A stretch of DNA of 58,986 nucleotides, counting the filler. It is 5 parts of 5 records of this genome, joined end to end, with 100 filler letters (N's around TTAATTAATTAA, not from the genome) between each part and the next. Parts side by side here need not be neighbours in the genome. Positions count along the whole stretch, not along the records: positions 1 to 13,694 come from SRR31156797_18213; 4 more parts are not named here. One strand, 5' to 3'. The notes under the pieces were generated by a model. That model did not search any database. It saw only the letters and a list, made by a program, of their open reading frames with translations, and was not told where the DNA came from. The translations under genes were made by a program, and so were the position numbers. Shown here in pieces: positions 1 to 58,986 of the stretch (within the stretch, counting starts at the first letter, position 1; every line of letters begins with the position of its first letter).

Positions 1-2
1 AG

Positions 3-3000
3 TTGAAAATGGAAACGGCCCTGGAGCGGGCGCTGCTTGTCAATACGGTACTGGGTTCGAACATCGGGTCCCGGGAAGAGCAGTTCGAGGAGGCGTCATC
101 GCGCTTTACCGATCTCGCCGTCGAAACCCAGGACGATGTGAGCGCCGTAGTCGCTTTCGTTCAAAACGCCCTGCGCTCGAGCACCGATGAACGGGGCCGG
201 TCCAGACTGCGGCAGGTTTTGCTCAAAATCCAGGACATCGGCCTTTTGCTGGGAAACCACATGGGGTTGGCGCAACGGACCTTTTTCCTGATCGAAGACG
301 GCGATCAGGGAGGGGCATCGGCCAATCTGCCAGAACTTGAAGACCAACGAATAGAACTGACGGAAAAGATCTCGAACCTGATTTTCGAGGTTGAGGACTT
401 CGCCCGCGATTCGGCACAATCGGTTCTGCAACAGCAGCAGGCCAATCTGTTGATCATGGTCGCCGTGTCGGGCATCGGATTGGTCGTCTGCGTCCTCTTG
501 GGCCTGATCGTCGGCCGCAGCATCGCCGGGCCGATCAGGTCGGTCACCGGCGCCCTCGGCGAACTCGTTCGCGGCAATACGGAAATGCCGCTCAATATCA
601 AACAGGACGGAAGCGAACTGGGGGCGATGGCGGTCGCCTTGCGTGCCTTCCGGGAAGAGATCGTCAACCGGCGCGAAACCGTCGTTGCCTTGGCCGAATC
701 GGAACGGCGCTTCCACGCCCTGGCTGCGCTGTCGCCGGTCGGCGTGTTCTCGACCGACGCCAGCGGCAACTGTCATTACGTCAACGAGATGGGCTGCCGG
801 ATCTCCGGTTTGAGCGCGACGGAAATGCTCGGCCGCGGTTGGACCCGGGCGCTGCATCCGGACGACCGGGAAATGGTTCTGGCGCGCTGGGCGAAGGCAG
901 CGGCCTCGGATGAACCGTTCCGCGCCGAATACCGCTTTCTGAAACCGGACGAATCGATCACATGGGTTATCGGGCAGGCATCGCAGCACAAGGATGTGAT
1001 GGGGAAATCGACCGGCTTCGTCGGCACCATCACCGACATTACCGAGCAGAAAAATGCCGAGGAAGACCTTATAGAATTCGCGCGATCGCGCACCGAACTG
1101 CACCAGATCACCGCCGATCTGGATCTGGCGTTCGAGGAAAAAATCCAGCGCCTGCTCGCCCTCGGATCGAAAACCTTTCACCTGCCGCTGGGCATCGTCA
1201 GCCATATCGAGGACGACACCTACACGGTCGAACATGCGCTCGGCCCCGAAAACGGCACACCGCCGTCCGGGACCACCTTCGCCCTGGGCGAGACCTTTTG
1301 TGTCCATGCGTTCGATGCGAATGGACCGGTCGGCTTCAATAGGGTCGGACAAAGCAACATCCGCACCCACCCCTGTTACAAGAAGTTCGGCATCGAATCC
1401 TATATTGCCTGCCCGGTGGTGGTTGACGGGGAACGGTATGGAACCCTCAATTTCTCGGGCACCGAACCGCGCCCAAAACCCTTTGCCGACGGCGACTATT
1501 CGCTGGTGCAGCTGTTTTCCCAATGGATCGGAACCGAAATTTCCCGCCAGCGCGCGGAAGAAGTCCTCCGGGTCAGCGAAGAGCGCCTGAAACTGGCGCT
1601 GGAAGGCACCGACGACGGATTGTGGGACTGGAACGTCGACACCGGACATTCCTATTTTAGCCCGCGCTGGGAGGAAATGCTGGGATTCGAACCCGGCGAA
1701 ATGGAACAGCGTGTATCGGCCTGGGAAACGCGCATCCATCCCGACGACCATGCATCCATGCGAAGGGCGCTGGACGACCATCTGCAGGGAATCACCGCCA
1801 TCTACGAATCGGAGCATCGGCTGAAAGCCAGGAACGGCGACTGGATCTGGGTGCTGGACCGCGGCAAGGTGGTCGATCGCAGCCCGGACGGGCGGCCGAT
1901 GCGTGCCGTCGGCGCCCATGCCGACATCACGGCGCGCAAACGCGCCGAGGATGCGCTTCGCGAGAGCGAGGCGCGGGTCCGCACCCTGGTCGAAAACATC
2001 ATCGACGGCATCATCACCATCGATTCGGCCGGCATCATCGAATCGGTCAATCCGGCGGTCGAACGCATCTTCGGCTATGACAGTTCCGAAATGCTCGGAA
2101 AAAACGTCAAGATGCTGATGCCGCAACCGCATCGCGACGCCCATGACGAATACCTGAACCGGTACCGCGAAACCGGAAACGCCCGGATCATCGGCTCCGG
2201 CCGCGAGGTCGAGGGACGGCGCAAGAACGGCACCATTTTTCCGATCGATCTTGCCATCAGCGAAATGATGATCGGGGAGCGGCGGGGTTACACCGGTATT
2301 CTGCGCGACATTACGGAACGCCGCCAGGTCGAGCGCATGAAGAACGAGTTCGTGTCCAGCGTCAGCCACGAACTGCGCACGCCGCTGACCTCGATCCGCG
2401 GCGCCCTCGGCCTGATCGTCGGCGGCGCCGTCGGCGATCTCAGCGACAAGGTTCGGGATCTGGTCGATATCGCCTTCAACAACAGCCAGCGCCTGATCAA
2501 CATCGTCAACGACATCCTGGACCTGGAAAAAATCGGCTCCGGGCAGCTCAAGTTCCGCTTCAGAAGAACCGACATGGTGGCAATGGCCCGCAACGCGATC
2601 GCCGAGAACCAGGGCTTCGCGACCGAATACGGCGTTCATTTTGAATTGGCTGAGGAGACCGAATCGGCCCTCGTGCAGGCCGACAGCGACCGCATCAGCC
2701 AGGTCATGGCCAATCTTCTTTCGAATGCCGCCAAATTCTCGCCGGACGGCGAAACGGTCGATATCGTGGTGGAAACCAACGACGGCTGGGTTCGCGTTTC
2801 GGTTCGCGACCGCGGCCCCGGTATCCCCGAAGAATTCCGCGGCCGGCTGTTCGAAAGATTCAGCCAGGCGGATTCATCGGATACCCGCAAGGCCGGCGGT
2901 ACCGGGCTGGGCTTGAGCATCGTCAAGGCGATCGTCGACCATCATGGCGGTCACGTCGGGTTCGACTCGAAAATGGGTGTCGGCAGCGTCTTTTATTTCG

Positions 3001-3830
3001 AGCTTCCGGCGATCAGACCGGACGAAGTGGACAGACCGCCCAAGACCGCGGAAACCCACGGCTCGAACGGACACGTCCTGGTTTGCGAAGACGATGCCGA
3101 TATCGCCAAGCTGTTGGCGGTTCTTTTGCGCCAGGCCGGCATCTCGTCCGATATCGCCCCCGATGGCAAAACCGCAAGATCGCTTCTGGCCGAGCGCCAC
3201 TACGATGCGGCGACGATCGATTTGGTCCTGCCGGAAGAAGACGGCATTTCGCTGATCCGCGCCATTCGACAGAACGAGCGCACCCGGGATTTGCCCGTCG
3301 TTGTCGTTTCCGCCCGGGCCGAGGAAGCCCGCGAGGGCATCGAGGCATCGACGCTTGATATCGTCGACTGGCTGAACAAGCCGATCGACGAGCAACGGCT
3401 GCTTCGGGCCATCGACCTGGCCAGGAACGGCGGTACGAATCGCAAACCCCGGCTGCTTTATGTCGAAGACGATCCCGACCTGGTCGAAGTCGTGACCGCC
3501 GTGGTCTCCGGTTCGGCCGATACCACCATCGCGGCCAGCCTGGCCGAAGCCCGCAAGACGCTGAAACGCGAAACCTTCGACTTGATTATTCTCGATGTCG
3601 GGCTGCCGGACGGATCCGGGCTGGATCTATTGCCGGCACTGGAAAAAAACGATGGCGCGCCAACACCGATAGTTGTTTTTTCCGGCGAAGAAATCGAAGA
3701 AGATATGGTTCAACGGGTCGATGCTGCCCTGGTCAAGGCGAAGACGTCCAATAAGGCGTTGCTGAAAACCATCCAGGAGCTGATCGGTTCGAACGCAATG
3801 CGCAAGGGCAAAGGAGAAAATTCGGCATGA
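3..3830 (+). CDS. Hybrid sensor histidine kinase (TM-HAMP-PAS-GAF-PAS-PAS-HisKA-HATPase-REC-REC), 5'-truncated
   Basis: H-box FVSSVSHELRTPLTSIRG, N-box NLLSNAAKFS, G-boxes DRGPGIP and GGTGLGLSIVK. Two receivers (VCEDD..IDLVLP, YVEDD..LDVGLP). TM segment followed by HAMP. ORF is open at the window edge. Confidence 0.95.
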   Translation: MKMETALERALLVNTVLGSNIGSREEQFEEASSRFTDLAVETQDDVSAVVAFVQNALRSSTDERGRSRLRQVLLKIQDIGLLLGNHMGLAQRTFFLIEDGDQGGASANLPELEDQRIELTEKISNLIFEVEDFARDSAQSVLQQQQANLLIMVAVSGIGLVVCVLLGLIVGRSIAGPIRSVTGALGELVRGNTEMPLNIKQDGSELGAMAVALRAFREEIVNRRETVVALAESERRFHALAALSPVGVFSTDASGNCHYVNEMGCRISGLSATEMLGRGWTRALHPDDREMVLARWAKAAASDEPFRAEYRFLKPDESITWVIGQASQHKDVMGKSTGFVGTITDITEQKNAEEDLIEFARSRTELHQITADLDLAFEEKIQRLLALGSKTFHLPLGIVSHIEDDTYTVEHALGPENGTPPSGTTFALGETFCVHAFDANGPVGFNRVGQSNIRTHPCYKKFGIESYIACPVVVDGERYGTLNFSGTEPRPKPFADGDYSLVQLFSQWIGTEISRQRAEEVLRVSEERLKLALEGTDDGLWDWNVDTGHSYFSPRWEEMLGFEPGEMEQRVSAWETRIHPDDHASMRRALDDHLQGITAIYESEHRLKARNGDWIWVLDRGKVVDRSPDGRPMRAVGAHADITARKRAEDALRESEARVRTLVENIIDGIITIDSAGIIESVNPAVERIFGYDSSEMLGKNVKMLMPQPHRDAHDEYLNRYRETGNARIIGSGREVEGRRKNGTIFPIDLAISEMMIGERRGYTGILRDITERRQVERMKNEFVSSVSHELRTPLTSIRGALGLIVGGAVGDLSDKVRDLVDIAFNNSQRLINIVNDILDLEKIGSGQLKFRFRRTDMVAMARNAIAENQGFATEYGVHFELAEETESALVQADSDRISQVMANLLSNAAKFSPDGETVDIVVETNDGWVRVSVRDRGPGIPEEFRGRLFERFSQADSSDTRKAGGTGLGLSIVKAIVDHHGGHVGFDSKMGVGSVFYFELPAIRPDEVDRPPKTAETHGSNGHVLVCEDDADIAKLLAVLLRQAGISSDIAPDGKTARSLLAERHYDAATIDLVLPEEDGISLIRAIRQNERTRDLPVVVVSARAEEAREGIEASTLDIVDWLNKPIDEQRLLRAIDLARNGGTNRKPRLLYVEDDPDLVEVVTAVVSGSADTTIAASLAEARKTLKRETFDLIILDVGLPDGSGLDLLPALEKNDGAPTPIVVFSGEEIEEDMVQRVDAALVKAKTSNKALLKTIQELIGSNAMRKGKGENSA

Positions 3831-4219
3831 CGGCAAAAAAGCTGGCTCGGATCATGATGGTGGAAGACGACCCCGACATTCAGACCATCGGCAAAATGGC
3901 GCTGGAAACGGTCGGCGGATTTACCGTCGAGGTCTGCGATTCGGGTCGGGACGCCCTTGAGAAAGCGCCGGTGTTCAAACCCGATCTGGTTCTGCTCGAC
4001 GTCATGATGCCGGAAATGGACGGCCCGACCACGTTCAAGGGATTGCGGCAGTTGCCGGAATTCGTCGATACACCGATCGTCTTCTGCACGGCCAAGGCGA
4101 TGCCGTCGGAACTCGATCAATTCCGGGCGATGGGATCGGCGGGCATCATTCCGAAACCGTTCGATCCGATGAGTCTGGCCGCCCAGGTCCTGGAAATCTG
4201 GGAAAAAATCCATGGCTGA
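3827..4219 (+). CDS. Single-domain CheY-like response regulator
   Basis: MMVEDD..LLDVMMPEMDG..CTA..KPF; start overlaps the kinase stop (ATGA). Confidence 0.93.
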   Translation: MTAKKLARIMMVEDDPDIQTIGKMALETVGGFTVEVCDSGRDALEKAPVFKPDLVLLDVMMPEMDGPTTFKGLRQLPEFVDTPIVFCTAKAMPSELDQFRAMGSAGIIPKPFDPMSLAAQVLEIWEKIHG

Positions 4220-6059
4220 TACGGAGGCTGTCCTCGAGGAACGCCTGGCGGCGCTGCGTCTCGGTTTTGTCGAAAACCTGGAGGCTCGATTTACGGCGCT
4301 GGAAAAGGCCGCCAAGGCGATTGCCGCGGCGAGCGACAGTCAGGCGAGCGAAGCGGCGTTGCGGAAACTGCGCACCCAGTCCCACCAGTTGGTTGGATCG
4401 GGCGCCACCTTCGGCTTTCCCGAGATCAGCCGGATATCGAAGGACCTGGAACGGTTTTGCGATGCCCTTATCGCCGCCGACGCCGTACCGGACGCGACCA
4501 GCCAAAAGCGGATTGCCGACATGTTGCAGGCATTGCGCCGGGCCAAGGAAACGTCGGCGGAAGCGGCCGAGGTCAAAGCCGTCGATCTGGACGCCGAACA
4601 GGAGACCGATGAAAAAGAAGCCGCACCATGGCGCGTCCTTCTGGTCGAGGACGACAACGCCCAGGCCCGCGCCGTCATCGAATCCCTGAAAAGCGGACGC
4701 TACGACATCGAACATGTCGATACCGGGAACGCCGCCCTGGCCTCGATCGACAGCGCCGTTCCCGATGCCATACTGCTCGACATGATGCTGCCGGATATCG
4801 AGGGCATCGAAATTCTGCGCCGGGTCGCCGATCAGAAACTGCCCTGCACGGTCATCGTCGTCACCGCCCACGGGTCGGTCAATCTGGCGGTCGAGGCGAT
4901 GCGCCTGGGCGCCTACGACTTCATCATCAAGCCGTTCAACGCAACCCGCCTTCAGGTGACCCTGCATAACGCGCTGGAACACGACCGCCTCAGCCGCATC
5001 GTCGAAACCTATCAGGATCTGGACCGGTCGACCTATTTCGGGTTCGTCGGCAGTTCCCTGCCGATGCAGGCCGTCTATCGCATCATCGACAGCGCCGCCG
5101 GCAGCAAGGCGACCGTCTTCGTATCCGGGGAAAGCGGCACCGGCAAGGAGGTCTGCGCCGAGGCCATTCACCAGAAAAGCCCGCGCAACGGCAAGCCCTT
5201 CATCGCCCTCAATTGCGGCGCCATCCCGAAGGACCTGATGGAGAGCGAGATATTCGGCCACGTCAAGGGGGCCTTCACCGGCGCCGTTTCGGAGCGCGAA
5301 GGCGCGGCGCGGCAGGCCCACGGCGGCACGCTTTTTCTCGACGAGGTCTGCGAGCTCGACCTGACCCTTCAGACCAAGCTGTTGCGGTTCGTGCAGACCG
5401 GGACCTTTCAGAAGGTCGGCGGCGAGCGCCTGGAAGAGGTCGACGTCAGGTTTGTCTGTGCGACCAACCGCGATCCGATCGCCGAGGTCGCAGCCGGCCG
5501 GTTCCGCGAAGACCTGTTTTACCGGCTTCATGTGATTCCGATCGTGTTGCCGCCGTTGCGCGAAAGAGGCGCCGATATCCTGACCATCGCTCAGCAGTTC
5601 CTGGCCGATTTTTCGCGCGAGGAGGGAAAGGTCTTCGAGGCCCTGTCGCCGGAAGCCGAAGCCATCTTCGCGGGTTATCCGTGGCCGGGAAACGTCCGCG
5701 AGATGCAAAACGTGATCCGTCATATCGTCGTCCTCAACGACGGCCCGGTGGTAACCGAAGCGATGATGCCGCCTCCTCTTGGCGACAGCCCCGGGATTCC
5801 GGCACCGGCGATCGCGTTGCCGTCGTCACCGCCTTTGCCGGAACCGATTTCCGGCACCGCCGCCGAAGCCGAAACGCCGGATCCGACCGACGCCATCGCC
5901 GCCGCCATCCGGCCGCTGGCGGATGTCGAGCGCGAGACGATCGAGACCGCGCTACGTCTGTGCGACGGCAACATTCCGAAAGCGGCGCATTTTCTCGGCG
6001 TCAGCGCCTCGACGATCTATCGGAAAAAACAGGGATGGGAAGAACAGGACGGCGTTTGA
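4212..6059 (+). CDS. LuxO-like sigma54-dependent activator with N-terminal Hpt domain (Hpt-REC-AAA+-HTH)
   Basis: Hpt motif SHQLVGSGATFG; REC LLVEDD..LLDMMLP; Walker A GESGTGKEVCAEAIH; GHVKGAFTGA; LQTKLLRFVQTGTFQKVG; HTH CDGNIPKAAHFLGVSASTIYRK. From recall, these segments closely match Vibrio LuxO. Confidence 0.92.
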   Translation: MADTEAVLEERLAALRLGFVENLEARFTALEKAAKAIAAASDSQASEAALRKLRTQSHQLVGSGATFGFPEISRISKDLERFCDALIAADAVPDATSQKRIADMLQALRRAKETSAEAAEVKAVDLDAEQETDEKEAAPWRVLLVEDDNAQARAVIESLKSGRYDIEHVDTGNAALASIDSAVPDAILLDMMLPDIEGIEILRRVADQKLPCTVIVVTAHGSVNLAVEAMRLGAYDFIIKPFNATRLQVTLHNALEHDRLSRIVETYQDLDRSTYFGFVGSSLPMQAVYRIIDSAAGSKATVFVSGESGTGKEVCAEAIHQKSPRNGKPFIALNCGAIPKDLMESEIFGHVKGAFTGAVSEREGAARQAHGGTLFLDEVCELDLTLQTKLLRFVQTGTFQKVGGERLEEVDVRFVCATNRDPIAEVAAGRFREDLFYRLHVIPIVLPPLRERGADILTIAQQFLADFSREEGKVFEALSPEAEAIFAGYPWPGNVREMQNVIRHIVVLNDGPVVTEAMMPPPLGDSPGIPAPAIALPSSPPLPEPISGTAAEAETPDPTDAIAAAIRPLADVERETIETALRLCDGNIPKAAHFLGVSASTIYRKKQGWEEQDGV

Positions 6060-6116
6060 CGGAAATCGCGGGCAATCCGGCGGGGCGCCGCCGTTTCGCG
6101 GCCATCGAATGCTCGC

Positions 6117-6286
6117 AAAAAAAAGTTGGGTCCGGAGTTCTGGGTAGTCTTTGGGGGGGGAGGAGCTCTCCGGACCCACGAGTTTTCAGGGGAAGTCGCG
6201 GTCATTTGTCGACCGCGGATTATTCCACCACCTCCATCAACGTCCGGCCGCTTTGGCCATCGGTTGGCAGGTTAACATCCGTCTGC
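6117..6286 (-). ncRNA. Candidate sigma54-dependent small RNA with C-rich anti-Shine-Dalgarno motifs
   Basis: Predicted start about 12 nt downstream of a -24/-12 promoter. Hairpin CGCGGTC/GACCGCG (6197-6217). Terminal 11-bp stem TGGGTCCGGAG/CTCCGGACCCA (6127-6178) with CUCCUCCCCCCCC in the loop, then 8 U. No convincing ORF. Confidence 0.65.
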
Positions 6287-6296
6287 TCGAATCCTC

Positions 6297-6313
6297 CGCA
6301 AGCCGCGTGCCAA
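6297..6313 (-). promoter_or_regulatory. sigma54 (-24/-12) promoter
   Basis: Minus strand reads TTGGCACGCGGCTTGCG: TGGCAC-N5-TTGC with exact GG-N10-GC spacing. Confidence 0.85.
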
Positions 6314-6393
6314 TTGGCGGCTTGAAGAAAAAACGCGGAAAACCGGGCGTTTTTCGAATCGACGGGCGAACCGTTTCCGACGCAATGCGGGAA

Positions 6394-6433
6394 GCATTTT
6401 GCAAAATGCAATTAATTGTTTTGCTTCCTGCGA
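6394..6433. promoter_or_regulatory. LuxO-type enhancer (upstream activator sequence)
   Basis: TTGCAAAATGCAA at 6399-6411 matches TTGCA-W3-TGCAA and overlaps the palindrome GCATTTTGCAAAATGC. A weaker TTGC-N4-TGC copy starts 22 bp away at 6421. About 90-100 bp upstream of the -24 element. Confidence 0.7.
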
Positions 6434-6560
6434 AATTGCACCGGGCGACGACGCACTCGAAAAAAGTGAAGCCAGCACCGAAAATGGGCCGAATAACGCA
6501 TGAATCCGCGTTTATTAGGGATTTCCCGTATATTTGGCGGGGCCCGAATATGTTTATTAT

Positions 6561-6715
6561 CCGCGTTACGGGAAACGCGGCTTTTAAAGGGCTACAAACC
6601 CAATAAAAAACAAATCGACCATCCAACCCCACCCCTCCGTGCAGGATGGCCTCCGTGTTTCCCCTTTTTTTTCTTTCGTACCCGGGTCGGGCAAGTGCCG
6701 TCCCGGATTTTTTTT
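6561..6715 (+). ncRNA. Second candidate C-rich small RNA (or structured leader) ending in an intrinsic terminator
   Basis: Hairpins at 6561-6580 and 6619-6649 (loop contains CCCCTCC), repeated CCTCCGTG, GC stem at 6682-6706 followed by 8 T. Confidence 0.45.
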
Positions 6716-6822
6716 GCCCGCGTCATCGGTGCCGCCGCGCGCCGGTTTCCCGGCCGACTGTCGGACGCCGCCGTTATTTGATAGAATAGTTCGACCCTTT
6801 ATGACGTCGTGGGAGAGGTCCG

Positions 6823-7671
6823 ATGAAGACGATACTCCTGCCGATGTTTGCAGACACCCCGTCCGATGCCGCCATCGCCGCCGCCCGCGCGGTCGCGTTT
6901 CGATTCGACAGCCATGTCGAAGGGCTTTTCGTTCGCGCCGGCCCGCTGATGGTTCCGCGCGGACCGGTTCCGGTACATTTCCTGGAGCAATACAGCGAAT
7001 ACTGGGATCAAAGCGCCGACGACGCGCGGACCCGTTTTGCCACAGCCATGAACGAATGCGGCATACCGTTCCGCGAGACCGCCGTCGAAACCGAGGGGCC
7101 GACCGCCTGGTGGTGTGAAATGGAAGGCGAGTGGCCGCAGATCGTCGGCAATTACGCCAGGCTGTTCGAACTGACCATTCTGGCTCGACCGTCTGGCAGC
7201 GCCGAGGACGACTGGGGCCCGGTTTCGGAAGCCGCCATTTTCGACAGCGGACGTCCGATCCTGATCGCCGGGGCCGGCCCCATCGACCGCCTTGGAGAAA
7301 CCATCGTCATCGCCTGGAACCGCAGCACCGAAACGGCCCGCACCATCGCCATGGCGATGCCGATGCTGATCGCGGCCCGAAAAGTGATCGTGCTTTCGGT
7401 CGAAGGCGCGACAGGCGGTTCGGTACCGGGACCGCGGGGCGAAATGCTGGCGACGTATCTTTCCCGTGCCGGTGTCATGGCGGAGGCGCAAACGGTCGAG
7501 GCGAACGGAAGATCTTCCGGCGAAACGGTTCTGGACGAGGCCGCGGCACTCGACGCCGATATGATCCTGAAAGGCGCCTACACCCACAACCGGTTGCGCC
7601 AGATGATTTTCGGCGGCACCACCCGCCACATCATCGGCCATTCGGCCCTGCCGGTTCTGATCGCCCACTAA
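6823..7671 (+). CDS. Universal stress protein (tandem UspA domains)
   Basis: MKTILLPM N-terminus; IVIAWNRSTETAR; ILKGAYTHNRLRQMIFGGTTRHII..LPVLIAH; SD GGAGAGG. Confidence 0.9.
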   Translation: MKTILLPMFADTPSDAAIAAARAVAFRFDSHVEGLFVRAGPLMVPRGPVPVHFLEQYSEYWDQSADDARTRFATAMNECGIPFRETAVETEGPTAWWCEMEGEWPQIVGNYARLFELTILARPSGSAEDDWGPVSEAAIFDSGRPILIAGAGPIDRLGETIVIAWNRSTETARTIAMAMPMLIAARKVIVLSVEGATGGSVPGPRGEMLATYLSRAGVMAEAQTVEANGRSSGETVLDEAAALDADMILKGAYTHNRLRQMIFGGTTRHIIGHSALPVLIAH

Positions 7672-7850
7672 GCCGGCCGAACCGGTCCGCGTTCGACCCG
7701 GGGCCGGCCAAAAAAACACCGTTTTCGGTTGTGCCGAAACCCGTCAACAGGCAAAAGAGAGCAGTTTTGTTTCGCGCCGACCGACCGGGATGATCCGGCA
7801 CGGCCGGTCGCGCCTGATCCATCTCAACACCCAGACTCCCAGGAGGCACC

Positions 7851-8576
7851 GTGACAGCAAATACGATCGCCCGTTCGGCTCTCGTAACCGGCGGAACCCG
7901 TGGAATCGGCCGCGCCATCGCAGAAAAACTGCGCGACGAAGGTTGCGCCGTCACCGTCACCGGAACCCGTCCCGACGGGACGGCTCCAGACGGCTGCGAC
8001 TATCTGGCAATCGATTTTTCCGACCGCGACGCCTCGATCGAGTTCGCCGACCATGTCTCGGAAAGGGCCTTCGACATCCTCATCAACAACGCCGGCACCA
8101 ACCGCGTCGGCCCCATCGACGAATACGAACTGGAAGACTTCGAACTGGTCCTGCGGGTCAACCTGATGGCGCCCTTCATGATGTGCCGCGCCGTCATCCC
8201 GGGCATGAAACGCCGGCAGTGGGGGCGGATCGTCAACATCTCGTCGCTTTGGGGTATTGTCGCCAAGGAAAACCGCGCCGCCTACGGTGCCAGTAAATTC
8301 GGAATCGACGGCATGACCGCCTCGGTCGCGGCCGATGTCGCCGAATACGGCATCCTCGCCAACTGCATCGCGCCGGGATTCATCAAGACCGATCTTTCGA
8401 CCCGCCTTCTGAGCGAGGAAGGGCTGGCCAAACTGGCCGCCCAGGTGCCGCTCCGACGGTGCGGAACGGTCGACGAAGTGGCCAAGCTGGTGGCCTTCCT
8501 GGCCGGACCGGAAAACAGCTATATCACCGGCCAGAACATCGTCATCGACGGCGGGTTCATCCGCAGCCGCGGTTAG
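7851..8576 (+). CDS. Short-chain dehydrogenase/reductase (FabG-like)
   Basis: TGGTRGIG, NNAG, YGASK, PGFIKT, YITGQNIVIDGG; SD AGGAGG. Confidence 0.92.
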   Translation: MTANTIARSALVTGGTRGIGRAIAEKLRDEGCAVTVTGTRPDGTAPDGCDYLAIDFSDRDASIEFADHVSERAFDILINNAGTNRVGPIDEYELEDFELVLRVNLMAPFMMCRAVIPGMKRRQWGRIVNISSLWGIVAKENRAAYGASKFGIDGMTASVAADVAEYGILANCIAPGFIKTDLSTRLLSEEGLAKLAAQVPLRRCGTVDEVAKLVAFLAGPENSYITGQNIVIDGGFIRSRG

Positions 8577-8599
8577 GACGGCAATCGCGAGCGAGATCG

Positions 8600-8944
8600 C
8601 TATCGCCGGAACTGAGTGGAAAGCAGGTGCTTGTCCTCTTCGAGTTCGAACATGATGCGGACCCGTTTGGTAACGAGGTCCGCCTCGACTTCGTCGAGGA
8701 CGATGTGCCAGTCGCCCTGGCAGTACTGGTCTAGCCAATCCTCGATGACGTCGACCGGCCGCGCCGTCGTCAACATCACGCCGTACAGCAGGCGCCGCCG
8801 TTCCGATTGGCGCCGGTCTTCTTTTCCCCGGCGCTCCTCGATCCCGCCGCCGTCGTCGCCTTGCCGCCGTTCGTCCCCGATCCGGCGTTCCTTCTTCTTA
8901 CGCCGGTTGCGCAGCAGGCGGCCGATACCCTTGTCTCCGAACAT
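8600..8944 (-). CDS. Hypothetical protein with [DE]RR repeats
   Basis: 114-aa ORF filling the gap between two real genes; ERR/DRR repeats followed by a small acidic domain. Confidence 0.6.
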   Translation of the reverse strand: MFGDKGIGRLLRNRRKKKERRIGDERRQGDDGGGIEERRGKEDRRQSERRRLLYGVMLTTARPVDVIEDWLDQYCQGDWHIVLDEVEADLVTKRVRIMFELEEDKHLLSTQFRR

Positions 8945-9139
8945 TGTCGCTTCCGTCGGTGTGCTTGCAGATCCGATATTATCGCCCGACTGGAATTCGG
9001 CGGCAATGATTTCAACTGCTAAGACGGAATTGGGGCGAACAACAGCCGGTCGCTTTCCTTTTCTTCAAACCGCCAAATCGGCCTATATTCGACTCCGGCC
9101 GCCGCCGACCGGCAATCACAACGTTCGAAATATTGCCCG

Positions 9140-11515
9140 ATGACCGATCAGCCGACCCCCGCCGAAGTTTTCCAGGCCGCCCTGGGACGCCACCAGGCCG
9201 GCGATCTCGAAGGAGCGGTCGTTCTCTACAAGGCGCTGTTGCAGGCCAGCCCGAGAAACCCGCAGGTCTATCACATGCTTGGGCTGGTTTCGTATCAACT
9301 GCAGGACTACGACAATGCCGCCGATCTGATCGGGTTTGCCGTCGAAATCGATCCGGACAACGCCAGCTTCCTGCACAATCTCGGCCTCGCCCATCAGGCC
9401 GCCGGCCGGCTGGAGGAGGCCGAGGCCGCCATCCGCCGCGCCGCCGAGTTGAACCCGGAACGCGACGACGTTTGGAGCAATCTGGGCGCCATCCTGGAAA
9501 AGCGGGGCAATCTGGAAGCCGCCGAGAAGGCGCTTCGGACGGTCATCGAACGGTCACCCGAAGATCCGGTCGCCTTGAACAACCTGGCCGGCGTGCTCAG
9601 GGCCCGCGGCCGTCTCGAAGACGCCGAGACCGTACTCAGCCTGGCGGCCGAAAACCCGGCCTCCCACGCCGAGGTATTCGCCAATCTCGGCAACGTGCTG
9701 GGCGATTTGGGGCGCGACGCCGAAGCCGAAAAGGCGTATCGGCGGGCCGTCGAGGCATCGCCGGATTTCTGGGAGCCGTGGTGCAATCTGGCGGCCCTGC
9801 TGTTGCGCCAGGATAGGCTTGAGGAAGCCGAAATTGCGATACGGCGCGCCATCGATCCGGATATCGGCCGCTGGCAGGTATACCTCAATCTCGGACTGAT
9901 TCTGCAGGCGAAGGCGAACTACAAGGAAGCCGAGCGGGCGTTCCGCCAAGCGGTGCGCCTGAACGAAGACGATGGCGAACTGAAGATCAGGCTCGCCGAT
10001 TGCCTGCGCGCCGGCGGCGAAATCCGCAAGGCAGAAGCCATCCTGTTGAAGCTCGCCGGCGACGATCCGAACAACGCGGCGATCCACAACGGCCTGGCCG
10101 AGGTTTACCGTTTCAAGGGCCGGGTCGATCTGGCGATGGAAGCTTGGCGGCGTGCCGTCGAGCTGAACCCCGATCTGGCCGAGGCGCAATTCGGGCTGGG
10201 ATCCCTTCTGGCGGCCATCGGCGATGCCGGCGGCGCGGTTGCGCACCTTCGCCGGGCCGCGGATCTGTCACCGGGTTCGGCGCGCATCCACAGCAACCTG
10301 CTGATGGCGATGCAATATGACGCCTCCCTGAGCCGAAGCGAAATCGCCGCCGAACACAGGCGCTGGGGCGAACGCCACGGCCCGGCCGCCGAAAACAAAC
10401 CGCCGGCGCGGCCACGAACGGTCAACCGACGCCTGCGGATCGGTTTCGTCTCGGCCAGCTTCCACTTCCATGCCGCCGCCTTTTTCGTTCTGCCCCTGCT
10501 GCAACTGCGCGACCGCGAAAGCTGGGAAGCGGTGTTGTTTTCGGGCGTTACGGATCCCGATAAAACGACCGAGGCCTTCCGGCGCAGCGCCGACCGCTGG
10601 ATCGAGATCGGCACCCTCAACGACGACGCCTTCGCCAAACGGGTCGTCGAGCAGGGCATCGACATCCTGTTCGACCTGAACGGCCATACCCGCGGCACCC
10701 GGCTGCCGGCCTTTGCCCGGCGTCTGGCGCCGGTTCAGGCAACCTGGTCGGACTATGTCGATACGACGGGGCTGCCGACCATGGATTACATTGTCGTCGA
10801 TCCGATCCAGGTGACGGCCGACGACGAGGTCCACTATGTCGAGCGGGTGATTCGTTTGCCGCATGACTATATCTGCTATCGCCCGCCCGACTATGCGCCG
10901 CCGGTCGTCCCCCCGCCGTCGGCGGAAACCGGCGTCATGACTTTCGGATGCTTCAACACGGTCAGAAAACTGAGCGTCGAATCGATCGCCTTGTGGGCGC
11001 GGGTCCTGACGGCATGCCCGACGGCGCGTTTGTTGCTGAGTTCGCCCGAATTCCGTTGGCCGTCGGTGAAGGAACGCTACGAAACCCTGTTCGCCGATCG
11101 CGGAATTGCCGCGACGCGCCTCGAATTCGGCACCGGCGGCGATCATCAGGCTTTCCTGAAGGGTTACGCCGACATCGATGTGGCGCTCGATCCGACCCCT
11201 TATTCGGGCGGTCTCAATACCTGCGAAGCCCTATGGATGGGGGTGCCCGTGGTGACGCTCTACGGCGACCGGTTTTGCGGCCGCCATGCCGCCGTCCATC
11301 TGACCGCAGCCGGATTACCCGAACTGATTGCCGAGAACGCAGAAGAATTTGTCGAAATCGCCGTCGGGCTTGCCGCCGATCCGGCCCGCTTGGCGGAACT
11401 CAGAGAAGGCCTGCGGAGCCGCCTGACGGCATCTCCGCTGACCGACACGAAGTCTTTCGCGGGCGATTTCACGGACCTGCTGCGCCATATGTGGCGACAA
11501 GCCGGAACCGCCTGA
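9140..11515 (+). CDS. TPR-containing GT41 (SPINDLY/OGT-like) glycosyltransferase
   Basis: Many TPRs, then RLRIGFVS, DILFDLNGHT, RRLAPVQ, DVALDPTPYSGGLNTCEALWMGVPVVTL. Confidence 0.9.
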   Translation: MTDQPTPAEVFQAALGRHQAGDLEGAVVLYKALLQASPRNPQVYHMLGLVSYQLQDYDNAADLIGFAVEIDPDNASFLHNLGLAHQAAGRLEEAEAAIRRAAELNPERDDVWSNLGAILEKRGNLEAAEKALRTVIERSPEDPVALNNLAGVLRARGRLEDAETVLSLAAENPASHAEVFANLGNVLGDLGRDAEAEKAYRRAVEASPDFWEPWCNLAALLLRQDRLEEAEIAIRRAIDPDIGRWQVYLNLGLILQAKANYKEAERAFRQAVRLNEDDGELKIRLADCLRAGGEIRKAEAILLKLAGDDPNNAAIHNGLAEVYRFKGRVDLAMEAWRRAVELNPDLAEAQFGLGSLLAAIGDAGGAVAHLRRAADLSPGSARIHSNLLMAMQYDASLSRSEIAAEHRRWGERHGPAAENKPPARPRTVNRRLRIGFVSASFHFHAAAFFVLPLLQLRDRESWEAVLFSGVTDPDKTTEAFRRSADRWIEIGTLNDDAFAKRVVEQGIDILFDLNGHTRGTRLPAFARRLAPVQATWSDYVDTTGLPTMDYIVVDPIQVTADDEVHYVERVIRLPHDYICYRPPDYAPPVVPPPSAETGVMTFGCFNTVRKLSVESIALWARVLTACPTARLLLSSPEFRWPSVKERYETLFADRGIAATRLEFGTGGDHQAFLKGYADIDVALDPTPYSGGLNTCEALWMGVPVVTLYGDRFCGRHAAVHLTAAGLPELIAENAEEFVEIAVGLAADPARLAELREGLRSRLTASPLTDTKSFAGDFTDLLRHMWRQAGTA

Positions 11516-11538
11516 ATCAACCCTCCACCGTGTTCACT

Positions 11539-11730
11539 TCAGGCGCAGCGGTGGCTGCGCGTTTTTTCCGCGCTCTCTTTGGCGTCGGCAAGATCTTTCA
11601 GCGACCGCGCGATCTCGATGCAGCCCAGCTTTTCGTAATAGCGGGCCTTTTCGCGCAGATGACTAACCTCCGTCAAAATGGGAGCGGCGGGCTTTTTGCT
11701 TTGCGAATTGCGATAATCTGCCACGTACAT
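11539..11730 (-). CDS. Small hypothetical protein (63 aa) downstream of a sigma54 promoter
   Basis: MYVADYRN...RSHRCA with AAGAGG upstream of the ATG; alternative near-leaderless ATG at 11760. Confidence 0.5.
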   Translation of the reverse strand: MYVADYRNSQSKKPAAPILTEVSHLREKARYYEKLGCIEIARSLKDLADAKESAEKTRSHRCA

Positions 11731-11771
11731 TCCCAGCCTCTTTGAGTTAAGACTTTTCATGGCGATATCGC

Positions 11772-11788
11772 CGCAAAGCCCGTGCCAA
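11772..11788 (-). promoter_or_regulatory. sigma54 (-24/-12) promoter
   Basis: Minus strand TTGGCACGGGCTTTGCG with exact GG-N10-GC spacing, in intergenic DNA. Confidence 0.8.
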
Positions 11789-11856
11789 TTCGGGAATGGC
11801 ATATTCGGACCGCGATCCGCGGCCGATGACCGGAGCTTGCAGGCAGGAAGGCGGGG

Positions 11857-12708
11857 TTATGCCTTTTTCACGAAGTCTGTAAAGGCGTCGGCATAGTCGG
11901 GGTGCCAGCGCGACAACGGCGGGCGGTTTTCGACGATATCGCCGATCGCCCAAAGCATGCGCTTTTCATCGAGCTCGCGCGGCACGTCGTTATCCGGGCA
12001 CAGGATGTAGAAATCGCCGGCTTCGATGCTTTTCATCATGAAATCGACGGTCTGCTCGGCGGTCCAGGCGCCGGCCGGCTTTTCCGGGCGGCCGTGGGCG
12101 GTCAGCTCGGTGTAGACGAAACCGGGAATCAGCAGGCGGGCGTCGATCCGCGCGCCTTCCGTGTTGCGCAGTTGGTGCTGCAGCGCCTCGGTGAACGCCT
12201 TCACACCGGCCTTGGAAACATTGTAGGCGGGATTGCCCGGCGGCGTCGTGATCCCCTGCTTGGAGCCGGTGTTGATGACAAGGCCGGGCCGGCCCCGTTC
12301 GATCATGCCGGGCAGGAAGACCTGGGTGCCGTGAATGACCCCCCACAGATTGACATCCATGACGCGCTGCCAGGTCTTCGGTGATCCAATGATGTCGTTA
12401 CCTGGCTGGATGCCGGCGTTGTTCATCAGCACGTCGGTGCCGCCGAAGCGATCCCCGACCTGCGCTTCCAGGCGTTCGAGATCGGCGCGGGAAGCGACAT
12501 CGGTCTCGACGGCGAGCACGGCATCCGTTCCCCTGTCTGCCGCCGCGGCGATCCGTTCGGCCGCCTTGGCCAGCCTCTCGGCGCCCAGATCGGCGATGCA
12601 GACGTTCATTCCCAGGCCGGCGCAACGGATCGCCGAAGCGAGGCCAATGCCGGAGGCGCCGCCGGTGATGACGGCGGTCGAACCGGAAACCAGGGCGGGG
12701 TGGATCAT
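11857..12708 (-). CDS. Short-chain dehydrogenase/reductase
   Basis: TGGASGIG, MNNAG, YNVSK catalytic motif; SD AAGGAG. Confidence 0.92.
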   Translation of the reverse strand: MIHPALVSGSTAVITGGASGIGLASAIRCAGLGMNVCIADLGAERLAKAAERIAAAADRGTDAVLAVETDVASRADLERLEAQVGDRFGGTDVLMNNAGIQPGNDIIGSPKTWQRVMDVNLWGVIHGTQVFLPGMIERGRPGLVINTGSKQGITTPPGNPAYNVSKAGVKAFTEALQHQLRNTEGARIDARLLIPGFVYTELTAHGRPEKPAGAWTAEQTVDFMMKSIEAGDFYILCPDNDVPRELDEKRMLWAIGDIVENRPPLSRWHPDYADAFTDFVKKA

Positions 12709-13064
12709 GGCGGCGTCTCCTTGCGTTTTGCTTTGCTGTCGTCGAATTCGGGCGGCAGCGGCGTTGGCATACCGGCAAAGTTTATACCTGTCGCCGCGGC
12801 CGTCGTCAGCTTTCGCAACCTGTCACTATATTTTAACGGGGATCGTTCCCGCCGAAGGATTAATTATGGTCGGCCATTGGGAATGGCTGTCAGGGTGCGA
12901 AGCGGTTTTGGGCTTCACGGCGACGCCTTTCGGGTGTTGAATAAAGGGGTCCGGATCTCGCCCGTCCGGGCTCGACGCCCCCCATGCAACGAAACTCACG
13001 CAGCACCGGCTCCGCCTGCGGTATCGGTGGTGTTTTTCTATTGAGCGTTCGGAGGAGGGATATC

Positions 13065-13694
<630 letters not shown>

Positions 13695-13794
13695 NNNNNN
13701 NNNNNNNNNNNNNNNNNNNNNNNNNNNNNNNNNNNNNNTTAATTAATTAANNNNNNNNNNNNNNNNNNNNNNNNNNNNNNNNNNNNNNNNNNNN
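13695..13794. other. Artificial contig-joining spacer
   Basis: N44-TTAATTAATTAA-N44 (stops in all six frames); composition changes across it. Confidence 0.98.
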
Positions 13795-13795
13795 C

Positions 13796-14350
13796 GAATC
13801 CGGTCTCGGTAGTGCTCCTATCGCTGCTGCCGCAGCTCAGACCAAGCAGCCCGTAACTCAGGCTCTGGTCTCCATGACCCAGACCTTCATCGATACCATC
13901 ATCGTCTGTACCATGACCGGCCTCGTCCTGATCCTCACCGGTGCTTGGTCCAGCGGTGCCACCGGCGCAGAACTGACCACCATCGGTTTTGGTGCAGGCT
14001 TCAGCGGCGGCGAACATGTTGTAACCATCGGCCTGATCCTTTTCGCCTACTCTACCATCCTCGGCTGGTGCTACTACGGTGAAAAATCCATTGAATACCT
14101 GTTCGGCGTAAAAGCTGTACTGCCCTACCGCCTCGTATTCATCTGTTTCGTAGGTGTCGGAGCCATCGCAAAGCTCAGCTTCGTATGGAACCTTTCCGAT
14201 ACCTTCAACGGTCTCATGGCTATCCCCAACCTTGTCGGCCTTCTGCTGCTGACTCCGGTTGTGGTCTCCGAAACCAAGAAGTACTTCCAAAAACAGGAAG
14301 AAAAATCCTCAAACATGGAACCCTCCGCTGTTACTGAAACTAAAAAATAG
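13796..14350 (+). CDS. Sodium:alanine/glycine symporter (AGCS family), 5'-truncated
   Basis: Frame reads [49 protein letters not shown]. Confidence 0.92.
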
Positions 14351-14388
14351 TTTCGTAAAAGCATAAAGACATACGGACCCCACATTGC

Positions 14389-14424
14389 ACCCCATCCGGG
14401 CGAATACCACCGCCCGGATGGGGT
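14389..14424 (+). other. Strong intergenic stem-loop (14 bp)
   Basis: ACCCCATCCGGGCG-N8-CGCCCGGATGGGGT between the symporter and alr; no clear U tract. Confidence 0.6.
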
Positions 14425-14465
14425 TGCTGAAACAGTTCATCAGGCTTGCAGAATGGAGGTGTGCC

Positions 14466-15614
14466 ATGAATAATCCTAAAACTTTCGCCCCGATCTGGGC
14501 CGAAGTGGACCTATTCTCAATCAAACATAATTTTAGAGAAGTTCAACGGCTTGTAAATAATCAATCCAAAATAATGGCCGTAGTAAAAGCCGATGCATAC
14601 GGACACGGCCTTACAAAAGTAGCTGACTGCCTAAGTGCAGCAGGCGCAGACTATTTCGGCGTAGCGAGGCTGGATGAAGCAATCGATCTGCGTAATAATG
14701 GTATTGATAAACCAATCCTGATTCTCGGCTACACTCCCCCGGAAGCGGCAAAAGAACTGCTCAGACACAACATCACCCAGACTGTATTTTCAAGCGCCTA
14801 TGCCAAGGAGCTGAACAAAGCAGTCCAGCAAGCTGACAACACTTTAAAAATTCATATTAAAATCGATACCGGGATGGGAAGATTGGGACTTGTTAACGAA
14901 GTCCATAACGGAGCACTGCTGGAATCAATCAGCGCAATTAATCGACTCCCCAATCTGGAAACCGAAGGTATTTTCACCCATTTCGCAGCCAGCGATGAAG
15001 CGGACAAAACCAGTGCATTTGAGCAACTGGGACTGTTCAAAAATATTATTGCTGACATTGAGCGAAGAGGGATCAACATCCCCATCAAACATGCTGCGAA
15101 CAGTGCAGCAATTATTGATCTCCCGGAATCATATTTGGATATGGTACGCCCCGGAATTATGCTTTACGGCCTCTACCCGTCAAACGGGGTTCACCAGCAA
15201 AATGCAGCCCTCAAACCTGCCATGCAGATTAAGGCCCGCATTGCGCAAACCAAAGATGTTCCCGCGGGATTCAGGATCAGCTACGGACATACCTATACTA
15301 CTCCCAACGCAACAAAGCTGGCCACAATTCCGCTCGGCTATGCAGACGGTTACAGGCGGCAGCTCTCATCTGCCGGAAAAGTGCTGGTCCACGGACGTCA
15401 AGCCCCGATAGTGGGAAGGGTCTGTATGGACCAGAGCGTCATAGACGTAGGGAAAATCAAGAATGTTGAGGCCGGGGATGAAGTGGTCATCATCGGCAAA
15501 CAGGAACGGGCTGAAATTTCAGCTGAAAGAATGGCTTGCGAACTTGGAACCATCAATTACGAGATTGTTTCCACACTCATGGCTAGAGTTCCAAGAATTT
15601 ACAAAGATTCATAG
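14466..15614 (+). CDS. alr: Alanine racemase
   Basis: PLP lysine motif AVVKADAYGHG, KIDTGMGRLG, MVRPGIMLYG, GYADG, GRVCMDQ; SD GGAGGT. Confidence 0.96.
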   Translation: MNNPKTFAPIWAEVDLFSIKHNFREVQRLVNNQSKIMAVVKADAYGHGLTKVADCLSAAGADYFGVARLDEAIDLRNNGIDKPILILGYTPPEAAKELLRHNITQTVFSSAYAKELNKAVQQADNTLKIHIKIDTGMGRLGLVNEVHNGALLESISAINRLPNLETEGIFTHFAASDEADKTSAFEQLGLFKNIIADIERRGINIPIKHAANSAAIIDLPESYLDMVRPGIMLYGLYPSNGVHQQNAALKPAMQIKARIAQTKDVPAGFRISYGHTYTTPNATKLATIPLGYADGYRRQLSSAGKVLVHGRQAPIVGRVCMDQSVIDVGKIKNVEAGDEVVIIGKQERAEISAERMACELGTINYEIVSTLMARVPRIYKDS

Positions 15615-16113
15615 ATTTTAAAAATATTTCTGACTGAAGCCATAAAATGCACATTCCCTCTAACTCAGTGCACTCTGCTTCCGGGCACCACTGCCGAAAC
15701 AGAGGCTCCAATCAGGAAACAGCTCTCCGTGCAAAACAGTGTTCTTCCAATCCGCATAACGGAACTACACAGACAACCACGGGAGCTATCTGGAAGTTCA
15801 TGCAAATGAACATTGCCCGACGACAGAAGAAAACCGAACCCTTCTGCCGGACACGACCTAAGACACCGCTGTAAAAAAACATGGATACACTCCATGCATG
15901 ACAACGGCGAACGGAGGTACTTATCAAGGCAAAAGTATATAAGCAGAAACCAGAAAACTCCGGACAGCCCCATGGCTAGACAAGGCTGTGTAACCGGAAA
16001 TACGCCGTTCAACTCTGACGGCAGACTAGTTCTTAAGCTGAAAGTACAAACAGAGTTAATGGATTCTTACCCAAACATCGTTGTTTGGGGTCACGGCTAA
16101 GGCGTGTATTAGT

Positions 16114-16150
16114 AAAGCCCAGTCCCGAATTAACGGGGCTGGGCTATTTT
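16114..16150. terminator. Probable bidirectional intrinsic terminator
   Basis: AGCCCAGTCCCG/CGGGGCTGGGCT stem flanked by A and T tracts. Confidence 0.7.
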
Positions 16151-16161
16151 ATATTCAAGAC

Positions 16162-17016
16162 CTACTCTTCCCGCTTTGAAAAATAGAGATTACAAAGAGC
16201 CAGCAGCGATGTTCCCACGATAAGCATGAGTGACACCGCATTGATCACCGGGGTGCTGCCATCCCTGACCTGCAAGTACAAATTGATCGGCAAAGTTGGT
16301 TCGGAGCCGACCAGAAAGAGGGTGGTGTTGAAGTTCTCAAAACTCATCAGAAAAGCCACCGCCCCGGCACCGATGATGGCCGGGCGCAAAAACTTCAAAG
16401 TGATATGCCAGATTACCCCCAGCTGTGTTGCGCCGAGATTCAAAGCCGCTTCTTCTAGGGAATTATCGAACTTGCGCAGCCTTGCTGAAACCACAAGGGT
16501 GACGAAGGTTGTAATGAAAGAGAACTGCCCCAGAACCACCAGCCAGAAGCTAGGCCGGAAGACCTCAAAATCAAGCCCGAATGTTTCATCAAAATACATC
16601 CCGGCTGTGTTTGATGCCAGCAACAGTGAAATACCGAGGATGACACCGGGGATAACCAGCGGAGCCAGCATGAGAAAATAGAGTACCCCCTTGAAGCGGA
16701 ACTCTTCCTTCTCAAAAAGGAAACTGGCACATGTACCCACGATAACACTCAAGATGGAAACAAAAAATGCAGTCTGAAAACTGGTAACAATGGAACGCAG
16801 GTTCTGATCATCATGAAACAGCCCGATCCGCTTCGGCCCGCTGGACAAGAACCAGTCCAAGGTAAACCCTTTCCATGGCAAAGCCGGAAAGTCAGAATTG
16901 TTAAAGGCCAGTACACAGGTCACCACCAACGGGGCGAATAGAAAAAGAAAGTACAAAATGATAAAACAATTGAAGGACCAATTGTATGTTTTGCTACGCG
17001 GCAGAGAACGGATCAT
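16162..17016 (-). CDS. Polyamine-type ABC transporter permease (PotC-like)
   Basis: EAA motif LEEAALNLGA; SFENF..TLP; hydrophobic. Confidence 0.9.
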   Translation of the reverse strand: MIRSLPRSKTYNWSFNCFIILYFLFLFAPLVVTCVLAFNNSDFPALPWKGFTLDWFLSSGPKRIGLFHDDQNLRSIVTSFQTAFFVSILSVIVGTCASFLFEKEEFRFKGVLYFLMLAPLVIPGVILGISLLLASNTAGMYFDETFGLDFEVFRPSFWLVVLGQFSFITTFVTLVVSARLRKFDNSLEEAALNLGATQLGVIWHITLKFLRPAIIGAGAVAFLMSFENFNTTLFLVGSEPTLPINLYLQVRDGSTPVINAVSLMLIVGTSLLALCNLYFSKREE

Positions 17017-17867
17017 GATGCCACCTCCCCAAGTTTCTGACGGGTCAATTTAAGTCCGGCCCAGATGATCAACGAACTTAAGACCAGCAACAGGAAGCCG
17101 AAAGCCGAACCCTGATTCCAATTGAAGCTGGCGATGAACTGGTTATATATCTGTTCCGTGAACCAAAGGGAGTTTTTGCCGCCCATAAGATTCGGAGTCA
17201 GGTAATTGCCCAGCACGAGCATGAAAACCACAATGGAACCTGAGGTGATCCCCGGCTTACAGTGCGGAATGATAATGGTCCGCCAAATGGTCCACTGCCC
17301 GGCACCCAAATCATGGGCGGCTTCGATAAGGCTGTCGTCAAGGCTCTCCATGACTGAAACCAGAGGCACAACCATAAACAGCATGGAGGTATAAACAAGC
17401 CCCATGATCATGGTCGCATCATTGTAGAGCATCTCTATGGGCTTATCGATAACCCCGATTTTAAGCATGAAAAAGTTGAGTACCCCGGACTCTCTCAGCA
17501 GGATCATCCAACCATAAATACGGACCAATTCACTGACCCAGAAAGGCAGCAGGAGCATGATCATCAATGCCCCCTGAACCCGCGCTCTAGCCAGCTTGGC
17601 AATGTAAAATGAAACAGGCATGGAGAGCAGAAAAACAATAAAGGTGGTCACAATGGCGTAAAGGCAGGTGCGCACAAAAGTGAGCCAATAAATAGGTTCA
17701 TCAAAAAAATTAAGATAGTTCTGCATGGTCCAGACCATGTCGCCATAGTCATTCTCTCCCCTGAAGCTCATGGTCAGCAGGTCACAGAGAGGGAGCACGA
17801 TCAGCAAAAACAGCCACATGATTACCGGGGCGAAAAATATCCAGAAAACCATTCGCGAGCGGGTCAT
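17013..17867 (-). CDS. Polyamine-type ABC transporter permease (PotB-like)
   Basis: LLPFWVSELVRIYGW; LIEAAHDLGA. Confidence 0.9.
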   Translation of the reverse strand: MTRSRMVFWIFFAPVIMWLFLLIVLPLCDLLTMSFRGENDYGDMVWTMQNYLNFFDEPIYWLTFVRTCLYAIVTTFIVFLLSMPVSFYIAKLARARVQGALMIMLLLPFWVSELVRIYGWMILLRESGVLNFFMLKIGVIDKPIEMLYNDATMIMGLVYTSMLFMVVPLVSVMESLDDSLIEAAHDLGAGQWTIWRTIIIPHCKPGITSGSIVVFMLVLGNYLTPNLMGGKNSLWFTEQIYNQFIASFNWNQGSAFGFLLLVLSSLIIWAGLKLTRQKLGEVAS

Positions 17868-17869
17868 AA

Positions 17870-18952
17870 TTATTCCTCCGCTCCAAAACAAATACCAGAA
17901 TCAGGATGCCAGCCCACAGAAATTTCATTGCCCGGTTCGATGTGATCAAAACGGCGGTTCTGAGGCAGACTGACGATAAGCTCATGTTCCTCTTTCGTTA
18001 CCGTCAGTAAACGACTGTTAGCCCCGTCAAAGAGAATGCTTTTTACCGTAACCTCAAAGACATTCAAACCGCTACGATCCTTAGGCTCAATGAGCATGGC
18101 CTCGGGACGCAGGAAAAGATCAGCCCGGACACCACAGGAACATGCTCCGTGAGGCTTGGTCTGAAAGGTATATCCTTCGTCAGTGAGAATACGGACTTTC
18201 TTAGCGTCACTCTCAACAACCTTCCCGCTCCACTTGTTGTTGTCACCAACAAACTGAGCAACAAAAGGAGTTGCGGGCTTTCCGTAAAGCTCCTGCGGAC
18301 TGCCTACCTGTTCGAAACGGCCATTATTCATCACCGCCACCCGGTCGGACATGACCAAGGCTTCGGACTGATCGTGAGTAATATAGATAAAAGTTGTGCC
18401 TACCTTGGCCTGAAGCTTCTTTAATTCCACCTTCATCTGCTCCCGCAACTTAAGATCCAGTGCCCCCAACGGTTCACCAAGGAGCAGTACCGAAGGTTCC
18501 AACACCAGACAACGAGCAATTGCCACTCGCTGTTTTTGCCCGCCGGAAAGCTGATGGATCTGCTTCCCACCGTACCCGGGCAGTCCGACCCTCTCCAGAA
18601 TTGTTTCGATCTTCTTTTTGATCTCAGCAGCTCCCACCCCACGCCGCTTCAGCCCGAAAGCAATATTTTCGGCAACATTCATCATGGGAAACAATGCCAG
18701 ATGCTGGAAAACCAAATTGACTGGCCGTTTGTTGGGCGGCACGCCGAGCATACTTCCGCCCCGGATTTCAATATCCCCGGAAGTGGGTTCTTCGAATCCG
18801 GCAATCATACGCAGCAAGGTGGTCTTCCCACAGCCGGAAGGTCCGAGAATTGAAAAAAATGATCCGGCAGGCACATCAAATGAGACACCATCAACAGCGG
18901 TAAAATCGCCAAATTTCTTAACCATATCAGAAACAGAAAGATCGTTAATCAT
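17870..18952 (-). CDS. Polyamine ABC transporter ATPase (PotA-like), Walker B Asp replaced by Gly
   Basis: GPSGCGKTT, LSGGQKQRVA, but LLLGEPLGALD instead of LLLDEPLGALD; C-terminal TOBE-like region. Confidence 0.88.
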   Translation of the reverse strand: MINDLSVSDMVKKFGDFTAVDGVSFDVPAGSFFSILGPSGCGKTTLLRMIAGFEEPTSGDIEIRGGSMLGVPPNKRPVNLVFQHLALFPMMNVAENIAFGLKRRGVGAAEIKKKIETILERVGLPGYGGKQIHQLSGGQKQRVAIARCLVLEPSVLLLGEPLGALDLKLREQMKVELKKLQAKVGTTFIYITHDQSEALVMSDRVAVMNNGRFEQVGSPQELYGKPATPFVAQFVGDNNKWSGKVVESDAKKVRILTDEGYTFQTKPHGACSCGVRADLFLRPEAMLIEPKDRSGLNVFEVTVKSILFDGANSRLLTVTKEEHELIVSLPQNRRFDHIEPGNEISVGWHPDSGICFGAEE

Positions 18953-19038
18953 GGAACATCGCCCGGGGTAGAATATTGAATAAAGGCGGAGAGTCCGAGA
19001 ACCCTCCGCCAAAGAGAATGTTATTTCAACAGCGATGC

Positions 19039-20096
19039 CTAGTTGGCAGCCTTGATTTTATCGAGAATCTTACCTTCCATACTTTCCAGCTTGGCCGGAA
19101 CAGGCGGATACCAGTTAATCTTATCGATAACTGCCTGAGGAAAGGAGCGTGCGAAGTTAGCAGCAACAGCCTTTTCGGTAAACTTCAGGGCATCCTGAGA
19201 CGCAGTGGCGTATTTTTCCTTGGAGGAGAAGTAACCAGCATTTTCAGGCTTCATCATGAAATTGATCCACTTGTAAGCGGCATCAACGTTTTTAGCCTTG
19301 GCGGGGATAGCGAAAGTATCGATCCAACCGAGAGCGCCTTCTTTGGGTGCTTTGAAATCAATAGCCTTGTTATCAGCGTGAAGCTTCCAGCCGCCGTTAT
19401 CCCAAGCCATAGCTAAAAACACTTCACCTGAACGCATGGATTCCAGCAGGGAGTCACCGTTAGCCCAGTAATTCTTTACGATAGGCTTAGCTTTGATCAG
19501 AGTCTCAGCAATTTTGTCTAGCATGGCTTTATAGGCCTTGGGATCATCATAAAGAGGAAAGGATCATAACCGAGAGCAAAGCCCATAGCGATGAGAGTAG
19601 GTCTTTTTAAACGGTAGCTCACGCGACCTTTATACTTGGGATCAATGAGAGCTTTAAAAGAATCGGCTTTCGGTGCCTTATCACTATTCACGATCAGCCC
19701 GGAAGTCCCCCAACAGAAAGGAGCTGCGTAGGATTTGTCTTTAACAAGAGTATTAGCTTTAACCGCAGTGAGCATGGAAGGAATGAACAGGCTGGAATCA
19801 AGCTTGGAATAATCCATAGCCTGATACAATTTGTATTTGGCCTGAACGGATGAAATACGGTCCTGAGAAGGCTGCGCAAGATCGAAACCTGCACCACGGG
19901 TAGCCCGCAACTTGGCGATCATTTCTTCGTTGTTGGAGAAGGTGACTTCAACCTTGATTCCGGTTTCCTTCTCAAAAGTGTCGATCAATTTCTGGGGAGC
20001 ATACCCTTTCCAGGTTAACAATTTAAGAGTCTCCGCCTGAGCGGTTCCGGCCAGAGCAAATAGGGTCAGTAAAGCAAATACAATAATCCTTTTCAT
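19039..20096 (-). pseudogene. Polyamine ABC substrate-binding protein (PotD-like), frameshifted
   Basis: Split into ORFs 19518-20096 and 19039-19524. Adding one base near 19556 restores GYDPF-x-LYDDPKAYKAMLDKI. Confidence 0.8.
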
Positions 20097-20291
20097 GACA
20101 AACTCCATATTTTTGTAACAAACAAGCGATCAATTCCGTTAGTTGTTACAGACACATACAAATCAGCACACCACCAACTCGTCACAAAATAGCAAAGGTC
20201 ACGTTACAGTTATATTTGAATTCAAGGCAAGATTTTTGATTATTTCCCCAAATCGAAAACAATTTGAGCGGTTCCGAAAATATACCATTGC

Positions 20292-20329
20292 AAAAGAAAA
20301 GCCCTCCCGTGCAGAGCACGGGAGGGCTT
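20292..20329 (-). terminator. Intrinsic terminator
   Basis: AAGCCCTCCCGTGC/GCACGGGAGGGCTT stem followed by a U tract on the minus strand. Confidence 0.85.
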
Positions 20330-20353
20330 CAATTAATTCTATTCAGCTATGTC

Positions 20354-20449
20354 TTACTGATTCTTGAAGGCAATACGGAAGCAGGTATAAGCTCCGCCCC
20401 AAGTAATGCCGAGTCCGAAAATCATCATGATGATTGCTGAGAATTCCAT
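20354..20449 (-). CDS. MetS-family NSS transporter small subunit (31 aa; absent from the ORF track)
   Basis: MEFSAIIMMIFGLGITWGGAYTCFRIAFKNQ*: SAI-MM..WGG pattern, starts 2 nt after the NSS stop, SD AGGAG. Confidence 0.8.
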   Translation of the reverse strand: MEFSAIIMMIFGLGITWGGAYTCFRIAFKNQ

Positions 20450-20451
20450 AT

Positions 20452-21960
20452 CTAGCTCCTTTTCAGGAAGTTTCTGTTGATACCGCTAACAGTGGCGAAT
20501 CCGCCTTGACTGCGGGCACAAACCAGACCGAAAATCAGGCAGATAACAAGTGTGGACCAGCCGAATGCAATAGTGGCCGGAGTGGAATAACCGCCGTAAT
20601 TCTTGGAAATGTCACCCACGAAGTTTGAAACCAGCATGAAACCGAGCATTGCGGGAATCACAAAACGCAGGCTGTTTATCCAGAGTGCTCCAACTTTGAT
20701 CTCGGAAGTCAGATTCACGTGGTTGCGCAAGTCATCGAGCTTGCAAAACCAGGCCACAAAAATGATCTCAATGAATCCGCCCATGAGGATACCGAAGTTA
20801 TTGATGAAGTGGTCCACGATATCAAGCAGAAGCAAACCACCGCCGGTGGTGAAGGCGATGCTGACCAAGAAGCCGAGCACGCATAAAATAGTGGCTGCAA
20901 CCTTACGGGAAACATTCATCTTATCGATAAGTGCGGCAACAACAACCTCGGAAAGGGAGATCATGGAAGACAGACCTGCAACAGTAAGTGCAAGGAAGAA
21001 CAGGGTCCCGAAAAATGCGGGAGCAGGCATCAGGTTGATAGCGGTGGGCAGAGTGATAAAAGCAAGCCCGACACCGGAACCTGCAACTTCACTAACTGGA
21101 ACGCCCTGCTGATGGGCCATGTAACCAAGCACGCTAAAAATCATGATTCCGGAAATGATGCTGAAGCCGCAGTTGATAAATACGGTCATACAGGCATTGT
21201 TGTTGATATCGGAATCCTTGGAAAGGTAACTGGAGTAAGAAATCATGATCGCAAAGCCGATGGACAGGCTGTAAAAGATCTGACCGAAAGCATCAGCCCA
21301 GACTTTTCCATCCAGAATGGCGTTAAAATCAGGCTTGAACAGCCACTCCAGACCATCAGCAGCACCGGGCAGCATCAGTCCCCTGCCGATGAAAATAAAC
21401 ACAAGCAGGAAAAGTAAAGGCATGAAGATCTTGCTGATCCGCTCAATACCGCTTTTGACCCCGGTAAAAACAGCCACAAAAGTCATCAGCCATGCAGCAG
21501 CTGTGGCATAAAGGATTGAAGTCTGCACACCGCCCATGTTCATGGGGGAATCGGTCAGGCCTAGGAATTCACCGAAAAAGAACTCCTTGGGCGAGGCAGT
21601 CCAGCCCTGATTGAAGGCAAGGAGGAAATAGTTAATAGCCCAAGCCACGACTACGACATAGTAGGTGGTAATGATGAAAGAAACCATGACCTGCCACCAG
21701 CCAAGCCATTCCCATTTTTTAGAAATGGAGGAAAAAACTTTAGGAGCTGAGCCCTTAAATTTCTGGCCCAGACCAAACTCAAGAATCATGAAAGGCATAC
21801 CTGCGGCAAGCATGGCCACAAAATAAGGGATGAGGAATGCACCGCCGCCGTTTTCATAAACCATGTACGGAAAACGCCAGATGTTTCCCAATCCAATTGC
21901 GGACCCCACTGCGGCCATGATGAAGCCGGTGCGTGAGCCCCATGTTTCTCTTTTCTGCAT
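20452..21960 (-). CDS. Sodium-dependent NSS (SNF) family amino-acid transporter
   Basis: RETWGSRTGFIMAAVGSAIGLGNIWRFPY, GGGAFLIPY, WADAFGQIFYSLS. Confidence 0.95.
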   Translation of the reverse strand: MQKRETWGSRTGFIMAAVGSAIGLGNIWRFPYMVYENGGGAFLIPYFVAMLAAGMPFMILEFGLGQKFKGSAPKVFSSISKKWEWLGWWQVMVSFIITTYYVVVVAWAINYFLLAFNQGWTASPKEFFFGEFLGLTDSPMNMGGVQTSILYATAAAWLMTFVAVFTGVKSGIERISKIFMPLLFLLVFIFIGRGLMLPGAADGLEWLFKPDFNAILDGKVWADAFGQIFYSLSIGFAIMISYSSYLSKDSDINNNACMTVFINCGFSIISGIMIFSVLGYMAHQQGVPVSEVAGSGVGLAFITLPTAINLMPAPAFFGTLFFLALTVAGLSSMISLSEVVVAALIDKMNVSRKVAATILCVLGFLVSIAFTTGGGLLLLDIVDHFINNFGILMGGFIEIIFVAWFCKLDDLRNHVNLTSEIKVGALWINSLRFVIPAMLGFMLVSNFVGDISKNYGGYSTPATIAFGWSTLVICLIFGLVCARSQGGFATVSGINRNFLKRS

Positions 21961-22213
21961 GTTGCTGTAACTCCTTGAAATCCGGCTTCACAACAGCAAT
22001 GCGAAACCAGCATAAAAAAAAAGGTAAAAGAAATCTAAATCACCCGGACGGCGATTCTTCCAACAGGAAACAGGACTATGGAATTTCAAGACTAACTTTT
22101 CAGCCTGTCCTCCCGGACAGATGCACACTGTGGCACAGATGTTTCAACACTCTCAACGGGGAAAAGGTATGTTTTGGACAGGATGAGGAGAGCTAATAGC
22201 CCATGGGGGCGAT

Positions 22214-22242
22214 TTAATAATCCAGATAACGAGCGGGGTCAA
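22214..22242 (-). promoter_or_regulatory. Putative sigma70 promoter for the NSS gene
   Basis: TTGACC-N17-TATTAA on the minus strand. Confidence 0.5.
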
Positions 22243-22491
22243 CAGTAAGACCACCATTCTTTACATTTTGCGACATTTTACCACCAATTCACATTGAATA
22301 TCGAAAAATTTTACCTGTTTTTAAAAATTAATTCAGACTCAACAGTAAAACATAAAAACTAAAACAACAAATTACGCTACTCCATAAGCAACAATGAAAT
22401 ACGTACTGCTTACATATTACTTACTGTTGTGATAGACTGAGAATACCAACATGAACTGAATGGAAAGACCCATTTTATCCAAGGAGGTATC

Positions 22492-24063
22492 ATGGGGAAG
22501 GACGATCTATTATTCAGCGACAGTGACGACCTCTTCTTGGAAGACGAAGTAGAAATCGAAGAACCAAGCTCCCACAACCTGTGGAAAATATTGATAGTAG
22601 ATGACGAGAAGGAAGTTCATAACACAACAAAGCTCGTTCTCAATGATTTTAAATTTGAAGGTGTTGGACTGGAATTTCTATCCGCCTATTCAGGACAGGA
22701 AGCTCTGGAGATACTGAGAGAACACACCGATATTGCAGTTGTTCTATTGGACGTAGTTATGGAAACGCCTCATGCCGGCCTAGACTGCGCCGATGCTATT
22801 AGAAACGATTTGAATAATAAAAATATTCGCATAGTCCTCAGGACAGGCCAGCCGGGACAAGCTCCGGAACGCAAGGTAATTGTTGAATACGACATCAATG
22901 ACTATAAACACAAAACAGAATTAACAACGCAACGGCTGTTTAGCACTGTTTACACTGCCATACGTTCATACAGGGATTTATCTGCATTAGATAAACAACG
23001 GATCGGATTAAGATACATAATCGATGCCTCGGCTGATTTTTTTCAACAACGCTCCATTAGCAAGTTGGCAAAAGGTGTGCTGACTCAAATAGAAGCGATG
23101 TTCAGTATGCACAACTCATTATATGTCCATTCTAAAAAAGGTTTTGCTGCTGCACTGAATAACGGGACGAATAAAATCTGGAGCGTCCTTACCGGAACAG
23201 GCAAATATGGAACCAGCATCGAAGACAATCAAATTAGTGAAAAGATTCTTAATCTTCTAAACGAAGCCGTAGAATCCAAGAAGAGTGCTTTTGTAGGTGA
23301 TGATTTCATTGGATACTTCCCTACCCAGACAGACAAACACCACGCCATCTACCTTGAAGATTGCAGGGCTCAAAATATTGAAGAAATTAATGACCTTTTA
23401 ACTGTCTTTACCAACAATGTCGGTATTGCACTGGACAATGCATATTTGAATGAAGAGATACAGGAAACACAAACAGAAGTACTCTACCGACTTGGTGAAA
23501 TTATTGAAACTAGATCAAAAGAAACCGCTTACCATGTAGAACGTGTTTCAGAATACAGTTATATCATAGGTAAAGCTGCAGGAATGTCTACGATAGATGC
23601 TAAAAGGTTAAAGCAGGCATCTCCTATGCATGACATAGGGAAAGTAGGCATTTCGGATAATATTCTTTTAAAACCTGAAAAACTAACTGAAGAAGAATTC
23701 GAATTAATGAAGACCCATACGACAATTGGGTACAGACTCTTCAAATCATCCAGAAGACAACTATTAAAAGTAGCTGCCAACATAGCATATACACATCATG
23801 AACGTTGGGACGGAAGCGGATACCCTAGGGGGATCAAAGGCGAAGAAATCCCCCTTGAAGGCCGCATAACTAATATCGTTGATGTATTCGATGCCCTGTG
23901 CAGTGACCGGGTTTACAAGAAGGCCTGGTCTGCCGATGACGCTTTAAAGTTCATCATTGAGGAAAAGGGAAAAATGTTTGACCCCAAGCTTGTCGATGTA
24001 TTTGAAGAGCAGTTTGAAAATATTATTAAGGTTAAAATGAAATATTCAGGCACACAGGAATAG
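22492..24063 (+). CDS. Response regulator with REC, DUF3369-like and HD-GYP (cyclic di-GMP phosphodiesterase) domains
   Basis: ILIVDDE..LLDVVME; LRTGQPGQAPE; HDIGK, HHERWDGSGYPRG, DVFDAL..RVYK; SD AGGAGG. Confidence 0.92.
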   Translation: MGKDDLLFSDSDDLFLEDEVEIEEPSSHNLWKILIVDDEKEVHNTTKLVLNDFKFEGVGLEFLSAYSGQEALEILREHTDIAVVLLDVVMETPHAGLDCADAIRNDLNNKNIRIVLRTGQPGQAPERKVIVEYDINDYKHKTELTTQRLFSTVYTAIRSYRDLSALDKQRIGLRYIIDASADFFQQRSISKLAKGVLTQIEAMFSMHNSLYVHSKKGFAAALNNGTNKIWSVLTGTGKYGTSIEDNQISEKILNLLNEAVESKKSAFVGDDFIGYFPTQTDKHHAIYLEDCRAQNIEEINDLLTVFTNNVGIALDNAYLNEEIQETQTEVLYRLGEIIETRSKETAYHVERVSEYSYIIGKAAGMSTIDAKRLKQASPMHDIGKVGISDNILLKPEKLTEEEFELMKTHTTIGYRLFKSSRRQLLKVAANIAYTHHERWDGSGYPRGIKGEEIPLEGRITNIVDVFDALCSDRVYKKAWSADDALKFIIEEKGKMFDPKLVDVFEEQFENIIKVKMKYSGTQE

Positions 24064-24065
24064 CT

Positions 24066-26009
24066 ATGTCTATCTTCAAAAAATTTGCGAAATCGGCAGA
24101 TTCATTATGGGTAAAAATTTCAATTCCCATAGTAGCTTCCGTCGTATTATTTTTGGGAGTTGTTGTGTTTGTTCAGTTGCCCGAGACTTATGATGCTTTA
24201 CTAACTAAACGCAAAGAAGCACTGAAGGATGCCACGGACATTGCCTGGAACACACTTAAATTCTATAACGAAAAGCAATTACACGGCGAAATATCAGTAA
24301 AAGAAGCTCAAGAACATGCCATAAAGAATATTTCTCAAATTAGATTTGGAGCATCAGGTAAAGATTACTTTTGGATTATGGATTACCACCCGCATATGAT
24401 CATGCACCCATATGTACCAGAACTCAATGGAGTAGACGTTAGAGATCATCAAGATGCCAAAGGTAAAAAATTGTTTATTGATATGATTTCTAAAACTGAA
24501 AAAACAGGAGCTGCATACATTCCTTATTATTGGCAATGGCAGGATGATAAAAATAAAATATATGCAAAGTTATCATACGTAAAACGTTTCAAGCCGTGGG
24601 GATGGATAATTGGAACAGGAGCTTACATTAACGATATTGAAGAGAATGCAAGACAACAAACCAAACATATGTTTTTTGCTACATTGGGAGTCCTTAGCAT
24701 TATATCCATACTCTCGTTTCTCTCTATTAGAAAATCCGTTCAAGCCTCTTCAATTATTGCTAAAAATGAAGCGAAGATGAGAGAAATCTTCCAGCAATCT
24801 AAAGAGTTGCTGATAATTATAGATATGGAAGGTAAGATTCTCCAAACCAACAGAGCTGTATTTGAAATGTCTAAACTTTCAGCCCATCAAATTCCAAACT
24901 CCCAGCTTACAGAACTATTTCCTAACATTGCCCCAACCTCCGCCGAGACCATGCAAAAGGCAGTCGTAAATGCACGCACTGGCACAAGCTCAAACTTCGA
25001 CATGAAGCTCATAGCAGACGACAACACAAAAACCTATTTGAAAGTAACAATTACCCCCATCAATGACGACGCGGGAGAACCCATATTTATTCTTGCAAAT
25101 GGGATAAATCTTACAGACATCAATATTGCTTTTGAACAACTTGAGGAACTGAACACCAATCTGGAAGCACGTGTAGCTGAAAGAACTAACGAATTGAAAT
25201 TATCCCTTGAAAACCTGCAGAGTACGCAGGACCAGTTGGTTCAATCCGAAAAGATGGCTGCACTGGGCGGACTGGTCGCCGGAGTTGCCCATGAAATAAA
25301 CACCCCGCTGGGTTTAGGTGTGACAAATGCCACCTTTCTGCAAGAGCAAGTAAGCAATATAAAAACGGCTTATGAAGAAGGTAAATTCACCAAAGGAGAG
25401 TTTGAGGTTTTCCTAAACAATAGTGAGGAAGCGACACGTTCAATGCTGGTTAACCTCAGAAGAGGAGCCGACATCATTCGAAGCTTTAAACAGGTTGCAG
25501 TTGATCAAACTAATGAATCTTTGCGGACCATCAACCTTAATGAATACCTTGATGAAGTTCTGCTCAGTTTAAAACCTAGCTATAAAAACAGCGGGCACAC
25601 TGTGACAACAGAATGTCCTGACGATATCATGATCACAACATATCCCGGACTTTTAATGCAGATAATCTCTAACCTGACAATGAATTCGCTGATCCATGCT
25701 TTTAGTGGAAGAGAATCCGGACATATTGCTATTAAAGTTTCTAGAGAAAATGATAAAATTAAAATCGTTTATTCTGATGATGGTATCGGCCTGACACAAG
25801 AGCAGCAAACGAAAATATACGACCCCTTCTTTACGTCAAAACAAGCTGCAGGCGGCACAGGGTTGGGCATGCACATTGTATATAATATTGTTACCCAAAA
25901 GCTGTGTGGTTCAATACAATTAGAATCATCACCCGGCCACGGGGTTTGTTTTACCATCGTCATTCCTGAACACAATGATGACTCTATTTGCAAAAACTCA
26001 ACCAGTTAA
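24066..26009 (+). CDS. Cache-domain/PAS sensor histidine kinase
   Basis: Periplasmic Cache (YFWIMD..MHP..WGWIIGTGAY); EKMAALGGLVAGVAHEINTPLG; DDGIG, DPFFTSK, GGTGLGM. Confidence 0.92.
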   Translation: MSIFKKFAKSADSLWVKISIPIVASVVLFLGVVVFVQLPETYDALLTKRKEALKDATDIAWNTLKFYNEKQLHGEISVKEAQEHAIKNISQIRFGASGKDYFWIMDYHPHMIMHPYVPELNGVDVRDHQDAKGKKLFIDMISKTEKTGAAYIPYYWQWQDDKNKIYAKLSYVKRFKPWGWIIGTGAYINDIEENARQQTKHMFFATLGVLSIISILSFLSIRKSVQASSIIAKNEAKMREIFQQSKELLIIIDMEGKILQTNRAVFEMSKLSAHQIPNSQLTELFPNIAPTSAETMQKAVVNARTGTSSNFDMKLIADDNTKTYLKVTITPINDDAGEPIFILANGINLTDINIAFEQLEELNTNLEARVAERTNELKLSLENLQSTQDQLVQSEKMAALGGLVAGVAHEINTPLGLGVTNATFLQEQVSNIKTAYEEGKFTKGEFEVFLNNSEEATRSMLVNLRRGADIIRSFKQVAVDQTNESLRTINLNEYLDEVLLSLKPSYKNSGHTVTTECPDDIMITTYPGLLMQIISNLTMNSLIHAFSGRESGHIAIKVSRENDKIKIVYSDDGIGLTQEQQTKIYDPFFTSKQAAGGTGLGMHIVYNIVTQKLCGSIQLESSPGHGVCFTIVIPEHNDDSICKNSTS

Positions 26010-26255
26010 TAGATCAAACGACGGACTTTTAAGACAGGCAATTATCCTACATTTTCTAAAAAAATTACGATAATTGTTGACTCAGCTTCAATTGTCGTAA
26101 ATAAGAGTCAGCTTTCGAAAGAACGGCAGGCATTAAAAGACGTAACCAAATTAACACCCCACTGGTACTCATTGTCGTTCCGCACATCTCACCAAAAGCT
26201 TAAAACATCACATTAACTGACTGATCGCGAATCAGTTTTGAGTATTAATATTTGC

Positions 26256-26292
26256 AGTAGGGGCCGCCTGCGGTCTCTACTATTTTGTTTTT
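26256..26292 (+). terminator. Terminator-like hairpin in the SulP 5' leader
   Basis: AGTAGGGGCCG-CCTG-CGGTCTCTACT followed by ATTTTGTTTTT, about 33 nt before the SulP start. Confidence 0.6.
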
Positions 26293-26324
26293 GACAATTC
26301 CAACCAGTTTTAAAAGGATTTTTC

Positions 26325-27362
26325 GTGAATTCAAACAATTCAATTGTTTCCCCCTCCAACGGCAGTGTTCGGGCCGACATTTTTTCCGGGCTGACTGTTG
26401 CCCTCGCCCTTGTTCCTGAAGCTGTCGCCTTCTCCTTTGTCGCAGGTGTCCCGCCCATGGTCGGACTGTACGGTGCATTTCTCATGTGCCTTATCACCGC
26501 AGTTCTCGGCGGCAGGCCCGGCATGATCTCCGGAGCAACCGGGGCCATGGCTGTGGTCATGGTCAGTCTGGTTATGGAAGGTAACGCGCTGGGCGGTCCC
26601 GACTCCCATGCAGGGCTTCAGTACCTGTTTTTCACCCTGCTGCTGGTCGGTATTTTTCAGCTACTTGCCGGCTTCTTCCGCCTTGGCAAATTTATCCGCA
26701 TGGTGCCCAGATCGGTTATGATGGGATTCGTTAACGGATTGGCTATTGTCATTTTTCTTTCCCAGCTGAACATGTTCAAATCAGAAGGGACATGGATGCA
26801 AGGCCAACCACTCTGGCTCATGGTCGGACTCGTAGCCTTAACCATGGCAATCCTGACCATCGTGCCTAAACTGCATAAGAAGGCACCCGGAGCACTGATC
26901 GCCATTATTTCGGTCTCTGTCTTTGTCACAGCCATGCAGATCGATACCCAAACCGTACTTTCGTTCATCCAGTCAAACGGCGGAACCGGCATTAAAGGCG
27001 GCCTGCCCTCCTTTGCCCTTCCTCAAGTGCCACTGACTTGGAACACACTTGTCTTTGTCACCCCTTATGCCCTGATCTTAGCTGCCATCGGCCTGATCGA
27101 AAGCCTGATGACCTTATCACTGGTTGACGAACTCACTGAAACACGCGGCAGTGGTAACCGCGAATGTCTGGCTCAAGGAATCGGAAACTTTGTCAACGGC
27201 CTGTTCGGCGGCATGGGCGGCTGCGCCATGATCGGTCAGAGCATGATCAATATTTCCTCCGGCGGACGCGGAAGACTTTCCGGTATTGTTGCTGCCGGAG
27301 CCTTGCTCTTTTTCATCATGTTTACTTCACAGTATATTGAACAGATTCCCATTGCCGCTCTG
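26325..27362 (+). CDS. SulP-family inorganic anion transporter, 3'-truncated
   Basis: [42 protein letters not shown]. Confidence 0.93.
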
Positions 27363-27462
27363 NNNNNNNNNNNNNNNNNNNNNNNNNNNNNNNNNNNNNN
27401 NNNNNNTTAATTAATTAANNNNNNNNNNNNNNNNNNNNNNNNNNNNNNNNNNNNNNNNNNNN
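27363..27462. other. Artificial contig-joining spacer
   Basis: N44-TTAATTAATTAA-N44. Confidence 0.98.
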
Positions 27463-27675
27463 GGTGGCGTCCAGGACCGCTTTCAGTCCTTTAACCACCG
27501 TGTCGATCTCCTGCTCCAGGAGATAGGGGTCGCTCATGAGGAGCGGTTCACAGGAGGCACCGTTAACGAGCACGGTATCGACCTTGGCATTTACCTTGAC
27601 ATGGGTGGGGAAACCGGCGCCGCCGGCTCCCACAATCCCTGCCTGCTTAATTTTTTCTATGATCGTTTCTTTCAT
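27463..27675 (-). CDS. PduS-like (RnfC-family) flavin/Fe-S protein, 3'-truncated
   Basis: AGIVGAGGAGFPTHVK..VNGASCEPLL; microcompartment context. Confidence 0.8.
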
Positions 27676-27713
27676 TCCAATCTCATCATTCTATGATTCC
27701 ATCAGCGTTGATT

Positions 27714-28820
27714 CTAGTAGAGCTGCTCGAAAATGGTCTTGAGGTCGCTGATGCTGGGGAGCCTCGGGGTACCTTCGGTGCAGGGGTCTTCCAGGGCATT
27801 GGCTGCCATGGTGGGAATGGCGGCCGTGTAGTCGGCCTGCTCTACGCCAAGATCCTTGACCCGGCTGGGGATACCCATCTGCTCGTTGAGCCACTCGATA
27901 CCATGGACAAGGCTTGTGACACCTTCGTCAATGGTGGCCGAGGGCAGGCCCAGGAGGGCCGCGATGGAGCGGTATTTCTCACCTGCGTCAAAGGTGTTGA
28001 ACCGGATTGCGTGGGGAAGTACCAGGGCGTTTGCCTTTCCATGGGGAACGTGGAACGCGCCTCCCAGGGCATGTGCGACACTGTGGCAGATGCCGAGGCC
28101 CGCATTGTTGAACGCCATGCCGGCCATGCATGATGCAAGGAGCATCCGCTCCCGTGCTTCCATGTCATCGCCGTTGCTGTAGGACCGGGCCAGGTACTTG
28201 AACACGTACTTGATGGCCTGTTCCGCATACAGGTTGGTGAAGGCGTTGGCCTTGCGGGCGGTGTAGGCTTCGATGGCGTGGGTGAGAACATCCATGCCCG
28301 TTGCCGCCGTTACCGAGGCCGGAACCGTCCGTGTAAACCGGGCATCGAGGACCGCCATGTCCGGAATCATGAGCTCGTCCACCAGGGGGAGCTTGATCCC
28401 TTTGTCCGTATCCGTTACCACCGAGAACGCCGTCACCTCGGAGCCGGTGCCGCTGGTGGTGGGAATGGCCACCAGGATCGGCTTCTTGCCGTGGGGCGCT
28501 GCCTTGTAGCAGAAATAGAGGATGGCTTTTGCCGTATCGATGGCAGAGCCGCCGCCCAGGGCGATGATCACGTCCGTGGCGTCATCCATTGCAAGCATTC
28601 CCTGTTTAACGGTGTTCAACGATGGGTCCGGCTCCACGTTGCCAAAAATGGTATAGGCGATGTCCGCCCGTTCAAGATGGCTGACGATTCTTTTCGAAAA
28701 GCCGGTTTTGACCATGAAGGGATCTGTGACCAGGAGTGCGTGCTTTGCCTCAAGGGTCTCAAGCACCTCCATGGCGTTTTTATCATAACAAATTTTCGTT
28801 TTTCCGTTAAACTGTGTCAC
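27714..28820 (-). CDS. Iron-containing alcohol dehydrogenase (EutG/PduQ-like)
   Basis: ALGGGSAIDTAK, IPTTSGTGSEVT, GMDVLTHAIEAY, GICHSVAH..HGKAN. Confidence 0.92.
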   Translation of the reverse strand: MTQFNGKTKICYDKNAMEVLETLEAKHALLVTDPFMVKTGFSKRIVSHLERADIAYTIFGNVEPDPSLNTVKQGMLAMDDATDVIIALGGGSAIDTAKAILYFCYKAAPHGKKPILVAIPTTSGTGSEVTAFSVVTDTDKGIKLPLVDELMIPDMAVLDARFTRTVPASVTAATGMDVLTHAIEAYTARKANAFTNLYAEQAIKYVFKYLARSYSNGDDMEARERMLLASCMAGMAFNNAGLGICHSVAHALGGAFHVPHGKANALVLPHAIRFNTFDAGEKYRSIAALLGLPSATIDEGVTSLVHGIEWLNEQMGIPSRVKDLGVEQADYTAAIPTMAANALEDPCTEGTPRLPSISDLKTIFEQLY

Positions 28821-28852
28821 TGGTACTTCCTTTGATTCTTTATAAATTTAAA

Positions 28853-29305
28853 CTATTGATTACTCCAGTTTGCCGGATAGGTCACGTACATGAACCGTGT
28901 TGAATCCGGAGTGCTGAAGGTCACTGAGGTGTTCATGGGAATAAAGATGATTTCACCTTTGCTGGCAGTGCTTTTAACGCCGTCAACAGTGATTTCCAGG
29001 GTGCCGTCGATGATGTAGTCCACCTCGTCATACCCAAGGGTCCAGTCAAAGGCCGAGCCCTCTTTCATCTCCATGATGCCAAACATCATTCTCGGGCTCT
29101 CCTCGAGGGTGACTGCATCCTTGAGAAAAACCTGGTCTCCGGGCTTGCCCGTATCAAACCGCTCGGTCTGCACGGCAGGCGCCTTTATGGTGATCACACC
29201 GCTGTTCCTGTCAATGGTTTTGGTTTCGTCTGTCCGGCAATTTGCCAGCTGTTCGGAAAGAACCTTGCGGATGAGATTTTCAAGTGTTTTTTCATCAATA
29301 TTCAT
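28853..29305 (-). CDS. eutQ: Ethanolamine utilization cupin protein
   Basis: FDWTLGYDEVDYIIDGTL..FMYVTYPANW; N-terminal encapsulation-peptide-like helix. Confidence 0.88.
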   Translation of the reverse strand: MNIDEKTLENLIRKVLSEQLANCRTDETKTIDRNSGVITIKAPAVQTERFDTGKPGDQVFLKDAVTLEESPRMMFGIMEMKEGSAFDWTLGYDEVDYIIDGTLEITVDGVKSTASKGEIIFIPMNTSVTFSTPDSTRFMYVTYPANWSNQ

Positions 29306-29360
29306 ATTAAACCTCGCTTTCTACAACAAACCGTTTACATGTGTCAATGACAATCCATGG

Positions 29361-29405
29361 GGTCGGGCTTTCTTATTGAAAAAAATACAATAAAAAAGCC
29401 CGACC
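29361..29405. other. Long intra-operon stem-loop
   Basis: GGTCGGGCTTTCTTATTG-N9-CAATAAAAAAGCCCGACC (18 bp, 1 mismatch) downstream of a shell gene. Confidence 0.65.
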
Positions 29406-29469
29406 ACCGTTATCATGATCACTTCAACTGACTTCAGGTGATCAGACCTCTCTTATAAGGCAGCCGCCG

Positions 29470-29748
29470 CTACTCTGCTGTGCAGGAGGGGAGGATACCT
29501 TCGACGTCGGTGTGGGGTCTGGGGATGACGTGGATGCTGACCAGCTCGCCCACCCGGTCGGCTGCGGCAGCGCCTGCGTCGGTTGCAGCCTTGACGGCGC
29601 CTACATCACCCCGGACCATTACCGTTACAAGACCGCTTCCCACCTGCTCACGACCGATGAGTTTTACATTGGCGGCTTTTACCATGGCATCTGCAGCTTC
29701 AATGGCTCCGACCAGTCCTTTTGTTTCGATCATTCCCAATGCGTTCAT
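29470..29748 (-). CDS. BMC-H hexameric shell protein (EutM/PduA-like)
   Basis: [47 protein letters not shown]. Confidence 0.96.
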
Positions 29749-29766
29749 AATACCTTACTCCTTATG

Positions 29767-30126
29767 TTAGTTTGAATTTACCTTGGTTAAAATTTTTAAA
29801 CCGAGATCTTTCAGTGTTTTGGTGTCTGTTATCCCATACTCATCCCTGAGGATGGTGATGACCGTTTCCATGATCTTTTCCATCTCGCCCGCATCAGGCG
29901 CCGGGCAGGGGGCCGCGGCTGCTTCGGGCTCACAGGCCGGAGCAGCTTCCGCTGCCGGAGCCGCCGGAGTTTCCGGTTTTTCACCGTAAACGATGGCAAT
30001 GCCCTTGTTTCTGAGGTAATCCTTGGCTTCAGAGGTCAGGAGCATGGAGCTGTTCATATAGATGGTATTGGTTTCCGGGCAGATGTGCAGCTCGATACCG
30101 TTGCATCTAATCAGTGTTTTACCCAT
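29767..30126 (-). CDS. Hypothetical BMC-associated protein
   Basis: Tightly packed in the operon; LLTSEAKDYLRNKGIAI module, Ala/Pro linker, C-terminal amphipathic helices. Confidence 0.75.
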   Translation of the reverse strand: MGKTLIRCNGIELHICPETNTIYMNSSMLLTSEAKDYLRNKGIAIVYGEKPETPAAPAAEAAPACEPEAAAAPCPAPDAGEMEKIMETVITILRDEYGITDTKTLKDLGLKILTKVNSN

Positions 30127-30130
30127 AGTT

Positions 30131-30679
30131 TTACCTTTCAACCTTTATAAGAGCGTTCATTACCGAATAGTCGGGGGAGGGGATGACAACGGCCTCGATG
30201 AGCTTTTTGCCAAGGATCTGCTTTGCGGCACGGGTGCCGGCTTCCACCGCGGTAAGTTCCCCGGCCAGGACAAAATAGGATTTTCCCATGATTCCCTGGC
30301 CCGTGATAAGTTTGGGCAACGCCACCCCGGACTCCTTTACGGCGGCATCGGCCGCGGCAATGCCGGCCGTGGCGGTTTTGCACTCAATGATTGCCAGGGC
30401 GTTGTCCCGGCTTACGGGAGCCGCGTGTTTCAGGGTCGCCAGCACTTCCGGGCTGATGTTGGAGATCACATAGGTGCCGGCCAGGACGGCGCCGGATTCC
30501 CTTGCCGCCTCCACCGAGGTCTTTACCTCTTCCCGGTTGCCCGAAACCTGGATCATATACCGTCCCGAGCAGATGGTGGATGCCTTGACAAGATCCACGT
30601 TGGCTTTTTTCATCATGATATCCGCCACCCGGACACCGGCGGCGATGCTTTTTGTTTCTACAAGACCCAGGGTACTCAT
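30131..30679 (-). CDS. BMC-T shell protein (PduT-like)
   Basis: Two BMC domains; LGLVETKSIAAG..ICSGRY (PduT-type Cys)..GIMGKSY. Confidence 0.88.
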   Translation of the reverse strand: MSTLGLVETKSIAAGVRVADIMMKKANVDLVKASTICSGRYMIQVSGNREEVKTSVEAARESGAVLAGTYVISNISPEVLATLKHAAPVSRDNALAIIECKTATAGIAAADAAVKESGVALPKLITGQGIMGKSYFVLAGELTAVEAGTRAAKQILGKKLIEAVVIPSPDYSVMNALIKVER

Positions 30680-30955
30680 TTAGTCGCCCATCCCTGTTTC
30701 AAGTTCATCTATGATGCCCACGATGGTCGCATCGATGGGCGCATCTGCCTGGCCGCATGCGTTCCTGGCCGAGCTGCCCGTTGCCACAAGGACACGGTCT
30801 CCGATACCGGCCCCGACAAAGTCCGCGGCCACAAAACTGTCTGTCTCGGTTTGGTTGCACACATCCAGCCGCCGTACGATCATCAGTTTTACGCCGTTGA
30901 GGGCCTCATCCTTGCGGGTTGCCCACACACTTCCCAATACCTTGCAAATAATCAT
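30680..30955 (-). CDS. eutN: BMC-P vertex protein (EutN/CcmL)
   Basis: KVLGSVWATRK..DFVGAGIGDRVL..GSSAR..IDATIVGIID. Confidence 0.93.
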   Translation of the reverse strand: MIICKVLGSVWATRKDEALNGVKLMIVRRLDVCNQTETDSFVAADFVGAGIGDRVLVATGSSARNACGQADAPIDATIVGIIDELETGMGD

Positions 30956-30965
30956 TGAACCACCC

Positions 30966-31595
30966 CTATCGTTTCAGGATTTCAATTGAATTGTCCCTGG
31001 CAAACTCTTCTGCTAGGGGCGTTATACACGCGTCCGCCGGAACCTGGAGGGTCGATGCCCCCTTGTCCCTGGCCCTTTGCACCTCGGTTTCCGTGACCAC
31101 CCGTTTTCTGGACCGCAGAATCTCTTCCGCCATGGACTCGAACTCCTTGATCCCGAATCCCTTCAGGGTTTCCTTCTGGGTTTCATAGAGCCTTAGCAGG
31201 GGCTCCGGCGCGGTCTCGTTGTAATAGGTGTAACCGTACTTGACCACCTCGACGGTCTTGCCGGAGAGAACCGTGGTCAGCACTTCTCCGCCGATTCGTC
31301 CCCGGGCCATTCCCTGGACGAGGTCGCCCATCTGGCTCAGGGTGAGCAGGGGAAGGACATGGCGGTCTATGGCCTTGCCCCTCCAGTCCTCATCCAGAAA
31401 CAGGATTCGGGCGCTGCTGCTGTTGATAAGGGAGAGAAGGGGGTCTTCATAGGTGTCGTCCCTCTTTCCAAATATCAGGACAGTCTCGCTTGGGGTTTTT
31501 GCTTCGGCCCCGCCCCCGGTCCCGGGTTCCGTTTCATCGTTCAGCTGCTGGAGAATCTCCCGGGTCAGCTTCCGGATCAGGTTCTCTAGCTCCAT
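30966..31595 (-). CDS. Uncharacterised eut-cluster protein
   Basis: Lies between eutJ and eutN; N-terminal encapsulation-like helix; C-terminal ITPLAEEFARDNSIEI module. Confidence 0.75.
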   Translation of the reverse strand: MELENLIRKLTREILQQLNDETEPGTGGGAEAKTPSETVLIFGKRDDTYEDPLLSLINSSSARILFLDEDWRGKAIDRHVLPLLTLSQMGDLVQGMARGRIGGEVLTTVLSGKTVEVVKYGYTYYNETAPEPLLRLYETQKETLKGFGIKEFESMAEEILRSRKRVVTETEVQRARDKGASTLQVPADACITPLAEEFARDNSIEILKR

Positions 31596-32425
31596 GGTGT
31601 CTCCTGGGTGCCGCATTTGAGGGCAATACCGAGGGGGGTCACGAGAAAGGGGTTGGCCGGTTTGAAAACCGGCTGGCCCAGGGCCTTCTCAAACACCTTT
31701 TCAAAGTTCTTGAGGCAGCAGGTACCGCCGACAAGGTATACCCCGTTGACCTTCCTGCCCTCGATGTGGTTCCGGACGATGGAGGCCATCTTCTGGATCA
31801 CCGGGGTGACCACCAGCAGGGTTTCCCCCTGGCGTTCCGGGTCTTTTTTAATGGTCTCGGCCTCTTCAAACTCCACCCGGTGGTTTCCGGACAGGACCAG
31901 GGTCAGGTGGGTACCGCCGGTGGCTTCATCGGCCACGTATACCACCTTGCCGTTTTCCAGTACCGAGAGTCCGGTGGTGCCGCCGCCGATGTCCACAACG
32001 ACACCGTCCTCGATGCCTAGCACGGCATTGGCCGCCGTGGGTTCGTCAAGGATGGAGGTGACGGTGAGGCCCGCCCCTTCCACCACATAGGTGTGGGTCT
32101 TGGAATCCCGTTCCCCGGTTCCGGGGGGGACTGCAATGGCCGCTTCCTCAAGGGGTCTGCCCAGCCGTTCTTCCAGCTGGTCCACCAGTTTCTTGACGAT
32201 CCTGCTGGCGCCGATGTAGTCCACCACCAGGCCGTCCTTGATCACCTGGGCAAATTCCATGGCACAGGCCACCGGTTTTTTTTCACTGTTTAACACCACA
32301 ACGACGATGTAGGCGGTTCCAAGGTCCACTCCCACGAGGAGGGGCTCATCCGCGCTTACTTCTCTCGTTGTTTCTATGCAGGCCTCGAGGTCTGCTATCT
32401 GCTGGTCTATCTGTTCAAAATTCAA
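31586..32425 (-). CDS. eutJ: Ethanolamine utilization Hsp70/actin-like protein
   Basis: GVDLGTAYIV, DEPTAAN, VDIGGGTTG, ADEATGGTH, VTPLGIA. Confidence 0.93.
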   Translation of the reverse strand: MNFEQIDQQIADLEACIETTREVSADEPLLVGVDLGTAYIVVVVLNSEKKPVACAMEFAQVIKDGLVVDYIGASRIVKKLVDQLEERLGRPLEEAAIAVPPGTGERDSKTHTYVVEGAGLTVTSILDEPTAANAVLGIEDGVVVDIGGGTTGLSVLENGKVVYVADEATGGTHLTLVLSGNHRVEFEEAETIKKDPERQGETLLVVTPVIQKMASIVRNHIEGRKVNGVYLVGGTCCLKNFEKVFEKALGQPVFKPANPFLVTPLGIALKCGTQETPWS

Positions 32426-33068
32426 CTGCTTTCTCCTGGTTTGTTACTATGGTGCCTGGCACCCCTTGTTGCCATCCGCATGCGTTGCCTTCGTCAAAGT
32501 CGATATGCATGGCAAGGTTGAACCGGTCGCTGACCCGGACCAGCACATCTTCCAACACAACGGGTCTTGAACTGTTCATGCGTACCTTGATCCGGTCCCC
32601 GTCCTTGACGTTGAACCTTGCCGCATCCTTTGCGGGCATGTGGATGTGTCGTCCTGCCACAATGACCCCCTGGTCAAGTCCCACGATGCCCTTGTGGGAC
32701 GACAGGACAATGCCCGGGGTGCCGTCTATCTCCCCGGATTGGCGTACCGGGGTGTCGATGCCGAGAATTCGTGCATCGGTAAGGGAGATCTCCACCTGGG
32801 ACTCGGGCCTTGCCGGCCCGAGAACAGCGACATTGTCTATCACTCCTCTGGGGCCGATGAGCCTGACCCTCTCCTTGCTCAAGAACTGGCCCGGCTGGGA
32901 GAGCTCCTTGGCCGGAGTCAGATTTTTGCCAACTCCAAAGAGGGCGTCGATATCGGCCTGGGACAGATGGACATGCCTGGCAGAGAGTTCCACAGGTATG
33001 GCGTCGGACGTTTGCCCCAGCTCCGCCAGCACCTGTTTGATGATTTTCTCCATTGTGGTTGTGTCCAT
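32415..33068 (-). CDS. pduL: Phosphate acyltransferase
   Basis: SARHVHLS, LSQPGQF, VLGPAR..QVEISLTD, RHIHM, MHIDFDEGNA. Confidence 0.93.
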   Translation of the reverse strand: MDTTTMEKIIKQVLAELGQTSDAIPVELSARHVHLSQADIDALFGVGKNLTPAKELSQPGQFLSKERVRLIGPRGVIDNVAVLGPARPESQVEISLTDARILGIDTPVRQSGEIDGTPGIVLSSHKGIVGLDQGVIVAGRHIHMPAKDAARFNVKDGDRIKVRMNSSRPVVLEDVLVRVSDRFNLAMHIDFDEGNACGWQQGVPGTIVTNQEKAVEF

Positions 33069-33079
33069 GATGGTCTCCG

Positions 33080-33874
33080 TTATTTATACAGCCCTGCCTT
33101 GAATTTGAGCATCATGATGTAGACCGCGCTGCTCATTCTGTTCAGGGCCTGGAGGATATCGGTCTTTTCAACCTGGAATTCCCCCTTGAATGCTTTTACC
33201 GCCGCAAGCTCCACTTCCCTGACCTCGCTCCTGAGCTTGTTGAGCCTCAGGATCATGAGATCCATGCCAAGGGCCGGAAGAATGTGTCCGGTCTTGAAGA
33301 ACTTCTTCGGGTTGTGGGAGCGCTCCCTGAGTTCGGGATCGGTGAGGCCCAGGATGGTCGACTGTTCCAGTGGCTCGTCCAGGACCTCGGCCTTCAATAT
33401 CTCCCGTTCCCAGGACAGGATTTCTCCAAGGTCCTCCACAAGGCCCGTGAGGCCCTGCTGGTCGGCCCCGTGCTGGAGCAGCAGGGTGAAACTCTGGAGG
33501 GAGTCCAGCTTGCCCCGCAGGTAGATCCTGGGATGGTCCTTGGGCACGAGGAGCTTGCCGTGGAGCTGGGTCATGTGCTCGGGTTTTTTCTCAAACAGGC
33601 CGCCGTCACTGGCCGACCGGTACCGGGTCCGGGTTTCATAGCCCGGGGGAGAGTCCTGGGAGGTTTTTGCTTTAGCTGCATCCGTATCCGCAGCTGTTCC
33701 TTCCGCCTCCTTTGGCCCAGGCGCTTTCTCGCCGGGCCTCACCAAAGCCACCTGTTTCTCTCCCAGGAACTGGGCGGCCGAGGGGGTCATGATCTGACCC
33801 TCCTCGAGGCAGAAAGATTCAGGGATGGATTTCCTGAAGCTTTCCCTTAGAAACGATTCCGTGATGACTTTCAT
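33080..33874 (-). CDS. eutT: Cobalamin adenosyltransferase
   Basis: KPEHMTQL..KDHPRIYLRGKLDSL..SHNP..LNKLRSEVREVEL..LNRMSSAVYI. Confidence 0.88.
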   Translation of the reverse strand: MKVITESFLRESFRKSIPESFCLEEGQIMTPSAAQFLGEKQVALVRPGEKAPGPKEAEGTAADTDAAKAKTSQDSPPGYETRTRYRSASDGGLFEKKPEHMTQLHGKLLVPKDHPRIYLRGKLDSLQSFTLLLQHGADQQGLTGLVEDLGEILSWEREILKAEVLDEPLEQSTILGLTDPELRERSHNPKKFFKTGHILPALGMDLMILRLNKLRSEVREVELAAVKAFKGEFQVEKTDILQALNRMSSAVYIMMLKFKAGLYK

Positions 33875-33880
33875 GGCCGG

Positions 33881-34159
33881 TTATCCCTTTGCTGTCAGGA
33901 TGGATTCCACGTCGGAATGGGGCCTTGGAATGACATGGATACTGACAAGCTCTCCGACCCTGTCGGCGGCTGCCGCCCCGGCATCGGTGGCGGCCTTTAC
34001 GGCGCCCACATCTCCCCGGACCATGACGGTGACAAGGCCCGCGCCGATCTGCTGCTTTCCGATGAGCCTGACATTGGCCGCCTTGACCATTGCATCCGCA
34101 GCCTCAATGGCGCCAACCAGTCCCTTTGTCTCGATCATTCCCAGTGCATCTGATGACAT
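33881..34159 (-). CDS. BMC-H hexameric shell protein (EutM-like)
   Basis: [41 protein letters not shown]. Confidence 0.96.
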
Positions 34160-34296
34160 ATCGTTTCTCCTGTGAGTTATTTTATTCACCTGAAGGACAT
34201 GAAGAACATGAAGTCTTACATGTCCCTTGGTGTAATATAAGCATTAATGAAAAGGGCAGGCCCCAATAAGCTAATAAGCTAGGGTCTGACCCCATT

Positions 34297-35727
34297 TTAG
34301 ACTGCCTTTAGCCGCTCCATGATCATTTCGGTGAGCAGCTTGACGTCGATCTCCCGCTCCTGTGCCGGGGGGGCTTCGATGTCGTTGGTGTCCACGCCGT
34401 AGGCCACCCGCCGGATGTTGAACAGGTGAAGGGTGTCCACGTTGTCGGAGGTGGCGCTGCCGCCCACGGCGCCGCACCCGAGGGTGAGGGACGGGGCCAG
34501 GTTGGTGCTCAGGCCCACCGCTCCGTGGGTGGAGGGGGTGTTTACCAGAAGCCGTGAGACCGGTTTCTTCATGGCAAACTCCCGGACCACCCGGTTGTTG
34601 TTGGAGTGGATGGCAAGGGAGTGGCCAAGGCCGCCGTTCTTGAGCAGCTTGAAGCACAGCTCGCAGGCCTCCTGCCAGTCTTCCACCCTGTAGAAGGCCA
34701 TGAGGGCGGTGAGCTTCTCCTTGGAGAAGGGCACCTTGGGCCCGACCTCGGTTTCTTCGCTCAGCATGATCCGGGTGTTGGCCGGAATCGTGATCCCGGC
34801 CATCCTGGCCACGGTCCGGGCGTCCTTTCCGACGATGGCCGGGTTCATGCCGCCGTTGCCCCGCTCCATGACCGCCTTGACCTTTTGGAGGTCTTCCCCT
34901 TCCAGGAAGTAGCCGCCCTGGGCGATGACGGCGGCTTTCACCTTGTCCGCAACCACCTTTTCCGTGATCAGGGCCTGTTCCGAGGCGCACACGGTGCCGT
35001 TGTCAAAGGTTTTGGAGGCAAAGATCTTGGTGACGGCGTCGTTGATGTCGGCGCTTCTCTCCACGAACACGGGCACGTTGCCCGCACCGACCCCCAGGGC
35101 CGGGGTACCGGAGCTGTAGGCCGCCTTGACCATGCCCGGGCCGCCCGTGGCAAGGATGAGATCCGCCACTTTCATGAGCTCGGCGGTTCCCTCGATGGTG
35201 GGGTAGCTCATTACGCTGACAAGGTTTTCAGGCATCCCTTTTTCCCTGAGCACCTCCTGGATCATGGTGATGGTGGCGGTGATGCACTTGAGGGCGCTGG
35301 GATGGGGGCTGAACACGATGGCGTTCCCGGCCTTGAGGGCGATCATCACCTTATAAATGGCCGTGGATGTGGGGTTGGTGGACGGAATCAAACCGGCAAT
35401 GACCCCGGCGGGCGCGGCGATTTCAAGGATCTTGTTCTCCTTGTCCTCGTTGAGCACGCCAATGGTTTTGATGGGCTTGATATGGTTCCAGACGATCTCA
35501 CTGGCAAGGAGGTTCTTTTGCTTTTTGTCCTCCCATTTTCCGAATCCCGTCTCTTCCACCGCCATTTTGGCCAGGGCTTCCGCCTGGGAGGCGGCCTTGG
35601 CAGCAATGGCTGCAACAATGTCGTCTACCTGCTCCTGGTCCGCCTTGGCCAACTCGGCAAGGGCCGTGCGTGCGCACCTGACCAGGGAGCGTGCTTCCTG
35701 TATGGATAATAGGTCCGTATCTACCAT
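34297..35727 (-). CDS. Acylating acetaldehyde dehydrogenase (EutE-like)
   Basis: PSTNPTST, LATGGPGMVKAAYSSG, FDNGTVCASEQ, TLGCG; C-terminal encapsulation-like helix. Confidence 0.93.
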   Translation of the reverse strand: MVDTDLLSIQEARSLVRCARTALAELAKADQEQVDDIVAAIAAKAASQAEALAKMAVEETGFGKWEDKKQKNLLASEIVWNHIKPIKTIGVLNEDKENKILEIAAPAGVIAGLIPSTNPTSTAIYKVMIALKAGNAIVFSPHPSALKCITATITMIQEVLREKGMPENLVSVMSYPTIEGTAELMKVADLILATGGPGMVKAAYSSGTPALGVGAGNVPVFVERSADINDAVTKIFASKTFDNGTVCASEQALITEKVVADKVKAAVIAQGGYFLEGEDLQKVKAVMERGNGGMNPAIVGKDARTVARMAGITIPANTRIMLSEETEVGPKVPFSKEKLTALMAFYRVEDWQEACELCFKLLKNGGLGHSLAIHSNNNRVVREFAMKKPVSRLLVNTPSTHGAVGLSTNLAPSLTLGCGAVGGSATSDNVDTLHLFNIRRVAYGVDTNDIEAPPAQEREIDVKLLTEMIMERLKAV

Positions 35728-35730
35728 GGT

Positions 35731-36315
35731 TTAATCCTTTTTCTGCCTGTAGTGGTCGGAAATTGCCTTGACCAGTTCGTCCTTACGGGCAAATTTAATC
35801 TTTTTCCTGGTAATGGAGAAGGGGTCCAGGGTCCGGGCAAGGTTCCTCAGCTTTTTCACGCTCATTGTTTCCAATGAAGGCTGTCCGGACGCCGGGGGCT
35901 GCCCGGCGGCGCCGGACTCCTTTGAAGGCGCCGGCTGGGGGGGGGCAGCGGGTGCTTCCGTTGCCTCCGGCCTGGATTCAGGCTGCCTGGGCCCGGGTCC
36001 CGGGTTCTGCGGTTCGGGATCCGGCTGTTCCGCCGATTCAGGTTCATCCACGAGAATCGTTTCGAGCCCCTCGGCGGTCCGGGCGATTACCGTTGTGGAG
36101 ATCACCTCTCCTAGCCGCTCGGCCGCCATCTTTCCGGCGTCCACGGAGGCCTTGACGGAGCTGACATCCCCGGTCATGAGTACGGATACCAGGCCCGCCC
36201 CTACGTACTTGCACCCCTGGATCTCCACGTTGGCGGCTTTCACGGCGGTGTCCGCCGCTTCCACTGCCGGAACGAATCCAAAGGTTTCTATGACTCCAAG
36301 GGCTGTGTCCTTCAT
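35731..36315 (-). CDS. BMC-H shell protein with Pro-rich linker and basic C-terminal extension (EutK/PduK-like)
   Basis: ALGVIETFG..AADTAVKAANV..GDVSSVKASV, then a linker and LETMSVKKLRNLAR..ARKDELVKAI. Confidence 0.88.
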   Translation of the reverse strand: MKDTALGVIETFGFVPAVEAADTAVKAANVEIQGCKYVGAGLVSVLMTGDVSSVKASVDAGKMAAERLGEVISTTVIARTAEGLETILVDEPESAEQPDPEPQNPGPGPRQPESRPEATEAPAAPPQPAPSKESGAAGQPPASGQPSLETMSVKKLRNLARTLDPFSITRKKIKFARKDELVKAISDHYRQKKD

Positions 36316-36316
36316 C

Positions 36317-36970
36317 CTAGTACCTCATGGGGTTTTCAGCCACGAACTTCACGGCGTCCGCAAAGGCGTCGCAGGCAGCCTTGCAGGCCGACTGGCTGCC
36401 GGTGAGGAGACCGCCGCCGAAGTTGGTCTCGGACGGGGGACCGTAGAAGGCCGACATCTCCACGTCGGCCGCCTTCATGGCCAGATCCAGGGCGTAGATC
36501 GCTTCGATGGGCGGGGCGATCAGGTACGCCAGGGCGTTGCCCTCCTGGATGCCCGCCTCTTTTGAGAGAAAGGTGCCGGTCCTGGATATGCAGTGGGCGT
36601 AGTAGCAGATGGAATCATCTTCGTTGACAGAGTAGAAGGCGGCGTCATTCTCGACAAAATCCACGGCCGCGTCGATGCCGCTCTTGACCTCGGCGGGGGT
36701 GGGGCCGGAGAGAATTCCGATGAACTCGCCGGCCAGCTTGGTGTTGGCGTTGACCGCGCCGCCGTAGAACGATTTTGCATAGGCCACGGAAACCACGGCC
36801 TTTTTGGTGGCGTCATCCAGGGCGGTATAGGCTACATCATCGATGTCACAGGTGAAGATGCCGATGCTCCTGTGGCCGGCCTCTAGGTTCAGCTCCTTGG
36901 CCATTGCCGGATTGACATTGGGTATGAGTTTGACACTGAGTACTTGTGCGCGTAGTGCGTCGCCTTTCAT
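36317..36970 (-). CDS. eutL: Ethanolamine utilization BMC-T shell protein
   Basis: IPNV..TCDIDDVAYTALDDATKKA..SFYGGA..GPTPAEV..PPSETNFGGGLLTGSQSACKAACDAF. Confidence 0.92.
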   Translation of the reverse strand: MKGDALRAQVLSVKLIPNVNPAMAKELNLEAGHRSIGIFTCDIDDVAYTALDDATKKAVVSVAYAKSFYGGAVNANTKLAGEFIGILSGPTPAEVKSGIDAAVDFVENDAAFYSVNEDDSICYYAHCISRTGTFLSKEAGIQEGNALAYLIAPPIEAIYALDLAMKAADVEMSAFYGPPSETNFGGGLLTGSQSACKAACDAFADAVKFVAENPMRY

Positions 36971-36990
36971 TTATTGGCCTCCAATCAAGA

Positions 36991-37018
36991 GGTTGCGGCA
37001 TCTGGAGATGCCGCAACC
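36991..37018. other. Perfect stem-loop upstream of eutL
   Basis: GGTTGCGGCATC-TGGA-GATGCCGCAACC. Confidence 0.65.
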
Positions 37019-37037
37019 GAATCGTTAAATTTGTTTT

Positions 37038-37137
37038 NNNNNNNNNNNNNNNNNNNNNNNNNNNNNNNNNNNNNNNNNNNNTTAATTAATTAANNNNNNN
37101 NNNNNNNNNNNNNNNNNNNNNNNNNNNNNNNNNNNNN
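37038..37137. other. Artificial contig-joining spacer
   Basis: N44-TTAATTAATTAA-N44. Confidence 0.98.
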
Positions 37138-37168
37138 GTATCTATATCCGGTGTCCGCGCACTACGTT

Positions 37169-38740
37169 CTAGCGGTTGACCTGCAGATTGTAGGGTCGGA
37201 AGTCCATGTAATAGAGCGAATAGGGCTTCCACTGGACGCCTTTCTTGAGGGCATAGGTCTCAAGTGGGTTGTAAAGCATCGTGCCCGGCGCCTCGTCCAT
37301 CCAGATGTCCAGAGCCTTGCGATAGGCGTCCTGGCGCACTTTCGGGTCGGTGGCGGTGGCTATGATGTTCTGCTGCTTGTTGAATTCGACCGGCGGCACC
37401 CAGCTGCGGGCCTTGTCGTCGCGGTCGTTCTGGATTCCCGACAGTTTTCCCCATTGCGGCACGAACGAACCCATCGGGTCGGGCATGCGGTGGGTGTTGG
37501 ACCAGGGCCGGACATTGGTGCCTTCGCCCCGGGTCAGGGCCCAGTTCTCGACCGGCTCAAGCTTGACGTTGAGGCCGACCTGCTTCCACATCTGCTGGAT
37601 GGCCTGGGCGGCTTCAAGCGAGTTCAGGTAGTAGTTCAACGGCAGGCGGTAGATGATCTCTTCGCCATTGTAACTCGAATCCTTGACCAACTGACGCGCT
37701 TTGTCCGGGTCAAAGGCGAACTGCGGATAGTCCTTGATGTAGATGTGATAAGACGGAAGCTGGTGGCCGTTGGGGGTGTAGTTAATGTCGTTCCAGAGCG
37801 CCTTGCGCAGCTTGTTGCGATCGATGGCCAGCGACAGGGCCTGACGCACCAACTTGTCCTTCATGTACGGCTTATCCTGGTAGAACACCAGCATGTGCGT
37901 GTTGTCGAGCACGATGCGTTCGACCTTGAGGTCGTCGTAACGCTCGATGGTCGAAATCTGGTCCGGTGGAATGTTGACGGAAATGTCGTATTCACCGGAA
38001 ACCAGGCCGGCGATGCGGGCAGACACTTCCGGGACCACCTGGAAGGTGACGCTCTTGGCGGTCGGCTTGCCGGCGAAATAGTCGTCGTGGGCAACCAGCT
38101 TGACGTGCTCGCCGTCGACGAATTCGGCGATCTTGTAGGGGCCAGTGCCGACCGGCTTGCGGCCGAAACCGTCCTTGCCTTTGAGCAGGTATTCACGGGC
38201 GTTGACGATCCAGCTGGCGTAACCGGCCATGCGTTGTTCGAACACCGGGTCGGGATCGTTGGTATGAATGCGCACCGTGTAGCGATCGATCGGATCGACA
38301 TGGCTGATGGCGGCAACGAAACGCTTGGCCTGCTGAACCACGCCGTTTTCACCGGTGATGCGGCCCGGATTGAACGAAAAGGCGACATCCTGTGAGGTCA
38401 GCTCATCACCGTTATGGAATTTAACGCCCTCGCGCAGTTTGAATTCCCAGGTCGTTTCGTCAATCTGTTTCCAGCTCTCAGCCAGTCCGGGGACAAGCTT
38501 GGAAGCGGCGCCGGTTCCGTCCGCCAGGAAGTCCCGGCGGATCAGGGAATCGAACATGGAAAAGGTAATTCGCACCGCGATGTTGCCCATTTCCTCGGCG
38601 CTTTCTAAAGATCCGGGGATGGCATTGACGGCGACCGTTACGTCCGGGCGATCATCGGCCGATGCGGCGAACGTACCGGCCAGGACCAGGCCTGCTGCCA
38701 GAACAAGCGACCGGCCAAATCTTAATTTATTGCACAACAT
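37169..38740 (-). CDS. ABC transporter substrate-binding protein, family 5 (DppA-like)
   Basis: Signal peptide; PGLAESW..FKLREGVKFHNG, PVGTGPYK, VRQALSLAIDR; SD GGAG. Confidence 0.92.
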   Translation of the reverse strand: MLCNKLRFGRSLVLAAGLVLAGTFAASADDRPDVTVAVNAIPGSLESAEEMGNIAVRITFSMFDSLIRRDFLADGTGAASKLVPGLAESWKQIDETTWEFKLREGVKFHNGDELTSQDVAFSFNPGRITGENGVVQQAKRFVAAISHVDPIDRYTVRIHTNDPDPVFEQRMAGYASWIVNAREYLLKGKDGFGRKPVGTGPYKIAEFVDGEHVKLVAHDDYFAGKPTAKSVTFQVVPEVSARIAGLVSGEYDISVNIPPDQISTIERYDDLKVERIVLDNTHMLVFYQDKPYMKDKLVRQALSLAIDRNKLRKALWNDINYTPNGHQLPSYHIYIKDYPQFAFDPDKARQLVKDSSYNGEEIIYRLPLNYYLNSLEAAQAIQQMWKQVGLNVKLEPVENWALTRGEGTNVRPWSNTHRMPDPMGSFVPQWGKLSGIQNDRDDKARSWVPPVEFNKQQNIIATATDPKVRQDAYRKALDIWMDEAPGTMLYNPLETYALKKGVQWKPYSLYYMDFRPYNLQVNR

Positions 38741-39505
38741 AGCTGCCACTCCGCAGTATTTAGGAAGAAGTGGTTCAAGACTTAAGTACTTGGACTTACA
38801 TTCAATAATGGTAAGTAGGAACCGTGACCAACGCGCGACTATATTGTGATCGATTCATTAAGGCGGGTTTTTTTCTTGTCGGGACGAAGGGGGATTCGAA
38901 GTGGCTCGGCACGACATGGTGTCAGCGGAACAAAACGTTGGAGTTAGATTCGGTATTTTGACATGGTGTCTATTCCCTGCCAATTCCGCGGACACGTTTC
39001 GAGGGAGCATCGTTTTTCCTTCGATTTTTGTCTTTGGCGCACAAAAATAGACAAATTTTTTTTGTCCATTTCTGACACGACGCTGCGCGACAATTGGCCC
39101 ATATTACGGGAGTATCAGGGTGAACGGGTCCGATAGTCTTCAATGACCGTTATTTCCGCTTTTGGCACGAGGCGAACATTTCTTCTAAGTCTCCTTGATG
39201 CCCGCTTCGGGTTAAACGCAGTCCAATTAGAGCGTCGCACCATTACGCTCAGGACCGTCGCGGCCTTGTGGGCCAAAACCGGAATAGTTTTCGACATAGG
39301 AGTATTGACCACTGCTGACCTGCCCCCACGAGGTGGTCCAGCGCGAAGTTCTCTCCAATCCGGAAAAATCTGGACCTTTTCGTTGTTGTTTTTGTTTTTG
39401 TGTGGACCAAGCAATAAGAGGAACTCTTCTGTTATCGCCTTTTGGTATTTAGCGGCCTTTCTGGATCCCAATCGTCAGCGACCGTTTGTGACCAAAAAAC
39501 AGGCG

Positions 39506-40105
39506 TCAAGCATTCCGGTCGATCGCCTTCCGCACTGCATTGGCCAGTTCGCCGTCGTTATAGGGTTTAGGTAGCATGGCCTTGGCGAGATTCGACGTCA
39601 GTTTCTGTTCGCCGTTGATATATACTTCCCGTTTCTTCGTGAAGCCGCTGGTCAATAGCACTTTCAAGTTCGGACGAAGATTCAACGCCTACACCGCCAG
39701 TCGACAACCGTCCATTCCGCGAGGCATGATGACGTCACTGAACAGCAAGTCGATTGACGCGTCCTGCTGTAGCACCTCGAACGCTTCCTTTCCGGAACTC
39801 GCGGCGCACGTCCGGTACCCTAAAGACACGAGTATGTTCGCGGCGGCTTCGACCAGATCCCCTTCGTCATCGGCGATCAATACGGTCTCGTCGCCGGTGG
39901 GAAGTTCGTCCGTTACGAACTGTGGCGGTGAAATGTCTTCCACGTTGCCGACCGCTCTCGGCAGATAGAGCCTGATCGTGCTGCCCGCACCGGCTTCCGA
40001 ATAAATCTTCACGTGACCGCCGGACCGGCGCACGAACCCGTAGACCATACTCAGGCCCAATCCTGTGCCCTTGCCCACTTCTTTGGTCGTGAAGAAAGGA
40101 TCGAA
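39506..40105 (-). pseudogene. Remnant of a hybrid histidine kinase (HATPase end plus REC)
   Basis: FDPFFTTKEVGKGTGLGLS..VLIADDE..LFSDVIMP; in-frame TAG at 39689-39691, after which the receiver continues (LKVLLTSGF..LPKPY); no H-box upstream. Confidence 0.85.
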
Positions 40106-40586
40106 CGGCGAAAAAACGGAACGCTGGGCCAGGAAAAGAATGCCGCAGGGCTGTTCGGACTGGTCTGTTGCCGAAATCGAGGCCGCGCCGCCTTCATGCG
40201 CTGTCATGGCTCATAAAAACGAGGCCAAGGCAGATAATGCCGAGTTCAACCGACCGCCCATTCGAATGCACCCGAAACCGTTATCGCAATGCAGTCGTCG
40301 CGCCCTATTTCGCCAAGGTATTTGTCCTCAAATACGAAACTTGGTTGATGATAGGGGCATATTTTATGGCAGCTTAATCTGAAATCCACATGATGACCTA
40401 ATTGGTCTTCAAAATGGTTTGAGTAAAATGAACTCCAATCGGCGATGAACCGTTTTTGTGACAAGCTCTGCTTCTGGCACTAACCGGACAAATCACAGTG
40501 GATGTTAGACGGACTGTTCTTGTATCACGCAAAGCCACCGTCAAGATCGAGATACCAAAAATCAAAGTGGTTGAAACTCCGATTCC

Positions 40587-41342
40587 TTACGCCACGACGA
40601 TCTCGACGCAAGCTTCCTCCATCGCCAATTTGAGCGCGGGTGGCGGAACCTCATCCGTGACCACGTGCGTGAACTCCTCCAACGCTGAAACGCGCACGAA
40701 GGCCGTCTTGGCGAATTTAGAGCCGTCGACGGCTAAAACTGTTGTGCGCGCACTGGCCATCGCCGCGGTCTTGACGTTGACCTTCTGAACGTCGAAGTCC
40801 ATCACCGTGCCGTCTTCGTCAAAGCCCGAGCACGCGATCACAGCCACGTCAAACTTAAATCGTGCGATTTGGGCATCTACCTCGCTGCCGACCAGGGAGC
40901 CGTCGGGGCCGTGCAACAACCCACCGGTGACGACCACGTTGAGATCCCGGTTCTCCGCCAACGCCGCCGCCGCTGCCAAACTGTTGGTGAAGACGTGCAG
41001 GTTGTCGCGTGCCGCGATGGCCTGCGCCACCGCCTCGACCGTCGTGCCTACATCCAGATACACCGCCGCGCCATAGGGAATGAGCATCTCGGTCGCCTGA
41101 CCGATGCGCCGCTTGCTTTCGATGGCCGCGCTTTTCTTCTGGCTGTAGGCTTGCCGTGTGGAGTTCTTGGGGAGTCCGGCGCCGCCATGAAACCGCATTA
41201 GCAGCTTGCGCTTGTCGAGTTCAATGATATCGCGGCGGATGGTCTGGGCGGACACCTCAAGTTCTTTCGCCAGCGTTTCGATGGTCGCGAAGCCCCGAGT
41301 TTCGATCCGTTGCACGATTTTGCGTCGGCGTTCGATGGTCAT
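40587..41342 (-). CDS. DeoR/GlpR-family transcriptional regulator
   Basis: VSAQTIRRDI HTH, RFHGGA, LDVGTT, FTNSL, DGSKF. Confidence 0.93.
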   Translation of the reverse strand: MTIERRRKIVQRIETRGFATIETLAKELEVSAQTIRRDIIELDKRKLLMRFHGGAGLPKNSTRQAYSQKKSAAIESKRRIGQATEMLIPYGAAVYLDVGTTVEAVAQAIAARDNLHVFTNSLAAAAALAENRDLNVVVTGGLLHGPDGSLVGSEVDAQIARFKFDVAVIACSGFDEDGTVMDFDVQKVNVKTAAMASARTTVLAVDGSKFAKTAFVRVSALEEFTHVVTDEVPPPALKLAMEEACVEIVVA

Positions 41343-41372
41343 GGGCGGTCCTTTATATCTACGTTCCTCAAA

Positions 41373-41417
41373 GCGCCACGAAAGCGTCACTATACGGTCA
41401 TTTTTTTACATTATTAT
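41373..41417 (+). promoter_or_regulatory. Pho-box-like direct repeats plus -10 element
   Basis: GCGCCAC-GAAA-GCGTCAC-TATA-CGGTCAT (11-bp period), then TATTAT 10 nt downstream. Confidence 0.55.
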
Positions 41418-41467
41418 GGAAGATAATTTACATTTTGATCTATACTTCTTTAGCGACGGAGTGGGGC

Positions 41468-42100
41468 ATGCGATCTCTGTTTCTTTCAAGCGACCGCGCA
41501 ATTTTACACGACGGAACGCGCCTGTTCGAGCCACAGAAGTTCGTTTGGCGGCAAACGGATACGGATCTCGTCAACGCCGAGACAGTGTCCCTGCGTGACG
41601 CGGTGCGTTGGCTTTATACGGAAACGAACGGACCGCGCGTGCCTGTCGGCGTCATCGGCCCCCGCAACGCAACGCCGCGACAGGTGGTGATCGCCGAGGC
41701 GTTGGGGCAGCAAATCGCCGCCCTTTCCCTGCCCCTTATGAATGGGGGAAAAGGTGGCGTTATGGAAGCCGTATCAAAAGGTTGCAGAGAATCGGGAGGC
41801 TGTGTCATCGGACTTTTGCCGGAGGGCGATTGGTCGGAGGCTAACCCCCACGTGACAATCCCCATCGCGACGGGAATCGGTAAGGCGCGCAACGTGTTAA
41901 TCGCCCAATCGTGTGTGGCCCTGATCGCCGTGGGTGGTGAGTTGGGCACGCTCTCCGAGATGGCCTTTGGGCGACATTTCGACAAGCCCGTATTCGCCCT
42001 GGATGACGCGCCGGTTGTCGAGGGCGTCCAGCGGCTGGATAGCGTCGAGGCGGTCATCGACGCCTTGGCCGGAGTCATCCTGAACTTCTCCGAGACGTAA
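41468..42100 (+). CDS. TIGR00725/LOG-like Rossmann-fold protein
   Basis: VGVIGP, GGKGGVMEAVSKG, IATGIGKARNVLI, GGELGTLSEMAFG. Confidence 0.85.
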   Translation: MRSLFLSSDRAILHDGTRLFEPQKFVWRQTDTDLVNAETVSLRDAVRWLYTETNGPRVPVGVIGPRNATPRQVVIAEALGQQIAALSLPLMNGGKGGVMEAVSKGCRESGGCVIGLLPEGDWSEANPHVTIPIATGIGKARNVLIAQSCVALIAVGGELGTLSEMAFGRHFDKPVFALDDAPVVEGVQRLDSVEAVIDALAGVILNFSET

Positions 42101-42178
42101 TAAAACGGTCAAAAACGTCATGTAGTTTACATGCACGCTTTCCGGAGGCACCAGTGGGCGGGAAAAAAAGCAAATCTC

Positions 42179-43339
42179 ATGATTGAGTTAGAAAACCTGG
42201 GCAAGACGTTCGGGGAGACGCGTGTCCTCAGCGACGTGTCGCTCACTATGGAGGAAGGGAGCTTTACGACGCTCCTGGGACCCTCGGGGTGCGGTAAGTC
42301 GACCACCCTCAGAATCATCGCCGGGCTTGATCAACCGAGCGAAGGCGTGGTCCGCATCCGCGGCAAGGACGTAACGGATCTGAGCGCGGCCGACCGCAAC
42401 ATCGCCATGGTGTTCCAGTCTTATGCCCTATACCCCCACATGACCGTGCGCGAGAACATCACCCTGCCGCTCAGCATGCGCACCATGAGCCGGGTGGAGC
42501 GGTTGCCGATGCTGGACCGGATTTTGCCGTCGGCCCGCGCCAAGGCGACGCTGAACGCCGGAAAGGTGCGCGCCGTCGCCGAAATGTTGGAGATCTCGGA
42601 CCTACTGGAGCGCAAGCCTGCCGCTCTTTCCGGCGGTCAGATGCAGCGCGTGGCAGTGGGCCGAGCCCTGGTGCGCGATCCGGTGGCTTTTTTGCTGGAT
42701 GAGCCGTTGTCCAATCTGGATGCCAAACTGCGTACCCAGATGCGCGGCGAGATCGTCGATCTGCATAAACGAACTGGACGCACATTCGTTTACGTGACCC
42801 ACGATCAGGCCGAAGCTATGAGCATGTCGGACCGGATTGCCGTTTTTATGCATGGACGCATCGTTCAAGAAGCGACGCCGAGGATCTTGTTCGAACAGCC
42901 CGACACCCGAGAGGTAGCCGCCTTCGTTGGCGACCGGCCGATCAATCTAATTGAGCTGGATGCAACGGATGGCCGCTTGGGCGCGCCGTTTGACGCCTAC
43001 GCCGTTGAAGGTCCCGAGACCTCGGACCGGATCGTTCTCGGTATCCGCCCCGAGACGTTGGAGATGGACCGGAACGCGCTCCTCAAAGGACGCATGGAGC
43101 GTTTGGAGTACTTAGGATCCGAGGCCGTTGCGACGGTCAGGCTCGATGATGCCATAGTGCTTCGCATCGCCTTGAACACCAGTGACGCCTTGCCGGAGGA
43201 GGGAGCGGAAGTCGGATTGCGTGTCAAGGAAACGGCGACCCACGTCTTTGACGCGGTGGACGGGCGACGCATCGGCGTTCGCCTTGTGAAGCGATCCAAT
43301 GAGCCGTCGCGTAGGCGGGCCGGGAGCGCCACACCATGA
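42179..43339 (+). CDS. CUT1 ABC ATPase (UgpC/MalK-like)
   Basis: GPSGCGKST, VFQSYALYPHM, LSGGQMQRVA, LLDEPLSNLDAKLR. Confidence 0.93.
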   Translation: MIELENLGKTFGETRVLSDVSLTMEEGSFTTLLGPSGCGKSTTLRIIAGLDQPSEGVVRIRGKDVTDLSAADRNIAMVFQSYALYPHMTVRENITLPLSMRTMSRVERLPMLDRILPSARAKATLNAGKVRAVAEMLEISDLLERKPAALSGGQMQRVAVGRALVRDPVAFLLDEPLSNLDAKLRTQMRGEIVDLHKRTGRTFVYVTHDQAEAMSMSDRIAVFMHGRIVQEATPRILFEQPDTREVAAFVGDRPINLIELDATDGRLGAPFDAYAVEGPETSDRIVLGIRPETLEMDRNALLKGRMERLEYLGSEAVATVRLDDAIVLRIALNTSDALPEEGAEVGLRVKETATHVFDAVDGRRIGVRLVKRSNEPSRRRAGSATP

Positions 43340-44238
43340 CGACAAGCCGGCGACAGTTGCGTGAAATTCTCTACGACTTGCAACTCGCCGGGCCGGCGAC
43401 ACTGGCCATGCTGACGCTGATCTTCGTACCGGCGCTCGTGGTCGGCGTGCTGTCGTTTACGGACTATTTGTTCGGGGCCGGCGATTTCAATTGGATCGGG
43501 CTCGATAACTATATCGCTTTGTTCGGTGACGAATCCGGGCGGCGTGCGGTGGTCAACACGCTTATTTATGTGGCCGCCGTCATGCCGACTTCCATAGTCT
43601 TAGCGTTGTTGGCGGCTGTCGGCATTCATGCCGTCGCCAAATGGAGCACCGGCACAGCTCAGTTTTTGCGGACGGCCTATTTCATGCCCGTCGTGGCAAC
43701 CCTGGTTGCTATGGCCACGGTTTGGCAGATGCTGCTGCATCCGAGCCTGGGGCTCGTCAATCAGGTCCTGGACCTAATCAGTCTGCCTGGCCGCGAATGG
43801 CTCTCGGACCAGGGTCTCGTTCTCTACACTCTAGCCGCTATCGGAGTGTGGGAAACGGTCGGCTACAACATGGTCCTGTTCCTGGCCGGGTTGGCGGCCA
43901 TTCCTAGGCATCTGTACGACGCCGCTGAAGTGGACGGTGCAAAACATGGCTGGGAGCGGTTCTGGACCGTCACCTGGCCCATGCTGGGGCCGACGACGCT
44001 GTTCGTGCTGGTGGTGACGGCGACCCGGTCATTTCGAGTTTTCGAAACGGTCGCCACGCTCACGAACGGCGGGCCGGGGTTCGCTAGCGACGTGCTGGTC
44101 TTCGCCATGTACCGCGAGGGATTCGTTTACTTCAAAGCGGGGTATTCGGGCGCCATCACCATGGTGTTCTTCTTCTTTGTGCTGACGTTGACGCTGACAC
44201 AATTGCGGATCGTCGAGAAAAGGGTGCACTACCGATGA
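43336..44238 (+). CDS. CUT1 ABC permease (UgpA-like)
   Basis: WIGLDNY; LYDAAEVDGA EAA loop. Confidence 0.92.
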   Translation: MTTSRRQLREILYDLQLAGPATLAMLTLIFVPALVVGVLSFTDYLFGAGDFNWIGLDNYIALFGDESGRRAVVNTLIYVAAVMPTSIVLALLAAVGIHAVAKWSTGTAQFLRTAYFMPVVATLVAMATVWQMLLHPSLGLVNQVLDLISLPGREWLSDQGLVLYTLAAIGVWETVGYNMVLFLAGLAAIPRHLYDAAEVDGAKHGWERFWTVTWPMLGPTTLFVLVVTATRSFRVFETVATLTNGGPGFASDVLVFAMYREGFVYFKAGYSGAITMVFFFFVLTLTLTQLRIVEKRVHYR

Positions 44239-45065
44239 CGAGGCGCGCCACCCTTAAGCGCGGCGTTACACTCGCTTTGCTTTTGGCCGGGGCGGCACTC
44301 ATTTTGTTGCCGTTCTTTTGGATGGTATCGCTGTCGCTCAAACCCGCGGACGAGATCTTTGCGCCCGGTATCGATTTCGTGCCCAACCGGATCGAATGGC
44401 GCAATTACGTGAAAGCATTCGAAGCCGTACCGCTGTTCCGCTTCTTGATGAACGGCTTCATCGTCTGTGGCGCCATCTTAGGTTTACAGATTGCGCTTGC
44501 GGTACCCTGCGCCTATGCCCTGGCTCATCGCAATTTCTGGGCAAAGAACGCCATTTTCGGTTTGGTCGTGGCGGGGCTACTGGTGCCCTATCACGTGACC
44601 GCCATTCCGGTCTTCTTGGGATTGGCCAAGCTTGACCTCCTCAACACTTACAGCGCGTTGGTGCTGCCGTTCATCGCGTCGGTGTTCGGAATATTTTTGT
44701 TTCGCCAGTTCTTCGCAACCGTTTCCAAGGACATCATCGATGCGGCGCGTATCGATGGGCTCAGTGAACACGCCATTGTCTGGCGGATCGCTTTCCCATT
44801 GGCTTGGCCCGCGGTGTCGGCATTTGCCGTCTTCTCGGTAGTCGCTCATTGGAACGACTTGTTCTGGCCTTTGATCGCGGTTTCCGACCCCGATTTGGCG
44901 ACGCCGCCCAGAGGCATTTTGTATTTCCGCGATGAGGAGGCCGGTTCGGATTTCGGTCCCCTCATGGCGGCGGCGACCATGGTCACCGCGCCGTTGGTGC
45001 TCGGTTTCCTGGTGGCCCAACGGAAGTTCATCCAAGGCATCACGTCAAGCGGGCTAAAGGGCTGA
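44235..45065 (+). CDS. CUT1 ABC permease (UgpE-like)
   Basis: IIDAARIDG, WNDLFWPL, QRKFIQGI. Confidence 0.92.
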   Translation: MTRRATLKRGVTLALLLAGAALILLPFFWMVSLSLKPADEIFAPGIDFVPNRIEWRNYVKAFEAVPLFRFLMNGFIVCGAILGLQIALAVPCAYALAHRNFWAKNAIFGLVVAGLLVPYHVTAIPVFLGLAKLDLLNTYSALVLPFIASVFGIFLFRQFFATVSKDIIDAARIDGLSEHAIVWRIAFPLAWPAVSAFAVFSVVAHWNDLFWPLIAVSDPDLATPPRGILYFRDEEAGSDFGPLMAAATMVTAPLVLGFLVAQRKFIQGITSSGLKG

Positions 45066-45143
45066 GGTAAGACCCGGCGCCCAAAGGGAAAAGCACGACT
45101 TTCATGACACGATTTCGATCGATATGACACTAGGAGGGTAGAC

Positions 45144-46406
45144 ATGAAACGTACGCTTATTGCTTCCGCAGTTCTCGGTTTCTTTGCCTTCAATGCGGCG
45201 CAAGCGGCCGATGTGGAAATCAAACTGCACTACGCACATCCCAATCTCTGGAAAAACATTCAGGAAAAGATCGCCGAAGCCTTCATGGCCGAAAATCCGG
45301 GGATCAAAGTCAAGCTGCTGGCTCCCGCCAAAACCTATGCGGAAGGCGCCCAACAGCTCCTGCGTGAAGCCGTCGCTAACCAACTGCCGGATATGGCCTA
45401 TGTGGGCCTCAACCGCTGGCGCATTCTGGAGGCCCGCGGCCTTACCGTGGCGCTGGACAAAATGATCGGCGACGCCAAGTCGTTCGAGACGAAGGGCTAC
45501 ACGCGGGCTCTCCGTTCTCTCGGCCAATACAAGGGCAAGCAGTACGCCATTGCGGCGGCCGCTTCCAACCTGGTTATTTACGCCAACCCGGAACTGGTCA
45601 AAAAAGCCGGTGGTTCCATGGACAACTTCCCCAGCGATTTTGATTCCCTGATCGCGCTTGCCGCCAAGATCAACGACATGGGTTCCAAGATCGACGGCGC
45701 CTGGGTGTCCACCCACGACTGGCGCTTCCAAAGCATGCTGGGCTCCTACGGCGGTCGTCCGTTGAATGCCGATGAATCCGACGTCACCTTCGATAGCCAA
45801 GCCGGCATCAATGCCGCCAAACTCTACGCCCGATTCGCCAAAGAAGCCGGTATGAAGAAATATGGCGGCAACGAAGCCCGCCAAGCCTTTGCCGCCGGCC
45901 TGCTGGGCCTTTACATCGACAGTTCGTCGTACCTCACGCGCGTGACCGAAGCGGCTGGCGATCGCTTCAAGGTGACCGTCAAGCCGTTCATCGTCGCCGC
46001 CAAGGATCCCGCCACCGTCTACTTCCCGACGGGCGGCTCTGCGATCGTCATGTTCACCAAAGACAAAGCCAAGCAAGACGCCGCTTGGAAGTACATGCTG
46101 TTCGCGTCCGGTCCCGAAGGCGCCAAAATCGTCGTCAACAATTCCGGTTACGCGCCGACCAACGCCTTGGTTCTCAAAGACGAGAAATACCTGGGTGCGT
46201 TCTATGCCAAGAACGAAAATTCACGCGTCGCCCACGCTCAGGTCGCCAGCTACGCCGGCCCCTGGTACGCCTATCCGGGTGCCGAAGGTGTGGCCGTCAC
46301 CGACCTGATCGGCGCCGCCCTGGTGGACGTGGTCTCCGGCGCCGAGCCCGAACCGACCATCAAGAAACTCGCCGACGATGTTCGTGCTAAACTGGGTATG
46401 AAGTAA
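45144..46406 (+). CDS. CUT1 substrate-binding protein (UgpB-like)
   Basis: Signal peptide; YANPELVKKAG, PTGGSAI, AAWKYMLF, SGYAPTN; SD AGGAGG. Confidence 0.9.
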   Translation: MKRTLIASAVLGFFAFNAAQAADVEIKLHYAHPNLWKNIQEKIAEAFMAENPGIKVKLLAPAKTYAEGAQQLLREAVANQLPDMAYVGLNRWRILEARGLTVALDKMIGDAKSFETKGYTRALRSLGQYKGKQYAIAAAASNLVIYANPELVKKAGGSMDNFPSDFDSLIALAAKINDMGSKIDGAWVSTHDWRFQSMLGSYGGRPLNADESDVTFDSQAGINAAKLYARFAKEAGMKKYGGNEARQAFAAGLLGLYIDSSSYLTRVTEAAGDRFKVTVKPFIVAAKDPATVYFPTGGSAIVMFTKDKAKQDAAWKYMLFASGPEGAKIVVNNSGYAPTNALVLKDEKYLGAFYAKNENSRVAHAQVASYAGPWYAYPGAEGVAVTDLIGAALVDVVSGAEPEPTIKKLADDVRAKLGMK

Positions 46407-46614
46407 ATTTCTGCTCGGAACACCGTATCCTGCCGAATATGGCGGAAGTGACTTTGGTCGCTTCCGCCTGCTTTTTATGCGCAATCGCCTCGCTGATTTG
46501 TACGTTCTTTTGACCTGCTCCGCATAATGTCAATTTTGATTTCAAGTATGAAATCTGACGTTCTCTAAGCGTCATGCCCTTGAAGGGTTGCGGCCAGATG
46601 TCCGCTTCGGGCCT

Positions 46615-48289
46615 TGGCTGTGTAAAAACGCTTGCGGGAACGTCGACCGTTCTTTGGCTTGGGATGCGAGGGTCGTTTTTCGATCAGCGGACGGATTTGG
46701 CCGCGAACAAGGCTCTATCGGGCGGTTTCGCGGTCTGAAGAGGTTTTGCATGGGTTTTTGGCGGCGAGAACACGCCGGCAGCGCGGCGTTTCAGGCCCGC
46801 ATGGCCGCCACCAACGATCCGGTTCCGAGGATATTGATGACGCGGGTGAGATTATAGGCGAGCACGTGCAAGGCCATCTCCGTGCGCACGTTTCTGAGCC
46901 TTTTCATGAGGAAGTGGGTGGCACCCATCCTGGCCTTGATGGTGCCGAAGGGATGCTCGACGGTCTCGCGACGCCGACGCATGGCTTGCGGGTCCTGGTC
47001 GAGCCGGCGCTGTACGACGTCCACAAGATGCTCATGCTCCCACCGCGTGATGCGGCGCTGTTTGCCAGTGGTACAGCGGTGCTTGATGGCGCAGGTCTGA
47101 CAGGCGTTGGTCCAGTAGCGGCGTAGGGTCAGGCCCTTTTCTTCATTGGTAAAGTAGTATTTCAGGCACTCTCCGGCGGGACAGATGTAAACATCCTCCT
47201 CGGCGATGTAGCGGAAGTCCTGTTTGACGAAGCGGCCCTTGGACCGGCTGCCCGATGTCATCGGCTTGGGCAACGTCACCGTGACCTCCGCCTCGGCACA
47301 GGCCAGGATTTCCTCGCTGTTGAAGTAGCCCCGGTCGGCAACCACATCCAGCGCCTCAACGCCGAGCGTCGATTTCGTCTTCTTGGCCATGCGGGCCAGT
47401 TGCGAACGGTCCGACCCGGAGGTTGTCACATCGTGCGTCACGATCAGGTGGTGTGTGGTATCCACCGATGCCTGGACGTTGTAGCCAACGACCCCAGAGC
47501 CTCTGCCGCTCGTTGCCATGGAGCGGGCGTCCGGATCGGTGAGCGAGATCTGTTGGTCCGGCGTGTCGAGCATCTTGGCATTGAGCGCTTCGAGGCGCTG
47601 CATCTCCTGCTTCAGCTTGGCGATTTTCTCCTTCAAACGGGTGGCCCTGCTCGCAAGAGCTGGGGACGGCTCCTGGCGATCGGCGCTGTCCAATTGATGC
47701 AGATAGCGCGCGACGCTTTCCTCGATCTGCGCCATGCGCCGCTCCATCTTGGCGCGGGTGAAGTTGCGGTCCCGGTTGTTGACCGCCTTGAACTTGCTGC
47801 CGTCGATCGCGACGCTGGCCTCGGCGAAAAGACCAATCCCACGGCAGAGTTCGACGAAGCAGGCGCAGACTTTGCGAATGGCTGGGCCGTTATCCTTGCG
47901 GAAGTCGGCAATCGTCTTGTGGTCCGGAACCAAGCGTCCGGTCAGCCACATGACTTCCATGTTCCGCCCAGCCTCGCGCTCAAGGCGACGGCTCGACTGA
48001 ACCCGGTTGAGGTAACCATAGACGTAGAGCTTCAAGAGAACCGACGGATGATACGACGGCCGGCCCGTCGCCTTGGGATCGACGCCGCTGAACCCGAGAT
48101 CGCCAAGATCCAACTCCTCGACAAAAACGTCGATCACCCGAACCGGGTTGCTTTCGTCGATCCAGTCCTCAAGGGTCTCCGGAAACAGCGTCGACTGGCT
48201 CCGATCCACACCTTCCACGAAACGCCGCATCCGATCCTCCGTTAAGCATCCACAGGAATCGTAACACGCACGGCGTTTTTACACAGCCA
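46615..48289 (-). mobile_element. IS1182-family insertion sequence
   Basis: Perfect 17-bp terminal inverted repeats TGGCTGTGTAAAAACGC (46615-46631) and GCGTTTTTACACAGCCA (48273-48289) flanking a single transposase. Confidence 0.9.
46791..48230 (-). CDS. IS1182-family DDE transposase
   Basis: GRPSYHP..YGYLNRVQSSRRLE, PDHKTIADFR, IDGSK, TDPDAR, ADRGY, VEHPFGTIK. Confidence 0.95.
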   Translation of the reverse strand: MRRFVEGVDRSQSTLFPETLEDWIDESNPVRVIDVFVEELDLGDLGFSGVDPKATGRPSYHPSVLLKLYVYGYLNRVQSSRRLEREAGRNMEVMWLTGRLVPDHKTIADFRKDNGPAIRKVCACFVELCRGIGLFAEASVAIDGSKFKAVNNRDRNFTRAKMERRMAQIEESVARYLHQLDSADRQEPSPALASRATRLKEKIAKLKQEMQRLEALNAKMLDTPDQQISLTDPDARSMATSGRGSGVVGYNVQASVDTTHHLIVTHDVTTSGSDRSQLARMAKKTKSTLGVEALDVVADRGYFNSEEILACAEAEVTVTLPKPMTSGSRSKGRFVKQDFRYIAEEDVYICPAGECLKYYFTNEEKGLTLRRYWTNACQTCAIKHRCTTGKQRRITRWEHEHLVDVVQRRLDQDPQAMRRRRETVEHPFGTIKARMGATHFLMKRLRNVRTEMALHVLAYNLTRVINILGTGSLVAAMRA

Positions 48290-48486
48290 GGGTCATTCTC
48301 GGAAGAGTGTGACAGTGCATTTTCACCGCTCACCATTTCCGCTCATGGCACTTCTCTGACAATTATACTCGCATTCCGCCCGTCCGCTCCTTGGACATGA
48401 GCGGACTCGTACCGGGTAATGCTCATAAAATCTTGCGGAACACCCCCGGGTTCCGACTAGATGTACGGTCCCGTCATTTGATGGAT

Positions 48487-48586
48487 NNNNNNNNNNNNNN
48501 NNNNNNNNNNNNNNNNNNNNNNNNNNNNNNTTAATTAATTAANNNNNNNNNNNNNNNNNNNNNNNNNNNNNNNNNNNNNNNNNNNN
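48487..48586. other. Artificial contig-joining spacer
   Basis: N44-TTAATTAATTAA-N44. Confidence 0.98.
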
Positions 48587-50812
48587 TCCGAAGAATTTAC
48601 GACGAACTTCTTCAACTCCACCTAAATCAAATTTTAAGTTATCCCAAGGCTGAGCATTAGTAATCATGTACCAACGCAAAGGATCAGAACCATACTTTTC
48701 AATTGTCTCGAAAGGATCAACAGCATTTCCATGACGCTTCGACATTTTGTTACCTTTTGCATCCAATACCAATCCGTTAGAGATGATATTTTCGAAAGCA
48801 ACACCATCAAAACACATAGTAGCGATTGCGTGAAGCGTAAAGAACCATCCACGAGTTTGGTCAACACCTTCGGCAATAAATTGAGCAGGGAATAACTTAT
48901 CGAAATTCTCTTTGTTCTCGAATGGATAGTGCTGCTGTGCATATGGCATAGCTCCTGAATCGAACCAAACATCAATCAAATCTAATTCGCGAACTAATTT
49001 CTTACCAGAATCAGATACAAGGAATAATCCATCAACATACGGACGGTGCAAATCAAATTTTTCGTAATTCGCTTTGCTGTTATCTCCTTCTACGTAATCA
49101 GCCAGGATATTTTCAGTCATGAATCCAGCTTCGATAGATTTTTCAATCTCAGCTTTCAATTCAGCAACCGAACCAATACATTTTATTTCTGTACGATCTT
49201 CACTCACCCAAATAGGAAGTGGAGTTCCCCAATAACGAGAACGAGAAAGGTTCCAGTCCTGTAGGTTCTCTAACCATTTTCCGAAACGACCTTCACCAGT
49301 TGATTGTGGTTTCCAGTTAATGGTTTTATTTAGTTCGATCATTCGATCGCGAACTTTCGTAGTTTTGATAAACCATGAATCCAATGGATAATACAATACT
49401 GGCTTATCGGTTCTCCAACAGTGTGGATAGTTGTGAACGTGCTTCTCTACCTTAAATGCAAGACTCTGTAATTTTAAAGCTACAGCGATATCAACATCTA
49501 AAGTTGGATCTTTTTCGGTTAAAGTTGGATCGTAAGCATTCTTTACGAAACGACCAGCATACTCACCGTAAGCTTCAACATTCACATAGTTTTTTACAAA
49601 CTCTGGATCTAAATCTTCAATCTTAAAGAATTTACCCGTACGATCAACCATTGGCTGCATCTTACCTTCTTTATCGCGAAGAATTAAAGGAGAAATATCA
49701 GCAGCTTTTGCTACTCTATCATCATCGGCACCAAAAGTAGGAGCGATGTGTACAATACCAGTACCATCTTCGGTAGTTACGAAATCACCCAAAATTACAC
49801 GGAAGGCATCACCTTCTGGCTTAATCAAAGGCATTAACTGTTCGTAACGAATTCCTTCCAAATCGGTTCCTTTGTGTTCCGAAAGAGTTTTGAAAGTTAA
49901 ACGCTTGTCTCCAGCTTTGTATTCACCTAGCTCAAGACCTTCATATTTCTTATCAAAGAAATTGTAAAACAAGTCTTTTGCTAGAATTACAACACATGGA
50001 TTTCCTGTATAAGGATTAAAAGTGCGAACTCTTACATAGTCAACCTTAGGACCTACAGCCAAAGCAGTGTTTGATGGAAGTGTCCATGGAGTGGTTGTCC
50101 ATGCAATAAAGTATGCATCACAATCAATATCTTTGTATAAGAACTCACTTTTCTCATCGCGAGCTACTTTAAACATACCAACAGCAGTGGTATCTTTTAC
50201 ATCTTTGTAACATCCAGGCTGATTCAATTCGTGAGTTGACAAACCTGTACCTGCTGCAGGTGAAAATGGTTGGATAGTATATCCTTTGTAAAGCAAGTCT
50301 TTTTCGAACATTTGCTTTAACAACCACCAAAGTGTTTCGATATAACGGTTATCGTAAGTAATGTATGGATCTTCCATATTTACCCAGTATCCCATTTTCG
50401 AAGTCAAATCTTCCCACTCGCGGGTATATTTCATGACATTGGTTCTACAAGCTTCGTTGTATTCATCAACTGTAATCTTGGTTCCAATATCTTCTTTCGT
50501 AATTCCCAGTTCTTTCTCTACGCCAAGTTCAACAGGAAGACCATGTGTATCCCAACCTGCTTTACGATTCACCTGAAATCCCTTAAGTGTTTTGTATCTA
50601 CATACAATATCCTTAAGTGCACGAGCCATAACGTGGTGAATACCTGGCATTCCGTTCGCTGAAGGAGGTCCTTCATAGAAAACAAAAGATGGGTTCCCGT
50701 CGCGGGTCTCCAAACTCTTCTCAAAAGTCTTGTTTTCTTCCCAATCCTTTAAGATATCCTTATTGATCTGAGAAAGATCAAAGTTTTTGTACTCTGGAAA
50801 TTTAGTGCTCAT
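48587..50812 (-). CDS. ileS: Isoleucine-tRNA ligase (IleRS2 type), 3'-truncated
   Basis: FYEGPPSANGMPGIHH, GWDTHGLP, WTTTPWTLP, SRSRYWGTP, KMSKR. Confidence 0.96.
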
Positions 50813-51016
50813 TTATATTAATTTTATCTTGTATTCGCTAAAAAGTTTACAAATATAGAAAAAATACAAAAGCGAATGATCATATTGCGTGCATATTCAG
50901 GCTGCTAAAGGTTTTTTAATCAGCATTTCAATACTGATTAAATCCCTATTCATCCTACTTACTTATAATCCGAAATTAATAGATATATTTAGCTTTAAAT
51001 TTCAAATCAAAATACC

Positions 51017-51427
51017 ATGACAACTATAAAATCCAAATATCTTGGAGATTTACGAACAGAATGTATTCATCTACAATCTGGAAATAAAATTTTTACCGAT
51101 GCACCAACCGATAACCAGGGAAAAGGAGAAGCATTCTCTCCAACCGATTTGTTGGCAACATCATTGGGATCTTGTATCATGACCATTATGGGAATTGTTG
51201 CTCGCGATAATAATATCGATATTACCGGAACTGAAATAGATATTACTAAAATAATGGCTAGTGATCCTCGTCGCGTTTCAGAAGTAATTGTAGAATTCAA
51301 CTTCCCGGATAAGGATTATACTGCTGAGGAAAAGAAAATTATTGAAGCAGTAACTGGTACAAGTCCGGTACCATTAAGTGTTCATTACCAAATGAAACAA
51401 ACCATTAAACTGAATTGGGTGAAATAA
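51017..51427 (+). CDS. OsmC-family protein
   Basis: TDAPTDNQGKGEAFSPTDLLATSLGSC. Confidence 0.88.
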   Translation: MTTIKSKYLGDLRTECIHLQSGNKIFTDAPTDNQGKGEAFSPTDLLATSLGSCIMTIMGIVARDNNIDITGTEIDITKIMASDPRRVSEVIVEFNFPDKDYTAEEKKIIEAVTGTSPVPLSVHYQMKQTIKLNWVK

Positions 51428-51464
51428 TTTCACCCTGTTTTCTTTTACATTTAATTCTCAACCT

Positions 51465-52490
51465 ATGATTTTTGTAACGGGTGGAACAGGTCTTGTTGGC
51501 TCTCATTTACTTTTCGATTTAGTTTCGAAAGGACAAAAGGTTCGTGCTCTAAAAAGAGAAAGTAGTAATACCGATTTAGTTCGAAACATTTTTTCGTATT
51601 ATACTGATAAAACTGATGAATTATACCAAAAAATTGAGTGGTTCGATGGTGATATGCTCGATCCTTTTTCTTTAGAAGAAGCTTTAAAAAATGTTATAGA
51701 TGTTTATCATTGTGCGGCTTTGGTTTCTTTTAAAAAGGAAGATAAAATGAACATGTTAGATATAAATGTAGAAGGAACTCGAAACTTGGTAAATGCTTGT
51801 GTTGATGCCAAGATTCGTAAATTTTGCATGGTTAGTTCTATTGCTGCATTGGGATCGCCCGAAGAAGGTGAAGATACCGTTAATGAAACTACTCCCTGGA
51901 GTCCTGAGGAAAAGCGCTCGGGTTATTCCGTAAGTAAATTTCAATCAGAATTAGAAGTGTGGCGAGGTATTGAGGAAGGTCTAAGTGCCGTAATTGTAAA
52001 TCCATCGATTATTCTAGGACCAGGACAATGGGACAAGGGAAGTTCACTTTTATTTAGCACAGTTGCCAAAGGATTAAAATATTATACCAAAGGAATTACA
52101 GGCTATGTTGATGTAAGAGATGTAAGCCGCGCTATGATTGGTTTAATGAAAAGTGATCTTGTAAATGAACGTTATATCCTTAATGGCGAAGACTGCACCT
52201 ATGAATTTATTTTTAAGTCCATCGCTAAAAACATTGGCATTGAAGGTCCTACAATTTACGCTTCTCCAAAAATGACTGAAATTGGTTGGCGATTGGCTCT
52301 GTTAAAAAAGATTTTCTTGTTTAAACCAGCTGGTTTTACCAAAGAAACAGCAAGGGCTTCACACAATATTAAGCATTACACCAACGAAAAAATTAAAAAG
52401 GCATTAAACTTTGAATTTATTGCTATTGATAAAAGCATTAAGGATACGGTAATGCATTACCCAATTGATGCTAAAGTAAAAAAGAACTAA
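51465..52490 (+). CDS. NAD-dependent epimerase/dehydratase
   Basis: VTGGTGLVG, YHCAA, YSVSK, VNPSIILG, VDVRDV. Confidence 0.9.
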   Translation: MIFVTGGTGLVGSHLLFDLVSKGQKVRALKRESSNTDLVRNIFSYYTDKTDELYQKIEWFDGDMLDPFSLEEALKNVIDVYHCAALVSFKKEDKMNMLDINVEGTRNLVNACVDAKIRKFCMVSSIAALGSPEEGEDTVNETTPWSPEEKRSGYSVSKFQSELEVWRGIEEGLSAVIVNPSIILGPGQWDKGSSLLFSTVAKGLKYYTKGITGYVDVRDVSRAMIGLMKSDLVNERYILNGEDCTYEFIFKSIAKNIGIEGPTIYASPKMTEIGWRLALLKKIFLFKPAGFTKETARASHNIKHYTNEKIKKALNFEFIAIDKSIKDTVMHYPIDAKVKKN

Positions 52491-52496
52491 AATACA

Positions 52497-52697
52497 ATGA
52501 ACAGAAAACTAAAAATATTCTTATCAATTGTAATAGGAATAATAATCACGAATTTAATCCAATTACCTCTACCAGAATATCTTGTTGATTCTAAAATAAT
52601 GATTAGAACCATTATTATTGGCTTCGTTTGGTTCCTTATTTTTGTGGGTATTTCAAATCTCACTTATCGTTTATTAAATCGAAAATTTAAGCAATAA
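52497..52697 (+). CDS. Small two-TM hypothetical membrane protein
   Basis: 66 aa with two hydrophobic segments; starts 6 nt after the epimerase stop. Confidence 0.55.
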   Translation: MNRKLKIFLSIVIGIIITNLIQLPLPEYLVDSKIMIRTIIIGFVWFLIFVGISNLTYRLLNRKFKQ

Positions 52698-52698
52698 C

Positions 52699-52728
52699 AA
52701 AAAAGCCACTCCCCGAAAGGAATGGCTT
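52699..52728 (-). terminator. Intrinsic terminator of metK
   Basis: AAGCCA.TCC/GGA.TGGCTT stem with a U tract on the minus strand. Confidence 0.65.
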
Positions 52729-52754
52729 CAAATATATATTGTGTTTGTTGTTGT

Positions 52755-54011
52755 TTACAAAGCAAATGCTTCTTTTACCTTATCAAGATAATCTAATTTC
52801 TCCCAGGTAAACAATTCAACTTCCATTTCCTTATCATCGAAATAAGGAGATTCAAATTTTTTCACAACGGTTCGTGGCGTGCGTCCCATGTGACCATAAG
52901 CTGCCGACTCTTCATAGATAGGATTACGCAATTTTAATCGCTGTTCGATAGCTGCAGGACGCAAGTCAAATAATTCTTTTACTTTCTCAGCAATTTCACC
53001 ATCGCTTAGCGATACGTTCGATTTACCGTAAGTATCAACAAAAATACCTACTGGCTCGGCAACACCAATTGCGTATGATAATTGAACCAAAATTTCTTCG
53101 GTAACACCAGCTGCAACCAAATTTTTCGCAATATGACGAGATGCATAAGCTGCCGAACGGTCTACTTTCGAAGGATCTTTTCCTGAGAATGCACCACCAC
53201 CATGAGCACCTTTACCTCCATAAGTATCAACAATAATCTTACGACCTGTTAATCCGGTATCACCATGAGGACCACCAATTACAAATTTTCCTGTTGGGTT
53301 TACATGTAGAATAATCTCATCATCGAACAAAGCCTGAACACGTTCTGGTAATTGCTTGATAACACGTGGTATCAATATGTTTTTAACATCCTTCTTGATT
53401 TTAGCCAACATCAATTCATCATTTGGACCAAAATCGTCGTGCTGAGTAGAAACCACAATCGTGTGAATTCTTTCAGGAGAATCCTGATCGTTATACTGAA
53501 TGGTTACCTGAGATTTTGAATCAGGACGAAGATATGTCATCTCTCTTCCTTCGCGACGGATAGCTGCCAATTCAATTAACAATCGATGCGAAAGCTCTAA
53601 TGATAAAGGCATGTAATCATCGGTTTCCTTGCTCGCATAACCGAACATCATTCCCTGATCACCTGCACCTTGTGCCATTGGATCTTCACGATCAACACCC
53701 CGGTTGATATCGTCTGATTGCTCATGAATTGCTGATAAAACACCACATGATGTACCATCGAACTGATACTCACTTTTGGTATAACCAATGCGATTGATTA
53801 CCTGGCGAGCAACTTCTTGTGCATCGATATAAGTTTTGGTTTTAACCTCGCCGGCAAGTATCACCTGACCAGTTGTAACCATAGTTTCACAAGCAACTTT
53901 CGAATTTGGGTCGAAAGCTAAAAATTTATCCAATAAAGCATCCGAAATTTGATCAGCGACTTTATCTGGATGTCCTTCTGAAACTGACTCTGATGTGAAT
54001 AAATATCCCAT
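52755..54011 (-). CDS. metK: S-adenosylmethionine synthetase
   Basis: [49 protein letters not shown]. Confidence 0.98.
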
Positions 54012-54195
54012 AATATTTTAATAAAATTAGTTGTCATATCGATTTTCAGAAATATCATTAATACTACTGTGAGAATTAATTATACCTAAAATAATCAATA
54101 TGTGTTGTTGTTTAAAAACCATCATTTAAATAATGGCGTTCACTATACGGGAAAGCAATGTTAGGTTATCTAATTGCAGAAAAGCAATATAGTTT

Positions 54196-54246
54196 ACCAT
54201 TTAGCATTTTTTTCTGTGGTTGCAAGCAGCCAAATCTTTCCACTTA
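54196..54246 (-). ncRNA. SAM-II (long-loop, Bacteroidota-type) riboswitch
   Basis: Minus strand GTGG-AAA-GATTTG-GCT-GCTTGCA-A-CCAC-AGAAAAAAAT-GCTAAAT: P1 GTGG/CCAC and pseudoknot ATTTG/TAAAT, upstream of metK. Confidence 0.8.
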
Positions 54247-54370
54247 TTTCGTCGCAAAGGAAAGTATTATTTCGGAAAGAAACAAAAATGCAAGAGCTGT
54301 TTTAGGTGTTTTTAACAATTCGCACTCCTGAAAAACAGGTAGTTTGACCTCTATTAAGACATGTAAGTCT

Positions 54371-55270
54371 TTATTCAACTGTTAATTCATGGAATATTTC
54401 TTCGAGATTTTGGCTTTGTAGCTTCATTTCTAAAATGATCCAATTGTTTGCCACTGCTGTTTGAAATATTTCTTTACGGATATCTTCATATGTTGAAACT
54501 GCATATCGATTGTTACCCAAATCGTTTATTCCTTTAATTGCTGGGTGACTTTTTAGGTTCTCAACTGAAATTCTTTCGGCAAATTCCAAATCAATTATCT
54601 TAGAATTTAATTCCGAGCTTAAATTTTCAATACGTTTATCAGCAACTAAATTTCCTTTATTAATAATTAAAGCTCTTTCGCAACAAGCTTCAACTTCCTG
54701 CATAATATGTGTTGAAAGCATTACTGTTTTCTCTTTGCCGATATCTTGAATCAATTTCCTTACTTCTATTAATTGATTCGGATCAAGACCGGTTGTTGGT
54801 TCGTCGAGAATTAAAACTTTCGGATCGTGAATTAATGCCTGAGCAATTCCAACCCTTTGACGATATCCTTTCGAAAGAGATCCAATTTTCTTGTTCTGTT
54901 CTATTCCTAATCCTGTAAGCTCAATCATTTCAGCAATTCGAGCCTTTTTATTACTCAATTTGTATATAGATGCCACATATTCCAAATACTCCTTCACATA
55001 CATTTCTAAATACAATGGATTATGCTCGGGCAAATAACCAATCTGCTTTCTAACTTCTAGCGAATGTTCCTCAATATCTAAACCATTCACTTCAACAAGA
55101 CCCGAAGATTGAGGAATATAGCCCGTAATAATCTTCATCATTGTTGATTTTCCAGCACCATTGGGTCCTAAAAATCCAACAACCTCGCCTTTGTTAATCT
55201 CAAAACTAATAGTATCGAGTGCTTTTTGTTTGCCATACAGCTTACTTACTTCTTGAACAATTATCGACAT
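54371..55270 (-). CDS. gldA: Gliding-motility ABC transporter ATPase
   Basis: GPNGAGKSTMMKI, IGYLPEHNPLYLEMYVKEYL, LSKGYRQRVG, DEPTTGLDPNQL. Confidence 0.85.
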   Translation of the reverse strand: MSIIVQEVSKLYGKQKALDTISFEINKGEVVGFLGPNGAGKSTMMKIITGYIPQSSGLVEVNGLDIEEHSLEVRKQIGYLPEHNPLYLEMYVKEYLEYVASIYKLSNKKARIAEMIELTGLGIEQNKKIGSLSKGYRQRVGIAQALIHDPKVLILDEPTTGLDPNQLIEVRKLIQDIGKEKTVMLSTHIMQEVEACCERALIINKGNLVADKRIENLSSELNSKIIDLEFAERISVENLKSHPAIKGINDLGNNRYAVSTYEDIRKEIFQTAVANNWIILEMKLQSQNLEEIFHELTVE

Positions 55271-55384
55271 AGGAATGGTTTACAATGTTGTCCTCTAGCT
55301 TGAGAGCTCTTACTTCTTGCCAAAGGATGATCAAATTTATAAAATTTATCAATTACCTTTGTGCTTAAATTCAAATCAAAGGCA

Positions 55385-57346
55385 ATGAGTTTCTCACAAC
55401 ACAAACAATTTTGTAAAGATCTTTTTAATTATTCTCGTCGCAAATCGAGTGAATCGAAAATTGGAAATACTCCAATGGGAGCATCTAATCCTATTCGAAT
55501 TCAATCAATGACCAATACCGATACCAATGACATTGCAGCAAGTGTAGAACAAGCAATTCGAATGATTGAGTCGGGAGCGGAATATGTACGTTTGACTACT
55601 CAAGGAACCAAAGAGGCTGAAAATTTAAAGTTTATAAAAGAGGAATTGCTTAAAAGAGGATACCAAACGCCTTTGGTTGCTGATATTCATTTCAATCCTA
55701 AAGCTGCTACCATAGCAGCAAAATATGTTGATAAAGTTCGAATCAACCCGGGAAATTTTGTGGATAAAAGAGCTGATTTCAACAATAGTAATTACGGAGA
55801 ATTTAAGTATCAAGAAGATTTAGAGAAGATTCGCGATAAATTTATTCCACTTTTACGCATCTGTAAAGAACACAATACAGCTCTCCGCATTGGAACCAAT
55901 CATGGTTCTTTATCGGATAGAATAATGAGTAGATATGGTGATACACCACGAGGAATGGTTGAAGCCACCCTTGAATTTCTGAGAATTTGCAAGGAACAAG
56001 ATTTTACTGATGTTGCCATTTCCATTAAATCGAGCAATACTGTAATGATGGTGAAAACTGTTCGTTTACTTGTTAGCGAAATGGAAAAGGAAAACATACA
56101 TTTCCCTTTACATTTAGGAGTAACCGAAGCTGGCGAAGGAGAAGATGGAAGAATTAAATCGGCTGTTGGAACTGGTGCTCTTTTAAATGATGGGATAGGA
56201 GATACAGTTCGTATTTCCTTGACTGAAGATCCGGAGATTGAATCTCCTGTTGGGCAAAAATTAGTGGACTACGTTTTGGAGAAAGAAAATCATGAACAAA
56301 TTGTTCCCGTTGAAAATGCCGATGTCAACCTGTTTGATTTTTACAAGAGATCAACCCATCTGATTGAGAATATTGGTAGCAAAAAAGTTCCTGTAGTCAT
56401 CTCTGATTTAAGTCACGAAAGATTTTTAACTGCCGATATACCACAATTGGCAGGCTACGTTCAGGATGAAGATACACTGGAGTGGGAAAAAGGAAAATTG
56501 GCAGCCGATTACATATATGTAAGTGGGTACGATCCAGTTTTTGCTGATTATCCAAAAGACATGGGCATTATTGTAGATCAGGAGTGCTGGGAATTAACCG
56601 ATCAGTATACTGATAAATCCTATCCATTGTTCCAAACAGAGGAATTTTTAAATGATAACCTAACTGCTTTTTGTTGCGACATTCACTTTGTAGAGTGTAC
56701 TTATAAAGATCTCTCCAATGATTTTATTGAAAAAGTAAAAGCAAATCCTAAAGTAGTTTTAATCTGTAAATCGAATCATCAGAACGCGTTTGCAGAACAA
56801 AGGGTCTTTGCATTTAAATTGATTGAAAGTAATTGTAAAGCTCCAATAATTTTCAAAAGATCATTCCACGATGATAATCTGGAAGACTTACACCTAAAAT
56901 CATCTTGCGATTTGGGTAGCTTTTTCTTTGATGGATTTGGTAATGGCATAAGCATAAAAAACAATGGAATGCTTCCTCAAAATGAGATTTTATCTACGGC
57001 TTTTGGAATTCTTCAGGCGGCAAGAGTTAGAACTACCAAAACCGAATTCGTTTCCTGCCCTGGATGCGGTAGAACACTATTCCAATTGCAGAATGTAGTT
57101 GCAGAAGTAAAAAAGGAGTTCTCGCATCTTACACATTTAAAAATTGGAGTCATGGGCTGCATTGTAAATGGTCCTGGCGAAATGGGAGATGTTGATTATG
57201 GTTATGTAGGAGCTGGTCCAGGGAAGGTTTCTCTTTACAAAGGGCACGAAGTTTTAATCAAGAATATTCCGAGTAAAGAAGCTATATCTGAACTCAAACA
57301 AATCATTAAAAATAACGGTGATTGGATTGACAATAATATCAATTAA
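55385..57346 (+). CDS. ispG: (E)-4-hydroxy-3-methylbut-2-enyl-diphosphate synthase (long form with insertion domain)
   Basis: IRIQSMT, ADIHF, RINPGN, RIGTNHGSLS, HLGVTEAG, SCPGCGRT, MGCIVNGPGE; Bacteroidota -7 element TACCTTTG at 55354. Confidence 0.95.
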   Translation: MSFSQHKQFCKDLFNYSRRKSSESKIGNTPMGASNPIRIQSMTNTDTNDIAASVEQAIRMIESGAEYVRLTTQGTKEAENLKFIKEELLKRGYQTPLVADIHFNPKAATIAAKYVDKVRINPGNFVDKRADFNNSNYGEFKYQEDLEKIRDKFIPLLRICKEHNTALRIGTNHGSLSDRIMSRYGDTPRGMVEATLEFLRICKEQDFTDVAISIKSSNTVMMVKTVRLLVSEMEKENIHFPLHLGVTEAGEGEDGRIKSAVGTGALLNDGIGDTVRISLTEDPEIESPVGQKLVDYVLEKENHEQIVPVENADVNLFDFYKRSTHLIENIGSKKVPVVISDLSHERFLTADIPQLAGYVQDEDTLEWEKGKLAADYIYVSGYDPVFADYPKDMGIIVDQECWELTDQYTDKSYPLFQTEEFLNDNLTAFCCDIHFVECTYKDLSNDFIEKVKANPKVVLICKSNHQNAFAEQRVFAFKLIESNCKAPIIFKRSFHDDNLEDLHLKSSCDLGSFFFDGFGNGISIKNNGMLPQNEILSTAFGILQAARVRTTKTEFVSCPGCGRTLFQLQNVVAEVKKEFSHLTHLKIGVMGCIVNGPGEMGDVDYGYVGAGPGKVSLYKGHEVLIKNIPSKEAISELKQIIKNNGDWIDNNIN

Positions 57347-57418
57347 CTTGATTAACGGATTTTTTTATTACATATAGTTTTATATCTTGCGTATAGACCT
57401 AAACATAGCATTATCAGC

Positions 57419-58204
57419 GTGAAGAAAAAAATCCTGCTCATAATTTTTTCATTTCTATTTACTTTCGCTTATGGAGATAAACTCGAATTAAGTGGTATTT
57501 ATTTGGGCAAAAATCTCTACATTATGAACCCCTTTGCCGATTCAGGTATTGGATATTGCGTTTACGAAGTGAGCGTAAATGGTCAAACATCATCTGATGA
57601 AATTAACAGCAGCGCTTTCGAGATAGATTTAACACATTTCAATTTTGATATCGGTCAAAAAATTACTGTAATACTTCGCTATAAAAGCGGCTGCATACCA
57701 AGAGTTATAAATGCCGAGGTTATACAACCTAAGGCAAGCTTTGTTTTACAAAAAGCAGAAGTGGACAAAAAAGGAATATTGCATTGGAGTACACGTGGCG
57801 AAATGGGCTCAATTCCATTTACTGTGCAACAATATCGTTGGAACAAATGGATAACTGTTGGAGAAATAGAAGGAAAAGGTTCTTCCACCCTTAACAAATA
57901 TGAATTAAATGTTCGTCCACATACAGGTGAAAATTTATTTCGATTGTGTCAAACTGATTATACTGGCAAGCCAAAATACTCAGATCGTATTGTTCACCAA
58001 TCAAAACTAAAATTAGTTAGTTTTGGTCCTGAAAAGGTAAAAGATGAACTTCTTTTTACAGACTCCACTTTATATGAAATTTACGATAACTTTGGCAATA
58101 TCGTATTTAAAGGTTTCGGTGTCAAAATCAATCTTAAAGGACTTCAGTCAGGCTTGTACTATATCAATTACGACAACACAATGGGTAGTTTCAAAAAGAA
58201 ATAA
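57419..58204 (+). CDS. Hypothetical exported beta-rich protein
   Basis: Signal peptide MKKKILLIIFSFLFTFAYG; 261-aa ORF; C-terminus ..GLYYINY..FKKK resembles a T9SS sorting domain. Confidence 0.75.
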   Translation: MKKKILLIIFSFLFTFAYGDKLELSGIYLGKNLYIMNPFADSGIGYCVYEVSVNGQTSSDEINSSAFEIDLTHFNFDIGQKITVILRYKSGCIPRVINAEVIQPKASFVLQKAEVDKKGILHWSTRGEMGSIPFTVQQYRWNKWITVGEIEGKGSSTLNKYELNVRPHTGENLFRLCQTDYTGKPKYSDRIVHQSKLKLVSFGPEKVKDELLFTDSTLYEIYDNFGNIVFKGFGVKINLKGLQSGLYYINYDNTMGSFKKK

Positions 58205-58210
58205 TCCTTT

Positions 58211-58840
58211 TTAATTGCCGAACAGGTCCAAAACTGTTTCACCATTAGCTAAATCCAGGAAATGTGCTTTCATACCAACCGACCTTGCCGCTTCAACATT
58301 GGCAAACATATCATCAATAAATAATGTTTCCTCTGCAACCAGTCCTTCCTTGTATAAAACCGATGAATAAATTTTAGTATCTGGTTTTCTCAAACCCATA
58401 TCATGAGAATAATAATCTTTTTCAAAAAAATCCGACAAGTTAACTCCATGAGTTTCTCGTATCATTCCCGTATAAGCTTCCCAGTGGATGATATTAGTAT
58501 TACTCAATAAAAATATTCTATGCTTTTCCTTAAGTCGGCTAAGAAGCTCTAATCGTTCGTAAGGCAGATCTAAAAGCATGGAATTCCAAGCTTCATCAAT
58601 TTCCTTATTACTTACATCTTTACAAATGTGTTTTCTAATTTCAGATCTAAATTCATCTGCACTAATAATTCCTTTTTCAAGTGAATCGAATAAACCATTA
58701 GTCCGATATTCATTTTTAATTAATTGAACATCCTCTAAACCAATATTTTTAAAACTGTTAACTGCCTTATCCGGATCAATATTCAAAAGGACACCACCGA
58801 AATCAAAGATTATATTTGAGAAAGAATTGTATTTTTGCAT
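58211..58840 (-). CDS. HAD-family phosphatase
   Basis: IIFDFGGVL, LLSNT, RKPD, FIDD. Confidence 0.9.
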   Translation of the reverse strand: MQKYNSFSNIIFDFGGVLLNIDPDKAVNSFKNIGLEDVQLIKNEYRTNGLFDSLEKGIISADEFRSEIRKHICKDVSNKEIDEAWNSMLLDLPYERLELLSRLKEKHRIFLLSNTNIIHWEAYTGMIRETHGVNLSDFFEKDYYSHDMGLRKPDTKIYSSVLYKEGLVAEETLFIDDMFANVEAARSVGMKAHFLDLANGETVLDLFGN

Positions 58841-58940
58841 AAAATTTTTGTGTCAATTATTGAATTATTCAATACAAATATGTAATATTGCACACCGAAA
58901 ACAAAGATAAAACATTGCTTTTATTTTATAAGTTTTTCGA

Positions 58941-58986
58941 GGGCCTATAGCTCAGCTGGTTAGAGCACCTGACTCATAATCAGGGG
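58941..58986 (+). tRNA. tRNA with CAU anticodon (probably Ile2), truncated by the window end
   Basis: GGGCCTATAGCTCAGCTGGTTAGAGCA; anticodon arm CCTGA-CTCATAA-TCAGG. Acceptor 5' strand looks Ile2-like rather than initiator-like. Confidence 0.85.

Follow-up and report, generated by a model that had tools for sequence, protein, structure and literature searches.

A locus from an uncultured marine alphaproteobacterium probably encodes a four-step phosphorelay with a small non-coding RNA as its transcriptional output. The domain architecture of the proteins, the family placement of the activator, the conservation of motifs and RNA, and their phyletic coupling are demonstrated in silico. The locus lies in positions 1-13,694 (record SRR31156797_18213) of the window, by which we mean the whole stretch of DNA analysed (58,986 nt, five records joined). 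A preliminary description had proposed Lux-type circuit logic with a changed input, an Hpt-fused activator and an unfamiliar output RNA; our analysis supports this reading.

Three overlapping genes

Three open reading frames on the plus strand (3-3830, 3827-4219 and 4212-6059) overlap by 4 and 8 nt, and their Pfam domains bear out the earlier assignment of a hybrid kinase, a single receiver and an Hpt-REC-AAA+-HTH activator. The hybrid histidine kinase gene (3..3830, +) is 5'-truncated at the window edge; its product contains HAMP, PAS, GAF, PAS, PAS, HisKA, HATPase_c, REC and REC domains, and the acceptor Asp context is present in both receivers. A homologue in locus L166 is 55% identical, with a possible ORF of up to 1735 aa. 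Against the LuxQ model the kinase scores 173.8 bits (cut-off 1200). Because only the catalytic core is shared with LuxQ, nothing points to autoinducer sensing, and because the PAS and GAF domains are cytoplasmic, quorum sensing is not implied. The stand-alone receiver (3827..4219, +; 130 aa; Pfam Response_reg, E 1.9e-23) has the canonical DD...D...T...K pattern in its translation and is 65-67% identical to counterparts in L166 and L167, where its position in the operon is unchanged.

Further along the window is a tandem universal-stress-protein-family gene (6823..7671, +; 282 aa; Pfam Usp), a constant neighbour of the sRNA locus (window, L001, L091, L166, L167 and L209). All seven related genomes possess rpoN, and six of the seven hfq.

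Family placement of the activator

The third gene (4212..6059, +) encodes a LuxO-like sigma-54 activator of 615 aa with an N-terminal Hpt fusion. Pfam places Hpt at residues 19-110 (33.3 bits, cut-off 24.6), REC at 142-249 and Sigma54_activat at 279-444 (E 1.2e-65), together with AAA_lid and, at 569-605, HTH_8. Its landmarks, besides HTH_8 and the GAFTGA motif, are Hpt His58 (codon 4383-4385) and REC Asp190 (codon 4779-4781), both unchanged in all 22 fused homologues.

The NCBIfam models score the activator at 625.1 bits for LuxO, versus 390.5 for NtrC and 307.4 for FlbD; the score of the LuxO-like copy ranges over 618-642 bits in seven related genomes, and that of the next paralogue does not exceed 341. 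The best PDB match is LuxO 5ep0 (488 bits; NtrC1, 323), and a tree separates 48 LuxO-type rows from 13 NtrC/NtrX rows with support of 100. The scores, the PDB match and the tree split place it with LuxO, not with NtrC, NtrX or FlbD. Membership of the LuxO clade is correct for the LuxO superclade but not for its canonical branch: the clade of the activator is sister to Vibrionaceae LuxO, not within it, and its 625 bits fall under the NCBIfam equivalog cut-off of 800. Judged by sequence, the activator is a LuxO-family protein in the wide sense. The recognition-helix motif GNIPxAAxxLxVSxSTIYRK is common to the activator and canonical LuxO and is not found in NtrC or NtrX; read from the helix-turn-helix, DNA specificity would be identical to that of LuxO.

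Predicted enhancer box and sigma-54 promoter

Motif scans detected a perfect LuxO-type enhancer box, TTGCA-W3-TGCAA (TTGCAAAATGCAA, 6399..6411), and a predicted sigma-54 -24/-12 promoter, TGGCAC-N5-TTGC (TGGCACGCGGCTTGC, 6298..6312, minus strand), which is kept in six of six homologous loci; 95 nt separate the centre of the box from the -24 G downstream. The consensus of the LuxO box is quoted in PMC10162802, where the published UAS_LuxO is given as TTGCAWWWTGCAA, with two copies upstream of qrr1. The window has one perfect box only, but comparison of homologous loci points to two degenerate box-like sites (TCGCAGGAAGCAA and TCGCCCGGTGCAA, 6421..6448, minus strand; two mismatches each) that may be a second enhancer site. 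A clear second box is found 19-20 nt from the first in the relatives G001, G042 and G065.

Taken alone, the box occurs at chance frequency (2 matches with at most one mismatch versus 2.63 expected), and the -24/-12 element was found twice versus 0.29 expected, a count reached by 5 of 100 shuffles. The composite of box, 60-90 nt and promoter was found once versus 0.00 expected, with none in any of 100 shuffles. Across 220 loci a relaxed composite matched only the places of the small RNA described below (sRNA1) in G001, G042, G065 and L091 and, in the Vibrionaceae genome L214, the genuine qrr1 promoter. The layout of box and sigma-54 promoter drives protein-coding genes in L019, L040 and L008, unlike the RNA output here.

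The predicted small RNA sRNA1

The coordinates confirm the earlier claim that box, promoter and a structured, terminator-ended stretch of ~170 nt lie just past the three genes on the opposite (minus) strand, convergent to them. The RNA, predicted at 6117..6287 (~171 nt) and here called sRNA1, is marked by a covariance-model match (6115-6292, 95.5 bits) and by covariation; its putative 5' end (near 6286-6287) is set from the position of the promoter. Along the minus strand follow a G-tract (6235-6225), a terminator stem in which GGGTCCGGAG (6177-6168) is paired with CTCCGGACCC (6137-6128), a C-rich loop (6165-6153) and a U8 tail (6124-6117). The 30-nt loop hid the hairpin from a simple terminator scan, which was restricted to loops of 3-8 nt. 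The folding energy is -61.7 kcal/mol versus -52.1 +/- 4.2 for shuffles (z -2.29, modest and for a single sequence; 6 of 200 shuffles equal). Compensatory changes occur in 9 of 41 pairs, a figure reached by 1 of 500 shuffles, although with five sequences the statistics are weak and relatedness can inflate them.

Individual sequences have several open frames that run across the hairpin; among six homologues, however, there is no conserved ORF, start codon or frame, in keeping with the initial view that the stretch holds no convincing ORF. A search of Rfam gave no match at E <= 10, whereas the same search found Qrr beside canonical luxO in three of three control loci. Accordingly, sRNA1 was rejected as a Qrr, and the description of the output as no recognised Qrr holds. 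A target search yielded no single target that stood out.

Homologues of sRNA1 occur in five further loci. The expected co-conservation of box, -24/-12 element and RNA was found in all six, with at most one mismatch in the box and its centre 81-114 nt upstream of the element; downstream of sRNA1, convergent genes or a terminator are present in all contexts. The position next to the activator, also part of the preliminary description, recurs in four of the six loci but fails in G065 (luxO 5.3 kb off) and G111 (luxO on another contig), and even there promoter and box are kept with sRNA1.

Distribution of sRNA1

A LuxO-like gene is present in 51 of 151 genomes of the order, Hpt-fused in 4 and unfused in 47. 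The four genomes with sRNA1, where one copy per genome was found, are exactly those with a full-length Hpt-fused match; it is in none of the 47 unfused and none of the 100 without a LuxO-like gene. It is also absent from 83 other source loci, comprising the family loci L178 and L179 and 81 luxO loci, L002-L082, of which L081 and L082 are Hpt-fused. Because the fused gene lacks the sRNA within its flanks in L081, L082 and G111, adjacency is not a rule; and because all carriers belong to one lineage, the coupling in four of four genomes may reflect a single shared origin, not repeated co-selection.

A second, divergent predicted RNA

A further RNA, sRNA2, divergent from sRNA1, had been overlooked in the preliminary description. 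It is predicted at 6566..6722 (plus strand) and is present in four of seven family genomes. Its 45-nt core (6619-6663) is invariant and includes a C-rich loop, CCCCACCCCUCC (6627-6638), complementary to the sRNA1 G-tract; 6570-6580 and ~6653-6663 form a closing helix, and a terminator hairpin (6682-6706) is followed by a U-run (6708-6715). Upstream, a conserved alignment island (6515..6562, +; identified by eye in G098) holds a near-palindrome, TTAGGGAWTTCCCG (6515-6528), then sigma-70-like -35/-10 elements at conserved spacing, and is the putative sRNA2 promoter.

Proposed mechanism and alternatives

We suggest that the kinase would autophosphorylate on the HisKA histidine and that the phosphoryl group would move first to one of the receivers within the kinase, then to His58 of the activator-fused Hpt, in the role of LuxU, and finally to Asp190 in the receiver of the activator. 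The stand-alone receiver would probably be a competing phosphate sink or modulator. Once phosphorylated, the activator would bind the TTGCA-W3-TGCAA box or boxes, ~85-130 nt upstream, and its AAA+ domain (GAFTGA loop) would open the sigma-54 promoter at 6298-6312 to produce the ~171-nt sRNA1. As a trans-acting regulator, sRNA1 would block the translation of target mRNAs, probably with Hfq, by pairing at their purine-rich ribosome-binding sites; the pairing parts would be its exposed C-rich stretches, for instance CUCCUCCCCCCCC within the large loop of the terminator. We infer from the sequence which way the phosphate flows, which activator is responsible, where the RNA starts, and how and on what targets it acts.

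It is possible, although we think it unlikely, that sRNA1 acts mainly via sRNA2. Its G-tract, which reads GGAGG-U-GGUGG here and GGAGGGGUGGGG in L091, would then pair with the sRNA2 loop such that the relay switches off or titrates sRNA2 as a sponge, or the reverse. The two are divergent neighbours in five of six sRNA1 loci, and the best duplex always involves the identical G-tract. With the 19-nt sRNA2 loop, duplex energies are -22.4 to -34.1 kcal/mol in the five genomes with both, equalled by 0-9 of 300 sRNA1 shuffles that kept mononucleotide content only; in G111, an incomplete genome (2.5 Mb) where sRNA2 was not found, the value is -20.1, equalled by 23 of 300. However, G-rich and C-rich tracts pair easily, the consensus fold has the G-tract paired within sRNA1, the invariant sRNA2 loop offers no variation for a co-variation test, and G098 has sRNA2 with neither sRNA1 nor LuxO.

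Two other readings concern the promoter and the RNA itself. That sRNA1 is sigma-54-dependent but driven by another enhancer-binding protein (NtrC, NtrX or other paralogue), the adjacency of the LuxO-like operon being incidental, is improbable: the upstream boxes fit the LuxO consensus, the recognition helix is of canonical LuxO type, unlike NtrC/NtrX in the same genomes, and sRNA1 occurs only with the fused gene (4/4 versus 0/47 unfused and 0/100 without). Yet this activator has 3-5 matches in each related genome at E <= 1e-60, so that 2-4 further sigma-54 activator genes accompany the LuxO-like one, sRNA1 is unlinked from luxO in two of six loci, and PMC10162802 describes a second V. fischeri activator, SypG, as able to work at LuxO sites. 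Still less credible is the absence of a separate RNA gene, in which case the hairpin would be a bidirectional operon terminator, or the stretch would encode a small protein, and the resemblance to a promoter would be fortuitous. The hairpin does lie 58-118 nt past the stop codon of the activator gene, which is convergent and which it could also terminate, and open frames cross it in some sequences; but the whole unit (box, promoter, ~165-175 nt, hairpin) is kept where the activator is not adjacent, loop lengths of 21, 24, 25 and 30 nt disrupt a common frame, start codons vary, and shuffles give an expected count of 0.00 for the composite promoter.

Comparison with known systems

Other sigma-54-dependent sRNAs linked to activators are GlmY with GlrR in enterobacteria, and CrcZ with CbrB and NrsZ with NtrC in Pseudomonas. 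There, as predicted here, a small RNA is transcribed from a sigma-54 promoter under the control of an NtrC-class two-component regulator, but the activator families and enhancer sequences are different, the RNAs are unrelated (sRNA1 having no Rfam match at E <= 10), and we know of none in which the activator carries a fused Hpt relay. Alphaproteobacteria also have sRNAs with C-rich (anti-Shine-Dalgarno) loops, such as CcsR/'cuckoo', NfeR1 and AbcR, which resemble sRNA1 in that the CCUCC-type motifs of their hairpin loops could base-pair at ribosome-binding sites; sRNA1 matches no Rfam family and differs in its sigma-54 promoter type and genomic context.

In Vibrio, signals from LuxN, LuxQ and CqsS pass through LuxU to LuxO and, with sigma-54, to Qrr. 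Both circuits have a hybrid kinase that acts via Hpt on a LuxO-family activator with REC-AAA+-HTH architecture; both have a -24/-12 promoter with TTGCA-W3-TGCAA boxes ~100 nt ahead of it, a composite that also finds a real qrr1 promoter; and in both the output is a terminator-ended small RNA, mostly coded beside the activator gene. There are also differences. Here the N-terminus of the activator carries Hpt as a fusion, whereas Vibrio LuxU is separate and coded downstream; there is an extra stand-alone receiver; the sensor region of the kinase is PAS/GAF-based, with only the catalytic core in common with LuxQ; and the activator belongs to a sister clade. The RNA, ~171 nt and with no Qrr match, lies beyond the 3' end of the activator gene and runs convergent to it, whereas Qrr lies upstream of luxO in three control loci. 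One copy per genome was found, whereas up to five qrr genes are described for Vibrio in PMC8043402. The LuxO/Qrr-like circuit design thus seems not to be confined to Vibrio, the RNA being a different one here.

Operon organization

The preliminary description of this DNA had claimed three overlapping genes for a hybrid kinase, a receiver and an Hpt-REC-AAA+-HTH activator. Reading frames at 3–3830, 3827–4219 and 4212–6059, all on the + strand, together with their Pfam domains, confirm this reading; the kinase and receiver frames overlap by 4 nt, and the receiver and activator frames by 8 nt. The kinase carries HAMP, PAS, GAF, HisKA and HATPase_c domains and two receiver domains, the second gene encodes a single receiver protein, and the activator comprises an Hpt domain (residues 19–110), a REC domain (142–249), a sigma-54 AAA+ domain (279–444), a lid and HTH_8 (569–605). 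Because the kinase frame is already open at base 1 of the window, and because the homologue at locus L166 could be up to 1735 aa long, the N-terminal sensor part of the kinase is cut off by the window. The likeness of the kinase to LuxQ (NCBIfam) is confined to the catalytic core, and for this reason we do not call the locus quorum sensing.

The activator is a LuxO-like protein

The activator has the REC – sigma-54 AAA+ – HTH_8 architecture, and both the Walker A sequence GESGTGKE and the GAFTGA motif are invariant in an alignment of homologues with the same N-terminal Hpt fusion. Against NCBIfam models it scores 625.1 bits for LuxO, 390.5 for NtrC and 307.4 for FlbD. The alignment to the LuxO equivalog model NF041946 extends over positions 2–462 of 463; the curated cut-off of that model, 800 bits, is not reached. 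For comparison, in three Vibrionaceae genomes canonical LuxO scores 822–841 bits and a second copy, present in each, 646–659 bits. The best solved structure is also a LuxO (5ep0; 488 bits over REC and AAA+), with NtrC1 at 323. Among seven species representatives of the related family, six have one LuxO-like gene (618–642 bits); the next-best paralogues, identified by NCBIfam as NtrC and NtrX, score at most 341 bits.

A tree of 61 rows was built by a quick method with SH-aLRT support only and with no FlbD among the rows. All 48 LuxO-type rows separate from the 13 NtrC/NtrX rows with a support of 100, long branches meeting at this outgroup split. The three canonical Vibrionaceae LuxO rows are sister to a clade of 45 rows (support 94) that holds other Alphaproteobacteria, Aeromonas, the second Vibrionaceae copies and the activator itself, which is to say that the activator lies outside the canonical clade and within its sister. 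The recognition helix (…GNIPKAAHFLGVSASTIYRKKQ…) is almost identical to that of canonical LuxO (…GNIPQAAGLLEVSPSTIYRKLQ…), and unlike those of NtrC and NtrX from the same genomes. The earlier claim of a LuxO-type activator holds as regards its separation from NtrC/NtrX and its top score, but does not extend to canonical LuxO. Judged by scores, tree and recognition helix, the activator belongs to the LuxO family broadly defined and is not an equivalog of Vibrio LuxO.

Enterovibrio, Grimontia and Parasalinivibrio have two LuxO-type genes each (L218, L219 and L220 versus L213, L214 and L215). The canonical luxO of these genera has an adjoining Qrr; the second copy, which has no Qrr beside it, falls within the alphaproteobacterial LuxO-like clade.

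Fusion of the Hpt domain to the activator

In the LuxO system the Hpt donor is a separate protein, LuxU, whereas here it is fused to the activator. The domain (PF01627) scores 33.3 bits, above its cut-off of 24.6, and has the conserved HxxxG histidine; the motif H58-x-L-x-G-S-G is invariant among fused homologues, as are His58 and receiver Asp190 in all 22 aligned fused sequences, the window's included. At least 21 clusters with an Hpt in front stand among the 120 top-scoring entries of 8000 database proteins. The closest relatives of the activator, P0001 and P0002, are 84% and 77% identical, and the eight fused rows of the 61-row tree form a single clade (support 99).

As a probe for the fusion the Hpt domain alone proved unspecific, with matches in 55 of 151 genomes of the order, mostly in frames other than the activator; the full-length protein was therefore used. 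A LuxO-like match (E <= 1e-140) was found in 51 of the 151 genomes, and in only four of these (G001, G042, G065 and G111) does the match begin at residues 1–3, the other 47 beginning at residues 127–142. A metagenome scan with the Hpt alignment recovered a fused activator at only 3 of 80 kept loci. Matches beginning near residue 53 had suggested a fusion in gammaproteobacterial LuxO-like genes as well; a tblastn search with the Hpt of the window hit L001 alone out of 88 loci, and the suggestion was dropped.

In one sub-branch of fused activators (L081, L082 and L174, the last from G111) a convergent gene, taken as aldolase-like from its reading frame alone, directly follows the activator in place of the sRNA locus. 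The sRNA1 unit of G111 stands beside a usp gene on a contig other than the activator's.

A LuxO-type box and a predicted sigma-54 promoter

Downstream of the operon, on the opposite strand, a LuxO-type box and a sigma-54 promoter had been proposed. Both were found, the box TTGCATTTTGCAA at 6411–6399 (−) and the −24/−12 element TGGCACGCGGCTTGC at 6312–6298 (−), each as a sequence match. The box alone is at chance level (2 matches with at most one mismatch against 2.63 expected) and the −24/−12 element occurs twice against 0.29 expected; the two together at a spacing of 60–90 nt occur once, against 0.00 expected from 100 shuffles. All six loci with sRNA1, the RNA predicted beyond this promoter, have TGGCAY-N5-TTGC and a box (at most one mismatch) whose centre lies 81–114 nt upstream of the −24 G; in G001, G042 and G065 there are two boxes, 19–20 nt apart. 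A relaxed box-and-promoter pattern, applied to 220 loci, matched only at the sRNA1 places of G001, G042, G065 and L091 and at L214, where the match is the promoter of an Rfam-called Qrr adjoining canonical luxO. Since this arrangement is kept in G065, where 5.3 kb separate the sRNA1 unit from luxO, and in G111, where the unit is on a different contig, the promoter architecture is independent of adjacency to luxO.

The predicted LuxO site TTGCAWWWTGCAA upstream of the putative sigma-54 promoter of sRNA1 is thus present and conserved, and the recognition helix that would bind it is held in common with canonical LuxO. PMC10162802 gives a LuxO UAS consensus and two such sites upstream of qrr1, and PMC11407668 covers the LuxO DNA-binding domain. 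The related genomes encode rpoN in seven of seven cases and hfq in six of seven.

A second TGGCAC-N5-TTGC element, at 11773–11787 (−), is without a LuxO-type box; about 40 nt after it is a small ORF (about 11540–11730, −) that has a plausible ribosome-binding site and a length of some 63 aa. Elsewhere in the window lie a SAM-II riboswitch (54191–54249, −; 61.8 bits) and, truncated where the window ends, the 5′ portion of a tRNA (58941–58986, +).

Structure and distribution of the predicted sRNA1

The sRNA1 stretch (6117–6287, −) is about 171 nt long and ends in the hairpin GGGTCCGGAG – 30-nt loop – CTCCGGACCC and eight U; a simple terminator scan did not detect this terminator, owing to the scan's loop limit. 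The single sequence folds modestly better than its shuffles (z −2.29). With only five related sequences available, the consensus has 41 pairs in five helices with 85.9% of cells paired; compensatory change, in the same five, affects nine pairs, a value reached by 1 of 500 shuffles, and slid controls were all lower. The homologues share no start codon, and their terminator loops, 21, 24, 25 and 30 nt in length, leave no frame common to them. These data agree with the earlier view of a structured stretch without a convincing ORF, ending in a terminator, and the statement that the RNA is not recognizable as a Qrr was also borne out: Rfam gave nothing at E <= 10 in 5900–6900, Qrr (RF00378) included, while in a control search Qrr was found at three of three canonical luxO loci and at none of ten other loci, five of them from the window's family. 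The likeness to Qrr lies instead in the predicted sigma-54 promoter, the LuxO-type enhancer sites and the intrinsic terminator.

Intergenic homology was at first seen in L001 and L091 only, among 160 loci. Relatives reached from L001 led to further homologues, in G042 and G065 by genome searches and in G111 by a covariance model (E 2e-9, full length). A search of 83 further source loci, made up of 81 luxO loci (L002–L082) together with L178 and L179 of the family, turned up no sRNA1. The four of 151 genomes of the order that have sRNA1 are the same four that have the fused activator; as all carriers belong to one lineage, the association is one evolutionary event and not a repeated one. The block that is kept comprises usp, sRNA2 (a second candidate RNA, in some loci) and sRNA1: all six sRNA1 loci have a tandem Usp-family gene (6823–7671 in the window) at the border of the sRNA locus, and the kinase-REC-activator operon adjoins the block in four of them. 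Contigs of four sequencing runs over the window gave near-identical or fragmentary pieces only, with no usable new full-length homologue; one piece, in runs X3 and X4, spans the 39 nt of 6156–6194 with five differences.

Candidate targets were sought by folding sRNA1 against the initiation regions of neighbouring genes and 54 background ORF starts. No gene was consistently prominent, the GC-rich sequence giving large non-specific energies.

At L211 (G001:C38), about 1545–1600 (+), a gene's stop codon is immediately followed by a hairpin, its loop C-rich (…CCUCGUCCUCCCCCACACC…), and a U-run; the element is a weak match (E 0.009) to the sRNA1 model in its 3′ half. It may be a terminator only, or else a second RNA whose seed is similar.

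Outputs at other LuxO-like loci

A crude sigma-54 scan of 84 luxO loci gave a match at 10 or more of 12 positions within 1.3 kb at 33 of them. Matches having boxes mostly precede protein-coding genes, and none of these loci has sRNA1 or sRNA2. At L019 (~2100, +), L040 (~6791, +) and L008 (~7714, +) a consensus sigma-54 promoter and a LuxO-type box lie just downstream of luxO and ahead of a protein-coding gene, which in L019 and L040 looks, from its N-terminal sequence, like a response regulator. An RNA output appears to be unusual in the alphaproteobacterial LuxO-like clade.

A second candidate RNA

Between sRNA1 and the next gene is a divergent candidate, sRNA2 (6566–6722, +), with a closing helix of 14 pairs and, inside it, a hairpin; Rfam has no match for it either. 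The 45-nt core (6619–6663) is identical in all six copies (the window, L001, L091, G042, G065 and G098); in the five sRNA2 carriers that have an activator (G098 has none), the full-length protein is only about 61–65% identical to that of the window. Every copy has its own + strand terminator. Four of seven family genomes carry sRNA2, and G098 has it without LuxO or sRNA1; a search of 401 genomes of the order gave no clear match beyond the family, a fifth, weak match of 31 nt falling in G111, a family member. Upstream is a conserved near-palindrome (6515–6528; TTAGGGAATTCCCGAA in relatives) at constant spacing to sigma-70-like elements, with which it may form the sRNA2 promoter.

In run X2, a single seawater metagenome, summed contig depth over the sRNA2 core (at 6626–6679) reaches ~104, with flanks at ~6–9, which suggests that several organisms of the sample have this core in common.

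The sRNA2 loop CCCCACCCCUCC is complementary to the G-tract of sRNA1. In the five genomes that carry both, the predicted loop duplex has an energy of −22.4 to −34.1 kcal/mol, equalled by 0–9 of 300 shuffles; in G111 it is weaker (−20.1, with 23 of 300 shuffles equal). This complementarity could reflect antagonism between the two RNAs, and it could also arise as a side effect of G-rich and C-rich composition or from pairing within each molecule. One might go further and envisage a switch in which the relay induces sRNA1, whose G-tract pairs with the invariant C-rich loop of a separately controlled sRNA2, the output being exerted through one RNA neutralizing another and not only through direct mRNA targeting. 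We consider such a switch unlikely; were it real, the LuxO-to-sRNA design would antedate the Vibrionaceae and extend beyond them, different lineages having placed RNAs of their own under the same enhancer and promoter.

Discussion

The textbook case of a phosphorelay working through small RNAs is that of LuxO and the Qrr RNAs, the latter pairing, with the help of Hfq, with mRNAs of quorum-sensing master regulators. The Qrr family is not known outside the Vibrionaceae. For the locus described here the most likely mechanism is a His-Asp-His-Asp relay through kinase, kinase receiver, Hpt and activator receiver, which would end in sigma-54-dependent synthesis of sRNA1; the C-rich loops of this RNA would in turn base-pair to exert its effect.

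Among marine Alphaproteobacteria LuxO-like activators are common, as their presence in 51 of 151 genomes of the window's order attests, and the literature searched gives no description of their outputs. Nor did the full text searched, PMC10162802, PMC11407668 and PMC8895600 among it, describe a LuxO-dependent sRNA outside the Vibrionaceae or an Hpt-LuxO fusion.

Our data suggest that at least one alphaproteobacterial lineage has the same enhancer, promoter type and kind of output as the Vibrio LuxO-Qrr system, but with an unrelated RNA and an activator-fused Hpt. Because the box is the Vibrio enhancer box, reporter strains of Vibrio or E. coli allow a direct test of the promoter, uncultured though its organism is. 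The locus yields two new candidate sRNA families, offers a natural fused LuxU-LuxO for the study of phosphotransfer, and makes it practicable to test whether the "LuxO to sRNA" design is ancestral or convergent.

Follow-up and report, generated by a model that had tools for sequence, protein, structure and literature searches.

The minus strand at 6117-6286 of a 59-kb window (58,986 nucleotides; the window is the whole stretch of DNA that was analysed) raises the question of whether it holds the gene of a small RNA, what would control such a gene, and how its product would act. An earlier note had described at this place a hairpin, an 11-bp stem with a 30-nt C-rich loop and a U8 tail, and all of these elements are present. 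We propose, with a probability of roughly 0.6, that the region specifies a sigma-54-dependent, trans-acting sRNA of about 170 nt that is the output of the adjacent phosphorelay and that acts as an anti-Shine-Dalgarno (anti-SD) RNA through its terminator loop. The elements of the candidate and of its upstream region are the following.

6117..6286, minus strand: candidate sRNA of about 170 nt, its start taken from the promoter spacing and its 3' end from the U8 tract
6235-6223, minus strand: G-rich segment GGAGGUGGUGGAA, the predicted partner of CUUCCCCU
6218-6197, minus strand: hairpin CGCGGUC-GACAAAU-GACCGCG, read from the sequence
6195-6188, minus strand: C-rich motif CUUCCCCU, predicted to be mostly paired
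6187..6235, minus strand: predicted extended stem-loop, in which GGAGGUGGUGGAA pairs with CUUCCCCU and encloses CGCGGUC/GACCGCG (centroid structures)
6127..6178, minus strand: proposed terminator hairpin, with 11 bp in its stem (UGGGUCCGGAG/CUCCGGACCCA) and 30 nt in its loop
6124-6117, minus strand: U8 tail, preceded by AC
6298..6312, minus strand: sigma-54 promoter (-24/-12) TGGCACGCGGCTTGC, an exact match to TGGCAC-N5-TTGC
6399..6411, palindromic: putative LuxO box, TTGCAAAATGCAA on the plus strand and TTGCATTTTGCAA on the minus strand, an exact match to TTGCAW3TGCAA

Read 5' to 3' on the minus strand, the candidate consists of a weakly structured 5' part, the G-rich segment, the hairpin, ACUUCCCCUGAAAACUCG, the 11-bp stem-loop, AC and U8; the sequence 3' of the CGCGGUC/GACCGCG hairpin is ACUUCCCCUGAAAAC. 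The terminator arms (6178-6168 and 6137-6127) are 100% complementary over their 11 bp, and the loop between them, AGCUCCUCCCCCCCCAAAGACUACCCAGAA, contains the C-rich stretch CUCCUCCCCCCCC at 6165-6153. The loops of the remaining hairpins read GACAAAU and AAAGC. The segment ACUUCCCC had been described as single-stranded, and folding contradicts this: CUUCCCCU pairs with the upstream G-rich segment, with a mean unpaired probability of 0.27 (0.17 for the homologous UUUUCCUU in L001, the related locus introduced below). Base-pair probabilities gave values of 0.25 and 0.27 for the unpaired state of the extended stem-loop, and its L001 counterpart in the centroid structure is a GGGGAAA/UUUUCCU pairing. 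The idea that anti-SD motifs are exposed thus survives for one of the two. The terminator loop is predicted to be open (unpaired probability of 0.84 in the window and 0.73 in L001) and is the only C-rich motif predicted to be exposed, while the second motif is predicted to be paired.

As an intrinsic terminator, the hairpin has the stem and the U8 run, and its loop of 30 nt (21 nt in L001) stands against the short loop expected; efficient terminators do not typically have a loop as long as 30 nt. A simple terminator scan reported nothing at this hairpin because it allows loops of 3-8 nt only. The C-rich word CTCCTCCCCCC is no rarer than chance (one match with up to one mismatch, 1.2 expected), and the folding z-score of the candidate is modest (-2.0 and -2.5 in two runs). 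We judged the feature to be real from its promoter and box context and from its conservation, rather than from the C-rich word or the folding energy.

The -24/-12 consensus of sigma-54 promoters is TGGCAC-N5-TTGC. Exact matches to it occur twice in the 59-kb window where 0.13 are expected, and none of 100 shuffled sequences reached two; with up to one mismatch allowed the pattern is not enriched (five matches, 4.14 expected). At the usual spacing between the -24/-12 elements and the start, the promoter at 6312-6298 predicts a transcription start at about 6286, which coincides exactly with the boundary that the earlier note had drawn. The putative LuxO box is centred at about -119 from this predicted start, and TTGCAW3TGCAA has this one match in the window even when one mismatch is tolerated (0.49 expected at that tolerance). 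The LuxO sites mapped by ChIP-seq in V. cholerae, as given in Table 1 of PMC10328515, are ttgcaaaatgcaa at qrr1, ttgcattttgcaa at qrr3 and ttgcaatttgcaa at both qrr2 and qrr4, and the box of the window is identical letter for letter to those listed for qrr1 and qrr3. Its position also falls inside the range of -89 to -120 that PMC11443567 gives for the LuxO boxes of the V. fluvialis qrr genes relative to their starts. The earlier note had included neither promoter, box nor the LuxO-like phosphorelay, and it named Qrr just as a model to scan.

The genes that lie on the other side of the candidate are those of a putative phosphorelay.

3..3830, plus strand: hybrid sensor histidine kinase (Pfam HAMP, several PAS, GAF, HisKA, HATPase and two REC domains)
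3827..4219, plus strand: single-domain receiver of 130 aa (Pfam Response_reg, E 1.9e-23)
4212..6059, plus strand: LuxO-like activator of 615 aa (Pfam Hpt-REC-Sigma54_activat-HTH_8), convergent with the candidate sRNA

The window edge probably truncates the kinase gene at its 5' end; the L001 orthologue of the kinase (1333 aa, 2982-6983) is syntenic and has the same domains. The stop of the receiver gene overlaps the start of the activator gene, and the equivalent receiver of L001 is also 130 aa long (6980-7372). The activator has every feature of a sigma-54 enhancer-binding protein, namely an AAA+ domain with GAFTGA (Sigma54_activat, E 1.2e-65), a receiver and a Fis-type HTH; its motifs include GAFTGA, the Walker sequence GESGTGKE, the receiver aspartate context, and SASTIYRKK in the HTH within GNIPKAAHFLGVSASTIYRKKQGWE. 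Its best NCBIfam model is LuxO_transreg_Vib (NF041946), with 625.1 bits over residues 145-611 and a lead of 235 bits over the next model, ntrC (390.5 bits). Since this score lies below the equivalog cut-off of 800 bits, the protein is called LuxO-like and not LuxO. The best PDB match is LuxO 5ep0 (E 2.8e-145), compared with 3.2e-95 for NtrC1. The HTH is nearly invariant among the LuxO-like proteins of alphaproteobacteria and Aeromonas, which share the recognition helix, and the activator shows 55-60% identity to the LuxO-like proteins of Aeromonas, Enterovibrio and alphaproteobacteria.

The N-terminal 140 residues of the activator gave no LuxU-specific match in NCBIfam or PDB and are recognized by Pfam as a generic Hpt domain only. 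An Hpt domain is present in 21 of the best 120 relatives listed (8000 were scored), at 58-84% identity, and among the matches listed all those with a named source come from uncultured Rhodospirillales-type MAGs; unfused LuxO-like relatives among these matches align over 77% of the query, with an identity of about 60-65%. When plasmids were searched with the activator by tblastn, 623 records matched at E<=1e-60, and none of the 25 best of them covered the Hpt part, coverage starting at residue 116 or later. Comparison of window positions 5900-6700 with plasmids by blastn gave no match. The layout of kinase, receiver, Hpt-activator and RNA therefore follows the logic of hybrid kinase, LuxU, LuxO and qrr, with the role of LuxU fused onto the activator. 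The window is compositionally mixed, and genes distant from this locus may for that reason come from another genome.

Scanning genomes with the activator gave 581 confirmed stretches, and 80 loci from among them were retained for comparison. Only one of the 80, a contig of a Rhodospirillales MAG (L001), has the fused activator, matching from residue 1 with 61% protein identity. The gene order is the same in the window and in L001: kinase, REC, Hpt-activator, RNA, Usp and SDR. The sRNA homologue of L001 (about 9391-9232, predicted start at about 9391) occupies the same convergent position and has the promoter TGGCATGCGCCTTGC, the stem CGGGUCCGGAG/CUCCGGACCCG, a 21-nt loop CCAUCCUUCUCCCCCUUUGCG and U5 in place of U8. 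Segment by segment, the identities between the window and L001 are as follows.

LuxO box: 12/13 identical
Box-to-promoter spacer: 31/86 identical (36%)
Sigma-54 promoter: 13/15 identical
RNA 5' part: 26/58 identical
Middle stem-loop: 22/49 identical
Terminator arms: 10/11 identical in each
Terminator loop: 11/30 identical

The sRNA body is about 45% identical, against 36% for the spacer. These identities indicate visible selection on both the regulatory DNA and the terminator, and much weaker selection on the RNA body. Given the 11/30 identity of the terminator loop, there is no long conserved seed; what is kept is the kind of loop, each being about half C with just two or three G, so that the C-rich, G-poor terminator loop singled out before holds as a feature. 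The L001 locus contains a pair of boxes, of which one matches exactly and the other has one mismatch; their centres lie at about -124 and -105. Promoter and terminator stem are 134 nt apart in the window, compared with 132 nt in L001. Covariation, a check that the earlier note had proposed, gave one supporting case: the sole difference in the terminator arms is a compensatory change from a U-A to a C-G pair. With two sequences only, the support amounts to this single base pair. The middle stem-loop of the two sRNAs comes out misaligned in MAFFT.

The same comparison bears on whether the transcript would be a short mRNA for a small peptide. Two ORFs of the minus strand overlap the region (6017-6205, 62 aa, and 6220-6411, 63 aa), and a GGAGG-like segment precedes the AUG at 6205. 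The 62-aa ORF, however, extends through the terminator, the overlapping ORFs of the window and of L001 have no similarity to each other (E 0.7-1.5), the aligned place in L001 has no AUG, the indels are not multiples of three, and the ORFs 6237-6632(-) and 6151-6606(+) gave no Pfam match. A peptide-coding mRNA thus appears extremely improbable, and the conserved promoter, the conserved terminator and the unconserved ORFs are best read as those of a discrete transcript, about 170 nt long and non-coding, as had been proposed.

The convergent layout, which is conserved in the window and L001, admits another interpretation, in which there is no independent trans-acting RNA. The hairpin would mainly be a (bidirectional) terminator of the activator gene, and the promoter would serve feedback in cis, through transcriptional interference or through read-through transcripts antisense to the 3' end of the activator. 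Feedback on luxO is a known theme of Qrr RNAs. The U8 end of the sRNA is 58 nt from the activator stop and the hairpin lies 68 nt past the same stop codon, with A8 to one side of it and a run of T to the other, and the long loop could make termination leaky. Nonetheless, an 11-bp GC-rich stem followed by U8 should halt most transcripts short of the activator gene, the plus strand has just TTTT after the stem, and the promoter-to-terminator length, which is conserved, suits a discrete RNA, as does a loop that stays C-rich in L001. We consider cis feedback without an independent RNA distinctly unlikely and regard it as probable that the region is the gene of an sRNA under LuxO-like and sigma-54 control.

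Further copies were searched for in several ways. An nhmmer profile built from the two sequences (window and L001) found no other homologue or paralogue in the 80 loci and the window. A descriptor that combined a sigma-54 promoter score of at least 10/12 with a terminator within 300 nt was run on 81 sequences and returned three sites, those of the window and L001 and an unrelated one (L032), and a strict sigma-54 pattern across all loci added no site to these three. The LuxO box was more widespread, with 24 matches in 19 of the 81 sequences. Ten of the 24, in nine sequences, lie within about 350 bp of the ends of LuxO-like genes, as judged by comparing coordinates by eye. In five loci (L004, L009, L049, L028 and L034) the box is about 86-114 bp upstream of the LuxO-like gene itself, and in four (L027, L046, L058 and L075) it is upstream of a sigma-54-like promoter of a protein-coding gene. 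The boxes cluster beside LuxO-like genes, so the box accompanies this protein family well outside Vibrio. A candidate RNA output was seen solely alongside the Hpt-fused activator, in the window and L001 among the 81 sequences. The boxes that precede promoters of protein genes mean that the family allows RNA output to be compared with protein output.

Taken together, the locus would work as follows. The hybrid histidine kinase would pass phosphate to the Hpt domain of the LuxO-like activator and from there to the receiver of the same protein. The activated AAA+ protein would bind the TTGCAW3TGCAA box at about -119 and open the sigma-54 promoter, and the transcript would stop at the 11-bp/U8 terminator before reaching the convergent activator gene. 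The RNA would most likely act by base pairing: the C-rich, G-poor loop with CUCCUCCCCCCCC mimics the anti-Shine-Dalgarno sequence of 16S rRNA and would block ribosome-binding sites of the GGAGG type in target mRNAs, possibly with the help of Hfq, while the second C-rich motif, CUUCCCCU, would be masked in cis by GGAGGUGGUGGAA. The regulatory half of this proposal draws on the sequence, on how well its elements are conserved and on published Vibrio data, and the pairing half on loop composition and alphaproteobacterial precedent. We put the action as an anti-SD repressor at somewhat below an even chance.

Targets were sought by duplex prediction. The terminator loop together with the CUUCCCCU region, compared with 25 start regions in the window, gave no standout target, all values being within the background. 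The start regions of the locus genes that are shared (four in the window and five in L001) gave nothing better than background with the loop: the best pairing at a ribosome-binding site of a shared neighbour was -18.3 kcal/mol, where the 5% tail of the background lies at -20.9 kcal/mol with the window loop and at -18.0 kcal/mol with the L001 loop. No LuxR/HapR-type target was identified among the start regions compared in the window and L001. When all 60-nt stretches of the window were considered, the best non-self match to the loop (-37.4 kcal/mol, about 33520-33550 on the plus strand) was rejected because it is antisense to the coding strand of a minus-strand gene (33080-33874).

A second candidate sRNA lies next to the first one, in divergent orientation.

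About 6562-6716, plus strand: second candidate sRNA (sRNA-2), with an invariant 48-nt core
6616-6663, plus strand: core of sRNA-2, identical at 48/48 positions to L001 9686-9733
6682-6716, plus strand: second hairpin and U8, following a first U8 that is 3' of the core

A hairpin with the stem CCAUCC/GGAUGG and the loop AACCCCACCCCUCCGUGCA makes up the core. Around this hairpin lies a long-range helix, GGGAAACGCGG/CCGUGUUUCCC, whose two arms are invariant between the window and L001. In L001, sRNA-2 has a different terminator hairpin and U7. The blocks conserved upstream, TTAGGGAWTTCCCG and a -10-like TATTAT/TAGTAT, suggest that sRNA-2 has a promoter of its own that is not of the sigma-54 type. 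Rfam gave no match for sRNA-2 in a scan that covered window positions 5900-6800 at E<=10.

The first sRNA might, instead of repressing mRNAs, sponge another RNA or a protein or act as its partner, for example if its conserved G-rich segment paired with the invariant C-rich loop of sRNA-2 at 6616-6663; the LuxO-like pathway would in that case switch sRNA-2 off. The G-rich arm and the sRNA-2 loop have a predicted duplex energy of -22.4 kcal/mol in the window and -25.4 kcal/mol in L001, at homologous positions, and the two sRNA genes are divergent neighbours in both. Such segments are uncommon: there are 16 other clusters at or below -22.4 kcal/mol in the 28 kb of strand of window positions 1-14000, and four others at or below -26.2 kcal/mol in 23.4 kb of strand of L001. 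By these frequencies, a stretch of 170 nt would contain such a segment by chance in roughly 10% of cases for the window and in 3-4% for L001, which makes the pairing suggestive at most. Pairing of G-rich with C-rich segments is also cheap in DNA of 61% GC, the G-rich segment already has a cis partner in CUUCCCCU, and both RNAs are candidates from sequence alone. The whole-length duplex was matched by 21 of 100 mononucleotide shuffles for the window and 2 of 100 for L001, figures from a crude duplex model which, because it ignores intramolecular structure, makes the full-length comparison of the two sRNAs uninformative. We find it doubtful that the first sRNA acts as a sponge, and we keep the reading of a base-pairing RNA that acts through its terminator loop.

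The earlier note had suggested a divergent member of Cuckoo (ar14), AbcR (ar15) or MmgR/suhB, and under that suggestion the LuxO-like context would be incidental. The loop sequence CUCCUCCC agrees at 8/9 positions with CCUCCUCCC, the cuckoo motif, and the host, judged from the names of relatives, is a Rhodospirillales-like alphaproteobacterium. Rfam scans did not bear the suggestion out. The whole window gave nothing at the sRNA locus at gathering thresholds, and the check that the note had named, carried out on both strands of positions 5900-6800 at E<=10, matched no family, including Qrr, ar14, AbcR (ar15) and suhB/MmgR. In L001, at E<=10, there was no Qrr and only noise far under the gathering scores (16.6 bits against 60 for ar7, 19.1 against 47 for 6C and 11.5 against 45 for Atu_C7). 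Nine loci, including LuxO-like loci of Vibrionaceae (Enterovibrio and Grimontia) and of Aeromonas, also gave no Qrr at gathering, and hence there was no positive control for Qrr. The candidate is therefore not a recognisable member of Qrr, ar14, ar15/AbcR or suhB/MmgR. Because box and promoter are conserved, the LuxO-like context is not incidental, and we consider membership of one of the alphaproteobacterial families very unlikely.

The candidate and Cuckoo (ar14/RSs0680) have in common an alphaproteobacterial host and a C-rich, anti-SD-like loop motif. Cuckoo RNAs, as described in PMC4615179, have two to four adjacent hairpins, each with CCUCCUCCC in its loop, whereas the candidate has one motif-bearing loop, that of the terminator, lacks this adjacent-hairpin architecture, and its L001 homologue lacks the motif. 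Several sRNAs depend on sigma-54 and an enhancer-binding protein, namely GlmY/GlmZ with GlrR, CrcZ with CbrB and NrsZ with NtrC. In these systems the activators and binding sites are different ones and the RNAs are unrelated, none of them having been matched in the Rfam scans; what is common is that an enhancer-binding protein of a two-component pathway drives an sRNA from a -24/-12 promoter. The activator, for its part, resembles Vibrio LuxO in its best NCBIfam model, its best PDB match and its conserved HTH, and differs in scoring under the equivalog cut-off and in the extra N-terminal Hpt domain.

The closest parallel in regulation is that of the Qrr RNAs, the textbook case of a phosphorelay computing through small RNAs, which the open-access literature searched describes for Vibrionaceae only; a search there for a LuxO-type sRNA in Rhodospirillales, Azospirillum or other Alphaproteobacteria found nothing. 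Qrr RNAs depend on Hfq for pairing with luxR/hapR-type and aphA mRNAs. The candidate may bear some resemblance to the conserved Qrr region. The differences are these. Qrr RNAs are roughly 100 nt long and the candidate about 170 nt, and the candidate has no match at E<=10 to the Qrr covariance model, which describes sequence and a four-stem structure. Its seed would be a short C-rich loop instead of a long conserved pairing region, its gene is convergent with and downstream of the activator gene where the Qrr case is divergent and upstream, the activator has the Hpt domain joined to it as a fusion, the sensors of the kinase are PAS/GAF domains and not known autoinducer receptors, and the host is an alphaproteobacterium. 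The likenesses are the following: a sigma-54 promoter, by sequence match; a predicted TTGCAW3TGCAA box upstream, Qrr boxes lying at about -90 to -120 in the data of PMC10328515 and PMC11443567; a place next to a luxO-type gene, as reported for qrr1 in PMC11443567; and a putative intrinsic terminator at the end of what would be the output of a relay of hybrid kinase, Hpt and LuxO. The sigma-54 promoter, the LuxO box and the LuxO-like phosphorelay make the sRNA a Qrr analogue in its regulation. The region looks like a real non-coding sRNA gene with the promoter layout of Vibrio qrr genes and a sequence unrelated to Qrr, in an alphaproteobacterium that is uncultured.

We can also imagine, although we think it unlikely, a complete LuxO-sigma-54-sRNA module beyond the Vibrionaceae, in which an uncultured Rhodospirillales clade has a LuxU-LuxO fusion, a C-rich sRNA in place of Qrr, and in addition a titration switch, the G-rich arm titrating the C-rich loop of sRNA-2 so that two RNAs would form one switch under one phosphorelay. 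The locus also provides a search recipe for such RNAs, namely a box, a -24/-12 promoter and a terminator beside LuxO-like genes. The locus keeps the DNA side of the Qrr circuit (the LuxO-like activator, the 13-bp box, the same distance and sigma-54) with an unrelated RNA. If this is true, one of two conclusions follows: such circuits allow their RNA component to be exchanged, or the RNA diverges past recognition while the wiring that it shares with the Vibrio system stays fixed.

Divergently from the first candidate sRNA lies a second candidate, which is also found at the Rhodospirillales metagenome-assembled locus with the same LuxO-like synteny (L001).

Second candidate sRNA, predicted from sequence
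window 6562-6716, + strand: candidate sRNA, core 6616-6663
L001 9640-9785, + strand: candidate sRNA, core 9686-9733

In the two loci compared, the window and L001, all 48 nt of the core are the same (100% identity). It comprises a CCAUCC/GGAUGG hairpin whose loop, AACCCCACCCCUCCGUGCA, is C-rich, and an invariant helix, GGGAAACGCGG/CCGUGUUUCCC, that encloses this hairpin. On the 3′ side there are U-runs and one more terminator hairpin, and conserved blocks, including TTAGGGAWTTCCCG, are located upstream. No Rfam family matched the second candidate at E<=10.

A possible target was considered for the terminator loop of the first candidate sRNA. At window 33520-33550 (+), 30 nt are complementary to nearly all of the loop (-37.4 kcal/mol, with the next match 7 kcal/mol weaker). 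This complementarity was judged coincidental because it is antisense to the coding strand of the gene at 33080-33874 (-).

The window includes a second exact sigma-54 promoter, about 70 nt past the stop codon of an SDR gene.

Second exact sigma-54 promoter and the ORF after it
11773-11787, - strand: promoter TGGCACGGGCTTTGC, exact match, predicted
11539-11802, - strand: small ORF, listed at 87 aa with the promoter itself included

Internal starts in this ORF would give MKSLNS... or MYVADY.... A scan of the window detected no LuxO box near the promoter, implying that it would be served by an activator other than the LuxO-like one.

Base composition along the whole window is strongly mixed, with a GC content of ~61% at 1-14 kb (where the first candidate sRNA locus is found), 39-49% at 14-27 kb, 54-60% at 28-48 kb and 34-41% at 48-58 kb. 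This may reflect islands, chimeric assembly or joined contigs.

Other features in the window
27714-36970, - strand: bacterial microcompartment cluster, from gene content (three BMC shell genes, PduL-type phosphotransacylase, aldehyde dehydrogenase, Fe-alcohol dehydrogenase, cobalamin adenosyltransferase, actin-like ATPase)
46791-48230: DDE transposase
54191-54249, - strand: SAM-II riboswitch, inside the low-GC block (Rfam, 61.8 bits; gathering threshold 44)
58941-58986, + strand: tRNA, truncated where the window ends (Rfam)

LuxO boxes were also located in other fetched loci encoding LuxO-like proteins. In four of them, the box precedes the sigma-54-type promoter of a response-regulator gene (L027, 1947; L046, 6635; L075, 3370) or of an epimerase-like gene (L058, 9538). 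Separately, Enterovibrio norvegicus (L032) has a sigma-54-like site, AGGCACGTAAAGTGCT, at 4435 (+), ~2.5 kb upstream of the LuxO-like match, with a 9-bp hairpin and U-rich tail at +183; no Rfam Qrr was found there at the gathering threshold. In the Magnetovibrio-type loci L004 (6913), L009 (2656) and L049 (4902) and the Aeromonas loci L028 (6887) and L034 (6903), the box is ~86-114 bp 5′ of the gene for the LuxO-like protein itself, suggesting autoregulation.
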